This document shows, in pieces, positions 1-64,000 of a stretch of 64,000 nucleotides of DNA. The position numbers and the translations under genes are program-made. The number at the start of each line of letters is the position of its first letter. Position 1 is the stretch's first letter. This stretch comes from Gnetum montanum (taxonomy: Eukaryota; Plantae; Gnetophyta). Location: contig MNCI01002026.1 in NCBI GenBank assembly GCA_015680685.1, forward strand, positions 1 to 64,000, read 5' to 3'. The notes under the pieces were generated by a model. That model made no database searches. It was not told the origin of the DNA and saw only the letters and a program-made list of their open reading frames with translations.

Positions 1-1689
1 TATATAGTTAGATAAGTAGATAGGATATTATAATAATAAGTATATTTAGGATAAATTTATTTAAATTAGAAAATAGTTTAATTCCTACAATTAAAACAAG
101 TGGAAGCCTACAAGTGTGACAAGTGGAAGAGGTGACTCATCCACCACTTAGTGAAGATTTTAACAAGTGGTTAGAATGCTACTATAAAAAGATTTTAACA
201 AAAAGAGAGAAAATTGCTTGAAGACTCTTAAAGGGATTTTTAAATTTCTAGCTACTATAAAAAGAGGATTAGGTTGCCTAGGATTTCCTCATCTTCTAAT
301 TCAAGTTGAGTAGAGAAAGGAAGAAGAGAGCTAATTTGAAAGAGGAGATGGATTTTGGGAGAATAATGAGGAAGCCTTTCATTCCTTATGTGATGGGATG
401 TTGGCCATAACGTGTTAAAGGCTTACTTGAAAGCTAGAGCATGTGGAGTACCTAAAGAATGTCCTTTCATGGCTTGGTTAGCTGATGAATTATCATTCCT
501 CATAAGAATATTAGAGATAGAATCAAATATTTGGGGATAATATCAAAATTGCACCTAAGAAGAGGAAAGGAAAAAAGAATAACCAATCAATGAAGATTCA
601 TGGGAAGAAGCCTTTGTATCCTAAGAAGAAGAAGAAGGACCCAATTGGGAAGAACAGAAGAATTAATCTGAGAAAGAAGATGAGAAGATTGCTGAAGAAA
701 AAGCTCAAGGAGATCAAGTTGAAAGCTCCACCAAGCTAGAAAATAATAAAATAGCCTTCATCACATCAGAAATTACCTATGAAAAAGTTAGAGATATTAG
801 GATTCCTACAAGATTAACCCTCACCATTCTATTCCCATCTCAAGAATAGTCCATGGATAAAGGACTTCATAATGTACAGTTTGTTATTTTTTAGGAATGA
901 GGTTTTCATACCACCAAACCTTATGTTTGATGGAAATTTTCCTCCAAAAAGATTTATCTATTTAGCTGTAAGAATTCAATAAAAGCTTTAGTACAGTTCA
1001 GTTTTAAAATGGGGCTTGCATAAATTTCTTTAAGCCTTTTAAAGGGGGCATAAATGTTGGCACATTTTGGCCATTTCATGGAACAGGTTGGCATGATTAA
1101 AGGTTTATGCAATTGGAGAAGTGGCAATAATTTTAGTTTGTAGAAAAAGAGAAATAGCATCTAATCTAAAAAAGAAAGAAAAATGATCAAAGAAAGGCTA
1201 TTATATCTGGTATACAAATCATGTACTCATCGCTATATTATTAGCACTTTTTACCAAAGAAGTAGTGGAAATGATATTTTGTCGTGGTGTTATTAAGGTG
1301 TTATTTTTAATAGAGATGTTTGGTCGTGTTCTATAGTTTTTTTCCATTTATATTTATAGATAATTATTTTAAAAATCAATTATTTGTAGCTTTCTGAATT
1401 TCCTTGAGGAGAAGAGGCATCAACGTATTATTTGTAGCAATAATGCCCATATCCATATCCAAAAACCTCCCCTTTGAAAAATCAAGAAGATTACTAGGGC
1501 ATCAACTACAAGATCTCCAGCTTCTATGAAATTTCAGATAAATTGGAATTCAAAAACCAAATCCACAAAAATGTAAAACAAAAATATTCTTTGAAAATAA
1601 ATAAAAATTGGGAAGCATATTACGTTATTGCTGAACGACACACAAGTGGACAGTAACAAGCAAAAGATAGTGATGGAACAGTGAAGTTC

Positions 1690-1830
1690 ACTTTTACTGC
1701 ATTGTTTCCACAAAATCCAAAATCAATTCATTGCAGATAAGAGCATTCGATTGAAGATCTATTTCTATCCTCTACTTAATAATCTTCATAGCTTCCTCAA
1801 CCTGTCCATGCCTGCACAGTCTAGCAGTTT
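1690..1830 (-). pseudogene. Pentatricopeptide-repeat (PPR, P-type) gene fragment
   Basis: Minus strand translates RLCRHGQVEEAMKIIK*RIEIDLQSNALICNELI, then GFC after a 1-nt shift. This fits the PPR pattern GLC..G.VEEA..L..EM...G..P....YN.LI.GFC; one internal stop. Confidence 0.5.
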
Positions 1831-3419
1831 TAGAGAAATGAACCGAAACAAACCCCAAAAACTTCCATTTACAGTACTATTAGATTACTGTACCTAGATC
1901 ATGAAGAGCAGGGTGTCCTACAATGTGTCATAGTGCAGATTCTACTACGCAAACTTGCAAAATTCAGGATTGGGCTGCACCAAATTGCCGAGATCCAACA
2001 TTTCAGAATTGTAGGAAGCCATTAACAATAGCATGCCAACCCTGTTACAATACACATACAATCTGTCGTTGCCAGAATCCATTGTGACCCTGCCCACCAT
2101 AAAATTGTAGGGAATGAGCAATTTCTATAGGGTCGCTTAAATTCTGCGCACGTAATCTCTATGGAAAGTCCACTTTGCAGGTAGTGCATATGCAAGAAAG
2201 AAACCCTCCAAGTCACTACTTAGTATGGTGATCTTCTGGATTCGCAAATTGTAGAGATGATTGACGAAGCACAAGAAAAAAGAATGGAAGATATTTTATG
2301 GAAATATAAGGTTTTGTTAAAAAACCACTTGGATAAATTACTTCAGGCTAAGAAAGTCATTTCAGAGGAAGAAAAGAATTTCTTTCAGAATTTGCTAAGA
2401 AAAACTGAAAAGTGGTTAAAGGAAAGTAAGATTAATTAGGATAAAGTTTATTTAGAAGAAAAATTTTGAAATTAGGAATTTGCATTCAAAATTCTTGAAT
2501 GCCTAGATAAAGCCATGAAGGAGGCCAAAAAATGGATGCCCAGCTTGGACAGTTATGCAGAGGAAGCCAAATGCTAGAATACGACAGATTATGAAATCAC
2601 AGTTACAGAATGAATACGTGATGCGTGTGAATGTTCCGTTGTACGCTTGGCAACAGAAAGCATATATGAGTATCAAGTTTAGCACTATTGTTGATCGTAT
2701 ACATCCGAGATTTCTTTTAAAAAAAATTTTATTGTCATTGTGAGTAAAGAAGAACGGTGGTTATCCCTAAGTACTAACTACTACATCATTGGAAAATGAA
2801 ATGGGACAATGTGGAAATCGTAGGTGGATATTGCAAAGGAAATTTGGGATGCCACGACATCGATGGAATTGAAGATGAACAAAGCAAGGGTAGTGGTGGT
2901 GTTGTTGCATGTTTGAAAGTAAAGGTATGTGGAAGGAATCAAGAGAGTAGTAATGCTTCCAGAGAAGGTTAATCAATCTAGCATATTCTTCTGGTTCTTT
3001 AGTAATGATCTCTACGACGGTTCACTTAATTGCAAACTTTTTGCTCGACCTCACCAACAAAATTTTTTTCATGTCTGGATTCTTGCAATGATGAACTTGC
3101 AAATAGAAATTACCAAACACAGCAGCGCCCAATGCCAATGCATTCATCATCATCATTACCAATCCATCAGGTGCAGCTACAGAGACACGAAGACATAGCG
3201 AGATAGATGCACAAATGAATTAGCAAAACAAAGAGATTATTTAGCCGATGAATTAGGGTTATGGCTTATTCTAAAGAAAACCATCATCACTAAAAGCAAG
3301 TACAAAACCCAAACACATTAAATCAAAGTAACAAAATAAAATTTCAATTTCATATGGTTTGGTGTGTAAAAATAATTTTAGCATATTTTCTTACATGCAA
3401 CAATTGTATGGAGTGCTTA

Positions 3420-4762
3420 TTGAAATTGGACTAAGGTTAAATAGATTTAAAATATAGAGATCTTAGGTTTATTTGCTAAAATTATTGAAAGAAATATTTG
3501 TAGAATTTGTAAAGACACATGCCAATGTTAGCATGATTTTCTCCTAACTTCATGTATAAGTTATAACTTTCTAACTTGGGCAAGTTATAACTTCCTTACT
3601 TGGGAGAGAAGTTACCCAAGATATTTTCTAATATCTAACTACCTTTGGACTGTATAAAAAGGCTTCAAAGGTAGGAAGAAAAATGTCTCACTTTTGTGTC
3701 TTGGTGGCTAAGGGAAGAGCATTGGAAGAAGAAGACATTGTGAGAGATTGCTTGTAAGATGACTTGCTAAAGACAACATTTCAGCCTCTCTATCATAATT
3801 TTGTGAGTTATGTTTATTTTTTATTTTGTTTAAATTGTTTAGCTNGTTCTGTGAGTTATGTTTATTTTTTATTTTGTTTAAATTGTTTAGCTAGTGGTTT
3901 ATATAGTATCATGCTTGGAAAAATTTTTTGGGATTTTTATATTGATCTTATTGTTCTTGTTGCATGATAGAAAATTTCAATTAAAATTTTTCTATAGAAG
4001 AGCTTGTGTTTAAAAGCCTTAAGAGCATTTTAGTAGTGAATTTTATTATTTTGCAATGTATAAGAAACAGTATTGAGATTGTTGTAAGAGAGCCTCTACA
4101 TGTAGTCAAGCCGTTGAATGATTCAATAGTCAAGAGGATTCAGAAAATATTTGGTATTTTGATAGGACCAGAATAGCTTCTTTTATCTTTAAAGTGAATC
4201 TCCATGGTATTTCAATCAAACATTGTTAAGTATTTTGAAGGTTCCGTTGAATGCAATTGTTGACATCCATTATCTAGCCAAAATAGAGTCTAGTACATGA
4301 TAGTTTATGCAAAAATTGTTTGGGTAGCATAGTAGGATCTTCTTGAAGAAATTACTTATTTGAGCCTTGGAAGTTTGAACAATTCTTAGTTATTGAATTT
4401 GGGATAGCTTTATTTCGAAGTGTTTACTCGTATCATTTTACCTTGTTTAAACATTTGAGATCTTTACACAAATCTGCTTTCTTCCTCCTTTTTATTTCCA
4501 TTGAATCTTTCTTTATTTCTAGTTTTCTTGTGGAACCATCTCTTTCTCTAGGGAAAATTAGAAGTAGATTCATGGAGTTATGCTCAACTGTTTTTGCAAA
4601 ACTTTATTTGTTACAAGTAGGTATTATAAGGACCGCATACACTAGGCAGTTGAACAAAATAGGAACTCTCAACAACACACAGTACTTTGCAAAGTTGGTT
4701 GAATCTCTTTAAGATAAGTCATTTATAGTTTTACACAAAACCCAATCTTTTCATTTTTCACA
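3420..4762 (+). mobile_element. Probable LTR remnant (Copia-like), abutting and truncating element B
   Basis: Repeated palindrome AAGTTATAACTT (about 3558-3593), TATA-like TGTATAAAAAGG at 3651, ends in CA near 4760 inside the last recognisable intron of B's antisense gene. No partner LTR or TSD found; boundaries approximate. Confidence 0.35.
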
Positions 4763-4783
4763 ATAGCACATACACATACTCAC

Positions 4784-7700
4784 ATTAACTACTGAGTCTA
4801 TTTGGAGGTATCTAGGCCTTGGTGTTGCCAGAGATCAGCAAGCACCTAAATCCTGTTCAAGGACACTCATTGGCGATCATGTCCTAAACGGTCGCCAACA
4901 ATTGTTCAACTAACTCCTCTTTGAGCTAGTTTAGGTAGGCCTCATGATTAACCTTATATTGCCACTTGTGATGCTTTTTTCTCCTACCCCACTCTAGGAC
5001 CCCAAGCATAGTGTTCTTTCTAATTCTCAACGTTTTGGGAGATGAGGTTCATTTGCATCTATTATTCTACCATCTCATGTGATAGCACTGCTTTATCCCA
5101 AATGGAATGCCAATAGGGGACCCATGTGATCTCTTTAGTTTGTAATTCCCTTATATTAGCCACTTGGGCTTCCACAAAGGCCTTGCGGTCCTTGAGCTCT
5201 CTAATTATCGCCTCCTACTATTGAATTTTTTCCCTCAAGGCCAAAATTTGCTCCCATAGAGATTTTTTGGACCTCTTCAACTAGCATGAAGTTTTGGCAC
5301 ACAACATTACTAGATCAATAGAAATCTCATATAACTTCAAGAGTATACTAGAGACATTAGAGGGAAGCTTTGGCAAGGAGTCCATCTTAATGTCTCAGCT
5401 GGGGTTCCACGCCATAGAAGGCACTACATAATCATAAAATACAACCATAAACATAGCATGTAACCTATGATAACCATAATATAAATCTTGTGACATAGCA
5501 AAATAAATAAGGCATAGAAAACAAAGTTCTTTTCTATGTTAGGTGCAACTTGGTGTAACTGGTCAATGATGTCCTTAGCCATCTTGTGCATGAATTCGAC
5601 CTTGTTCGAGACCTCTACCCATGGTTTCACATGAAACTTAGGGATAGGGGCATGAATTGGTGGCTCAAGAACTACTATAACCATAACAATCATTGAATGG
5701 TTAAGATGAAAATCAAACATAAAATAATAATACATAACAAGAAATGTAAATACATGTGCATACTCGGCTCCTTCTCCTCTTCCTCTAGGATGATGATGAG
5801 AGATGTGCTTGGTACTACCTCATTGAACAAGGCAACTAGATCAACATTGGTAAACCCTTCAACCTCATGTTGTTATAAGAGTGTCTTCTCTACACATCTT
5901 TGTTCAAAATTGGCTATAGTAGCTGCATGTCTCTATGCCTCCTCCTTCACAATAACTTGGGTTGCAATGATCTAGTTCTTGTCTATAAACATAACACATA
6001 AAAAATTGATTAGCACTAGAAATTGTAATGTAGCCATAAGAAATTAAAATATAGAATAGCTAACATGTAAATAAATCTTACCTATGACTACTTGCTCTAA
6101 TGACTTAAACTTAAACTTAAGCTTCTTTGTGGTAGGCTGGTTTGATGTTGGTGGTGGTTCCTTTATGGGCCTCTTGAGCTTTGCCCTAGCTTTCCCTTTA
6201 GCTTCTTTGTGTTACCATTTGGCCTTTAGGATGCTCATTGAGATTGTGAGGGGCTCCTTCTCCATGCTTTCATGGGATTGGCATGGTGTAGCATCAAAAT
6301 CCTTGGTGGTAATGGACAATGAATCCTCCATCCCCTTTGGTGGATTTTGGGCCTATACTGTTGGATAAATGTGCCTTATCGAAGGTTTATAAATCTAGTC
6401 TTGGTCTTAAGACATCCATCATTCATTCCTTCATAGCACCAAGAATTCTAAAAACCTCTTCAAGTAACTTGCAAAAATGCAAAATGCATGTGGATGATCA
6501 TAGAGGTTTCCTTATGGACTCTAAGGATCTCATCCTGATGTCCAACAACCAAAGCAGCTACTCTATTGAACCTGATGTCATCTATTAGGGCATTTTAAAA
6601 GGTCTGCCCCTATGTGATGTTGATTACCTTCTTTTGTGATAATAGTTTAGGAAATTCATGGGACCTATTCATGAAGTTATCCATGAAAATTCCAAAGTGT
6701 CCCCTTCTAGCACCAAGCCACTCCAAAAATTTCTCATGATGGTTACTTCCTTCACTATTCTAGTGGCAACCTTTACCCCATCAGTGGGGACATCAAACAA
6801 GTTGCAAAAGGTGCTTCCATCAATGGCTATGGTAATCAAAACACCTCAAATGATGGTGCAGAGGCTATTAACTTCTTCATTGAAGGAGTCAATGACATTT
6901 AGCATCTTTGTGGTGGGAATGGAAAGGATAGGTGCCATAAACAAATCAAACAAAGTCACATGCTGAATTTTTGATTGAATCTACCTAGGCACCTATCCCC
7001 TCAACCACACCTGTGCTGGTATCACCTCACCAAATGTCATGATGAGGGTATCCTCATGATGTCTTGTAAGTGACAAGGTAACATCAGCAAAGGTTGAGGG
7101 TCTTGCAAGGAAACAACCAATACTTAGCATCAACATAAGTAAATTTAACAACTAGTTAAAATGATAGAATGCTTGGAATATTTATAACCATAAAAAATTA
7201 GAAGCTATAATCTTTATGTTCATCCTTTTTCTTTCTCTTCGGTGTGGTTTGAGTAGAGGTACTAGCTGCTAGGATCTAATCCAAGGAGCTCTTGGAGACC
7301 ACCCACTAGTTATGTATCATCCTCTCATCCACACACTTCTTGTAGACAAGGTTGAATATACTAGTTTATTCATCAATGTCTCATCTTAACTATTCATACA
7401 CAACAATTTTTATCTAGGAGCCCTTGGTAAATACATCTAAGGTAGTTTGAGCTACCACCAAGGTTTGATAATTAGTAATCAAGCCTTAATCGTTGATCCT
7501 ATATCTGCAAGAAGTTCACAAAATCAATGAAGTTGGCAAAGGTAGTTTATCTAATAAAGCTAAAAAAATAAAAATACTATAATAACCATGTTCACCCTTG
7601 TAGATGGTACATGGTACCAAGTGCATTCTAGAATAATGTATGGGCTCTATGTGCCACCATCAAAGAATTGTTAGTATTATATTGACTATACTGTCACATA

Positions 7701-8040
7701 GTCTAGATCTCCATGAGGTAACATGGACTAATCATGTTTGTAGTTTTTCCTATTGTCTTAGGAGATTCCTTGTTAGTAATAATCCTGGCAACCAGATTGG
7801 ATGCCCAAGGAATTAGTGTTTCCACTATGATCCTAACCACATTCATGGACAAGTGTGACCACAACATCACACTAAAGTTTTGAAAAATGTAAGGAATTCC
7901 CTTATGCCTAGCTAGAACCATAATGAGACCTTGGCTAAGGTCATATTGGGTAGAGGGGTATTGGCCTTGGGTTGGCCAATGTAGCATAGGATGCCTACTA
8001 ACTCCACGATGATGAGTATGGGCTTTAGAGGAACCCTACA
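4784..8040 (-). pseudogene. B antisense multi-exon gene (FCP1-like pseudophosphatase + PMD/Transposase_32-like + coiled coil), decayed
   Basis: Blocks homologous to A: KPILIIVELVGIL, FSVMLWSHLS, AHRAHTLF*NALGTMY, LFDLF..KMLNVIDSFNEE..NLFDVP, WVEVSNKVEFM..IIDQL, AWNPS. GT donors at 7595, 6081, 5763 and 4783. Confidence 0.8.
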
Positions 8041-9874
8041 TGACAAAACAAAAATATTAGGACCGATTGAAACTACTTAACAAGTTTGTAAAAACATCCT
8101 AGTTAGAGGTGAAATTAGCCCTTGTAAAAAGATCTAAGTATTTATTAAAATTTTCTTAATGAATTCATGCCAAAAAATTACAACCTTTCATAGCCTTGTA
8201 CATCATGGCCAAAACATTATAGCCTAGACAACACAACAAGTTGATGCATAGCCAAACATGAAATCTAAAAAATAGCCATTAGCATAAACATTAAAAAAAA
8301 TAGAAAAAATACTTATAGCTATTAAAATCAAATTTAGAACATCAAAAAAATTTCATAAAATCCACAAAGACATGAAAGTTGATATGAGAAACCTCTACAC
8401 ATGTCAATCACATCCATCTCTAAAGGGGTCAAGTGCTACAACCAAAATTTAACATTGTTGACATAGCCATAACCAAAAATTCATTAAAAATTCATTCAAG
8501 CTCCAATTCTAGTGATTCTAACAAGAAAGTAATCCTTAAATCATGATCCTTCTAGCCATAGCCATTACAACTAGAAATACATAACCATATTTTTCATAAA
8601 ATATTACCAAAGCTAGGAAAAATTGTAGCCATCACCATTAATTGCCTTTCGTGCAAGGTTGGGAGAAAGCTTATTAGAAATCTTTTTGAGATTAAAAAAA
8701 AAGTGATTCAACCATTATTTTAACACTTGAATTGATCCCTACACACCCATAATTTACAAAAATTTATAACCCTTGCCATTTGATTAGAAAAAAATTATTA
8801 ATTTGGATAAAAATCTAGAAATAGTACAAACCTCGATTTGACACAAGTTTAATGAAAAATTCATTAAATTTTTTTTCTAATCCAAATAGAGTGATTCCAC
8901 ACCTATTAGAAAGTTGAATCCAAGACACAACTAGCCATGAACAAAACTTAGCAAAAACCCTTTCAAGTTAGGAAAAATTCATGAATCTACATGGAATTCT
9001 AAAAATGGCATGAAAAACCTAATTGCATGACCTCACAAAAATAGCGATAACTTCATCATTATTAACCCAAATTGAATGCGAAAATAGCCATGGGAAAGCT
9101 TAAATGTAGCACTAAAAGCCTATAACATCAAATATTAAAATTATGTAGTTTTTTCTTAATAAAAAATATACAACATTACTTGCATTTTTCATGCAAAAAT
9201 CAACAAAAAAAGCTTAAAATTCATAAAGCCTAATTTAACAAAGCCATGAAAAATAGTCAAAACAGCCTAAATAATTGATATCCATTTTAAAAAATCAAGA
9301 AGAGGGGGAAATGTTTTGTTGAAATTTACTTTTGATGAATCTTTTAGCCTAGATCTAAGAAAAATGGTTGTATCCGCAAATTTATGGAAAAAACATGAAA
9401 ATAGCATGCCTAATTTTAAAATTCAAATCTACCAAAGCCAGAATAATGAAATGACCATAGCTCTATGTAGAAACAAAAAAAATAAGAGATGGAATTTCAT
9501 TGAAATTTCATTTTAACCCCTCTATTAGTGTAGATTTGAAAAAAATGGCCCCACATATGGTAAGAAAAATAAGAAAATTGGCTAGAAAGTAAGAAAAAAA
9601 TGGCTAGAATTGCCTAGCTTGGAGTAGCCATGGATGAAACTTGGATTGAAATGGATCTAGGTAACCCTGATAGGTCCTTGGCATGCTCATCCACCTTCTA
9701 AATTATGGGATTCCAATTCTTCCCTCCACACTTCTTGGGCACCATAGTTGTTGCACCATGGCTAGGAATGGTTGAAATATGGGAAGAATGGACGTCCAAC
9801 ACTAGCTGAAATGTAGATTGGAGGCTTCCAAATTGAAGATTGATGCTCTCTACAATAAGAAATCTCTACCTAGT

Positions 9875-11167
9875 TGTGCTGTCTGAAATCCTCAGTGCAC
9901 AACTCGAATGAAATGGACACCAAGAGGTCCACAGACAGGAACAGAAGACTCTACCTTCGCTTGAGGGCAAGTTGGAATTGACAAAGGTAGAGTACCTTGG
10001 ATGGTTTGCACATGGATCAGATAAGGATTTACCCAACATACACTAATGCATGATACATTGGGTTATGTGTAAACAGCATAATAAATGTACACTAGAACGT
10101 GAAACGTGCAGGGATGTAAATGGGAGATAGACAAAAATGAATGAAAACTATAGCAAATCTTAGCAAAAAAAATGTAGCAATATTATTGCATGATGAAAAT
10201 TACAATGCATTGGTCTAAACACAGTTATGGATCTGACACAAGGCGGACGAAGAGCCCCGGTGGATGCAGAGGGATAATGGTATGCTGGTCTCAGTTATAG
10301 GCATAGCGTGAAGGCTGTATGCTCAGCATGCAGGGTTGAAGTCCAACATGCAGGATTGGTGTTCTGATTTGCTAAGTGTTCTCAGGTTTTTTATCTCGAG
10401 TTTGCCCAAAATTTCCAACCCCGATCTAGTGAAAAATTGGGGTTTTTATGAGGTTTCTTTGGGCGTTGAATTCGGATCTGGAAAGGTATGAGTGGTTGTG
10501 GGATGTTAGAATTTCGAATTGGGTGACATGTGGAGCATTAACCAAGTGCAAAAGAATAAAACTTTACAAGTGTACAGCGTGAACCATGCCAGCATGTACA
10601 TGCTGGGCATATACGCTAGGCGTACACGTTCCACACGCTTGACAATGTGTGGATAAGCATGAAGAATTCCTGATCAAATTTTGAATTGTGGAGCTATTTT
10701 GCACCCCGATCTAGATGTTTGATGTCCCAAGGATGCTGTCTATCAAATTTAGGCTCATTTGAACTGGATTTGACATGGTTCTAGAGGACCTTCATTGATG
10801 TACATTGTGCTGCACATTGGATGGTGCACGTGGGGCGTACACGCTAGGCATACACGCTAGGCGTACACGCTAGGTATACACACTGGGCGTACACGCTAAG
10901 CGTACATGTTGGGTGTACACGCTAGGCATGCAGGCTGGGCGTACATGCTGGGCATGCAGGATGCATGCCTAGTAGAAACCAAGTATTTCAGGCTCAAAAT
11001 TTTGGCAGGGTTCGACGCCAGATGTTGCTGTAGTCTGTTGTTAGTCCCGGGGAACCATTTCTTGCTCAGTTCGACACCGTCTAAAGCTTCATTCATGCTG
11101 GGGAGCATCATGACCTAGCTTGATTCTTGTTAGAGAAGTACTAAGCTCAAAATTTTGTGGTGTTTCA
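9875..11167 (-). repeat. A 3' LTR
   Basis: Direct repeat of 26917-28162; begins TGAAACACCAC on the minus strand, next to the PPT. Confidence 0.95.
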
Positions 11168-11185
11168 TTGGCCCCTCTTTGTTGA
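11168..11185 (-). other. A polypurine tract
   Basis: Minus strand CAACAAAGAGGGGCCAA directly precedes the LTR; nearly identical in B. Confidence 0.85.
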
Positions 11186-12461
11186 CACTTGGAGGAATCA
11201 ACCTGAGAAGCGTCGATAAAGAAGTAGAAAACACCACAAGCGACCTGGTAGAAACATCATCCTTTGGGACTTGGCCAGATGTCATTGCACCAAGTTCAGT
11301 AGTACATGTGGTTGGGGAAATGAAGTTTTTAGCTAGATAGAGGAAATGGAAATTGTGGGGATTGGGAACTAATCAAGGGATTGTGCATGGTGAAGGGGAT
11401 GCTCTAGTGTGTATACAGGTCACGTTGATCCTTGTCAATAGCCATTGTCTAGCAAACTTGGGACCAAGACATGAGGTGTATGTCCTTTGGTGGAACAAGA
11501 CTCTTATTTAAGGTTTAAGAGGACTTGTTGACATAACCAAAGCCACGATGATGATGTGTTACATTCTTTGGAGGAACAGGACCTCTATTTGGTATTAAAG
11601 AGAACCTGTTGGTGGAGAGCCAAAGCCACGCAATGAGATATTACTTGAGCATTTGAGACTTAAGTACTTGCTTCCAAGACAATTGCCTTCCTACCTAGAG
11701 CTTGTATGGGAAGTGCTAAGGGTCTTGTGTTTCTTTTTATCTTTTTTTTTGATGAACTTTTCTTTGATCTTGTACTCATGCTCAAGTGCCATGTTGTGTG
11801 TTGTAACTACTTAAAAGTGTTGCAATGCACAACGATGTGCTCAATGTTTTGGAATGCACTAGGTGTGTCTGGGGTATGACTAAGTAGAGTATGTTGAGGA
11901 ATAGATGGGAAGTGTAATGGGAAATGTACTAGCGAATGGCTTGATTAACTTGGTTACGTGTATTAGGAACAATATGGTACCTTGCTGCCATGATGAAGCA
12001 TATTCTTGTATGAACACTGCTGAGTGTCATCCTGCAAACACAACTCCAAGAAGACAGGAAAACCATGAGTGAATTAGTAATATATTTGAATAGCAACTGA
12101 TGAAGCAAAGGCACCAAATGAGATTTTAGGCACTAAATGTGAATGGAAGTAATGTTGTTAAGATCAACTAGTGATGAGTGAGGTAGTGGCTCTGATGAAA
12201 TTTGAATGCAGCTATAGATCGAGAGACTAGAGACGAAGCTACCAGTTTATAGTCATAGCGAACTATCGTGGGTTAGTTTTACATCATAACCCATTGGACG
12301 GTGCCAGTTTATCGTCGTAGCAGATAGTACACTACTAGTTTATAGTCTTGGCGGACTGTAAAGAGGCAAACCAGTTTACAGTCTTAGCGAACTTTGGTGA
12401 AAAAATCTATGGTAGTTTAAAGTAATATTTGATGGGTTCTAGTTTATTGTCATTACGGATG

Positions 12462-12795
12462 AATTGTGGTGTTAGTTTATCATCATAACACCAGGACGAG
12501 CTATGGTATTAGTTTACCATCATGACTCTAGAACATTTTGTGGTATCATTTTATCGTCATGATTCTAGGATGAGCTATGGTATCATTTTATCATCATGTT
12601 TCCAGGATGAGCTGTGGTATCAGTTTATCATCATGATTCTAGGATGATATGTGGTATCAGTTTATCGTCATGATTCCAGGATGATCTATGGTATTAGTTT
12701 ATCATCATGCTTCCAGAACGATATGTGGTATCAGTTTATTGTCATGATTCCAGGACAATCTGTGGTATCATTTTATCATCATGATTCTAAGATGA
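12462..12795. repeat. 37-bp tandem repeat (about 9 copies) in the A 3' UTR
   Basis: Unit about TGTGGTATCAGTTTATCGTCATGATTCCAGGATGAGC; GGTAT recurs at 12505, 12542, 12579, 12616, 12653, 12690, 12727 and 12764. Confidence 0.9.
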
Positions 12796-12815
12796 GTGCA
12801 TACCTGAGTTCATGG

Positions 12816-15800
12816 TCAAACGTAGAACAGTTTTAAGTACAAGTGATTGGTCGGATGTGCAAGCTCATTGCCTTCTATGTTAGCCAATTTAAATGCTCCA
12901 TTGTTGTACATTTTGGTTACCAAGTAGGGCCCTTCCTAGTTGGCTAAGAATTTGTCTGAGTGTTCTCGAATGGCTTTGAGTACAAGTTCACCTTCTTTGA
13001 TTAGGTGCTTATGAATATTGTGTCAATGGCACTATCATTGTTACTTTTGGTACCATTCAATCTGATCGAGCGCACGTGTGCCTTCCTACTCCACTGAGTC
13101 CAAGTCAACAATGTGTAGTCGTTGTTTTGTCCTTTGTTGAGGAGTTCAGAGAGTGTGATCCTTAAAGATAGTACCTACAACTCCAAAGAGAAAATATCTT
13201 TTGAACCATAAACAATACTATATGGCATTTTACCTATAGAGGTCTGATGCGTGGTGCAATAAGCCCATAGTGCATATACTAACTATTTGTGCCATTTTTT
13301 CTTGCCCTAAGTTAGCATCCTTTTGAGCACTGTGATGATGATCTTATTTGTAGCTTCAGCTTGTCCATTTCTCTGAGGGTAGTAAGGGGATGAAAATGAA
13401 TGTTTGATCCCTAGGCTTTCATAAAAAGTTCTAGTTTCGGCATTGTTGAACTGTGTCCCGTTATTAGTGATGATGGTCATCGGAATGCCAAAGTAGGTCA
13501 TGATGTTTTCTAGAATGAATTTGCATACGTGTTTGGATGTGATATTTCTAAGGGGAATAGCTTCAACCAATTTTTGAAATATTCTATTGTGGTTATGATA
13601 AAGCTATGTCCTACCAAAGATGGAGGCGTTATTGGTCCAACAAGTCTAACCTCCACTTCTGGAAAGGCCAGGTGATCTGCATTGTATGCAGCTCATTTGG
13701 TGGAACATGTATCAAATTGCTATTTTTTTGATAGATATTGCACATTTTGGCCTTGGAGAAACAATCGTACTCCATGTGTGGCCAATAATAGCCTAAACGT
13801 CTTATTTTTTTTGCCATTTCTTTAGGTGCTATGTGCCCTCCGCATAATCTGTCATGTACTTGCTCGACGATGGTTTGGCCATCAGTGCTACTAACGCATG
13901 TTAACAAGATGCCTTCATAGGATCAATGACATAATGTGTCACCTACCACTGCATACTGTCGAGAACATTTTCGTACTACGTCCTTTTGTACAGTCATCAA
14001 ATGTTGAGGCAGTTCACTATGTAAAAGATACTCCTTTATGTCATCATACCATTCTACAACTTGCGTTGTACTAACTGATGCGATCAATAATTCATCTAGA
14101 CTATTAGTTATGGGTTTAGTACAACTGATTATAGCATTGGGTAATGTGTGGAACATGGTTGGCAGTATGTTTAGTGCTAATGTGGTAAGTGCATCTACAA
14201 TGGTGTTATCATTTCTGGAAACATGTTGCACATCTACATTTTTGAATCACTTCAGTAAGTGCTTAGTCAAATCATAGTATGGTTGCAAGTGTTGTGCTTT
14301 GCACACATAACTGTCTATGACCTGATTTAGAACTAATTGTGAGTCACCTCTGACTACCAGTCATGTGATGTCTGAAGCTAATGCTACCATGGGACCTCTA
14401 AGGAGACCTTCGTACTCTACTACGTTGTTGGTACAGTGAAAGTCGAAATGATAAGCAAAGGGTTGGATCTCCCTAGAGGGATAGGTGATGACAGCAGTAG
14501 CACTTCCCCCTCTAGAGGTGGATGCTTCATCAAAGTTTAAAATGGCATCGTAGTCATCGGGTACTATGTCTATTGCACTCACATTTTCATCAGAGAATTC
14601 TGGTTCTATCATTGCCTGATGGTGCATTGGTGATGTAGTCATTTGATTTGCTATGGCTTGACCCTTAACTGATAATTGCACTATGTAGCGTAGGTCAAAC
14701 TCAGCTATCATGGCTTTCCAACGAGCTATTCTACTTGACTCATAAATGTTTCCTGTGATGGCTTTGAGTACATTATCCTTGCAAATTATATTGACTTGGT
14801 TACGGAAGAGGTAATGTCGCCAGTTATTTAGGGAAAAGACAAGGGCTAAACATGACCTTTCCACCTCATTGTACTTCTTCTCATGGGCTACTAATGCATG
14901 TCTTAAGTAATAAATAGGGACTTTAGTTCTATCCTCTCATTTTTGGCAAAGCATGGACGCGATTGATAAGTCTGAAGTGGCAAGGTAGATGTAGAACAGT
15001 TTATCATTTCGAGGTGGATAAACTATGGGTAGTTGAACAAGCGTTGTTTTAATGTTGTCAAACACTTCCTAGCACTGTGAAGTCCATTCAAAATAGATGT
15101 TCTTGCATAGCAAGTGGTTCATAGGTTTCAACTTGTCTGTCAATTTTTCTATGAAATGCCTGATGAACTGTAATCTTCCTTGTAGACCGCAAAGTTCGGT
15201 AAGGTTTCTAGGTGGTTTTAAGTTTGTTATGGCCTTAACCTTATTAGGGTCTACTTGTATCCCTACTTCTGAGGCTATGAATCCAAACATTTTTCCTGTT
15301 TTGACTCCAAAGACACATTTCCTTGGGTTAAGTCTCAGCTCATATTTTAAGCAACACTTTAGCACCAAGTCAAGATGTTGTACATGTTGTTCTGATGTTT
15401 TTGATTTAACCATGATATCATCCACATAGTCATTGAGTGAGTTGAAGATATAATCACTAAAGATAAATGGCATCGCTCTTTGGTATGTAGCACCGGCATT
15501 CTTGAGATCAAATGACATCATCGTGTAGCAAAAAGTACCCCATGGTGTTATAAAGGTCATCCTAAGTTGATGCTCAGGGTTAATTTGAATCTAGTTATAT
15601 CCTAAAAAGCCATCCCTAAAAGATAATAAGGCATGCCCAGCGGTTGAGTCGACCAGTTGATCAATGCTAGGTAGGGAAAAATCATCTTTTATCATTACAA
15701 CGTTGAGGTCCTGGAAGTTAATGCATAGGTGAATGCTTCCGTTCTTCTTTGGGACAATGACCATGTTGGATACCCAGTCAGTATAGTCAACAACCAAAAT

Positions 15801-16289
15801 GAAACCAGCCTGATAAATTTTGGTGATTTCATTATGAACTGCCAATGCTAGCTCAGGCTTAACCTTATGTGCTTTTTGTTTCACTGGTCTTAATTTTGGG
15901 TTGAGTATAATGTTGTGCTAGACTATTCGAGGATTTAACCTAGGCATGTCAGTGTAAGACCAAGCGAATGCTTTTATGTTATCTTTAAGCACTTATGCTA
16001 TGTCACTGGCTAGTTGTGGGCTTAACAATGTACTTAGTTTCAGGATTTTAACTTCACCATCTAGCACGGTAATGGGGACTTCGGCTAAGGGGTCTTCGGT
16101 GATGCTATCTGTTTCTAGGTTCAAAGTCTTGGTCATCATTTCAAAGTAATCTAGCGTTTGTTGGGTTGATGCCACAAAAGTATCATTTGTCACTGAGCCT
16201 AAATTAATAGACTCCATATTGATTTCTTGGGTGATCGTTCCATGCGGTCCATTGATTGACAGTGGTAAGAATAATTGCTTGCTATCCAT
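12816..16289 (-). pseudogene. pol: A pol 3' part: RT - RNase H - archaeal-type RNase H (aRH) - integrase, with stops and frameshifts
   Basis: RT: FDLKNAGATYQRAM, YVDDI. RH: ERSCLALVFSLNNWRHYL. aRH: LNFDEAS, CTNNVVEYEGL, GDSQLV. INT: H..LCGGH, YYWPHM, PYYPQRNGQAEATNK. Confidence 0.93.
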
Positions 16290-16419
16290 GATGTTTGCTC
16301 CTACCAATAAATAGTGTGCAGTGTCAATCAGGTGGTTGGTTATTTTTGGATGTAAGTAATTTATGTGTTTATGCATCTAATTGGACCAAGGTATGTGAGG
16401 GTGTCGTACCCAGACACAT

Positions 16420-16595
16420 GGCAGTTTAGGGCCTTACCAAGCTGTGCCTGTTAGTTTATAGTCATAATGGACTGATCATGGAAGTTTAAGGTCTTACTAG
16501 GCCATTCGATAGTTTGGGGCTATTTCAGGCCATCATGGCAGTTTAAGGCCTTACCAGGCTAATCACGGTAGTTTAATGCCTTATCAGGCCGATTG
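16420..16595 (-). repeat. Short degenerate GGCC..AAACT repeats upstream of the A RT frame
   Basis: Units of about 29 nt such as GCCTGGTAAGGCCTTAAACTGCCATG on the minus strand. Confidence 0.7.
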
Positions 16596-16860
16596 CTATT
16601 CGTTCATGATGTATGGTTGATTGTATAATTTGTAATAGTTATTGAGTGTGAGATTGCTAGATATGAAGTTTGCACCAAAATGTTTAGTGTGGGCAATAGG
16701 AGTTGCTTTGCAGGAGAATATTTCATGTGGGTAGTGTTCATCCCGATGTACCATTGTCTTTGCTTTTATTGTGTTCATATGTGTTTACACGTACTTTGTA
16801 TTTTGGTTGATTAATTTTGGATAAATTATTCAAGGCACCATCAGCGTGTTTAACGTGGAA

Positions 16861-16874
16861 TATATAAATAGGGG
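16861..16874 (+). promoter_or_regulatory. Candidate TATA box of the A antisense gene
   Basis: TATATAAATAGGGG lies about 60 nt upstream of the ATG at 16923, among CAGCGTG motifs, oriented toward the antisense gene. Confidence 0.45.
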
Positions 16875-17832
16875 TTAGTGTGAACCAGCGACAGCATGCT
16901 TCTGAACTGATTTCGAGCGTAAATGTCCTAGCGTGAACCAACGATAGTGTGCATCTATGCTTAGTGTAAAATCGAGTGCAGCGTGACATAGAGACAACGG
17001 TCGGGCAATACAGGGCAAGGGTAGGCATAGGAACAATGCAGAGGGGGCGACAGAGGTGATAGAGGTCAGGGCATAGTGAGTTAAGGAAAGAATTCGAGTG
17101 TGCATACTCAGGTAAAACCCTTAACATAAATACTCTTCGCTGTGTATGGATTATCTGACCTATTTTCTTGTGGCTACATTCTAGTTTCTCCGATTTTCAT
17201 TGTACCTCTGTTTTATTTTTCATTAATTCTTGTTCTATTAATTCCTATTTTGTTCATTGGATTGAACCCCAGCATACATGATGCAGCATGAACATAGCGT
17301 GCAGCGTACATGACGTAGTGTGATCACAGCGTGCAGTGTGCGAGTCGCAGCGTGCAGTGTGCGAGTCGCAGCGTGCAGGGCCAAAACCCTAGTGTGCAAG
17401 ACGTAGCGTGAACACAGTGTACAGGGATTAGCATACACACTGGGATGGGAAAGGGTAAGGAGGTAGAAGGCCAAGGGAGGAAGGAGCCTAGTTTAACCTT
17501 CGCGGAGGAGAGTGAGGCGATGCTCTAGTGCCTGCCTAGACCCAGGATTGTGTCATGGTCTAGATCAGCGTGCAGGTGGGCTCTGTTCCTCGGTCACAGT
17601 TTACTACTTTCTTTCAAGTTTACTATTTGGGTGTATAGAATTTACGCAAGATCTCAGCATATGGGGGAAGATGTTAGGCATGCAGAGTTTCAGCGTGCAG
17701 GGTCTGCACACTGGGCATGAACAGTATTCTAGCGTGCAGGGTCTACATGCTAAGCGTGAACAGTCGTGATTTTTTTCTAAGTGTTGACCTCCAATGTGAA
17801 GTTTTATTTTGTTATTTAGTTTTCTTATATAG

Positions 17833-20800
17833 CTGATTTGCCATGATTTTCTGGGAACTTGCAAGGACCCTAAGCCTTTCCTCCTAGTGGTGGAGCTTGT
17901 TGGGGTTTTGGCGTGGTTTGGGCCCATTGATTTTGACAAACCTACTCCTGATATGATCATTGGTCAAAATGTGGTATGGTTTAGAACAGGTGTTAATGAG
18001 TTTCTTCCTTTCATGCTAGAGAGATTCAACATGATAATATGGTCTCACTTAAGTGATTAGTTAGCATGGAGCATGCTTGAGACCATGTTGCCAGGATCTT
18101 TGAATGGGGTAGTAGCTTTTATGGAGGACATTGATGAGGGACTACTCATGATTAAGGATGGTTCTTCTGGAGGACCTAGATCTACCCGCCCATTGTCGCA
18201 TGTATGGGACTTATTGTCAGATGGCCTTCACCACATTAATAACACCCTATTCCTAGCTACTCGTGCACATACTTTGTTCCAAAACCCTCCTGGAACGATG
18301 TATCGGGTGGGCAAGTAAAGTTGTTCAATTTATTGTTTCGCTTTGTTGCCTAGTATTTGTTTATGTTTTGACTGTCGTTTCTTTGCAGGCCTCAATTCGA
18401 TATAGAAGGGGTGTGTGTAGGCAATGATGCGCTCGCTTTGGCTCGTATCGCCTTAGAGGCTTTCATGGTAGCCCCACTCTCTGTGGTGCCGTGTTAGTGC
18501 AAACTAAGGATGATATTGTTCATTTTCACGAACGATAATCAAGGGCACTTGTGCAATGCGAGGCTAGGGGATGGCTACATGGGGATTGGTCCTGTAATGG
18601 GCCAGTTTTCCCACATGATTCTAATTTGGCACCTAGCTGGAATCCATCATCTGATGGTAGGTCACCATATTTTCTTACGCCTTAGTTTGTTTATTCTGCT
18701 ACATCATTGGTTATATTGACTCCACGGTGTTATCTTGTGCGTACAGTGGATGTCCCTTCTAGTGGAGCCACTATCACAACTGGGTGAGTACCTTGTTTAT
18801 GAAATTTGGGGAAATCAATGATGCACAATGATGGCTACATATCATCAGCTTTTTGAGTGATGCGGGCCTCATGGATTTGTTTACTACCCTGAGCCCTAAT
18901 ATTTCTGTGATGGAGATGATTAGAATCATTGATTCTTTCAATGAATCTGTCACCTGCTATAGCACTCTCATTAAGGGCATCAAATTGGTTTTCCATCTGT
19001 CGGAGGAGTTCTTTTCAGACTTCTTTGGTGTACCAGTAGCTGGGACTAAAGTGATTTTGGATAGAGTGTAGAAGGAGATCCATGTGGTTTGTGAATTGGA
19101 GGACTAGTTCGGTATTCTTAAAGGCTCTAAGGAATTCCCTATGCAGGGGAAATTGAAAGTGGTAGAAGTTAATGAGTTGTATCCCTTGTTCAGAGCATTG
19201 GTATTTCCCAAGTCTTTGTCTCAAGTAAGAAATTTTGGGGTAGAGCCTATGCATATCATGTACACTATTTTAGAGACTTGGGTACATTATAACTAGGCCT
19301 AGTTTTTTCTTTTGGGTTTACACAGGGAGATAGTGAGGTTACATTCAAATATTGAGGCACAATCCCACTTCACCTTTACGTTCTTTGCACATTACTTACG
19401 CCGGCTAGCTGAATTTTTATTTTTTCACGTAGATAACAAGTATGTGTTAAGCGATCACCACCAACTATCTCGTCTATGGATTCACCACTTATTTGAGATG
19501 GCCAAATCTCAGGATGCTCTTGAGGGGATTGACGAATTGGTTTCTATCACAATAGAGGGGTCATATGGTGGTTCAATTTATACATGTGACAGCGTAGGGT
19601 TGGAGCCAGATCGTGTGCCCTATACTACTAGGAGAGTCAATCAGGTGATCGAGGAAATGATCAAGAAAGAAAAATCAAAATTTTAGAAGTGTAAGCATCC
19701 TAGGGAAGTTGCTCTAACTATAGATGAACCCAGGGTGAAACGTATATGGTTTAAGATGCCTATATGGGGTAAGCTTGATTCACTAATTTGTCCTTGTCCT
19801 CATCATTATTTTTACTTTGTTTTTCAGTTGTTTATACAAAACTAACGTTGAATCTATGAATGTCACTAGAGTTAACTTCTGGAATAAGAAGAGAGAGGTT
19901 AGCACCAATAATCGAGGAGGAAGAGGTCTCAATGAACTTAAATGAGGAAGACAAAATGGGCAAAGATGAAATGGAAGGACTGAAAGATCAGGAGGAAGAT
20001 ACCACAGAAAAGGGTAACATCGATGATCAAGATGGGGTCAATGAGATGTTTGATGGCTTTCTCGGAGGGAGGCTAGACCATGGTGATCCTTCGAATCAGG
20101 AGGAAGACAGAGATTTTGGTATATTCACCATATTATGTTTATTTGCCTTTTGAATTGTGTGTTTCATTATTCAAAGTTTTAATTTTATATTTTTTACTAC
20201 TACTAGGCAAAAATTTTGAGACTAGGACACTTCCTAACATTCATTTGGAAGTCCCTATGATGAAGGCTCCCACAGAAATGACCACCGAAGTTAACCCATC
20301 TCCCATGCATGAACCATTTACTTGGATTGAAATTCCAAGTAAAATGGATTTTATAACTAGCATTGTTGATGAGGTAATTGATCGCATCGAGCAAGCTCAT
20401 CCTGAAATAGGTACATATATCTCGAGCTTTTCGAATCCTTCGATTTTTCACATCTGTTTCTATTGTCCAATGTCTAATGTATGTTTTCCTCATATGAGTA
20501 GGGGCTAAACTGAAATGGAATCCATCTGAGGTGCCTTGTATTGATAGTTTTTCTGTGCTTCCTCTAGAGATTGAGCAAGTACCTTGGCAAATTTATGATG
20601 AAGTGGCAGAATGTGTTGTGCAGAATGCTAAGTCTCTTTGGACGTGCAGGCGCTCCATCAAGAGGCTATGGTTGCAGATTCAGGTGAGCAAAAAAGAGAT
20701 TTCCAAGTTATCAGCTGAACGGGATGACCTCAAATTGCACTATGAGTTTGCCTCAGCGAATTTAACAGGTGATCGTTCTTGGCAAACTTCTGAAGTTACT

Positions 20801-21493
20801 TATAGCAGATATTGGAATTTATTAAATTGCCAAGTATCGATGACCCAGGAGCTAGCAAAGCGTAAGGCACAAATAGATTTACTGAACCTCAAATGTCAGG
20901 ACTGGAAGGCTTTCGCTTCTAAGGTGCGGAAATGGGGTCAAGATGAAAAGACCCATAAGTATCATTACAAAAAATCGTTGAAGGAGGTATCTATAGAGAA
21001 GCATCAGCTAGAGATGTTTGTTGAGAGTTTAGGCCTACGCTCTTCATTTGATGTGTTTGCTAAGCATACTGTGGTGGAGATGGAATCACCCAAGAGAGTA
21101 ATCACCATAGCTTCTGGGGAGGTTTCTGTGGGAGAGTTTCCTCTAAAATGTCCCACTTGGTCTACGGTGGACAAGGGGAAGGCTTTGGCCAACGTTGATC
21201 TGGGCCTTGATGGGACTGACTAGGCAAGCATCTCTAAAGAAGAAATCCTTCATCGGTTGGAATTCGGTCTAGGAGGATCTTCTTCAGTAAGTCATTTAAA
21301 TTTGTAAATTTTTTTTATTAGATAAATTTTGGGATTTTTCTCTTTTCCTTTTGTGTTAATGTGTTAATTGTTTTCTATTACCTTTTCGTAGGGTCATGGA
21401 GATGACGATGTTCAAGAAGGTGGTCCCAGCGGAGCAGGAACCCACGGTGCCAGAGAGTCTGAAGGGGACACCCCTCCCAATCGTGATGTTTAG
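17833..21493 (+). pseudogene. A antisense multi-exon gene (FCP1/NIF-like pseudophosphatase + PMD/Transposase_32-like + coiled coil + acidic tail)
   Basis: GT-AG introns at 18315-18388, 18657-18746, 19769-19869, 20119-20206, 20411-20501 and 21287-21391. The last four were checked and join the listed ORFs in frame to TAG 21491-21493. Possible first exon 16923-17111 (phase 0). Scattered TAG stops and frameshifts. Confidence 0.88.
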
Positions 21494-21834
21494 TTTTCAT
21501 TTTAATATTATCATGACTCATGTTTTTACATGAGTCGTAAACAGAAGGTTTTGCTTAGGATTATATATGAACTGATGGATGGAATCAATTAACTATTATA
21601 ATTATCCATTTGTATATGAATATATATTTATTATTTTTTTTCAATTGAGTTTTCTGTTATTCATTTTTTTTGTTTCAATTTTGAGTTTGTTCGAACATTG
21701 ATAAGCATAAATTTAAAGTGACAACCTTTTAGGCTAGAACGTAAACATGATGCAACAGTGTAAAATTTTTTTGTTCATTTTGTGATTTAAGCATAATGCA
21801 TGAAGTAGGAATATAAGAAATGCAAGAAAAGGTA

Positions 21835-21965
21835 CTAGTTTAAGGCCATTCTCGGCCCCATGTACTAGTTTTAGGCCATTTTGGGCCATATGTAAACAAG
21901 AGGAGTTTCGAGTGATACTGGTGGGTTCCTTGGTAAACTGGCCATTTCTAGCCATGGCTAGTTTT
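21835..21965 (-). repeat. GGCC..AAACTAG repeats just after the A gag-PR stop
   Basis: GGCCCAAAATGGCCTAAAACTAG and variants; same motif as C 60060-60490. Confidence 0.75.
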
Positions 21966-21995
21966 ATGTTGTTGCGGACATGTGATAGTTTAACG

Positions 21996-24900
21996 TCATT
22001 TCAGATGAACAATGTATTTTAATGGTTTAACAATTTTTTTGATTTTTCTGAATTTAACATTAGGAGTGATACTGATAGGTGTGATTCTGTACTCAATGTC
22101 CCCTTCACTGATTATGTTAAATGGTAATTCAGCCCAAGGGACGTCTGATGGAATAGGCTCTATGTTAGTGTCTTTTAGTGTTTCCGTATGTATAGTAGTT
22201 TCATTGTTTGTTGTAGTTTCCAAGTTAGATGGTGTATGTAAAGTTTTAGGTCTGGGTGTCTCTATGTTGGGTAAAGTTTCATTTACGTTTAATGGATCAT
22301 TGCTTACTAGTTGCGTGCAACTTTGTTTTTCATTTGTGTTATCCTTTTCAGGCTCTTCAAACTTAACCTTTGAGCCTTGGTCTATGTCCGTATGCGACAA
22401 GATGGTAGGTGTAGCAGCCTCCCCATGTATAATGATTTCACCGCCTTCATAAGGTAGATGAATCTCTTGGTGTATTGGGGAAGAGACTGCTTTGAGTTGG
22501 GCCAGCTAGGGTCTTCCTAATATTAAATTGAATCCTAGCATTTCGTCGATGACAACAAAGTTAGCTGATGTGGGGAATCGATCCTCGGCTATAAAGTTCA
22601 TAATTATGGTGCCTTTTACTACTACGCGTGATCCACTAAATGATTTTAAACATGTGGTGGAGGTTGGTCTGATTAGTTCTGTAAGCCCTAATTGTTCAAT
22701 GATGGGATAGGGTACTACGTTTGTGGCAGCTCTGTCATCTACATGCACCCGATGTATTTTGAATTGATTTACTTGTATCATTATGAACATAGGTGCAGTT
22801 GTCACTTCTCCTATTTTCTCATCAATTTTGATGTTGTCAATGTGGAAACGTAGTGATTTAGAAGTTGATCCTTGAGGCGAATACATTACCGCATGGATTG
22901 AAGGTTCATTTGCAGGTAAGTCTTCACTTACTGGGACCAATGTCAACATGCGTACTAGCACTTTGCGATGAGTTTGAGAAGTTAATATCAGGTTATATAG
23001 GCTTAAAGAAGTATTTTTCTATTTAAGTGCCTACGTAACTTATGTTAGGGCTATTGCCAGATCTTTACTGTTAGGTGTATGCTTGTTAATGGTTACTTGG
23101 TCCATTGGGCCCAACAATTTTATCTCATGTGTGGCTGGTTTGACGTTCTCTTCCATAATTGTTGATTTGGATGCATCATGTATTCCCAATGATTCTCCCT
23201 TAGTTTTTGGTTCATTAGTAGGTGATGCCATGGGTATTGCACTTAATGGAGTAGGCTTGGGGGGTCCCAAGGTGAGCTGTTAACGTTCCTTCTCCAATCA
23301 TTCTCATGTGAGCCTATCTGCCAGGCGTTCCCGCATGTGGCATAGGGGAACATTTGGTTTCTGAACATCTAGTTGCTCTGGAACCCATATGACGTATGAA
23401 GTATGATGGGGTTGTGATTGGATGGTTGAAGGTGGTTGAATGTCAAGCTGCCTAGGTGCTCTAACAACGTACGGGGTTGGTTTATTTTGTGTTTGCAGGG
23501 TGGAAGGTTGACGATTATCAGGATATTTGGGTATCCTGACAACATACGAAGTTGGTCTAGTTGGTGGTTATTCCTCCATAGTTGCGACCATAGGTGGCAT
23601 TCGGACTACATAGGGAGCAGGCCAGGTAGGAGGTTGCGTGTTTGCAGTAGTAGTGGTGGGAGGTACACACACCACGTATGGTTTTGGTGGTATGGTAGAT
23701 GCTGCCACCACGGGGGGTATCTAGATGACATAGGATCTTTGGGGGGTAGGTGAGTTACATGGAGAGTATGATGATTGAGGTGCAGGTGTTTGTGGAGTAG
23801 GAGAAATATGAACTACAAATGGTCTCTTAGGTATTTGTTGTTCATTATCTGAATAAATAGTGTTAATCCTAGGCACTTCTCGTTCATTGTCCAAGTGGAT
23901 AGTGTTAATTACATATGGAGCTTCCTTAGTATTTAGAGGATCCTTATATATGCCCATGGCCTGGTTTTGTGGTTTGACCGGGTTGGCCTCATCAAAAGTG
24001 ATCTGACCTCTGTCGATCATCCATTGGATATCTTGTTTCAAGGTGAAACAATAGTTAGTGCCATGCCCATTGAATTGATGATAATCACAAAAGCCGTCTA
24101 TTCTAAAGCCCCTTGGAACTGGGGGTTCATCTGGCATTGCTAAGCTTGGGCTCTCTACCAATTGACAGAATCGATCATGTCTTTGGATTGCTGCGGGGGA
24201 CAATTGTTTATTTTTCATTAACCTGGCCTTCAAGAGTTGGTCAAATAATTGTGAGTGTTTCATGGGTAACAGTGTGTATTGAGAGGGGTCCCTCCTCTCA
24301 AAGTTTCTTGCATGACCTAGCATAGGATTTTGTGATGCAGACAGTTTGGGTGCAGTAGCGGGAGCATGTCTAGCATAGTTAGTAGGGGCAGTAGGTGGTT
24401 TACCTTGTTGTCCCGTAATCGTTTGTTGTGTTTCCACTACTACTGCTATAGTTTCCTTAGCCTTTTCTTTGTCCTTCTTATTATGTTGGTTTTTAAAGGC
24501 TAAATAGGCGAGGTCATGGCTATTTTGGGCTACCTCTTCTATATTCTTTATTTGTACAAATGCTTGGCTAAGAGTGCATGTGTTAAGGTAGTATAATTTG
24601 GACTTCACAAAATCATTAACATCCCCTTTAAGAATAGTGAGGAGATAAGTCTCCGGAATTGGCTTATGAAGCTCATTGAGGGCAACACTCCACCATTGAA
24701 TAAATTTTTGAACAGGTTCAAGCGGTGCTTACTTGACCTGCATGAGGCTGTCAAGTGTTGCTTCAGGATTCAAGTTATACTTGAACCTAGTAATGAATTG
24801 GTGTAATAAATCTTCTAGCAAAGATATTGATTTTTGGGGCAAAGCTCGATACTAGTCAACTGCTCTCCCTATGAGGGACATGGGAAACACTTGCAAAATG

Positions 24901-26160
24901 GCATGTGGCCATGCTTGAAGTAACACACATTCTAATCTAAACGTTATAAGATGGGCGTTGGGGTCTATCTCCCCATTGTACTTGGTTAACGTGGAAGGAA
25001 ACACCCTTAGCTAACGTCAAAGGTGAAACCGAAGAGCTGATAGGGTCATCTTGGTAGAAATCCACTATCTTAAGCTCTTCGTCGGTAGCTATTTTGAGGT
25101 GCTTGACCTCATCAGTTAGCTCCTACATCAGCTTTTTGGCATCAGCCTAGCCTTGGGAACTAGGTGAGATAGTAGATTGATTATGTTGTGTAGTATACAA
25201 ATTAGATTGTTGTATGGTGAGCTGGAAGGAGGAGAGTTGTGTGGTTGGAGGTTGTGCTTGTGGAATATTCATAGTGGGTGGTACTAAGGGTGGCACATTG
25301 TAGGAAAAGGGTTGTTGTGGTTGTTGTTGTTGTACTTGGGGGATGTTAGTGGGTGGAACCATAGGAGGTGGTATGTTATAGTGAGGGGGTTGATGCGGTT
25401 GGACACCAGTTGCAACCCACTGCCCAGTCACGTTTTGTGTAGGAACACCCTGAACTTGTTGAGTTGAAGTGGTGAAGGGTGCTCCTTGGGTCTGGATTTG
25501 TGGTATGTAGTGTGCGGATGTAGAAGCTGGTATCACATATGGCATCCTGATCACTCAGGATGGGAAGGTCACTCCTATATTATTTTGAGGAGCTTGTTGA
25601 TGGGGTTGTATTTGCAAGAGAGGGGGTAATGTGATGACTGGAGGAATAGTTGCAAGGGGTATATTGAGTTGGGTATCGGTCACCAGGGATATGGGAATAA
25701 GCATGGATGGTTCCTATTGGGGTACATGTGTTTGGGTGATTTTAAATGGCTGGAGGAACATAGTTTCCCCTATGAATGGGTGAAACAGCGGGTTTGAGTA
25801 AGTTTGTGGGCTAAGGGTATGGTATGAATCTTCATGTTCAAACTGAGCTGCAAAATCATCCTCCTCTTCTAATTAAGTATTTTCCACAGACTGGTCTAGA
25901 GACTGACTCCTTAATAGGAGGAGCTGTAAGATGAGCTCAGAGTAGTGCTCTGGAAGAGGGATGATGTCATACGGGGAGGGGATGAACTCATGTCCTCCCC
26001 TATGAAATAGTTCATATTGTCTCTTAATCTCCATTTCAGTTTGATCAACTGCTAGGCCAGCTTGGACTTTTATGCATATAAAATTATATTGCTCTTTTGT
26101 TATAACATTAAATGAGGGATTTCTTCCTTACAATCTGAGAGACCGGCGAGGTCTCGCCAT
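21996..26160 (-). pseudogene. gag: A gag-protease frame (decayed)
   Basis: Starts MARPRRSLRL; Pro/Gln-rich region; retrotransposon gag core; Tat-type knuckle FCDYHQFNGHGTNYC; protease IHRVHVDDRAATNVV...FNLILGRP; ends with its own stop at 21996. Confidence 0.9.
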
Positions 26161-26419
26161 GGGTTACACTACAGGTAGTGGGATGGTCATGGGGCTAGCG
26201 GTATCTGTAATGGGCTTGCTTGAAATGTTAGTATTCACGGTATTTATGGTGAAAAGGTCATAAATGTAACATGGTGGAAAGGACACAGTGTCAGGGCATA
26301 CAGGTGAGGATTTGGCCAAGTATGAAATGGGTGTGCTTATCAGCGTACACCCAAGTTGGCAGCGTGCGGCTTGTTTGTACAGCGTGTGGACTGGGCCCCA
26401 GTGTATAGGCTTTAGCAAC

Positions 26420-26745
26420 CAGCGTACAAAAAATGGTCACAGCATGTAGATAAGGTCTACAACGTGTAGAAATTTGGCAGCGTGTAGATAGGGTCTATAG
26501 CGTGCAGAAACTGGGCAGTGTGTAGACAGGGTCTACATCGTGCAAAAACTAGTCACAACATGTAGAAACTAGGCAGCGTGTAGACAGGGTCTACAACGTG
26601 TAGAAATTAGGCAGCATGTAGATAGGGTCTACAGCATGCAAAAACTGTGGCAGCATGTAGACAGGGTCTACAGCATATGGTTAAGCTATGGCAGCGTGTA
26701 GACAAGGTCTACAGCGTACGGGTAAGCTATGGTAGTGTGTAGACA
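26420..26745. repeat. About 38-bp tandem repeat in the A 5' UTR containing the hairpin TGTAGAC-AGG-GTCTACA
   Basis: Unit GGCAGCGTGTAGACAGGGTCTACAGCGTGCAGAAACT, 7-8 copies. Confidence 0.85.
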
Positions 26746-26894
26746 CTCAGATTGCTATGGAACAGGACACATATTCAGAGAGTGATGAAGTCATATTTAA
26801 TGTTGATGCAATGTAAATCTGAGAAAACCAGGTAGTAGATCGGAAGCACAGGGGGTGTGTGTATGAGATCAGGGTAGATTTAAACCATTTTAGG

Positions 26895-26911
26895 CCCTCC
26901 TTCTAGTGTCA
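26895..26911 (-). other. A primer-binding site
   Basis: Minus strand TGACACTAGAAGGAGGG, a decayed TGGCGCTAGAAGGAGGG-type PBS, 5 nt from the 5' LTR. C has TGGCACTATAAGGAGG. Confidence 0.8.
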
Positions 26912-26916
26912 TTTTC

Positions 26917-28162
26917 TATGCTTTCTGAAATCATTAGTGCACAGTTGGAATGAAACAGACACCGAGAGGTCCACAAACAGGTACAGAAGACTCTACCTTC
27001 ACATGAGGGTGAGCTGGAATTGGCGAAGGTAGAGTACCTTGGGTGGTCTGCAAGTAGATTAGACAAGGATTTCCCCAACATACACTAATGTGCAATACAT
27101 TGGATTATGTGTAAACAACATAATAAATGTAAACTAGAACGTGAAACGTGCAGGGATGTAAATGGGAGATAGACAAAAACGAATGAAAACTGTAACAAAT
27201 CTTAGCAAAAAAAATGTAGCAATATTATTGCATGATGAAAATTACAATGCACCGGTCTAAACACAGTTGTGGATCTAACATAAGGTAGACGAAGAGCCCT
27301 GGTGGACGCAAAGGGATGATGGTATGTTGCTCTTGGCTATAGGAACAGTGTGAAGGCTGTATGCTCAGTGTGCAAGATTGGTGTTCTAATTTGCTAAGTG
27401 TTCTCTGGTTTTTTGTCTCTGGTTTGCCCAAAATTGCCAACCTTGATCTAGTGAAAAATTGGGGTTTTTATGAGGTTTTTTTGAGTGTCGGATTCAAATT
27501 TGGATAGGTATGAGTGGCTGTGGGATGCTTAAATTTCAGATCGGGTGACATGTGGAGCGTTGATCGAGTGCGAAAGAATAAAACTTTACAAGTTTACAAC
27601 ATGAACCATGCCAGTGTGTACATGCTAGGCGTATACGCTGGGCATACACGTTCCACACACTGGATAGCATGTGGACAAGCATGAAGAATTCCTGATCAAA
27701 TTTTAAACTGTGGAGCTATTTTGCCCCTGGATCTCAATGTCTAATGTCCCAAGGATGCAGTTTGTTGAATTTAGGCTCATTTGGACTAATCTGACATGGT
27801 TCTGGAGGACCTCCATTGATGTACACTATGCTACATGCTGGATGGTGCATGTTGGGCGTACACACTAGGCATACATGCTAGGCATACACACTGGTTGTAC
27901 ACTGTAGACATACACGCTGGGCGTGTATGCTGGGTGTACACGTTGGGTGTGCAGGATGCATGCCTAGTGGAAACCAAGTATTTTGGGCTCAAAAGTTTGG
28001 TAGGGTTCGATGCCAGATGTTGCCGTAGTCTGCTGTGGATCTTGGGGAACCATTTCTTGCTTGGTTCAACTCCGTCTGAAGCTTCAATCATGTTGGAGAG
28101 CATCATGACCTAGCTTGATTCTTGTCAGAGAAGTACTAAGCTTAGAAATTTGTGGTGTTTCA
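26917..28162 (-). repeat. A 5' LTR
   Basis: Direct repeat of 9875-11167; flanked by the PBS and the TSD. Confidence 0.95.
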
Positions 28163-28849
28163 CTAGTCTCTCTCCCAATGCACTATTTTTGAAAAATGGA
28201 ATTGTGATCAAAACTTACAAAATTTGACAATACAAATTCCACCAAAACCTAAATGCCCATCTCTAAACCCTAGTTATCCATTTAGTACACCATAACTCTA
28301 AGTGCACTAAAGTGCAAATAGGGGAAAATCTCTTCCACATTGTGATTGGTGAAAGTTAAGATCAAAATTCAAAATTTTAAATTTTTGGGTTATAGGCCCC
28401 ACTATACATCCTCACTTTTGGCCTAAAAATTACATCAACATTAAATTTTAAGCACTTTTGACACTTAGAAAAATAATCAAGCCTTAAATCCTATGCATCC
28501 ATGTTGATTATATCATGTCTAGCATGGATACATGCATCTCACTTCATAAAACCATTAAAAATATAACTTTTTTACCATTTAGTAGCCAAAACCTAGCTTT
28601 TTCAACCCTTGGCTCCCAAAAGGGATTAGACATGGACAAGAATAGACAACATGGGTTTCCATGCTAGGGCAACATTGCCCAACATATAATAAGGGTGGTA
28701 ACACCCATTCTTACCTACCAACACGCATCTAGTCCAAGTTAGACCCATGAAGTGATCCAACATAACCTAGAACCCCTCCAAGCATTCCTGGAAAGCCTGC
28801 AACCTCACCAAAGCTAGTCAAAAGTGGTTGAAATATTGGGATTTGCTGG

Positions 28850-31098
28850 TTCCACACTAAGGGTGGCCTCATCCACGCTGAGCATCCTAGCCCCATCATG
28901 GATGAATGAGGGGGGAGACCAAGCTTACATAAATTGACTACCTAGTAGCCATATTTCAAAGCCTAGTACCCCCTCATAGCCTCCGATAGCTTAGAATGAT
29001 CCTTAAACAAGTTGATTGCTGATACATAGNCCCCCCCTCCCCACTCCATGTTGCCCAATATGGATCTAGCAAGGAAACCTAGGGCATATGGAAGAAAACT
29101 TAAGTTATAATCCAAAATAGCCAAATAACCTACTCTGTTGATCCCTAGACCCTACTAGAATCCTATGGAGCTTCCAAAGATCTTAAAAGTAGTAAAAAAT
29201 GGCACAAGACTATCATCCCCCTTGGATTCACACTAGAGCCATCGTTCCCACTATGGAAGAAGAGGGGAAGATTGCATAAGACACCTAGGAGCCTCCAAAC
29301 TTGTAGATCTTGATGCCAAGCATCGACCATTGAAATTGACAACCCTAGAGGCTGACATGCATGGTTGATTGGCTATTAAAGTAACCTAGATCTGACTCTT
29401 TTGGTTCTTCCATACTAGGGGAGACCTCCTCCACACTAGCCAACATGGAAACAATGTGGATGGAGTTAAGAAGGTCAATGTGGAGTTGTAGATGTAAATA
29501 AAATAAAATAAGAAAACTATGTCAAACTAACTAGTACTAACACCAAAACCTTTATAGCCTTTCTGGTACTCACAAGAATGCCAAAAATCAACTCCCTAAG
29601 ATTCTTCAACATTAAGAAAGACCTCATCCATCCTAAGCATCCTAGTCCTACCATGGATGGAAAGGGAAATACAAAACTATTGCAGTTTGACTTCCAGAAG
29701 TAACCTAATCCTTCAGAAGCTGCTAGACTTATAGAACTCACATGAAATAACCAAAACTAGACCTCCTTGGACTCTCCATGCTAAGGAGGATCCTATCCAT
29801 GTTGAGCATCCTAGCACCAACATGGAAAGAAGGGGGAAATCCTAAAAACCATCTTACATCCCTTAAAATCACCAAATTTCAACTCTTAGCATTGATAGTT
29901 AACAATAGTAATCATGTACACACATATGCATAACCAAACCTATCAAAAATAATAAAAAGCATAGCCCCCTAGTTCCTCCATGTTGGGAGCCACATCTTCC
30001 ATGCTAGTTAACATGGAAGTAGGGGGGAAAATTTAGGGGGACTCAAACATAGCCTTTAGATACATCAAATGGACAATAAGAAGCCTAGTGTGTGTTCTAG
30101 GATCCTATCTACTCTTCCTAGAATTCTTAGACTCTCCAAAATTAGTCATGAATGGAAAGAAACACTTTTTGCCCAATCTTTCACACTAAGAATAAGAATA
30201 CCAATGTGGAAGAAATGGTAAAACATAAAAAACCACTTAACAACCATTAAAATGACCATGTTTTAACACCAAGTACTAGCAACCTTAGAAACCCACACAC
30301 ATGGATAGGAATAACAGAAAATGACAACACGAAGGATCCCTTGGTTCTTCAATGCCAAGCTACCTCTTCTATGTTGGCTAGTGTGGAAGTAAGGGAAACT
30401 TTGGGGGATCTCAAAAATGGCCTTTGTATAGCTCAGGTAGATACTCTATAACCTTACATGAACCCTAAGACTAGTTTTACACCTTCTAGAGACCTAAAAC
30501 CCTATAAAAGTGACTCCAAATGGCTAAAAAGATAATCTTCCCAATCTTCCACACTAATCATATCATCCCCAGTGTGGAAGAAAGGGGTAAGCTCAAAAGC
30601 CATCTAAAAAGCCTCCATAGTAACTAGTTCTAACCCTAAACCCTAGTCCTCAACTCCAGTAATCCCAAAAGCACACATTGATGATCAAGGCCAAAATTGG
30701 TCTAGATCTAACATTTGTGATGCTTCCACACTAAGGAACCTCCCATCCATGCTAGCTAGCATGGAGACTAAGAGGGGGGGCTCATTTGGAGCTCATAGAT
30801 ACCTTAGATTGACATCAAATGATTTTGCATGCGCATGAGGATCCTATTAGCATCCATTGAAGCCTTCAAACTTTAGAAAAATGATTCTAAATGGCCAACA
30901 AGCTATTCCCCCTAGTCTTCCACATTGAGTACCCAAGACTTAGTGTGAAGGAAAGGGGGAAGCCCAAAGAATGCTTAGGAACACTCAAAACTACCAAATT
31001 TTGACCTAGAGCCCTAGCTATTAATCCTAACAACTCTGAGAGCTAACATGCACATTCGATTATAAGTCAGATTGGCCTAGATTTGGGATTCTTACTCC
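28850..31098. repeat. B internal array with about 185-bp period (left part)
   Basis: Motif CCCC..CTTCCACACT...AGTGTGGAAG..GGGG recurs near 28850, 29030, 29220, 29405, 29600, 29765, 29965, 30170, 30340, 30540, 30720 and 30910. Confidence 0.8.
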
Positions 31099-31103
31099 AT
31101 CCA

Positions 31104-31936
31104 TGATGAGTGATGAGGTACCCCTACACTCAACCATACAAATATGAGCATCTCACACATGATCCAGTCAAACTCTAAGGACTAAGTGCTTACATGCCCT
31201 AATGGAACAATTAAGGTTAATCAATCATTTTCTTCCCAAACTTATTTGTATTGTCATAGTTGTATGGTTAAGTATGTATAAGGTGTATAATTTTTATGTC
31301 TTTTATCTTTTTAACGCCTTACGCTAAGAGGGAAGGGTGAAGAGACTAAGTGACTAACTATTCGCTAACTAAATTCTAATTTTCCTAGCACCAGTATCTG
31401 TTCCCACTTACTACACACACCTTGAACCAATGAAACGCTACTAGGATTATCAAACGCTACTCGTTACTAGGTTACCAAGCCTTACACACGTGCTCGAAGC
31501 AGTTATACTGAATGCACTTAAATAGGAGATTCAAGGGTTGAGAGAGATTAATTATCTAAGAAAGCATTTAAACATTTAACAGTAATTACATCCTATTTAG
31601 CTTAGTCCACATGTTGCAAGGTTTATCAAAAAGTTTGTCTTTATCGCCGTACACAAATGTGTGCTTAGGTACAATTTGCTCAAATAAAGATCCGTTCACT
31701 TTGAAGCTCCTACTACAGGCACATGGAAATTATTCTAACTCTGGAATGGTAAAACTGCTATAGTTTGGCTAAGGGTCTAGATCTAGATGAGTGAAACAAG
31801 GGAAAGTCACCTCTTATTTATAGAATTGGCAATGGGCTGCGATATCGCATACGCGATATTGAAAGGGTTGACACGATATCGTGGACATGATATCATGTAC
31901 ATGATATCACGGTCGATGCGATATTGCAGCTCATCA
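31104..31936 (-). repeat. D 3' LTR
   Basis: Direct repeat of 37468-38238; CGATATCG palindrome cluster at 31839-31930. Confidence 0.93.
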
Positions 31937-34229
31937 TACCCCCATGACTAAATGAAAACTTGTCCTCGATTTCCTTACAAAATATTGGGAAGGTATGGGA
32001 TTATTGACTTGCATGAGACTAATGGTAGATGGGTGACATGTGAACAGATCATCGTTACAATACATGATAAAATTAGTATTCATGACAACAAGAGTGAACA
32101 CTAAACACATTTGACATCTAGCCTTATTTGACAACTAAGAGAGAAGAGAGAAGAAAGAGATAAAAGAAGAGGTTTGTTGCTATCGACACTAAGATTGCAC
32201 TTTTCATTATCCATCCATAAGCACATCATCAATCTTGTTCCCTACATAACTGCTCCAACATTAGTCCATTCCAAGTGTTTCCTCTATATCCAATCTATTT
32301 TTGTATGATTACCATCTACATACACAACACAATCTAATATTAGCAAGGGTAAATGAATCACAATGCAGTTAATACCTTGTCTCAGTGTAATGTATATTGG
32401 CTAAGTTGTGATATGGCTAATGCAGATATGGAGATATAATACTAGTGATTACTTGAGGTGTAGGGCTTAAGAGAAAATTAAAAAAATCTAAAAAATTGGA
32501 CCAGGACCCCCATGACTAAGAGCGAACCTCCAGTAGCGAGAGAATGGAAAAAAGAGAAGGAATAAGAAAGATGGAGAAAAAAAACAATAGCAACGCCAAT
32601 AAAATGGATGTCGAAGATGGAGATGAGCAAAATAAATGGTGATTGCAAAAAAATTTAAGGGAAAGAAATTAATGGATGCACCAAATAGGAATGCTATTGG
32701 GTCCTCCCCAAAGTAGGCTCATGCCCTTAATTCCCTGACAATCCCACATTCAAAGAGTCCATAGGCTCTAGAAATGTCATTTGGAAGAAATAGTTAAAGT
32801 CTTAACCACAAGAGTTTACCAAAAATAAAACAATGCATCCACCAAAATATGGACTATTGATACAATCAGCAATGAGGTGATAAATGGAGAAAGAAGGATG
32901 GAAAGAAAAGAATGGAATGGAATCTCAGGAACAAGGTGGTGTATAGCCCCTTGTGTATTAATGGTTAATGTGACTTAGTAGATCCCATTCCAAATCTGGC
33001 CTCAAACAGTCCACATCTAGTGACTTCGCATTAATACATTTGGCCCATCCATCCACTTGATGTAACAAGAATGCCTTCACCAAAGAGTCACCACCATTCC
33101 AATGAAACAAAAGAGGATAACATGATTATTTTAGTTCCATAACCATTGCTTGTAGTCTAGTTGATTATTTTGTCTAAGGGGTGTTCTTTGAATTCTCACT
33201 ATTTTTTTTTGTGAGAACCACACCATGCAAAGACTTATTATTTTTATTAGCTCAACTTCCTGATAATGGAGCGATGTAGGAATGGTAAGGAAAACTCAAG
33301 AACAAAACATCCAAGTACCCAAGAGAATGGCCAACACAAGTGCATCAAATCCTCTTGAAGTCACACCCTTTTCAGTCCTTGAGTCCTTCCTTAGTTTGAG
33401 AAATGCCTAGTCACCAATTCGTTGATAGTTCTTACTATTGAGAAATGGATTGTATAGTTCCAAGCTAAGAGAGACCATAGAAATATATGGATGCATGGGT
33501 GATGTGGACTCATTTCCTATTATATCAAAAGAACCATACCAAAATATCAACATCATAACTTAAAGGTAAAAACCAAACATTAACAATCAATAGAATATAG
33601 TTCATACTATCATTAGGAGCACTTATTGGGTGAAAAACCTTAACAAAATAAATAATCATACAAATAAATGAAAAAAGTATGAATGATGTTTTAGAAAAAA
33701 AACAAGAAAAGTTAAAGAAATTTGCAAAAAAAAAATGTGTAAAACAAAAACTTAAAAAGGAAGTAAGGGCCTCGATTGATCAACATAGGTGTCCATCTCC
33801 CCCATGACTGAGTTGGAAGGGGAAGATCCGAAATAATGAGTGAGGTCATCCTCTCTCCAATGTGTTATGTGCATAGACCATTCTAGATTCATGATAGGAT
33901 TTGGTCTATTACACACAAACTAGTATTCTCCTATCGGAGAACTCATTTGAATTTTCTAAGAGTTTTCAACTTCCCTCAATTAGTGGTTTTAGATTAAGGG
34001 TTGGAAGTTGGTGACACTCATACTCTAGTGCATCTATGCTTTTGATGTGTGTGCACATTTTTCCCTCAATTAGTTCTATGCATATTGGTGAGTTACTCTC
34101 TTGGTTAGCTATCAACGACTGAGTATTTTCTTGTTGTGTGGTTGCTACATATAGGCACCTTTGTATGTTAACCTCTGGTGCACATCAGTTGCATATAGGC
34201 AATGCTAAACATTCCTATACACAATCACA

Positions 34230-36920
34230 CCCTATATCATTGTATGTGATCCATGGAACTTTCTACTTTTCAATATTCCCACAAGTGTTTTCCTTAGATA
34301 TTTCTAGGGAAAGCTTGTGGATTCCTAGGCATGCATTCATGGTACTTAGCCCTGTCCTTCCCATTATTATTGGGAAGTCACCTTTGTCATTGTTGACTTG
34401 TATCACTAGGAAATCAGTTGGGTATGGCCAACCATACACAGTGGTAATGATGTCCTCCACCAGTCCCAACGGAATGGTGATGGACTGGTCAGCTAGCTCT
34501 AAGAAAATATTACTCTTCTTCAGTGGAGGTAGGTTCCAGGCTTTATACATTTCTTGCGATATCAAGTTGACTCTAGAACTTGAGTTTAGAAGAGCTTTAC
34601 AAGGTTCATTCCCAGCAACTTGGAGATAAATTAAAGGACTTCTAGGATCAGAGAATTTCCTAGGAAGATGGCCCTCCTTGATCTAGTTAGTGAGGGAATG
34701 TGTTAACATAAGCGTGTGCATTGAGCTCTATTGTTGGTTTGAAGGGAGCTTCGAAGCCTTATTTGATGGAGGAACGTTCGGAGGCTCAACCGCTTGTGGT
34801 TGTGAGAGCTTGTTTGTACTATTGGTTCTGAAGAAAGATCTTCTTCTTGTATGGTTGTCNTACTATTGGTTCTGAAGAAAGATCTTCTTCTTGTATGGTT
34901 GTCAAAACCAATAGTGGGTTGAAGGTTTATAGCTCTTGTAGCATTGCGTTGCTACGGTTGAGTGGGGAGTTCCCCTTGCATTGTTGGAGTGGATGGTAGT
35001 GGAGCTATTGGTGTAAGAGTCATAGCTAGGTTTAGAGGATGGTATGTATGTGGTGTGTCTCTCCTAGGAGAAGGAGATCTATAATACTCCCAAGCTTGGT
35101 AGTGACGTTGTGGGGTCGTGTGACCAATAGAATCACTTGGAGACATTGGCTACTACACGTAATAGCCATATGGATTTGGTTTTCGGTAAGGGTATTGGTT
35201 CCTAGGTGGTGGCATCCCCCATGACTGTGGGTATTGCCACTGCTAGTGTTGCTCAATAGGTTGTGATAGAGTTCCACTTGGATAATATGTTAGTGGTTGG
35301 TAGAACTACCTTAAGTTACCTTGGGGATAAGGTAACTGTCGGGGTGCTTGCCATTTGTTGAGTTGTGGGTTAAGTGCATACACCTTGGACTCTTGTAGGT
35401 TTGAGATTACTAGGCAACATCTCTTAGGATGGTCATATTGGCATATCTCACATTTGTTGTCATTGTCGATATCAGAATTCACAACCTCTTCGGTGATAGC
35501 CATTTTACCCTTACCTTTGTTACGTGCATGGTCCAAATCCCTCTTCTTCTTTTTATCATAGTCACTACTTCGCTCCTTAGACTCCTCTATGATTTTTAAA
35601 ATGGTTTCAAATCTACTATCTAAGGAGTCCCACATCTAATCTACCTTAGCTGACACTTTTGTTGTTAACTTTTGGAGTGGCAAGGTTTTCCTATTCACCA
35701 ACTCTTCAAGTGGTGACTTTTCCTCCTCTTCACAAAATCTCACTCCTCTTTTTTGGAGGGAAGGATTGTGGTTGTACTCTTCTACACTTTCTCTCTTATG
35801 TAGCTCTTCTTCTTCCTTAGCTACTTGCTCCAGTAATCTATGGACCTGATGGAGCCTAAGCTTTGATAATCTCCCTTGGGCATATGTTCCAAGGGTTCTC
35901 CTGGTTTCATGTCTAAGCCTATCTACGAGATGGCATAGTTGATCTTATTGTGCATAACCATGGCCCGAGAAATGATGTAATAGTGCATAATATTGATCCA
36001 TGGTAAGCTCCAATGGTTCATGATTTCCCTGTTTCCATCCTTGGGTCTACTTTTGCAAGTTGGACACTTGGGAGTATGTTTGATATTTATCATTAAACAG
36101 TTCTAGCATCGTACTCCACCTTCGAATGGATTCTAGTTCTAAGGACCGATACCAACTTTCTACTTCTATTATTAGTGTTCTTGGGAACAACTTTAACTTT
36201 TTCCACTCACTTTCAATGTTCTACAAGGCACATGCATCGTGAAATGCCTGTAAGTGGTTCTGAGGATTAGCATTGTATCCCCCCTCAAATCATGAGATAT
36301 TATTCATGTCTAGTCTCTTGATCCTACTATCTTTTTGGTGCCTTGTGGGTATTCTAGCAGCCTCCATGATGTCTAACAAGATTCAAGTTGCAAGTATGGG
36401 TTCTTCGTAGTCATTTCCCTCATAGCGTCTATGATTTCTACGTAATTCCCTACTTTCCCTTCTTCCATGCTATGATTCTCTAGAATGCCCTCGTCCTCAT
36501 TCTCGACTCTCTCATCGACATTTCTCACTCTGTTTACCCTTATCCTCATGGTTAGGTTCCTTAAGACTATGTCCTGATGTTGAAGGAGAGGGTGAATGTG
36601 AAGATGAAGGTGAAGAAGAAGGAGAACCATCACCAGGATGATGTTTCCTACCCTCTCTTCGGTGGTCTCGACCCCGATTGTGATGACGATCAGAATGTCC
36701 ATTCTTATCTTGTGTTTATGCTCCCTCGTTGAACACTTGGTGTTTGTGAGGATCAAAACCAGGGTTATGAATCATGGAGTGAAGGTTCTGATAGAACACC
36801 TCCTCACTATTGTTAGGAGGGGAAACCTCATTTTGTGGAGAACTTATTGAAATAGGTTCACCACCCTTAATTTCTCTTATGATGAGCGAACCATTATGGG
36901 GTCCTTTGCCCTTCAACGAT
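34230..36920 (-). pseudogene. gag: D gag-protease (decayed)
   Basis: Athila-type protease region LPRKFSDPRSP..VNLISQEMY..LELADQSITIPLGLVED..PTDFLVI..PIIMGR; gag core near 36000-36300; CEICQYDHPKRCC. Confidence 0.8.
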
Positions 36921-37448
36921 GTGTGGTAACTCTCCTATCACAAGTCCCATTAACATTGCACTTCTATGGGATGGTAGTCCCATTAACATTGCACTTCTAT
37001 GGGATGGTAGTCCCATCTATTGTAATCACATGGAATGTACTTAGCATATAATTGTGACATGCCTATTCGTGCAAGGGCACGAAGGAGCATGTTGGGGGCT
37101 GCTCTATCTAGAGGCAACACTATGTTACCCTCCAAGTCTCTCCAACATAGTTGTTCATCTTGATGGAGGACACAGGTAAAGTTAGGTATATATTCATCAT
37201 GATGAATATATACTACACTAAATTGCTGAGGAACTGGTGGTTCTTGGTTATGTGTGTTTTATCGTTGATTGTCTCTAGTGTTGGTCCTAGGTGGTGAAGT
37301 GCCTTTGTTCGAAGAAGAAGACATTTTAGTCTTGTTCAGCATGCTATTTACTATTATGTTATTTCTCTTGATCAACCCTAAGGATTTTTTTTAGCTCCCA
37401 ATGATGTAAATGATTTCCTATGTTCTATGTAGCGCACAAACAACCAAG

Positions 37449-37466
37449 TCCCCAGCAATGGCACCA
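37449..37466 (-). other. D primer-binding site (tRNA-Asp type)
   Basis: Minus strand TGGTGCCATTGCTGGGGA is a CpG-decayed TGGCGCCGTTGCCGGGGA, typical of Athila. Confidence 0.88.
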
Positions 37467-37467
37467 A

Positions 37468-38238
37468 TGATGAGTGGTAAGGTACCCCTACACTCAACCA
37501 TATAAATACAAGCATTTCATGTGTGATCCAATCGAACTCCAAGGACTAAGTGCTTATGCACCTTAATGGAACACTTAAGGTTAATTAATTGTTGTCTTCC
37601 CAGATTTACTTGTATTATTATGGTTGTATGGTTAAGTAAGTCTAAGGTATGTGATTTTTATGTCTTTTATCTTTTTAACGCCTTATGCTAAGAGGGAAGG
37701 GTGAAGAGACTAACTGACTAACTATTTGCTAACTAATTTCTAATCATCCTAGCACCAGTATCCATTCCCACTTACTGCACACACCCTGAACCAGTGCAAC
37801 AATATTGGGATTACCAAACACTACTTGTTACTAGGTTACCAAGCATTACACACATGCTCGAAGCGGTCATACTGAATGCACTTAACTAGGAGATTCAAGG
37901 GTTGAGAGAGATTAATCATCTAAGAAATCATTTAAACATTTAATATTAATTAAATCATATTTAGCTTAGTCCACATGCTACAAGGTTTATCATAAAGTTC
38001 ATCTTTATGGCCGTACACAAATGTGTGCTCAGGTACAATTTGCTCGAATACAGATCTATTTACTTTGAGACTCCTATTTCAGGCACATGGAAATTATTCT
38101 AACTTTGAAATGGTAAAACTACTATAGTTTGGCTAAGGGTCTAGATCTAGATGAGTGAAACAAGGGAAAGCCACCTCTTATTTATAGAACTGGCGACAGG
38201 CTATGATATCATGCCCGATGCGATATCGTGGCTCATCA
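37468..38238 (-). repeat. D 5' LTR
   Basis: Direct repeat of 31104-31936, adjacent to the PBS. Confidence 0.93.
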
Positions 38239-38243
38239 ATCCA

Positions 38244-39060
38244 CATTGGAGAGGATCCCCTCCATGTTTGGCAATGTGGAAACAAGGGGAACTGCTACCT
38301 TTCCACTTTTGGTCACAAGATGACACTCCTAGAAGTCAAATATCTATGCAGGAAAAGCCTAGGACCTCATAGCCTTAAGATCTTGCTCATTTGACCATAT
38401 TTTAACCTCCAAAACTCATTCCCCCCAATCTTCCATGTTGGAGTAACTTCCCTAGTGTGGAAAAAAGGGGTTAATACCTTAGGTGCCCTTGAATGACCTC
38501 TAAACATGATCAAAATTAACCAAAAACTTGTAGAAGCATGATTTAAATCCCTAAGAGCATGGAACTCTAGATGATGCACTTCCAAACCATCATAAACCCA
38601 TGGAAGATGTGTCCCCCCATTCTTCCATGTTGGGGATACTATGTTTAATGTGGAAGAATGGGGGAAGCCATTCAAACATGTTTTGACAACCAAAACTAAC
38701 TCAAATGGCCTCAAAACAAAGCTAGCGGATGTAGAACTTCTAGATCTAGGTTTCAACTTTTTGTTTGACCCTGTTTTGGCTTGGATTTTGGTTTTCCATG
38801 TTGATCCCCCTCCCTTCCATGTTGGCCATAATGAAAGTAAATTTTTAAGCTCTAGAACCTAATTTTTGGCTTTTACAAATCTCTTGAGTGCCTAATTTTG
38901 ACAAATCTAGCCCTATGCAACCTTGGGAAAGCCCCAAAATGTTGATTTTGGACCTCTAGATGCCCCAAAATCCACATTGTTTAGTTTCCACATTGCAATT
39001 CCCTTCTTCCACACTAGTCAATATGGAAATAGGGGAGGGGCAATGTGGAAGCCTCAAAAC
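38244..39060. repeat. B internal array with about 185-bp period (right part)
   Basis: Continues after D at about 38244, 38420, 38612, 38790 and 38985. Confidence 0.8.
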
Positions 39061-39452
39061 TCTCAATTTCTAGGTTAAAATAGCCTAGAAATAACCCTAA
39101 CTACTGTCCAAACTTACCTAATAGCATTGTGGCCTCAAACCATGGCCTGCTAAGGCCTTAAATTGGCATTATGGTCCACCAAGACTCTAAAATGGCATCA
39201 TGACCACTAAGGCCTAATGCTAGTGAAATTATGGCCCTTGTTGACCATTTGTAGCTATATTTCTCATACTTCCATTTATTTGGCCATTTTTGCACTTTTT
39301 TTACTTGTTTTTACTTTATTTATAGCCTTGGATAACCCTATTTTCATTATAATAGCATGTATTTACATAGTTTTATAGCATTTTAGCATTGGTTATTTAT
39401 TTTTATCCATGTGCCACTCAATATGTTGTTGGTTGACATGAAAGATCAGAGT

Positions 39453-42400
39453 ATGAATAGCCAGGAGCAAATCAATCTACCTTGGAGTCTAAGTGAGCCT
39501 CATAATGATATAGAATAGTATATCGACCCTAATTTCATAGATATTAAACTTGAGAGTCTTATTGACCATGTAGCCTCGATAGAAACACCTCTAGAATGGC
39601 CTAGAAACCTAGTCAAAACCTTTGACTTAGAGCTAGGCAACATAACCAAAGACTCTCTAATTGAGGTTCCTATCACAACACACAGTGGTGAGGAGAAAAC
39701 CCTTAAACTAAGTTCATCACTGGAACCTCAACAAGCTCAAGGCATCACCAAGGTCCTACAAGGAAACATTAAGATCTTTTCCTAGTCATATGAAGATATG
39801 CTAGGCCTAGACCCATGTTTGGTCCAATACAACATCATACTTGATCCTAGCATTAAACCAATTAAGCATAAAGTACGTAAGATTAGAGCTAATTTAGCCT
39901 TGAAAGTTCAGGATGAGATCTCAAAGCTCTACCAAGTTGGTTTCATTAGGGCTATTAACTACATAAAATAGATGTTCAACATAGTGGTAGTTCCTAAGAA
40001 AAATTAGAGTATCCATATTTACATCAATTTTCAAAACCTAAATAAAGCACCTATCAAGGATGACTTTCCTTTGCCTAGTATTAATCAACTTATCAATACT
40101 ATAGCTAGGCATTCCTTGTTTTCCTTTATGGATGGATTCTCAGGATATAACTAGATTAGGATCAACCTAGATCACCAACATAGTATGACCTTCATGACCT
40201 CTTGGAGGACCTTTTTCTATACTATGATGCCCATTGGTTTTAAGAACGCATGAGCAACCTATCAATGAGTCATGACCTATATCTTCAGTGATTACATCTT
40301 AGTTTTTCTTAATGATTATGTAGATGATATAGCGATTAAGTCCAAAGTGAATAGTGATCATGCTAATGACCTAGATATTATGCTTAAATGATGCCTGAAG
40401 TAGGAGCTTAGGGTTAATCCTAAGAACTGTGTCTTCGGTGTCAAGACCAATAAGATGGTTAGCTTTGTAGTATTTGAAGTAGGGATACATGTCAATCCTA
40501 ATAAGGTTAAGGCCATATCCAAATTAGTAGTGCCTACCAACCTTAAGGAACTTCAAGAATTACAAGATAGATTACAGTTTATTCCTAGGTTTATCACTAT
40601 GCTTCTTGATAAATCACAGCCCATGCGACACTTGCTTAAGAAAGGGGTTCACTATGAGTGGATAGCTCAATGCTAATAGGCCTTTGAAAACCTTAAGCAA
40701 GATTTGGCACAACTATTGACAGTCTATCCTCCACAAGAGGGTAAACTATTTTACATCTACCTTGTCATCTCTAACACATCCATTGCCTCTCTACTTTGTC
40801 AAAAACATGATCATGAACTAGAGATGCTAGTATACTATCTTATCCATGTAATAATTGCCCATGAGATTTGATATATTAAAGTGGAGAAGTATTTTCTAGC
40901 ATTATTCTTCTCATTAAAGAAGTGAAGAAACTACCTTTTAGAAGCCAAGTTAATGTCATTTGCAAGGATAATGTGCTTAGAGCCATAATGACCAACATTC
41001 ATGAAAGTATCCATATAGCTTGATGGAAAACCATATTCATAGAGTTTTACCTTCATTACATTTCTCAATCCTCGACAAAAGGTTAAGCTATAGTTGTACA
41101 ACTCATAGTTTCTCTTATTAATGACCAAGCAACCATAAATCCTAAGTTTTCCAATGAGCACATTAGCATCATTAGCCAAGTGCCAAAAGGTTATGAGGTG
41201 GTCATGCACTTTGATAGAGTTTCAACGGCTCATGGATCCAATGCCACTGCCATCATAATGTTCCCATCTAGTGAAATTTGATCCTTTGCCTATTGTTTTG
41301 GGTTTCCATGGACCAAAAACATAGAGGAGTATGAGGGTTTGATTAGAGGGATGATGGTAGCTTGTGACTTAGGACTTAAATGCTTAATGATTAAAGGTGA
41401 CTCTCAACTCATGGTTAACTAAGTAACTGAGGTCTATGCATGTAAAGCCAAACACTTACAACCTTATTGTGACCTAGAAAAGTAATTATTACAATAATTT
41501 GTAGACATTGATATCTAGCACATATCCGAAAATGAGATGCCATAGTTGATGGAATTGCAATGTTATCCATTAGTGTTACACTAGATATCTTTAGTAAGTT
41601 ATCCACCTTACCTATGGACTGTACTATTCCCATTATGAATAATGTGAAGGATACCTTTGTGGTCATTGTTCATACTACTCCTACTAGGGAGTGGGATGAA
41701 GATATCAAATTTTACCTTATGCATGATGAACCCTCACAAGGACTAACTATTGCTCAAAAGGAAACTATACATAAATGCTTGAATCAGTATATCATTGTAG
41801 GTGATAACACATTATGTTGACAATCCTACAATGGCATATTACTAATGTTCTTAGATAAAACTAAATCCAACACTCCTAGAGGAGGTTCACAAGGGTATTT
41901 GTGGAGGACATATAGCACCTAGAGATATGGCCACTAAGATTAGATGGTTAGGCTACTACTAGTCCCATATGGAAAGTGATTACATGCAAAAGGTTAAGTG
42001 ATGTGACATGTGCCAGTGGCATAGTAATGTTATACATATCTCACGAATTGAGTTGCACACTCCTTATATCAGTTGATCATTTCAACAATGGGGGTTAGAT
42101 ATCATTGGACCTATAATGCCTAAGTCTTCTATAGTGCATAGCTTCATCATCATCACAACCAAATACTTTACTAAGTGGGTTGAAGCTATTCCCATAATGA
42201 AGACTACATCTAAGCAAGTCTACAACTTTATCTTGGATAACATTATAGCCCATTTTGGCATACCCATGACCATAGTCACAAAAAATGGACCACAATTTAG
42301 TAACCATGAAATGAAATATTTCTATTACAATGTAGGCATTAAGCATTCTTTCTCATCACCTTATTACCCTTAAGCCAATGGACAAGCAAAAGCAAGCAAC

Positions 42401-42899
42401 AAGGCCATCATCAACTTGCTCAAGAAGATGCTCAACAATAGCAAGTGCAAATGGCATGAGTGGCTTGTCCATGCACTATGAGCGTATAGAACAACCTATT
42501 GTATGGAAACTAGTGTAACATCTTATAGCTTGGTTTATGGTTTTAAATTTTTTTTACCTCTTGAATTACAATTTCCATTACTCTGAGTAACTTTGACTAA
42601 CTTTATCAACAATGAGAAGAGTAAAGAGTTGTGGATAACGATCCTAGACTTGGTGGAAGAGTAGAATATGCAAGCACTTTCTCACATCAAGCACTAGCAA
42701 GATCAAGCGTAAGATCAAGGAAGGTGACCTAGTCCTCAAAGCCATCCATGAACATGTAGACTAATTCTTAGCCAACTAGGAAGGGTCCTTCCTTGTCACC
42801 CGAGCCTATGGTAATGGAGAATTTAGGGTAATTGACATGGATGGGAATGAGTTGGCCAATTTAGTCAATCATTCCTATCTAAAGCCATATTACATGTAG
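39453..42899 (+). pseudogene. pol: B pol 3' part: RT - RH - aRH - INT, heavily decayed
   Basis: Colinear with A pol: KDDFPLPSINQL, FMDGFSGYN, DYVDDI, GDSQL, YFTKWVEAIP, HSFSSPYYP; stop at 42897-42899. Confidence 0.92.
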
Positions 42900-43984
42900 C
42901 TAATAATCATCAACAAGTGAGCCTACTCAACCATGGCCTGTTGAGGCCTTAAATTAGTAACACTACTTACCAAGGCCTTAAATTGGCACCAAGGCCTTCC
43001 ATGGCTTTAAATTGGTAAAATTGGTAACTTAGGTAGCTTGGTTTTATCATTTTATATGACCAATATATGCTTTGTAAAGTTATAACATGCTTTGTTTTCT
43101 TGGTTTTCTTATTCTCTTGGAGTTGTGTTTGTAGGAAAAAGCTCAAGGCCATTGCAAACATGCAACTTATCATAGCAACAAATCATTGCGTGACCTTGAT
43201 GTATAAGATCTAGTAAGTTTGTCATGCCTTTTCAAGAGTGCTTGCACCATTGCCCTTCATCTAGCACCACTCCTTGATCCTAGCCCTATAGCCTTATTAT
43301 GGCCTTCCATACCTTGGAAAACAATGTTGTCCTATGTTTGTCACTCATGCATTGTAGCCATATGATATCTCTTTGTCATGCTCCGCTCTCAAGTCCACTT
43401 AAATGTAACACACTTCATTCAATGGGAAGCCTCTAAGTCCAATAGACATAATGCATATCATCTGGTTGGAAAACCATTAAGTCCATCAATCATAATGCAT
43501 CTTGTTCTATGGAAAAACCACCAAGTTTTTTGAGTGTAATATAGCTCACTCAATGGGAAAACAAAACCTATGTAGACCTGGTAATGAGACCCAACAAATG
43601 TCTCACCCCATCAAAAAAAAGAGGGGAATAAAATTTCCAAGAGGCTAAATGTCTAAATGAAGCCTCAAAGCCAAATGGCCAAAGTAACCTTAGAACGAAG
43701 TGATCGTTTCCTCAAATACATTTGCCAAGTGACCAACACTTCAAAACATGTCAATACCACATTGTAGCCATGATGTCAATCCTTGGAATACATTGTTGGC
43801 CTTCATAACCATTTTTTGTGACCTTAATATCATTATCTCATCATAGCCATATCCCATCATTACAAGCACTCTTTAACATGGTTTGACATGACTGGATCAA
43901 GCATGGATAGGGAGCATTGATGGTGGACCTATAGTGGTGTTTTTTATTCTTTGTCAATGACTCTTGAGTAAATCCTCCAAACAT

Positions 43985-44001
43985 CAACAAAGAGGGGCCA
44001 T
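43985..44001 (+). other. B polypurine tract
   Basis: CAACAAAGAGGGGCCAT precedes TGAAACACCAC. Confidence 0.85.
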
Positions 44002-45453
44002 TGAAACACCACAAAAATTTACATGTTGTAACCAACACTCATCATGTAGCCTTCAACCTAGGAAACTCGAGGTAAAACTTCATTGTAAATGTGAATATTA
44101 TAACCCATAGTGAGCAATATCACATACTTCATACTTTTGAGGCTGAAAAATGCCTCATAAGTGGTCAAATCCTCATTCCCCAAGTGGAAAAGTTCACCTA
44201 GTGTCTATATTTATGCTTGGGAGGTCAAAAATGCCTTTTGGAATGCCAAAAATGGCAATCTTATGGGTTTAATGTTGGGTATACACTTTTCTACATTAGA
44301 AATGCTTACAGGGGGAAATATCACCTACCCTAGCATGGAGAGGAAAATCCTAGTGTGTAGAGGTGGGTGGATACATGATGCCTAGTGTGGAGGAGTTTGG
44401 TCTTCTTTTCTAGCATGGAAACCCTCATCCTCAACGTGAAGGATTCTCACCCTAGCATTGAAATTCCTCTCCCTTAACATGGAAGCTACATGAATAAGCT
44501 TTTTACATTCTAATGGCCTCAAGTTTGGCAAACCAATTCAACAAGGATAGTAAAGGGTTCAGCATGAAATATCTACCTCCAACATAGAAGGTGTGCCCCT
44601 ATTATTATTTATAGTAAGCAGAATGATCATAGGGGTTTAGCACTTATGATACATAGTAACCCTCCAAATTTGGGCATTCATTTCACCTATATGAGGTAGA
44701 AATTTGTAGCAATTTTCAGCCAATTTTTAAGAAAAATCATGGTCTAAAACTTATAAAACCAAAACTTCCAACATCCCTTTTAGGTTCCACACTTTGGCAT
44801 TTTCAAGCACATAGCAATTTTGGCTTCTAGGAGCTCTTGCAACCTTGTTGAAAGGTAGCCTCTTGAAGCCTCCCAACATGCAACCTTTGCAACCTTGTTG
44901 CAAGCTTTATTACCTCATAATACTTGTGGATTTTTGGTGTCAACACTACATTTTTGGGACTTCCAACCCCTAGCATGGAGTAATCTAGGAGCCAAATTTC
45001 TCACCTTTCTCACCCTCCAACAATGACTTAAGTTGTAGATCTAAAGTTGTAGTAGAGAAGGTTTGAAAGCATCAAGAGTGTCTTAGTATTTGGATTGTGG
45101 AGCAAATCACATCAGCTTAAATGGGATTTGAGCTCCTATCCTACTGAAATCCCTTTTTCTCTCTCATGGGCATTTCTTGTACATATTTTTGAAACTCATT
45201 CTTTATTATTTTAATAAATTTTTTAAAGTTTCATTTTGTGTGCAATTTTCATTTGCTTTCCATTTTACACATTTGTAATTTTGACATTTTATTTTCTCAA
45301 TCCACCATTTTGCATTTCATAAGTCCCTAGGTGATTTGTTGGACCATCCAAGGCACGTAGAATCCCATTTTTTGAAGGCCTTGGGGATTCTAGATTGAGG
45401 CTGCTACACTAGATCCATTAATTTTTCAGCAATCAGTTTTTCCAGTTGTAATA
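44002..45453 (+). repeat. B 3' LTR
   Basis: Starts TGAAACACCA like the A and C LTRs. The end is inferred from similarity to the C LTR end (TTTTCAGCAATC..GTTTTTCCA); length about equal to the C LTR. Confidence 0.75.
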
Positions 45454-46764
45454 AAATTAATTAAGGAATTCATAAAAATGACAAGCACTAATAACTAAAC
45501 AATATTGGCATAGCTTATCTAGAAACTTATTGCTAAATCATTGTAGCTTATATAATAAAAGAAGTATATAATTGTTTCATCAAGTATGAGGTCAAGAGTT
45601 TGAAATCAAACAACCACATAATTGGATAATCCATAGGGATAACATCAAATAATAATTAGGATAAATTAATTAGAAAGCACCTAAATAAATAATTAAGGTC
45701 ACAAAGTATAGCAAGTCATAGTTGAATATCTTGTATGTTCACAAAAAATATAAATAGATCATAAGGAAAATAATCATAGCTATGTAGAACCAAGCAAACA
45801 AGGTTGGCAGGTAATTAAACATTATAAAATGAATTTAACATATAAAGGATCAAGGATTTAAATTCAAACAATGTTATATATACAAATAAAATGGTAAAAA
45901 GGGTTCCTTGACTAGGGTATGCCATTTTGCGTATTTAATGAGATAAGAAAAGTGTAAAAGAAAATGAAAAGAAACTTTATTAATAAGAAAGTTGAAAATG
46001 AATAAATTCATTTGGATCATGCTCTAATGATTATTTCCATTGTCTGCCTTCAATATCTATACTTTAGAGGCAATCCAACATAGCCATAGGCCTAGACCTA
46101 ACTAGACAAGATGGTTTGGTCCCTTCATTTTCTACTTCAATTGGTTCTCATCACTCATCATTATTAGCTTTGTAACTCCATGCTACTCTATGTTATTAGT
46201 ATAAATACCTTATCTTAAACTCATAAAGATTGACTTAAGAGACATGCTTGTAATTACAATATGATCTTTTAATGATAACTACAATGCCTAGTTACTAAAT
46301 GATACCATTTGAAAATAGGAATATCACATGTCTATTAGTGATGCCAAGGTTGCATTAGATCCAAAATGCAGAAAACAAAAGAAAATATAACATAATCTAT
46401 AAGTTTAAACTTGGGATTTAATAGGCCATCATGGGCATAACATTTTGGCATATTTAATCTATATTTTGTTATGAATATTATGTGATTTGATACATCAATG
46501 ATCTCATGTCTATGGTAAGAGTGGTTTGGTACTTCAATGAATAAGCAAGAAAAATGGACTTTAATTTGTAAGAAAAGTATCTAAGTATTTTTTAGGAAGT
46601 AAGAGGTTTAACATACACTTAATTAGGCATCATTACATAACAATTAAACCAAAAAAACACATGCTCATGTCTCCAATAAAAAAGAGCTTCTTCTTTCAAT
46701 ACAAACTATCCTTCTTGTACATGAACTTCATAATAACATTAGCATTAGAATCTTTTGATAAGTG

Positions 46765-47950
46765 AATATTGAGAACTTAGAAGGAGGGTTAAATAAGTTC
46801 CACTAATAAAAATCAAAATTACACTCAAATGTATGTGATTTCCCAACTGGGATACTTCCAAATGCAGAGGGTAGAATCCTTGCATACTTGTGAACTTTGT
46901 TTCAGAAAAAATGTGGTTTCAAAGATACAACAACCTTTACAAAGTTTGAGCTCTGCAATGAGTGTTTTCACCAAAAAACACACCTAACCCCACAAGGTCC
47001 CAATAAGCTTAAAATATGGTTTCAAGGATCCCATAACTTTTACAATAACTTGAGCTCTACATGGGGTGTTTTCTCTTAAGAAACACACCCAATCTTGCAA
47101 GATCCCAACAAGCTCAAGGGATGCCTTCCCACAAGAAGCACATCAACCTTGCAAACTTACAAAGTAAGAAAAGAAATCAAAGAGAGAATGTAACTACAAT
47201 TATAAATTTCTTGTAATGAGGCTCTTGACATTTACAATACTTAACTCATAAAAGAGAAAGCATTGAAGATCGAAAAAATTTGCAAGCATTTTACAATGAA
47301 GGGAATATTCATGTGAAAAGTGCTTGTCCTTTTTACAAAGATATTTTTTCTTTTATAGCCTTTGTTCTTGTCAAATAACCATTGAGGTTTGTATAAAGGC
47401 TAGAAAATAGCTAGTTGTGATGCCTCATTCAACCTTGGGATGTACTAAATTTCTAATGCTTTTAGGTGGAACATCTTACTTTTACCAAGTTTTCTCAATT
47501 TTACTTGGGATGTTTCACTAATCTTCTAATGCTTGTAGGTGGAACATCTCACATGGGATGTTTGGGCTGGGACATCTCAACTGTTCTTAGGATGTCTACT
47601 ATTTTTCTAGGATGTCTCGATTGAATTTTATATTTCTTATTAGGGACATCTACTACTCCTCTAGAACATCTCAATAGCTACCAAAACATCCACTTTTGAC
47701 TTGAAGATATCTTCCATTCTTGCATTAAGACTTTAACAATCAAATTGACAACTCAATTGTCATCTTGATCTCAACATGTCTTGGTCTTCACCATGCTCCT
47801 ATCTTGATCTCATCATATTCTTGTCAAGCTCTTGACTTTGTTTTGAAAGATTCCATAAGCACATTTTTCACTTTCTCCATTTTTCAAGGTTTTTACATAC
47901 TAAAAGATCAATAATAAGTGCTCAAATTTGAATAATAAAGATGCCTCAAG
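46765..47950 (-). mobile_element. Copia (SIRE-like) LTR remnant
   Basis: AGAAGGAGGGTTAAATAAG resembles the reverse of the ATTCACCCCCCCTCT LTR-end signature; minus-strand CTATAAAAG near 47352; clustered GGATGTC/GACATC motifs at 47440-47680. Right boundary uncertain. Confidence 0.5.
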
Positions 47951-49949
47951 TATTTGAAAGACTTGGGTCTTTATGATCTCAATGATTCATAAGAATTTCA
48001 TAGTCAAAATAGAGACATCAAGAGGACTTTTTCTACAACATCACACAACCACATTAAGCATGCAAAAAATATCTAATAAATTTATCTAAATTTCATTAAT
48101 CTTCTTGTTCATCATCTAGTTCATAAATTAAAGGAAAAAATGCAACCAATTTCATGATATAGAGTGGCTTTTAAGACAAAAAAATATTAGAATATATTAC
48201 ATCAAACACTTGGCTCCCAAACATTCTTAATACATACTCATGATATAAAATCAAAAATAAAAATAATAGAATGAAACATAATTAAACACATGAATTTAGC
48301 ATCACCTGATGAATTTATTTGCCCATCTTTGGGACAATCTATGGCTCTTAATTTATAAGAGATTTTCGAGAGAATAGAGAGATATTATGAATGTAAATTA
48401 TGAGAATCGATTAAGAGACATTGTTAGAATATTTAAAAGAAAGTAATTGTGAGAAAACTTATCAAATAATAAGGATAATTTGAATTACTATGGAAGAGCT
48501 TCAAATAAAAGAATAATTTTTGTAATAAATAATGCGAGAAAGGATTGTTCTTCATGGATTAAAGAATGCTATGACAACCTCTCAAATGGACTAAGAATGA
48601 AGCAAGAAATAAGGAAAAAGAGCTTTATGTCATTCATCTTGGTAATGTTAAATGCTTCATTCTATGTATACAATGAGGCACATGGCCTCTATTTATACTA
48701 TTTAAAGGAGCTAAATTTTCCACATTTGGCATTTTCATCATAAAAACTCTATTAATCCCCTCTTTTCTTTTTGACTAATTTTCTCTAATAATGTCTTTCT
48801 AAAATTATTTTAATCATTTACAAAGCATTTCTAGCCTTTTCTTAGTCTATAAATTTTTCATAAAAATATTGACTATTTACATGATTTTGAAGATTAGATC
48901 TCAGGCTAGAAAATAGAATGTATTGTAGGATAGAAAATAGATATAGGAAATTAAAAAATGAATCCTATTCCTAAATTAGAAAGATAACAGAACAAGATTT
49001 ATTATAGATTGGTACAAATTATAAAAGAAGGCTAAAACATAATGGGAATACAAAGTGCCAACAAGATGGCAAAGAGAAATCAAAAAACTCTAGTGGACTA
49101 AAAAGTGCTTAGAGATTTTGATGTGCAATGAAGAAATTGTAGAACTACTATTACAAGAGAGCATTTTCTTTGTTTAGAGATTGAGAAAGTAACTATAACT
49201 TTAGAAATGATTTCCAATTAATTGGTAATAATACCTAAATGATTTTCAACCATTTTTTGGATATCTTCTTATTAATAAGCCAAAAATGTCTTGTAGATCA
49301 TGAATAAATGATGCATTAGGATCCATAGAATCTCTATGAGGTTTTGAATAGGAGAAATGATGTGTGCATATGAAACAAACATTGAAAGTATAGTTAATAT
49401 GAGAAGTGAGATCAAATGTCAAATTAAGATTGATGTTAGATGCCAATGAGAAAAAATGATGTTATACATCAAACACAAAGTTTTTTTAAAAAAGATAAAT
49501 TCAAAATCAATGTAAAAATGATGTCAAACATTGAAACTAAAGGCTAAGAAAAGAATCATCCCAAAATAANACAACAAACTCACTTTAAAGATGACAAAGA
49601 TTTCCTTAAGTATAACATTAAGAATTATAATTCTCATTACCTCCTAAAGAAGGGATTTTTTGAAAAGTATGATCCATGGATTTCTTCATTCTAAGGTAAA
49701 AAACTTAAGATGAGCTTTTCATGTTTTTTAATTAAAAATACAATGAAAATGTTGTAAATTTAACTTGGAAGTGTTGTACTCAATTTGGCTTTTATGCATA
49801 AGCTAGAGTTGGAGGTACACTCTATGGCCTTTTTAGCCTAAGCCATTATCAGCAATTCCAGATTTGATGTCCTACATCATCAACAACATTATTTCTAGTC
49901 CTCATCTTTAGTGTCTATGAGAAATGATGTTCACAAATTTGCAACGNTC

Positions 49950-51130
49950 TCAATGGAGAGTGATAAATAAAATACATATTTATGTGTTAATTTTTATCAA
50001 TTTCCAAGATGAGTAGGACATTAACATTTTGTTCAATTTTGAGTTACTCTTCATTGCTAGCAATAATAGCACATCCACAATTTAATGCTTCAAATTCAAT
50101 GATCTGCTCAATGCATGGATACATGTGTATTGATGCATCACTATTAAAGAATCATCTAATTTTATTTGATGATTCTTTAGCTATTAATGTAATGAGTGTT
50201 GCATTACCCTTTTGAGTTGTGTTCCCTTCTTCACTCATTTTAGCTTTTACATCTTCTTATTTGTTTAAAGTTCTTTTGTTTCAAAATATAATTTAAGGGA
50301 AGCCCATGTTTAAACTAACACTTTTATTTAAGGTGTGCTTTTTTTTTTGCAAAATTTTCAAGAAAGATCAATATTTTTGTTGTTTTGTTTTTGGGAATTA
50401 CCTTGATATTACAAGAGTCTTCTCTTTGATCTTCATTATAAATCTCTTTCTTTGGTTCTTTCTAATGTAGACTTGCTTATTTTCATTATTAACATTCTTC
50501 ATATTTTCAAATGTTCTTATTTAGAAGAAAATATTATCAATAGTAAGTTTATTGTAGTCCTTGCTTTGCACAAAGATCATCATCATGTTTTGATATTTTA
50601 GATCATCGTACAAAGCAACAACTTTTTGAACTTTTTTTCTGTGGGTAAATATATAGCCAAATTCATCAATATTCCTAATGCATTCATGAATTCTTTTAAA
50701 TAAATCTTTAATGTTCTTACCTTTCTTTATCTTAAGTTTGTGAAACTTGATTTTATTTAGGAATTCTTGCATTTGTTGATGTTCCTATGTGCTAAAATAT
50801 TCATAATGAAATTTCTCCTACATTTGTTAGGATAATTTTAATGGATATTATTTTCTAATTATTGTTGGAGATACACTAAAAATAATAATCATTTTTGCTA
50901 ATGAGTGCTTCTTATTTTTTATGTTCATCTATTTAACCTAATATGGTGAAATCATTCTCCTTTGATGGAGAAAATATGGCATCATCATGAAAGCCATTTT
51001 TAGTCACCTCTTAAGCATTATTATATTGAATAAGTATTTTCATCATGCTACCCCAAATCATAAATTCTTGAGTGTCATTAGAAATGATTGGGAACTTTAG
51101 GACATTTTTCTTTGTAGAAATCTCAATTTT
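49950..51130 (-). pseudogene. Ty1/copia gag (UBN2-like) and protease remnant
   Basis: FHKLKIKKGKNIKDLFKR..G..KVQKVV..QSKDYNKLTIDNI fits Copia gag; *FFNSDASIHM fits W..DSGAS.HM. Confidence 0.65.
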
Positions 51131-54100
51131 TTGTTGGCTTGGACTAAAACTAGTGCTCCAATATCACTATGCTAAATTTGAGAAGTGTGGAAGCTACTTC
51201 AAATTTATTAAAATCCTTTTCAAAATGAGAGTTTTTTTGGTTGACAATGATATCATCATAGATTCTGGTCTTCTTATGGAAAAGACTATAGTAATAGAAC
51301 TTAGATCACAAGTTCATTAAGGGTTGTGGCATTTTTCACAATATCACTATAGGTTGTGGTATAATTTTAAGAAAAAAATTAAAAGCCCGTAACTTCTTTT
51401 TTACTAGGATTTTATATTTGATCTTGAGCTCATTAGAAATCTTTTAGAAATATTTATCTACCTCTAACATTTTAGATCAATTGTGGGTCATTTGTTTGAT
51501 CAAATATTGCTTCAAATAATACCTCTTGAAACTCACTAATTTTTGCAAAATTCATCATCAAGAATCATGGGAAAAGACAAGAAGTTATGTTCTTCAAACC
51601 ACGAATCTACCATGGGTAATGGTTTACTTAGAAAAAAAATTTCTTTGCTCAAATGAATTAGATTCAATTTCAATCTTGGAAATTACTTTGACTAATCATC
51701 TAAAATTATTCTAGAATGATGAACTAATAAACATTGGCGAGAATTAATAAGTAATGAGGAGAATGAGATAAAATTGAGAGTGTAAGAGTAATGAGAGTAA
51801 TGGAGGAAGAAAATGATGAGTGTGAGAAAGAATGTTTTATCTATTATTCATTTGAAATTTTATGAAATCATTAGGTTTATTTAACATCATCATATTTTTG
51901 ATGCATCAATATTAACTTTTTTTCTTCATTGTTGAAAAGAAAGAAATGATCTCCAATTTATAAAATTGGATCAAGGCCATAATACATTATTTGAGGACAC
52001 TTTAAATTATGGAATTGCAAGAGGTATTTGGAACCATATTTTGAATTTTTAATAAAATTCTTTTAGACTTCCAAGTTCAATTTACAATATTTCATTAATT
52101 TTTAATAAAAAATAAAAAATTCATCCTAAGAATTTTGCCTTAGAATGAGTAAATTGATTGGTACATTTCCCATGCATTGTACTTTCCAATAGTAAAACTA
52201 AGAAAAATAAAGGAAAAAAAAATATTTTAGTGCCCTAATTCTTAAAGGTTGGGCTATTATTTGAGTTCTTCACTTTTCTCTTGAGTTTTAAATGTTTGAT
52301 TTTATGTTTTAGTTTTATGTTCATGATATATGATATCTTGGACATGTTTCAAGGGTTTGATGTTTGTGAATGCATGGAAAATTTTCTTTACTTTTTTTTC
52401 TTAGAATTAGAAGGCTTAATTTCTCATTCAACTCTAATTTATGTTTCTACTCTCATTTTGATTTAGAATTTGGGAAGTTGGCAAGTCCTCTTTTAGGGTT
52501 TCTTGTTAACCCATGAAGTTTAGCACAATTTCTCTTTCAATCTTATTGAATTGAGCCATTAGTAAGCTTTGAAGGCTTGAGGCATGAAGGATGCATATTT
52601 CCATCTTAAGTTCTACATGATTTGAAGGAAAATTCTTAAGTTTTCATGAAGATTATCATGTTTTTCGTCCTTGCACATGGTAGGGCATTGTTTCCAATTC
52701 TACTCTAGATTTGATGTAATTTGTCAATTAAATGCCTCAAATCTATTGTTAGAAAGGTAAGCTACATCTCTCCTACCTTCTATGCCCTTCTTAAAACCAG
52801 ATTTCTATGTAATTTTCATCTTGATATTTTGGTATTTTGTTTTCCTATGTATGGTTTTGGATCGTAACCTTGCCATGAGTTGTGTTCATGTAGATAAAAA
52901 TCATAGTATGAGCTATGATGAACCTAGAAAATGATCATGACCCCTGGTCCATTTGTGGTTGTAAGTTAAACTATGAAGAAGTACAAGGGCCAAAATGACC
53001 AACAGGACCAATCTACAACTTGTGTTCTACCTCGTGGTCATTATCATAATCCATTCCCTAAGCTATGATTTACTTAGTTTGAATTTTTTCTTTGTTTTGC
53101 AAGCTCACAACATAATCATGATCCATGTTGAATTTACCATAAATTCAACATGGATCATGATTATGATTATGTTGAATCCATGGATCAACATTTTAGATTC
53201 AACATTTTAGCTATGATCCTTGTTGAATCCATGAGCTATGGCCTTATTAGTTTTCACCATAAGTAACCTCGTCAACTAGTGGTAGAGATGTGATCAACAT
53301 TTCTAAAGAAATTCAAAGTTTGAATTTTAGATTCAAGTAGCAAAGAAGGATCTTATTTATGCTATGTATCCCTGTACAATTTCATTAGATAAATAGTTCA
53401 AATAGGTGATGCTAGAAACCCAAGATAATTGATGGCTTCATGAAGTTCTCTGGCTCAAGAAAGAGAATATTCAAGATTACATTCTTTATTCTAATCCTAA
53501 ATAGATTTACATAGTAAAAAAATTAGTGTTTCTAAAAATTGGGAAAGTGTAAAACAAAAGAACTATTTCTACTTGAATAGCATTAAAGAAACCTTAATTC
53601 AAAGACAAACTATTTAATAGGTGCCATTCCTTGCAATGCATAATTAGTAAACTATGAATGATATCTTATAATCTAAGATTTGATATAGGTAGATGACTCA
53701 AAATTCCTCATGAAAAGTGAGTATATAGATGTTGGGATCAAAATAGCATTAAATATACAACACTACATTTTCCTAGAGTATATTACTTTCAAGCACACTC
53801 TAATTATCAATTTGGTTGATTTATTACAAATGTTACTAATAACATTTGGTAAATTTTTAATGATATTTCCAAAACTCATAGAATATCCATTTTTACTAGC
53901 CAATAAATTCAAAAGTTATTTGAAAAGCAATGAAATTTCAATTTCAATATATTAGCATGTAGAGATGCTAATGTTACTAGACTAAGTGAATTTCACATAA
54001 TTATTAGATATTTTGACTAAAAGAAGATATACAATGAACCTCTTAAAAAAAGCTTATCACATTATAGTCGAAGAAAACTTGTAAATAGAAAAATGGGAAA

Positions 54101-54257
54101 AGGTATACTAAGAAATAATTATATAAAATATGAAAAAATTGCAAACACATGAAGCACATAAAAGGGCAACACAAGTAAGTAACTTATATTATTCAAATGA
54201 AATTGAAGCTTTATTATATTTCAAGACCCATAGGATTTATTAGATAGATATTAATTT

Positions 54258-54450
54258 TTATGAAAAATAAAGATAGGCTCTACAAGTTGACCAAAAAACA
54301 ATAAGGATAGTAAAAAAAGTCATACATGTTTTTGCTATAACATTATAACGTTGTGTCAAATAGGTATTCACATCACAAGAAAGAAACACATGTAATTTAT
54401 CTTCAAGGGCTTCTAACCTACACAACCTACAAATGTGCTCTTCTTGGGGG
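54258..54450 (-). mobile_element. LINE ORF2 C-terminal Cys/His fragment interrupted by element C
   Basis: PQEEHICRLCRLEALEDKLHVFLSC..RY matches the LINE end motif P.EERIC..C....EDE.H....C. Confidence 0.6.
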
Positions 54451-55903
54451 TGAAACACCATGAAAATTTTGAGGCCTCAACGGTTCAGCAAAATCTCGTG
54501 ACTCAGGTGAAGATTTGTGACAAGATGCGGCCCGGCAAGTTCTCTTTTCAGTTAAGGGTCTACTCCACCATGATACACAGTGCAACATAATGAACTCCAG
54601 AGGAAGAAACAAGACCAGGGATCCACAATGGAAAGCTTTCTATGTTACAAAAATCTTAACTTTTGGAATATTACGTTGCATTACGCAACATAGCATAACA
54701 TAGCATAACGTAGCGTAATGCTTAAAGGTGGTCCATCGTAACAATAGAGATGGCAAAAAATTCAGGACCTTGACAACCTAGCAAAATCTCAAGGCTTAAA
54801 TAACAATTTGAAACATGCTACATAGTTTAATAAGTTTTCCTTTTCAAGTAAGGGGCCTATTACACTGCATTACGCAGTGTAGCGTAATGAACCCCAAAAG
54901 AAATGAACAGAAACAAAGGAAGTGCGATGACAACACTTCAATTTTTGCAAATTTTATTTTTTACACTGAATTACGCTACGTAGCATGATTTAGCATGATG
55001 TAGCATAATCTAGCACGATGCAACATAATCAAAGAAAAAGAAGTTTTTCTCCAAAGTTCCAACAAGAATGGTTTACGACATATTATGCTGCAAACGTAAT
55101 ATAGTGTGGCGCCATGAGCTTCAAACACAATCGCATCAAGTTAATGGCATCTTATGGGTTCAGGAAATGCATCATCTGAACCACATTTTTCTCCTAACCC
55201 TAACCTTATAAATATTCCAGTTAACAAAGATCAAAGGGTTGGCAGAAATTTTCCTAAGATTGACAAAACTTTCTCCATGAGCGATTTTCTTCAATTGGCA
55301 ATCGTTGACAACTTTTGGCAAAGATTGACAAGAGAACAAAGGAGGATCAATGATCGTAAGAACATCGAAGGTGATTGGCAAGAATCCTTGATCGTAAATA
55401 GCTAGTTAATAGATATTCAACTTCAGGTTTGACCTCCTTGTACCCAGATTGGCTAGAACAAGGTAGATTGACCTTTGCTTACTTTATCTTTAAATAGCTT
55501 TCTTGTTGTTGGAATGTGTTTCACCTAAATTGAAGTCTACCAGCAATCATTGTATCTAATATATTTTTTCATGAATTAAATCCTAGATCTTTGGATTTCT
55601 AGCGTTCTAAATCTGATCTCTTGTGTCCTATCTATATGGATCTTGCAAACCGTTTTAAATCGATTACATCATTTTCAATTACCTTCGAGATTAACGATAT
55701 TATATCTCTACATAAAAATTGTCTGCCATCTGATTATCACAAAAATTTTACTAATTAAGTAAGTCCCTATCTAATCAACAAGACCATTCAAGGCACCTTA
55801 GATTCACTTTCTCCAGCACGGCCCTCACACGGATCCGGGGTTGGAACTGTGTACATGAACTTTTGTTCGGTATTTCCAGCGATCGACGTTTTCCATTATT
55901 ACA
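54451..55903 (+). repeat. C 5' LTR
   Basis: Starts TGAAACACCA, ends CA before the PBS; shares the U5 motif with A and B. Confidence 0.8.
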
Positions 55904-55909
55904 ATTTTT

Positions 55910-55926
55910 TGGCACTATAAGGAGGC
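55910..55926 (+). other. C primer-binding site
   Basis: TGGCACTATAAGGAGGC, homologous to the A PBS. Confidence 0.75.
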
Positions 55927-56249
55927 CATAAACCTCTGATCCATACTTTATGGGTAGTCTTATAAGCTGTTTGTACCCATTGTCAATCAACGTAAATGTA
56001 ATACCTCCGAGGTTGTTTACGGGATTGTGTGGTGCAGATCGGTCGCTTCGATGATTCCTTTGGAATCCTACAAGATAGAAAGCCCCAATTATTACATTAA
56101 TTTTCCTCTACCCTTGCGATCTTTATCCTTATCGTCATTATTTATCAATTGCGTAGAGAATGACTACATCAACTATCGCTGTTGACACTGCCAACCTTGA
56201 GAATCCTTGGACCATGCAAGTTACGCTTCTTGTGGTCGAGCTGCCAATT

Positions 56250-59200
56250 AGTCCGGTGCGACAACATTGCTCCCTCAGGCTGTAAAATAAGAAGCCTGAG
56301 GGACATGTTTAGTGTAGGGAACACTAAAATTTCCTCTATGCTAAACTAGTAGCAAACCTACCCATGTATCCACAAGAATTTGAGGAAAAATGAGAATACG
56401 AGTTCATGTACTACAACGAGAAGGAATTTATTCCTTTACTTAACACCACTGTACCCCTGACAGATCAACAAAAGTGGATCCTACATCAAATGCTGATGGT
56501 GAAGACATCGCCAGAACAACTAGAGGAGTTGTTCCATGATGAAATGCTTCATGATAGGAAAGACGATCTAGACTCTCACTCTGAGGGAGGTAGTCACGCT
56601 GATTTCACCATGGCCCCTCCCTCCACAACGTCCCGCGTAAATCCGTTGTTCATGGTCACCACACCTTTAACATATTCTAATACTAATTGAGTCCCACACT
56701 CACCGTGCCTACATTTTCTCTCTCCAACTATCTTTCCAGGTGACAACCCAGCACAAATCATTCCTTAGCAGGTGCAATTACCTAATCCATCTCATCGTGC
56801 ACCTAAGCCTATGTCACTACATGTGCACGTGATACCTACATTGCAATTACCTACAACATCCACCTTCATCTTGACTCACATGATAGGGCCTACCACTATA
56901 GCATGGTAGGTTTCAAACATGCCTCTCATTGTGCATCCTACGCAAATGCCCCATCATCCCCATCATCAAAGCTAGGTCCCGAGAGCGCTAAACCCCATTG
57001 CAGGATTGTTGTCTATGCCCTTGGCTACACAAACAATGTATCCAATGCCGCAACCAATGGTGGTCACCCCATCTGCACCAACTACTGAATGGTAGATGCC
57101 ACAAGCAACACTACCTGCAGGGACCATCCCGATAGCATTGACCATCGGCCAAACTACTGCCTCCAATCTACCACCTGGTGTGGCTCCTCCTGCCATTCCA
57201 CAAACAACTTCATCGTCTACGGGTCTAGACCAAGCCTTCCATTTCATTCAGACCCTTACAGAAGAGGTTAAGAGTCTCAAGGCTGCTAGTTCTGACATGA
57301 TACAAGTCATGGATTTCTACGATGATGATCCTATTAGTCTAGTAGTCCCTATCCTGTCGTTGCCACTTGGGATGCCCCTTTCCCATTTTACAAAATACAA
57401 TGGGGAAGGTGATCCCAACACCCACCTGGTCACTTTTAGGTTAGAGTCCTTATTACTACAACAATGGCCGCATACTATAATCCATGTCTTTGCTATGTCC
57501 TTAACAGGTAAAGCTCTGGACTGGTATCGAGCACTTCCATGTGCTTCCATCTCAACTTTGGAGGAGCTGTTCACTCAGTTTGTGACCCATTTCAAGTACA
57601 ACCTGAAGCTGGAAGTCACGCTGGACCAGATCATGGGAGTCAAGCAAGACCCACTCAAGTCAGTACAAAAGTTCATATAGTAGTGGAGTGCCACCTTGAA
57701 TGAAATCTACGAACCCATTGCGGAGGCCCATCTACTAGCAATCTTCAATAACGACTTTATCAAGTCTAAGTTATACTACCTTGCTTCCCACTCCCTTAGC
57801 CAAGCCTTTGCTTAGACTAAGAGCATACAAGATGCAGCAGAGGCTAGCAAATATGTAGCATATGTGGTCTACAAAAATGCCCACAGCAAGGGCAAGGATA
57901 AAGGAAAAGCTATGACAACAATAGTAGCGGTGGTTGCCGAAGGGGCTAAAAAGAAAAAAACAACAAGAAAACACCTGCAGAGCCTCCTAAGCTGAAAACT
58001 AGCTTAAACGACACTAATCAAGAAGCTCCTTCTTCCCCTAAAGCCCCTTCACAGCCGAGGCCTAAGTTTGAGTGTAAGGATTGCTCAAATTACATGATCC
58101 TACCTGTAAAGCCTTTTGAACTCCTGAAGCAATTATTGGGAATTGGCCACATTTGACACAAGACGGTGTCTGAGGAATCTCTAAAATGCCACAAGTTCCA
58201 TTGTGAGCTACTCAAGAACCCCTCCTTGGCCCAACCTAATGAACTGCCAGTTCCCAAGAACTTTAGGCTAGACCGATTTTGCGACTACCATCAATTGTGT
58301 GGCTATGACACGAATTACTGCTGGGCGTTGAAGGATGACATTCAACGTCTGATCGATCAATGTGACCTGATCTTAGATAGCAGTAGCCCAGCACACCCAG
58401 AAAACCAAGCCATGCATGTGTACCGAGACCCATTAAATGCAAATGATGCAGGGTACACCGTCAACGTATTAGGAGCAAAGGGCGATAGTCAGGCACAGTT
58501 AAAGCAGCCTTTCGTGTTACGAATGCATCCTCATCTGCCCCAAATAGCAGGTCCATCAGCACTAATGAGTGGTGTTCCAAGGCAACCTTTTATCCTTTGA
58601 GCCCTATCTTAGACCACTGCTCGACAACCCGCTGTCAGTAAAGCCGCGGCCCAACTTGCACCTACGCCCAAAGCACCCTTTGTCATCAGGGTGCCAAAAC
58701 CATCAACCGTTCCTTCTATGTAGGGGCAAATCTTCAAATCAACCCCCCAATCCCAACTTAACAAAAAAGGAGGAGCGGGTATGACAACTGATACGGCCAA
58801 GGACTGTCTTATGCTAGGGTTTCCTAAGCCTAAACCCCTCACTTCTGTACCCTTGGCCCCACTTGCTAAAAATGATGAAGTTACAAAAATGCAACCATCT
58901 CCTCCTAACCAAAAGAAACATAGCCCTCGACCAAATGTCACTCCTTCCCAACAAATTCGTCTCTTAGGGTGAATGGAAGAGGAAAAGGTTGACAAGCAGC
59001 TAAATCATGGACGGGATCTCTTCGATGCCTTTACGCAAGTCAAACAGGCTCTAAAAGAAAAAAATACAACATTGAGACTTTATGACTTACTCATGATGTC
59101 ATAAAAACATCATGAGGCTATGGTTCATATGCTAATGTCCATACCCATGGACGAAAGCCTGCCAATGGATGAAGAAGCAATTCATTCCATCATGCTTCCC

Positions 59201-59930
59201 CTCGTCAATAAAAAACCTAGGCCTACCTTGTTGACCTTTCATGACGAATCCATTAAGGACAACCCTAAAAAAGGTCAGGTGATAACAGTGCCCATGTTCA
59301 TCACCATCCAGGTTGGCCAACACTAAATCCGAAGATTACATGTAGATGACGGGGTGACCGCTAACGTCATCCCAGATCCCATAGTGGATAAACTAGGCCT
59401 AATTGATTAGATCAATCCTACCATAACGTCGTGTCTAAATTCGTTCAATGGGGCACGAGTGCAAGTCAAAGGGACAGTGCACATCAACTTTGTGGCAAGG
59501 GATCAGTTCCCCACAGACGCAACGTTTATTATCATCGAAGAGATGCCTAGCTTCAACTTGATCCTAGGGAGGTCTTGGTTAGCTCAACTGAGGGTAGTTT
59601 CATCACCTATCCATCAAGAGATCCATCTACCCTATGCAAGAGGAGATGTGATCATCCACGGTGATGAAATAATCCCTTAGGTTGTCAATAACATAGAGAT
59701 GGAATAGGGGTCGAAAATCGAAATGCCTGAAGATCAGTCCCCTGTCCAAACACTCGAATGAGCTAAAATAGTGGCTGATGATAGCCTACCTTGGGCCAAA
59801 CTACCATTCCAAGGGGAAGATTGTGGAATGAAGGAAAAGGGTCATAAATCTCCTCATCTTTACGCATCACAAAAAATAAAAGCAATCAAGAAATAATTAT
59901 AGAGTTAGCAGGTAAACCTCGTTATCTAAC
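56250..59930 (+). pseudogene. gag: C gag-protease frame (decayed)
   Basis: KYNGEGDPNTHL..F.MSLTGKALDWY; FCDYHQLCGYDTNYC; LHVDDGVTANVI; FNLILGRSWL. Confidence 0.9.
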
Positions 59931-60059
59931 TGCCATGCAGTTTACGTGCATTTTTCCATTAGCTATCCTATTGTTTCTTTACAAATACTCATCACATTTA
60001 CGCATATCTTTATGCTTCCACCAGTTTTCTTTGTTACTCTTACCTTTATCTAAAATTAA

Positions 60060-60490
60060 TCAAAGGCCCAAAATGGCCTAAAACTAGCGAAGGCCCAAAA
60101 TGGCCTTAAATTAGCAACCTCATTTACACTTTGCACCTGAAGTATCTAATGGCCAAAAATGGCCTAAAACTAATCATGGCTTGCCATGGCTTAAAATTGG
60201 CGACTTAGTGTTATTTATTTTATTCTTTCATGCATATAACAAAGGCCCGAAATGGCCTAAAACTAGCGATGGCCCGAAATGGCATTAAACTATCCATGAC
60301 CCACAATGGCCTTAAACTACTTATTTCAATCATAGTTTATGCTTGAACTAATCAAAGGCCCGAAATGGCCGTAAACTAACAATTTCATTTACGCTTTACA
60401 CTTGAATTATTTAGCGTCCTGCAGTGGCTTTAAACTTGTAACTTCATTACTTCTACACTCTTAAACTAACTACGACTTGCCATAATGCCA
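60060..60490 (+). repeat. GGCCCRAAATGGCCTAAAACTAG repeats after the C gag-PR stop
   Basis: About 10 degenerate copies. Confidence 0.8.
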
Positions 60491-60599
60491 AAACCTACGA
60501 TCCTGTTTACACTTTACATAAAAAGAAAACAACAAAAGAAAATTAAACTCAAGAGAAAATTTGCATTAAGTACATTAAAAGAAAAATATTGTCTCTCGT

Positions 60600-63500
60600 T
60601 CCGTTCCACCACAATAAAAATTGTGGCTAATACAGCCATGTTATGCATCTCCCTTCTCACCACTATCTCCCATATCTCCCAGCTCAACCTCTACTTTGAG
60701 GAAATCATCCTCATAAGGGCCATCCTTTTCATGAGGGATCTCTTCATGAGGGCGGTCCTCCTTGTGAGGCTCTTCAGTAGGGGGTTTCTCGCCATGGTAT
60801 TGACTATCTTCATTACGCTCTACTTCCTATAGACCCTTCTCATGAGGACCGCCTCCTTTGTTAGATTCATCTTGCTGAGGATTCTCCTCAGGTCGTTCTT
60901 GCGATCAGACATGACACACATATTAACATTGCCATCAAAACTAGGTATTAAAAAAACACAATAACACTATGACTTACCTGTGATGGTTCTGCATTGGTAG
61001 CAAAATGGATTTGTTCTAGGCCAACCCATAGAAATTGCATAATTTCGTCCTCGGTAAGCTCAGACCAAACCCCATCCCCTAGATTAGCTTCGGTCTTGAC
61101 CTTCCCCTTCTCCATAGGAGTCCATCGAGATGGTTCAGGGAAGAAAGAAGGGATGGTAGTCTCACCCCTAGGAAGTGTCATTTCCATTTTCGGAGAGGCA
61201 CTCACCATCACTTGCTCCTAGAACTTCTCAAATGCTCTAGAAGCACCAATGACGTCAAGAAATAGCCGAAGGGACTGAGCCTCAATGGCAGAATCCCTGT
61301 AACATTGAAGATAGGTAGTTCTTTCCCGTTTATAGACATGTTTATGGTCTTTCTGCATCTACCCCCATTCTTGGACACTCACGCTAAAGTCCTTCCAGTC
61401 TTGGTTTTTCTGAGCTAGGAGATCCATCTACATTCGTTGCTTGCCCAATTCACAGTTGGTCTAGACATTGTTCCTGATGATCATCCAATAACGGGCATAG
61501 TCAACAACAGCTGTCCGCAAGTCCTCATTGTTAGTTCCCTAGGCCTACAGGAATTCGTTCTGCAACCTCAAATCCCCAACCTCGTCACTTAGAGCCACCT
61601 TCTCCTTTTCTAACCTTTGCAGTCTCTTCCAAAGGTCTTCATTCATGTTTTGACATTCCCATAAGGAGTGAGTCAAGCGTACAGCACATTTATGCATCTC
61701 TTCGTAAATGTTGCGTGGCACGATGGTCACTTCTGATGGATGTTCGGTGGTGTCTAAGTCAATAGGCTCTGACGAATCCTATCTAAGGCAAACTCCTAGT
61801 AACATAAAATGGTGGTTAGGCATAATTAGGTAGCATAATTCCATGATGTAATAACCCTTGCGTAATGATCATAATGTACCAGCTTTAGGATCGACTCACT
61901 CTAAGCGACTGATCATATCGTTGACGACACCTTCCATAAAGGTGAATTTATCCGAAAATTTGCCCTAAGATTGGGTTGCCACTATTGATAAGTGTATGCT
62001 CTGATCACCTATTATACAAGATAAATTACATGTGAAGACATAAATGAGGTGTTATGATGACTAATAAAACCTCCAGAAGTAGTAGCATAAAGTTTACCAT
62101 TCGACCAAAGTTAATTTCAACGAATGAAAAACCACTTACCTTTTCCAGTCCCAACCGAAAGTACTTCGGCATCCTCCGTTGCTACTTCCTCTTCATACAT
62201 AGGAACCTACACACCGCTTACCTTATTGGCTGAGGCATTTTTTTCCAAGGCCAGGGCCCCTTCCTCACGCTGTAAAACCATAGCCCCTATTTCAGGGGTC
62301 AACTGCTCCACAACCTTCTCCTTCGTTGTCATATGACATAGTTAGTTAACATAGGATTTCACTCTTGCTCAACAAACATTGCACTACGTAACAACATCTT
62401 TACACAACATAACTATAACCATTAATATGTTTCACTACTTACCAGCTGGAGGATTGCTCCTCTGAAATCTAACCTGCATCTTCTTCCCCACACCACCCGT
62501 TGGCTCGGTAGGTTCCTCGGTCAAACAAGGCTTCTTTCGTTGCACTGATGAATCCACTATTTTAGCCACCAGGCACTTCCCCCTGGAGACATCACTGGTC
62601 TAAGAGGAAAGTGCCCCACCCATGCTTTCTTGACACTGCATTCGAGGTGCCACCATATTTTTAGTCATTACTAATAATGACTCCCCGATTCCTTCAAGAG
62701 GGTCTTGCGATCAGGTAGTGCCAAAAACATGGGAGATCCATGGTTTGGAAATATGGCTGTGGTCTTGTTGCACCTAGACCCCATTCCTTTGGACTACCAA
62801 AAATTTTGCAAAATGCTAGAAGCAAGCTATGAAGAAGGAAAAATGCACATTGAAACGGGACTCAAGCTTCTTGTGAAGCCTGACCATTTCAACGTGTAAG
62901 CCTTCAACAAAATAGCTCGCCTAATTGAACCGAGTCCCCTCCTCCATGACCTCTCGCATAATCCGTGCTTGTTCTATGGTGAGGAATCTCCCTTGCAAGA
63001 GTGTCTTGGGGAAGGTCCAAGCTCGAAAAAGGGGGTAAATAGTATTGGCCCCCTCCAACACAATCCTGTCAGCAGGGATCCCCTTAGCCTCCTTCTTAAC
63101 CCCTAGCCACTCCTCTATCTCTTGCTGGTACTTGGAACTCCTCTTTGACTTTTCCTCTATGGGAAAGCCATTGGAGGGAACGCCAAAGAGATCGAAAAAC
63201 ACTTGAACATCTATATCAAAATTCACATGCACATTACACACGCGTATGCAGAGACACTCAGCCTCTCCGTTGAAGGAGTTGACTAGGGTCAACATTTCAC
63301 CCGCAGTAACATTAGGGGTTATGGCCAAGAATAGGTCCATCAGTCTAGCCTCCTAAAGGTTATTGGTTAACACAAGTAGAGCTACTCTATGACCAAGCCA
63401 GCATTGTGTCTCCTTTATATCACCATAAAAAAAGAAGAGACTATTTGCCTTGCGGCCAGAGGCCATGATCGTAATTTCCTGTGATTCCCTGACTGCTAAC

Positions 63501-64000
63501 ATAAAACAATAGTTAAGCCAAGGTAACAAAAATGAGACAACTTCATACATCATCACTAGCTAATAACATTGATACAATTCATCATCATAATAAGGTTTAC
63601 CAGGTCTAAATGGTAAAGGAAATGGAGGAATTTTCCTTTGCACGTCTGCGATGGTGAGGGGAGGATCCAAAGTCCACTCCCCATCTAGCCATCTAGGTTT
63701 TTTGCATCTAGAAAAGAAGTTGGCATAGCAGGTAGGGTATTCTAGGATTTCAAATGCTAGTTATCCGATGACACTAGCCCGTACGTTGTTGATAGAAGTA
63801 AATTCCCTTATAGCCCTTTCGGTCAATGACAATGTATCGTTATCGCCCAGGAGACCACTATCATTGATGAAGAATCTATATCACAGAAGATAGAAAAATT
63901 CTTTACGCTCAACGCAAATTTAAATAATAGTTAGCATATTGCAACACATCGAAAAGAAACAAAAAAAACTTACCTGCCTGCATAATGCACGGTACTAGGT
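60600..64000 (-). pseudogene. C antisense multi-exon gene, homologous to the A and B genes (5' part outside the window)
   Basis: MDLFLAITPN..LVNSFN..FFDLFGVP, YPLFRA..FPK, FN*ASYF.EGLH.EMVRL, IVPRNIYEEM..SLW, W..MEKGK. Donors at 63973, about 63600, 62442, 62139, 61879 and 60977. Confidence 0.88.

Follow-up and report, generated by a model that had tools for sequence, protein, structure and literature searches.

Extra genes lying inside LTR retrotransposons on the strand opposite gag-pol have been described as aORF-3R (maize Grande gene23, rice RIRE2 and Silene Retand ORF4); they are inherited with the element and, in the passages of the source that treat them, mostly have no function assigned (PMC7264820). 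Their products are there said to bear no clear likeness to known proteins, apart from an SMC domain in PvRetro13 ORF2 and Transposase_28 in Retand ORF4, and spliced antisense transcripts are flagged as deserving attention (PMC7264820). A second relevant system is Ogre, as outlined in the relevant part of PMC6317226, in which the gag-protease and RT-RH-INT frames are parted by a spliced intron. That survey (Neumann 2019) also sorted the extra ORFs of gypsy elements into 314 similarity groups, only 21% of which are given as resembling known domains; NIF, FCP1, pfam03031 and HAD have no entry in its supplementary text, which may omit the full domain table. More generally, no description of a NIF/FCP1/UBLCP1/HAD-type domain in a retrotransposon was found at the level of titles and abstracts.

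The locus considered here lies within a window of 64 kb, this being the whole stretch of DNA that was analysed, and its features are collected in the table. The reading that on balance seems the probable one is that positions 17833-18497 (+) represent a decayed, spliced antisense gene of a giant Ty3/gypsy lineage in which 5.6 kb of spacer separates protease from RT, and that the gene encodes a predicted-inactive NIF HAD domain, likely to have been a binding module or decoy.

Table. Features of the antisense gene copies and of the elements that carry them (window coordinates).
Feature	Position	Strand	Remarks
Copy A, exon 1 of NIF/FCP1-like antisense gene	17833..18314	+	HAD motifs I-IV; preceded by pyrimidine tract and AG
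Copy A, intron 1	18315..18388	+	74 nt, GTAAAG...GCAG, phase 2
Copy A, exon 2	18389..18497	+	stop TAG 18495-18497; encodes last helix of domain, ...GNDALALARIALEAF...
Copy A, second conserved coding block	18554..19683	+	WLxGxW, DLF...SFN...F.D.FGVP, YPLFRA...; interrupted by stops and a change of frame
Copy A, conserved tail block	20296..21220	+	holds longest open frame, 20498-21220, 241 aa
Copy B, exon 1 of NIF-like gene	7596..8076	-	VELVG and AHRAH retained
Copy B, intron 1 and exon 2 to stop	7414..7595	-	intron 7595-7505, GTGAAC...TGCAG, phase 2
Copy B, downstream blocks matching those of A	4953..7049	-	tblastx
Copy C, exon 1, final nine codons (PSTVHYAG-R)	63974..64000	-	remainder outside window
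Copy C, intron 1 and exon 2	63761..63973	-	intron 63973-63876, GTAAGT...ATAG, phase 2; stop 63763-63761
Copy C, downstream blocks matching those of A	61077..63709	-	36-40% amino-acid identity across longer pieces
Host of copy A, 3' LTR	9875..11167	-	target-site duplication CTAGT at 9870-9874
Host of copy A, RT, RNase H, integrase	12816..16280	-	Ty3/gypsy domain order
Host of copy A, spacer dividing pol between protease and RT	16377..21998		5.6 kb; contains antisense genes
Host of copy A, gag-like and protease-like region	22347..26154	-	sense frame continues to stop at 21999
Host of copy A, 5' LTR	26917..28162	-	83% identity to 3' LTR; target-site duplication CTAGT at 28163-28167
Host of copy C, gag-like and protease-like region	56259..59737	+	upstream of C, opposite strand, arrangement as in A
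Third related element, RT, RNase H, integrase	39465..42899	+	candidate host of copy B

Three copies of the gene, A, B and C, occur in the window, and the peptides quoted for them in the preliminary description were all found again in their places, that of copy A being encoded at 17833-18314 (+). The frame of copy A (17833-18318, plus strand) reads LICHDFLGTCKDPKPFLLVVELVG...IWSHLSD(stop)LAWS...NNTLFLATRAHTLFQNPPGTMYRVGK(stop), the single in-frame stop within exon 1 being the TAG at 18058-18060. That of copy B (8076-7596, minus strand) reads ...KPILIIVELVGILCY...LWF(stop)LGIREFL and then ...FSVMLWSHLS...NNSLMVAHRAHTLF(stop)NALGTMY, its phosphatase-like frame carrying one frameshift and four to five stops in all, while copy C contributes only PSTVHYAGR (63999-63973, minus strand), the rest lying past the window's end. 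The domain of copy A had been taken to extend to 18656, but the phosphatase-like frame actually stops at the TAG at 18495-18497, after exon 1, a 74-nt intron and exon 2. A phase-2 GT..AG intron is present in all three copies (3/3) at an identical position and in identical phase, and in each of them the NIF frame terminates 29-37 codons into exon 2; the single-domain frame of the element copies amounts to ~195 codons. Neither a start codon nor an upstream exon for this frame was found among the frames upstream of exon 1 in copies A and B. The intron, its splicing and the antisense location are additions to what had been described before. Decay has affected every one of the three copies (there is a stop in the NIF frame of A, a frameshift and stops in that of B, and several stops in the downstream blocks), and none of them can function now.

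The host of copy A is an 18.3-kb Ty3/gypsy LTR element on the minus strand, with the NIF-like gene on the plus strand, opposite gag-pol. The LTR pair and its 5-bp target-site duplication bear out the original view that an LTR element carries the domain; the gene itself stands outside the polyprotein, in antisense orientation between protease and RT. Pfam recognised the pol domains of the host clearly (RVT_1, 2.9e-13; RT_RNaseH, 3.1e-15; Integrase_H2C2, 2.4e-8; rve, 1.6e-9). Its gag-like and protease-like region (22347..26154) shows 33-62% amino-acid identity to 56259-59737 (+), inside which there is a near-threshold Pfam match to Retrotrans_gag; the protease assignment is a reading of motifs, Pfam giving no match.

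As to what the domain is, a phmmer search against a library of 1.84 billion representatives returned seven matches at E<=0.001, six of them (6/7) being proteins with a NIF domain, from plants, a moss and a red alga, with E 2.6e-6 to 1.9e-4. In each of these six Pfam places a NIF domain (PF03031, E 1e-13 to 1e-42), and their alignments span residues 13-156 of the query; the named ones are from Bidens, Helianthus (annotated as 'putative FCP1 domain, HAD superfamily protein'), Sphagnum and the red alga. The top match in the library, P0002, is a spurious repeat protein. A profile made from copies A and B matched the six relatives in hhalign with a probability of 98.3% and E 2.5e-14 over 142 columns. 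In a PDB profile search the same profile found UBLCP1 (3shq_A) at E 0.0017, improving to 4e-10 when the host relatives were added, and this was the sole solved structure found by sequence. ESM Atlas gave NIF clusters for 30/30 named matches of the N-terminal half; the C-terminal half alone was recognised by neither Pfam nor ESM Atlas.

Chance likeness of short motifs to NIF/FCP1 could be suspected from the weaker results: the only Pfam match of the copy A peptide is NIF at E 0.027 (residues 44-84), its 14.6 bits falling short of the 21.8-bit gathering cut-off, the pieces of copy B had no Pfam match, phmmer against PDB sequences gave nothing at E<=10, and the top library match was, as stated, spurious. 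Against this, six independent NIF proteins were matched, hhalign aligned the profile to them over 142 columns, and UBLCP1 was reached with the element's own sequences; chance similarity is refuted by these results and retains next to no probability. The domain is therefore well supported by the comparisons as a true FCP1/SCP (NIF) HAD homologue, in keeping with what the preliminary description had proposed on the strength of its motifs. Structure prediction may point the same way, but the AlphaFold model (10-row alignment, pLDDT 68.8, pTM 0.67) leans on the true NIF proteins included in its alignment; Foldseek with this model gave 15 matches at E<=0.001, including CTDNEP1, SCP1-3, TIM50 and FCP1. 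The model from copies A and B alone is unusable (pLDDT 43.6), and the outcome of Foldseek with it, no match at E<=0.001, is uninformative. Of the FCP1-type fold as first proposed, the membership of the NIF HAD family stands, but the nearest relatives are not the FCP1 or CPL CTD phosphatases; they are uncharacterised D-x-N NIF proteins and, among structures, UBLCP1.

In HAD phosphatases the acidic residues of motifs I and IV form the aspartyl-phosphate and hold Mg2+. In the element copies these residues have been replaced. Motif I is E-L-V-G-V in A and E-L-V-G-I in B, compared with D-(V/I/L)-N-G-(L/F) in 6/6 host relatives, so that the nucleophile Asp has become Glu and position +2 is Val in both copies; motif IV has A-T in A and A-H in B, where 6/6 host relatives and UBLCP1 have D-D. 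The Ser of motif II is retained (IWS in A and LWS in B, vs VW(T/S) of the relatives), while the column of the motif III Lys, which is Lys in 6/6 relatives, holds Arg in A and is unaligned in B. The host family, with D-x-N-G as its motif I, is itself already without the second Asp of DxD. The column view against the six relatives thus upholds the changes first noted by eye, motif I to ELV(G) and motif IV (D-D-S/T-P) to A-T/H-R-A, in both A and B. Since the acidic catalytic residues are missing, the NIF-like protein is predicted to have had no phosphatase activity.

A counter-suggestion would be that it remained an enzyme, whether a phosphatase or some other hydrolase, with Glu as its nucleophile and other residues holding the metal. 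Glu is chemically near Asp, motif II still has its Ser, and Arg, also basic, occupies the motif III Lys position; however, the nucleophile and both motif IV Asp residues, kept by 6/6 host relatives, are gone together, position +2 is occupied by Val, and the SCP1 structures listed include the active-site mutants D98A and D206A, the latter (going by the titles) with trapped phosphate or phosphoryl-intermediate. A still-active enzyme must accordingly be rated as very improbable.

The replaced motifs do not look like private damage. VELVG and A-T/H-RAHTLF are among the best-kept stretches between A and B, and because the changes lie in protein-conserved blocks whose synonymous sites are saturated, the losses should predate the A/B split. 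To this extent the earlier claim of an ancestral loss, as opposed to decay private to each copy, is sustained, on two copies only; the dead motifs can be read in just these two because C is cut at the window end.

Evidence that the frame once mattered as protein comes from codon positions. Over ~3.3 kb, tblastx aligns A with B and A with C at 28-56% amino-acid identity, while blastn finds no DNA match there. Within the NIF exon, A-B identity at codon positions 1/2/3 is 0.56/0.77/0.25, where 0.265 is expected at random and where the values at positions 1 and 2 are inflated by the alignments having been picked by protein similarity. The corresponding values are 0.48-0.54/0.58-0.65/0.32-0.37 for the other antisense blocks, 0.62-0.70/0.79-0.80/0.31-0.35 for the element's gag and protease and 0.69/0.75/0.42 for its RT-RNase H. 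In the antisense gene the pattern is much like the one seen for gag, protease and RT of the element itself. Conservation at positions 1 and 2, set against chance-level identity at position 3, indicates that the NIF exon was once under protein-level selection.

This bears directly on what is perhaps the most natural objection, namely that a piece of a host NIF gene was captured once by an ancestor of the element and has been carried passively ever since, its motif changes and its conservation meaning nothing to the element. Gene-fragment capture is common in plant LTR elements and the extra ORFs are highly heterogeneous, to go by the relevant part of PMC6317226; moreover no start codon was found, no RNA of copy A was seen, and every copy in the window is broken. 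A functionless fragment would not, however, be expected to have lost all likeness at position 3 while holding positions 1 and 2 much as gag, protease and RT do, nor to have kept GT..AG and the intron's position and phase in three copies that have diverged beyond blastn alignment, nor to show the motif-replacing residues among the best-conserved A-B stretches. Passive carriage is for these reasons considered rather unlikely, though it deserves to be taken seriously.

The NIF-like gene is followed by further conserved coding blocks in all three copies (table). The second block of A has neither a Pfam nor a PDB match (the best E in the PDB profile search being 2.1), and the tail frame at 20498-21220 has weak, sub-threshold Pfam matches only, mostly to coiled-coil families. 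In a Pfam search of 60 of the 86 listed frames of at least 80 aa in the window, retroelement domains alone were found, the downstream blocks having no match. At one codon of the second block, A and C have an in-frame TAG in common, which may be a real ORF boundary or may reflect parallel C-to-T changes at a CAG codon, the two readings being equally good.

The sense frame of the host element stops at 21999 and resumes at ~16376, leaving a gap of 5.6 kb within pol. The antisense gene has the same place in A and C, between protease and RT, and is present in 3/3 related copies that cover this region within the 64-kb window; the third element possibly hosts copy B, with two nested LTR elements in between. 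For removal of the spacer from the sense RNA by splicing there are weak candidate sites (CAG/GTAAAC in C; YAG/GAGCAAA in A and the third copy). At both edges of the spacer there are 30-nt repeats containing AGTTTAAGGCC, in direct orientation (16415-16594 and 21832-21894).

Such repeats, the same unit in the same orientation at either edge, might be thought to betray an independent nested insertion, that is, a separate mobile element or gene which landed in the protease-RT linker; the interruption of pol is in itself unusual, and other nested insertions are present in the window. On the other hand, the gag and protease of A and C are ~55% identical as protein, yet the block is in the same place and orientation in both, ~1.2-1.4 kb from the protease, and a conserved patch at the protease-side junction is common to the two. 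The same repeat-like sequence also occurs just upstream of the third RT copy (this was seen in translated frames, the repeat finders being silent), and a search of 16200-22100 revealed neither terminal inverted repeats nor LTRs belonging to the block. An independent nested insertion is consequently quite improbable, and a single ancient insertion, later inherited, would in any case be the same thing as the explanation preferred here.

Returning to that explanation, a decayed antisense gene of the element's lineage, the course of events may have been as follows. A host NIF-domain gene would have been captured once, either as DNA or as unspliced RNA. Its intron, being antisense, could then outlive retrotransposition, because splicing of the sense RNA would not remove it. 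Phosphatase activity would have gone with the nucleophile and the metal-binding acidic residues, and the protein may have been retained because it could bind a host-family partner or substrate, which would have benefited the element. A bolder version, which we hold to be distinctly doubtful, is that pol is split by a multi-kb, intron-like spacer hosting a spliced antisense cassette, the first gene of which is a pseudophosphatase decoy that traps the partner of the host NIF protein and so lets the element escape host control, comparable to the anti-silencing factors carried by other transposons; the host family in question is sometimes fused to the plant domain DUF724.

The proposal of the preliminary description that the protein binds the phospho-CTD of Pol II finds no support in any result, and the same is true of its suggestion that the protein promotes expression of the element, RNA of copy A not having been seen in four partly read runs. 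These runs, which carry the same species label, yielded zero reads fitting copy A (26%, 26%, 26% and 2% of their reads being examined), and no read in them covered its exon-exon junction; 36, 23, 25 and 66 reads did align, nearly all of them partially, and seemingly came from diverged relatives.

Extra genes are common in plant LTR elements, yet a recognisable fold or a testable function is almost never present. In the NIF-like case the fold has been identified and a likely host source can be named, the catalytic residues appear to have been specifically replaced, and the remainder was apparently under selection, which together offer a testable idea, that of a decoy that mimics a host NIF-domain protein and acts by binding alone. 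The place of the gene in a split pol and its conserved antisense intron bear on how RT is expressed in such elements, and the intron bears also on how intron-bearing genes pass through reverse transcription. Even were this merely a carried fragment, it would make a clean example for annotators, given that an element-borne NIF offshoot below the Pfam threshold is easily overlooked.

How the encoded protein compares with known ones can be summarised from three groups. The uncharacterised D-x-N NIF proteins (P0003 Bidens, P0004 Sphagnum, P0006 Helianthus and P0008 Cyanidiococcus) match the domain over its full length and have in common with the element copies the strings PD.IIG, R...EFL.F..ERFN...W(S/T), NT(L/I)(F/L)L and NPP.T, although identity is only 21-28%. 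Where the host proteins have the Asp nucleophile and the motif IV Asp-Asp, Glu and Ala-Thr/His stand in the element copies; in addition, the host proteins are long, with two NIF domains in 4/6 and an added DUF724 in P0006, whereas the element frame comprises one domain. On these comparisons the D-x-N NIF family is the likely source of the captured gene. The second group is represented by UBLCP1, whose alignment to the element domain begins at motif II and takes in motif IV and the last helix, D..L...L..YL..L, a helix found in the host relatives and UBLCP1 and, in copy A, at exon 2; at motif IV UBLCP1 has DD and copy A has AT. TIM50, a member of the third group, is an FCP/SCP-family protein with a non-enzymatic role. 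This group (SCP1-3, CTDNEP1, FCP1 and TIM50) matches the predicted fold with Foldseek probability 0.97-1.00 and query TM-score 0.44-0.57, the model in question depending on the NIF alignment; sequence identity is 10-19%, none of the group was matched by sequence at E<=0.001, and CTD binding is not implied. As for UBLCP1, it is described in the relevant part of PMC5451543 as an FCP/SCP-family proteasome phosphatase. Reading by eye the 29 frames of at least 30 aa that precede exon 1 in A and B revealed none resembling its N-terminal ubiquitin-like domain, and nothing links the element protein to the proteasome.

As regards the elements, the aORF-3R genes resemble the NIF-like gene in being enclosed by the LTRs of an element and running antisense to gag-pol, and differ from it in lying between pol and the 3' LTR, the NIF-like gene being placed between the protease (ending at ~22000) and the RT (starting at ~16376). 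Ogre, as far as the relevant part of PMC6317226 describes it, has its pol divided at the same point as that of copy A's host, protease/RT, but its spacer has a mean length of 274 bp and is not described there as coding, as against 5.6 kb with antisense genes. Compared with the aORF-3R genes, again as there described, the NIF-like gene stands out in having both an identified domain and a conserved intron.

When the peptide encoded by copy A (one of three window copies, A to C, of a NIF/FCP1-like gene) is compared with Pfam, NIF (PF03031) is the sole match, at E 0.027 and 14.6 bits (cut-off 21.8) and over residues 44-84 only, while phmmer against PDB sequences and word-indexed protein searches gave no match. 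A profile built solely from the A and B pieces of the window, however, finds UBLCP1 (3shq_A) at E 0.0017, aligned from motif II to motif IV. An exhaustive search of 1.84 billion representatives with phmmer yielded seven matches at E<=0.001; the top one, a bacterial PKD/RCC1 repeat protein, is spurious, and the remaining six, named from Bidens, Helianthus ("putative FCP1 domain, HAD superfamily protein"), Sphagnum and a red alga, all contain PF03031 (Pfam E 1e-13 to 1e-42) and align with nearly the whole query. Against these six host relatives the A+B profile reaches a probability of 98.3% in hhalign (E 2.5e-14, 142 columns). In the ESM Atlas, all 30 named matches of the N-terminal half are NIF clusters; the C-terminal half gave no usable return. 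It is the profile match to UBLCP1, the exhaustive phmmer search and hhalign that settle the claim of the preliminary description that an FCP1/NIF domain is encoded here. The structural check proposed there succeeded in part: an AlphaFold model from a shallow alignment was unusable (pLDDT 43.6), whereas one from a ten-row alignment (pLDDT 68.8, pTM 0.67) led Foldseek to CTDNEP1, SCP1-3, TIM50 and FCP1, with 15 matches at E<=0.001. Because this second model leans on true NIF sequences, it is consistent with a NIF fold rather than independent support for one.

Motif columns were read from the hhalign and MAFFT alignments, and they bear out the earlier mapping of motifs I and IV. In all six host relatives motif I is D-(V/I/L)-N-G, motif II W-(T/S), motif III Lys and motif IV D-D, as against E-L-V-G at motif I and A-T (A) or A-H (B) at motif IV in the two copies A and B. 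The Ser of motif II is retained in both, and in A the motif III Lys column holds Arg. The host family, for its part, is already D-x-N rather than DxD at motif I in every aligned domain (one per relative). The proposal that the loss is shared stands in so far as the changes are common to A and B, between which synonymous sites have reached saturation (pS 0.95), but copy C is unreadable at the motifs. HAD phosphatases form their phospho-intermediate on the first Asp and bind the metal through the motif IV acids. Going by its residues at these positions, the element's protein is predicted to be enzymatically inactive, and there can be very little doubt as to the combination of NIF/FCP1 homology with loss of catalytic residues. 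The host family itself appears to be uncharacterised and may, as an enzyme, be non-canonical; four of the six host relatives (P0003-P0006) have two tandem NIF domains each, and one relative is fused to a plant DUF724 domain.

The peptide first quoted for copy A is its exact translation, and that claimed for copy B is present and matches A. Every copy in the window is dead. A has one in-frame TAG (18058-18060), the B exon has one frameshift and four stops, and exon 1 of C, cut by the window end, is present with its final nine codons only. No DNA-level match among them was found by blastn of the window against itself, while tblastx joins A to B and C across ~3.3 kb at 28-56% amino-acid identity. 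Exon 1 of all three has a phase-2 end at a GT donor, and the reading frame goes on beyond an intron; the exon 2 peptide of A (...GNDALALARIALEAF) is in keeping with the final helix in the host domain and in UBLCP1. Stops follow 35 (A), 37 (C) and 29 (B) codons after the intron, and the NIF frame is therefore ~195 codons long, with the downstream blocks separate. Neither a start codon nor an exon further upstream was found for it. From the way such elements replicate we infer that an antisense intron can persist, because reverse-transcribed sense RNA does not present its splice sites.

Positions of the NIF-like gene copies, their introns and associated features
Feature	Position	Strand	Details
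Host element, Ty3/gypsy	9870-28167	minus	18.3 kb; LTR pair and 5-bp duplication
LTRs of host element	9875-11167 and 26917-28162		direct repeats, 83% identical, TG..CA
Split in pol	16377-21998; C side 59737-61077		5.6 kb, between protease and RT
Copy A, quoted peptide	17833-18318	plus	
Copy B, matching peptide	8076-7596	minus	
Copy C, final codons	63999-63973	minus	
Copy A intron	exon 1 last base 18314		donor GGCAA/GTAAAG; 74 nt; acceptor AG
Copy C intron	exon 1 last base 63974		donor GGCAG/GTAAGT; 98 nt; acceptor AG
Copy B intron	exon 1 last base 7596		donor CAAGG/GTGAAC; 91 nt; acceptor AG
Further antisense coding blocks	A 18554-21220; C 61077-63709; B 4953-7049		~2.6 kb; 28-40% amino-acid identity

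The element around copy A is flanked by a perfect target-site duplication (CTAGT) and encodes, on its minus strand and in Ty3/gypsy order, gag-like, protease-like, RT, RNase H and integrase regions. Its sense frame is broken by a stop at 21999 and continues from ~16376, and the plus strand of the gap holds the NIF-like gene along with more conserved blocks, antisense to gag-pol. The layout at copy C is the same, with gag-like and protease-like regions at 56259-59737 (+) followed at a similar distance by the antisense blocks, and the A and C junctions have in common a conserved patch and a repeat array. Two nested LTR elements separate copy B, on their upstream side, from a related RT-integrase region, the third RT copy (39465-42899, +), which would belong with B. 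Very probably the NIF-like gene is passed down within the element lineage as one of its own parts. The host element is itself nested within older repeat sequence containing copy B. A 7.1-kb element at 31103-38210, between copy B and the third RT copy, has a second LTR pair (744 bp, 88% identical) at its ends; none of ten frames tested in it (33528-37258) has a Pfam domain, and it is possibly non-autonomous.

At the split in pol, a candidate sense-strand donor (CAG/GTAAAC) directly follows the gag-protease frame in C, and a candidate acceptor (YAG/GAGCAAA) precedes the RT frame in A and the third copy. Arrays of 27-30-nt repeats containing AGTTTAAGGCC occur in direct orientation at both spacer edges in A (16415-16594, 21832-21894), at the corresponding edge in C (60063-60319) and, going by translated frames alone, in the third RT copy (~39000-39200); they may be boundary marks or regulatory. 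Related short tandem repeats (CAGCGTGCAG..., GGCGTACACGCTA) lie upstream of antisense exon 1 (17270-17378 and 17683-17760), adjoin the 5' LTR (26440-26745) and sit inside the LTRs (10833-10955), and may have a regulatory role in common. The host element also has, downstream of its integrase region, 8.7 copies of a 37-nt tandem repeat (12465-12796).

The downstream antisense blocks, possibly a second accessory gene, lack any significant relative in Pfam or PDB; the tail frame gives weak, sub-threshold Pfam matches to mostly coiled-coil families. An in-frame TAG occupies the same codon of the second block in A (19285-19300) and C (62932-62917), copies of long-ago divergence, and either marks a genuine frame boundary or arose by parallel change from CAG to TAG.

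Codon-position identities were taken from tblastx alignments, with a random expectation of 0.265. For the NIF exon (A-B), positions 1/2/3 give 0.56/0.77/0.25, for the other antisense blocks 0.48-0.54/0.58-0.65/0.32-0.37, for the element's own gag and protease 0.62-0.70/0.79-0.80/0.31-0.35 and for its RT-RNase H 0.69/0.75/0.42, values which at positions 1 and 2 are biased upwards by the choice of alignments through protein similarity. The random level at position 3, together with the intact splice signals, argues for long protein-level constraint in an active lineage, and the NIF-like protein was probably under selection in the past. Sequencing-run records matched the stretch to no RNA run. Four RNA runs with the same species label, read in part, gave 23-66 reads each, nearly all partial fits; none spans the exon junction, a result from which nothing firm follows in either direction. 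The match of a few poly(A) RNA-seq reads is confined to 20314-20352, 20691-20733 and 19378-19389, beyond which they pass into unlike sequence, as would fit transcripts of diverged tail-block relatives expressed in the organism.

As to function, the protein might act by binding or as a decoy, although this is rather doubtful, and there is no specific pointer to the Pol II CTD. The composite reading, of a spliced, antisense gene of the element lineage for a NIF-type domain that is predicted to be inactive and is likely a binding module or decoy, is favoured by a narrow balance.

Literature searches turned up no paper on a retrotransposon with a NIF, FCP1, UBLCP1 or HAD domain, and the supplement text of PMC6317226, which is short and perhaps incomplete, has no such entry. 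According to that source, extra ORFs form hundreds of groups unrelated to one another, and Ogre has a short intron at the same protease/RT point at which the present element has its 5.6-kb spacer. Antisense extra ORFs of plant gypsy elements are known between pol and the 3' LTR, and their products are reported in PMC7264820 to be without clear similarity to known proteins, two domain matches excepted. Given these differences, and with no published counterpart found, the NIF-like gene is an antisense accessory gene set apart by its position in the protease-RT spacer, by its conserved intron and by encoding an identifiable domain, a putative host-derived pseudo-enzyme.

Follow-up and report, generated by a model that had tools for sequence, protein, structure and literature searches.

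In the window analysed here (the whole stretch of DNA under study, 64 kb), three copies of one gene were found, designated A (plus strand), B and C (both minus strand). They probably represent a decayed multi-exon accessory gene, which occupies, in antisense orientation, the interval separating the gag-protease ORF from the RT ORF in Tat/Ogre-type Ty3/gypsy elements and the product of which likely combined a dead FCP1/NIF-like fold, a domain designated here as X, an acidic linker and a coiled coil.

Structure and homology of the gene copies

The relatedness of the copies was detected at the protein level. Domain X of A and that of C share 34% identity over 247 aligned residues (E 1e-48), and a tblastn search with the reading of A revealed both domain X (E 9.7e-12) and the upstream NIF-like part (E 7.9e-17) in B. 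In tblastx comparisons, A 18554-22499 was colinear with C 63709-59585 and A 17872-20971 with B 8025-4953, every match between gene copies being one of the plus strand of A with the minus strand of B or C. The order of the blocks, i.e., NIF/FCP1-like exons, domain X, acidic linker, small conserved exon and coiled coil, is identical in all three copies despite their divergence to 30-42% amino-acid identity. The parts recognized are listed below.

Copy A
17833..18306, plus strand: NIF/FCP1-like exon 1, with one in-frame TAG (Pfam NIF, E 0.028)
17832/17833 and 18306/18307, plus strand: flanks of exon 1, acceptor-like AG/C and donor-like G/GT, respectively (sequence reading)
18390..18656, plus strand: candidate second NIF-like exon, preceded by a polypyrimidine-AG at 18389
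18748..19686, plus strand: domain X exon, enclosing the 18840-19520 segment of the initial annotation
19860..20153, plus strand: acidic linker exon, D/E-rich, in a different frame
20296..20409, plus strand: small conserved exon, matching B 5648-5535 in tblastx
20498..21223, plus strand: coiled-coil ORF of 241 codons without interruption
Copy B
7595..8076, minus strand: NIF-like part, frameshifted, stops present
6251..7094, minus strand: domain X, frameshifted, stops present
4953..5648, minus strand: small conserved exon and coiled-coil part (tblastx, colinear with A)
Copy C
63656..63900, minus strand: NIF-like tail, the remainder being beyond the window end
62576..63511, minus strand: domain X, with an open stretch at 62924-63352 (143 codons) and stops after it
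61077..61800, minus strand: coiled-coil part (tblastx and codon comparison with A)

The motif of the small conserved exon is present in C as well, near 61.9 kb, as judged by sequence reading. The blocks of A occupy three different frames, and in B a corresponding GT follows the same residues as the donor-like site at 18306/18307 in A. The second NIF-like exon of A contains the stretch GNDALALARIALEAF, similar to GDNDTLSLTERAIREF in C, and its positions 18554-18607 pair with C 63709-63656 in tblastx. Domain X starts about 30 codons before the earlier call, near 18748, and apparently constitutes a single exon within a larger colinear gene. The initial annotation had described its domain as fused to a pseudophosphatase; as a single ORF this fusion does not hold, the two domains belonging to different exon-like blocks, the borders of which are GT/AG-like.

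The motifs quoted in that annotation are real. The motif LMDLF...EM...(D/N)SFN...FF.D(F/L)FGVP..G occurs in frame 1 of 18832-19686 (plus strand) in A and in frame 1 of 62576-63352 (minus strand) in C, and the same translations contain YPLFRA..FPK and (Y/F)N-stop-A.(Y/F)F..GLH.E.VRLH, while B carries the first motif set at 6669-7094 (minus strand). The tryptophan that had been placed in (Y/F)N(W)A has to be withdrawn, as both A and C have an in-frame TAG at this position. An additional stretch of domain X, FGE(I/V)..AQ.WL, is common to A and B and recognizable in C.

Location of the gene within LTR retrotransposons

The following features were assigned to the host elements.

26919..28182, minus strand: 5' LTR of the A-host (blastn; TG..CA ends by reading)
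21996..24995, minus strand: ORF1 of the A-host, comprising gag, a protease-like region and a conserved tail (stop at 21996; tail by reading)
13118..16376, minus strand: pol of the A-host, comprising RT, RNase H, a second RNase H and integrase (Pfam)
9877..11187, minus strand: 3' LTR of the A-host (blastn; TG..CA ends by reading)
56259..59850, plus strand: gag, protease-like region and tail of the C-host (tblastx, colinear with the A-host; tail by reading)
39465..42934, plus strand: pol of the same type, a candidate for the host of B, with strand and side as expected for B

Copy A is enclosed by a single LTR-bounded element of 18.3 kb, the LTRs of which are 83.1% identical over 1302 bp (blastn, 9877-11178 versus 26919-28173). 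No target-site duplication of this element was found, its flanks, AGTTG and CTATT, being different. Pfam analysis of pol revealed RVT_1 (2.9e-13), RT_RNaseH (3.1e-15), Integrase_H2C2 (2.4e-8) and rve (1.6e-9), as well as a second RNase H (RVT_3, 9.1e-15) at 14181-14456, between RNase H and integrase. The latter arrangement marks Ogre/Retand-type Tat elements according to the available sections of PMC6317226. With its LTRs, RT, two RNase H domains and integrase, the host element of A belongs to the Tat lineage of Ty3/gypsy. Its sense ORF1 stops at 21996 and the RT ORF begins near 16376, so that the two are separated as in Ogre, by a gap of ~5.6 kb. A PMD ORF upstream of gag was not found in the A-host, the ORFs at 25150-26436 (minus strand) giving no Pfam match at E<=0.01.

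The gag and protease-like region of the C-host at 56259-59737 (plus strand) shares 41-62% amino-acid identity with its A-host counterpart in the longer matches, and for ORF1 of the A-host at 21996-24995 the identity to the C-host region is 45-62%. Retrotrans_gag was detected in the C-host only (E 5.8e-5), as was the protease signal, which is weak (gag-asp_proteas, E 0.13). Copy C lies directly after the gag-protease ORF of its host and antisense to it, and is thus placed and oriented relative to its host as A is. The placement of A and C inside Tat/Ogre-type elements, antisense and after the gag-protease ORF, is firm, and the earlier proposal that the domain is transposon-borne was correct. 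The occurrence of the gene at the same place in the diverged hosts of A and C, together with its conservation at the protein level, points to a conserved extra ORF of these elements.

The position of B is compatible with such an extra ORF of an LTR retrotransposon. Neither gag nor protease was found in its flank at 1-4953. The candidate pol at 39465..42934 is 53% identical to the A-host pol over 491 residues and contains rve (6.8e-11) and RVT_3 (2.8e-8). This pol is situated beyond nested insertions, at a greater distance from B than that between A and the A-host pol.

Decay of the copies and traces of past selection

All three gene copies are pseudogenes, disrupted by in-frame stops or by frameshifts. 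The stretch 18832-19686 of A has four internal stops, all of them TAG, and a further in-frame stop, TGA at 18829-18831, is located just 5' of this reading; the stretch of C has five. Reassignment of the stop codon as a cause of the shared TAG was ruled out, since TGA and TAA stops and frameshifts also occur in the copies. As all copies in the window are relics, the gene does nothing here today. The role of a nuclear anti-silencing factor, suggested in the initial annotation, is not supported as a function for the host, since three copies out of three are dead and A and C lie antisense inside LTR retrotransposons.

Identities at codon positions 1/2/3 between A and C amounted to 0.52/0.61/0.32 in domain X and 0.51/0.58/0.32 in the coiled coil; between the NIF-like parts of A and B they were 0.53/0.69/0.29 and 0.46/0.66/0.24. 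Thus, the blocks of the gene show conservation at positions 1 and 2 and saturation at position 3, as does the protease region of the element itself (0.69/0.78/0.31 in the protease tail). Such a pattern suggests a once-selected accessory gene of the retrotransposon rather than a host gene.

Domain X

The assignment of the domain to the PMD, PF20167 or DUF1985 families found no confirmation. In Pfam hmmscan with the domains of A (285 aa) and C (259 aa), X being written at stops, PF10536, PF20167, DUF1985 (PF09331) and Transposase_28 (PF04195) were absent at E<=10; HMMER filters discard very weak matches, which leaves room for a remote PMD relationship of domain X. An HMMER profile of the three domains gave no matches at E<=0.001 among 1.84 billion representative proteins, and a profile search of PDB yielded a chance-level match alone (E 0.73). 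Domain X had no match in NCBIfam, and homologous-protein searches with copy C in two settings found none. Relatives were also sought in viral contigs and in metagenome contigs, where none of the 99 and 540 pattern matches, respectively, was confirmed. Unannotated plant repeats are few in the libraries searched, and the empty searches are therefore weak evidence of novelty. Domain X, for which no plant mobile domain match was detected, may be regarded as an orphan domain.

A feature search of ESM-Atlas with the open stretch of C returned DUF1985 (0.89, 162 shared features) and PMD (0.87, 140 shared features) as the only named look-alikes, both scores being below 0.9 and true family members typically sharing 170 features; in the PMD cluster, PMD is assigned to 20% of the members. 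This language-model kinship is a lead, not a test. The F...F(G)VP..G motif of domain X resembles the N-terminal motif of DUF1985/PMD-type plant transposon domains. The AlphaFold2 model of domain X built with the 3-row alignment was of low confidence (mean pLDDT 33.9, no residue above 50).

The NIF/FCP1-like region

The dead phosphatase that had been proposed to adjoin the domain was recovered in part: a NIF/FCP1-like region with its catalytic aspartates replaced lies upstream of domain X in A and B, and its scores are below the family cut-off. The best Pfam match of the NIF-like part of A was NIF (PF03031; E 0.028), covering profile positions 33-73 of 160 with 14.6 bits, below the gathering cut-off of 21.8 bits. 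The top PDB match of the A and B profile was UBLCP1 (3shq; E 0.0054, 19.8 bits, 96 positions, query 54-149). In the HMMER alignment, the D-D of motif IV in UBLCP1 is opposed by A-T in A and A-H in B, and VELVG stands in both copies where the DxDxT of motif I is expected, the latter being a reading by eye outside the tool alignment. We consider it likely from these alignments that the catalytic aspartates have been replaced in A and B and that the region is a dead phosphatase-like fold; TIM50 is an inactive member of the FCP1/SCP/UBLCP1 fold.

The phosphatase-like assignment itself is weakly supported. No NIF match in Pfam was obtained from the pieces of B, the second exon of A (which had no Pfam match at all) or an off-frame reading of the upstream stretch of C. 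NCBIfam gave no match to the NIF-like part, no homologous proteins were found with the alignment of A and B, and a phmmer search of PDB with the part of A alone found none. The AlphaFold2 model was of low confidence (mean pLDDT 40.2).

Acidic linker and coiled coil

Downstream of domain X, the acidic linker and the coiled coil of the initial annotation were recovered, while its basic patch proved weak (the last 45 residues contain 7 K/R and 7 D/E). The linker of A contains 28 D/E versus 9 K/R in 97 residues. In the coiled-coil ORF at 20498-21223, the heptad score, a crude home-made measure of periodicity, reached 64 windows, whereas 200 shuffles gave 6.2 on average and 30 at most. The coiled coils of A and C are 34% identical over 233 codons, and weak Pfam matches of Filament/DivIC type were obtained with the ORF of A.

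Proposed function and alternative explanations

We propose that the gene was transcribed from the strand opposite to the genomic RNA of the element, in which case its own introns would survive reverse transcription. For Pol synthesis, the 5.6-kb gap would have to be removed from the sense RNA by splicing or else circumvented; if spliced, it could be an enlarged form of the known Ogre intron between protease and RT. The accessory protein might oligomerize via its coiled coil, its dead phosphatase fold might bind a phosphorylated partner (the RNA polymerase II CTD is a guess), and the protein might act on the transcription, RNA processing or silencing of the element itself. This functional step, i.e., partner binding and an effect on the element, is speculative, and we regard it as doubtful. 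A bolder version, to which we give a small chance, is that an Ogre-like lineage made its protease-RT intron a compartment of 5-6 kb for a spliced gene on the opposite strand. Its product would join a dead CTD-phosphatase-like fold to a coiled coil and to a domain very remotely related to PMD, and would serve the element in steering RNA polymerase II or in escaping silencing. If true, retrotransposons would have a module of their own corresponding to MAIN/MAIL1-PP7L of the host.

The gene could instead be a passenger, either a host gene or a fragment of another transposon, that entered an ancestral element a single time and was carried along without a role. Its intron-like gaps and a domain resembling a cellular phosphatase family agree with this, and transduction and nested insertion are possible origins of extra ORFs according to the accessible part of PMC7264820. 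However, A and C are ~34% identical and have nevertheless kept codon positions 1 and 2 with position 3 saturated, although a reading frame without a role would have been lost by then. Moreover, the catalytic-site replacements are common to A and B and hence older than the split of these copies. Capture is a possible origin of the gene, whereas the absence of a role fits badly, which makes the passenger explanation as a whole unlikely. An independent mobile element, e.g., a DNA transposon with a gene, separately inserted into each gypsy copy, appears highly improbable. Nested insertions abound in the window, but A and C share both position (after the ORF1 tail and before RT) and orientation, the colinearity continues through the flanks into gypsy sequence, and no terminal inverted repeats were found around 16300-22100; of the two short inverted pairs near the gene, one is wholly inside it and the other has one arm inside.

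The initial annotation itself seems quite unlikely. It envisaged a nuclear anti-silencing factor in which a pseudophosphatase is joined to a chromatin domain of PMD/Transposase_32-like type, as a parallel to MAIN/MAIL1-PP7L. It could draw on the ESM-Atlas look-alikes of C, on the existence of Tat elements with PMD and coiled-coil extra ORFs (available sections of PMC4408406) and on the actual pairing of PMD with a phosphatase-like protein in Arabidopsis (available sections of PMC7156037). These points are opposed by the lack of Pfam and profile matches, by Atlas values short of those of true members, by a phosphatase-like part of another fold class than that of PP7L, and by the fact that the copies are all dead and inside retrotransposons. 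The decayed antisense accessory gene thus remains our preferred explanation.

Comparison with known systems

Plant LTR retrotransposons often carry extra genes of unknown function; the ones on record are situated either 5' of gag or in the interval from pol to the 3' LTR. In Tat elements they are built as a domain plus a coiled coil (PMC4408406, in its accessible text). As far as the available parts of PMC4408406, PMC7264820 and PMC11963269 go, Ogre ORF1 encodes PMD and a coiled coil in sense orientation upstream of gag, and the antisense ORFs of Retand, Grande and RIRE2, located between pol and the 3' LTR, encode Transposase_28 or PMD with a coiled coil. Measured against these partial accounts, the present gene resembles the Tat extra ORFs in its Tat-type host with two RNase H domains, its conservation across diverged families and its combination of a globular domain with a coiled coil, and those of Retand, Grande and RIRE2 in its antisense orientation as well. 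Unlike them, it is located between the gag-protease ORF and RT rather than at the ends of the element, consists of several exon-like blocks with an added NIF/FCP1-like N-terminal part, and has a main domain without a Pfam match to PMD or Transposase_28. An antisense gene in the protease-RT gap of LTR retrotransposons was not described in the literature searched, nor was a NIF-family or NIF-like domain inside an LTR retrotransposon reported there. A conserved, intron-bearing antisense gene in this gap would therefore be a new layout, in which the splicing or bypassing of the gap that the element needs is linked to an opposite-strand gene.

The Ogre intron, which splits the gag-protease from the RT ORFs and averages 274 bp in the available sections of PMC6317226, is the nearest counterpart of the gap. 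Both systems have separate gag-protease and RT ORFs with a sense-strand non-coding gap at the same place, as well as the second RNase H between RNase H and integrase; in contrast to the Ogre intron as described there, the gap here is ~5.6 kb long, harbors an opposite-strand gene and would be spliced by inference.

The parallel to MAIN/MAIL1-PP7L and MAIL3 is conceptual only. In common with them, a transposon-associated domain is here combined with a probably inactive phosphatase-like module. Judging from the accessible text of PMC7156037, however, those are host genes with a true PMD, and the domain of PP7L and MAIL3 is of PPP type, whereas the module considered here is HAD/NIF-like and belongs to a retrotransposon-borne gene that is dead in three of three copies.

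With FCP1/SCP/UBLCP1 (NIF, PF03031), the upstream region shares weak concordant matches over ~100 residues, including the region of motif IV. It differs from these enzymes in scores below the family thresholds and in the replacement of the catalytic aspartates in both copies showing the region, and a phosphatase-like pseudoenzyme of this kind would give a concrete handle on the binding partners of accessory proteins.

Domain X and its copies

The main domain of the gene, designated here as domain X, is found in all three relic copies of the gene, A, B and C. In copy A it is read in frame 1 of 18832-19686 (+) as one protein-like stretch broken by four in-frame TAG codons, and the other two copies are as follows.

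Domain X in copies C and B
62576-63352, minus strand: copy C, a 143-codon open stretch, then five stops
about 6251-7094, minus strand: copy B, with stops and frameshifts

None of the three copies of domain X is intact. Copies A and C align with 34% identity over 247 residues (E = 1e-48), and copy B was recovered by tblastn using A's reading (E = 9.7e-12). The three-way alignment contains 16 invariant columns, two of which, at the end of B's row, depend on a doubtful placement of B's last residues; these columns lie mostly within the motifs quoted in the initial annotation, which the translated copy A does carry. Given these E values and the shared motifs, the observation of the domain is real and the homology of the three copies is far beyond chance. 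In correction of that annotation, B and C belong to the minus strand, the domain starts about 30 codons earlier, and the residue taken for 'W' corresponds to a TAG codon in A as well as in C.

Exon-like structure of the antisense gene

In a tblastx comparison of 16000-22500 against the window, copy A was colinear with B (A 17872-20971 versus B 8025-4953) and with C (A 18554-22499 versus C 63709-59585), all matches among the gene copies pairing the plus strand of A with the minus strand of B or C.

Blocks of the gene in copy A
17833-18306, then probably 18390-18656, plus strand: block 1, NIF/FCP1-like region (weak similarity)
18748-19686, plus strand: block 2, domain X, conserved in A, B and C
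after domain X, plus strand: block 3, acidic stretch, 28 D/E versus 9 K/R in 97 residues
20296-20409, plus strand: block 4, short conserved block (tblastx colinearity)
last block, plus strand: block 5, heptad-periodic open frame of 241 codons

The blocks occupy three different frames, the stretches between them open with GT and close with a run of pyrimidines and AG, and the donor-like site that follows the first block has the same position in A and B. We read the blocks as a predicted antisense gene with five or six exons at the minimum. By a crude, home-made score, the 241-codon frame shows strong heptad periodicity, with 64 windows, whereas 200 shuffles averaged 6.2 and never exceeded 30.

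The region upstream of domain X is, quite probably, phosphatase-like (NIF), judging by sequence similarity. The best Pfam match of this part in copy A is NIF (PF03031; E = 0.028, 14.6 bits at a cut-off of 21.8), copy B on its own gives no NIF match, and among PDB entries the A+B profile best matches UBLCP1, a phosphatase of the NIF family (E = 0.0054). In the profile alignment the two motif-IV aspartates of UBLCP1 stand opposite A-T (copy A) and A-H (copy B); judged by eye, the expected place of DxDxT is taken by VELVG in both. The AlphaFold model of the NIF-like part has a pLDDT of 40.2, too low to be usable. If the call is right, the phosphatase-like domain would have been inactive before the divergence of A and B.

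Host elements and position of the gene

Direct repeats at 9877-11178 and 26919-28173 (83.1% over 1302 bp, ends TG..CA) delimit an 18.3-kb minus-strand LTR retrotransposon, the A-host, which carries copy A antisense.

Coding regions of the A-host
ORF1, ending at stop 21996, minus strand: gag, protease-like stretch and conserved tail
pol, starting near 16376, minus strand: RVT_1 (2.9e-13), RT_RNaseH (3.1e-15), Integrase_H2C2 (2.4e-8) and rve (1.6e-9)
RNase H–integrase interval, minus strand: second RNase H (RVT_3, 9.1e-15)

Pfam assigned a gag only in the homologous C-host, the element carrying copy C (Retrotrans_gag, 5.8e-5), and the Pfam protease match is weak (E = 0.13, C-host only); for the aspartyl-protease profiles run on both host elements the best E values were 0.13-0.23, again in the C-host only. 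Retropepsins usually carry D-(T/S)-G, and at this place the protease-like regions 22347-23132 (−) and 58946-59737 (+) have HVDDR and HVDDG. According to PMC6317226, the Ogre and Retand clades within the Tat lineage are distinguished by an added RNase H placed between RNase H and integrase.

Copy A fills the 5.6-kb ORF1-RT gap of the A-host on the opposite strand. Copy C comes after a plus-strand gag-protease ORF (56259-59737), which is 41-62% identical to that of the A-host in the longer matches; its place and orientation relative to the C-host are those of copy A in the A-host, and the A-C colinearity extends beyond the gene, into the gypsy tail. Beside copy B, the stretch 1-4953 yielded neither gag nor protease; a pol of the same type (39465-42934, plus strand, 53% identity over 491 residues) lies on the side and strand expected for B, separated from it by the A-host and another LTR pair. 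The surroundings of copy B are compatible with the layout of A and C, proving nothing.

Direct repeats 31098-31397 and 37462-37761 (86% identity, 6364 bp apart) look like LTRs of a smaller nested retroelement, in which a retropepsin-like ORF was recognized by reading (34266-34682, minus strand; no Pfam match at E≤0.01).

Repeats near the gene

Short arrays of about 30-bp units with a near-palindromic core (TTTAAGGCCTTA) occur at both borders of the copy A gap (16423-16589 and 21832-21894, plus strand); others occur at 39145-39164 and 42936-42982 (minus strand), including a place immediately before RT of the 39-kb pol, related 27-bp arrays (60063-60115, 60244-60319) following ORF1 in the C-host. 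The array 12-mer, at ≤1 mismatch, occurs 9 times versus 0.63 expected. These arrays may be conserved non-coding signals edging the antisense-gene compartment. Tandem CAGCGTG(C/T)AG...GGGTCT units stand directly upstream of the first NIF-like exon (17270-17378, 17683-17760), and similar ones in the leader that follows the 5' LTR (26440-26745) and in both LTRs (10833-10955, 27845-27941), all on the plus strand; they could be promoter-like repeats. Between integrase and its 3' LTR, the A-host contains a 37-bp tandem array (12465-12796; 8.7 copies, 81% matches), and 48001-54000 is a 6-kb stretch of 27-29% G+C without a Pfam-matching ORF.

Past selection and decay

For A against C, the identities at codon positions 1/2/3 were 0.52/0.61/0.32 (domain X) and 0.51/0.58/0.32 (coiled coil); the NIF-like parts of A and B gave 0.53/0.69/0.29 and 0.46/0.66/0.24, and the host element's protease tail, for comparison, 0.69/0.78/0.31. 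Positions 1 and 2 are kept and position 3 is saturated, therefore the gene was under protein-level selection while the element families diverged, which argues for a retrotransposon accessory gene rather than a passenger or a host gene.

At present every copy is broken, and the LTR-retrotransposon accessory gene is known in the window from relics alone. TAG accounts for 15 of the 20 read-through stops (TGA for four, TAA for one), and one aligned codon is TAG in A (19294-19296) and in C (about 62921-62923) alike; a second stop is probably common to both in the second NIF-like exon. The TAG excess would be most simply explained by transition-driven decay at methylated cytosines of repeats. A change of the genetic code was rejected as its cause, since other stops and frameshifts occur too.

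Identity of domain X

The initial annotation tentatively called the domain PMD/Transposase_32-like, and the Pfam check did not bear this out: at E≤10 none of PMD, PF20167, DUF1985 and Transposase_28 matched domain X, the sole match listed being Pyr_excise at chance level (E = 0.14). No match was found in NCBIfam and nothing meaningful in PDB; the A+B+C profile had no match at E≤0.001 among 1.84 billion representative proteins, word-based protein searches found no relatives, and scans of viral and metagenome contigs gave none confirmed. On the strength of these searches, domain X is at present to be regarded as an orphan. Its AlphaFold2 model from the three-row alignment has a mean pLDDT of 33.9, too low to be usable. 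A feature search of the ESM-Atlas, queried with the open stretch of C, is the sole pointer toward the PMD-type call: its top look-alikes were unnamed Streptophyta clusters (0.92), and the only named families were DUF1985 (0.89, with 162 features shared) and PMD (0.87, with 140), each below the tool's stated levels for true members. A PMD-type kinship, if there is one, would be very remote.

Proposed mechanism

Most likely, the gene would be transcribed opposite to the element's genomic RNA, so that its introns, not being removed from that RNA, would stay in the reverse-transcribed molecule and persist in new element copies. As in Ogre, Pol would be expressed from sense RNA spliced across the 5.6-kb gap, or otherwise bypassing it. 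The coiled coil would let the protein associate with itself, the inactive phosphatase fold would serve as a module that binds a phosphorylated partner, and domain X would offer a second interaction surface; the RNA polymerase II CTD as target is guessed from the substrates usual in the family.

Comparison with known systems

Extra ORFs of Tat-lineage elements are described as 'PMD + coiled coil' or as 'Transposase_28 + coiled coil' (PMC4408406; PMC11963269; PMC7264820). Those with PMD precede gag in sense orientation in Ogre, and in other lineages they are antisense and close to the 3' end. The present gene resembles these extra ORFs in its host lineage, its antisense orientation and the plan 'domain + coiled coil', but differs in its place in the protease-RT gap, its predicted multi-exonic structure, and its NIF-like N-terminal part and unmatched main domain. 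The gag-protease and RT ORFs of Ogre are divided by an intron (mean 274 bp) spliced from part of the transcripts (PMC6317226). In the literature searched, neither an antisense gene in the protease-RT interval nor an LTR retrotransposon with a NIF domain was found described; Steinbauerova et al. (2011) and the survey domain tables, outside that scope, may bear on both points. NIF is absent from the nine domains, out of fifteen non-canonical ones of LTR retrotransposons, that are named in one section of a survey of 121 angiosperm genomes (PMC9289625).

The interpretation offered in the initial annotation holds partly, in outline; its family call and its host-gene reading are not supported. Its statements on MAIN/MAIL1-PP7L and MAIL3 are correct according to PMC7156037. 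The parallel with that module is conceptual only, because, according to the same text, MAIN/MAIL1-PP7L combines a PPP-type domain with a true PMD, whereas the antisense gene combines a putative NIF-like part with the unmatched domain X.
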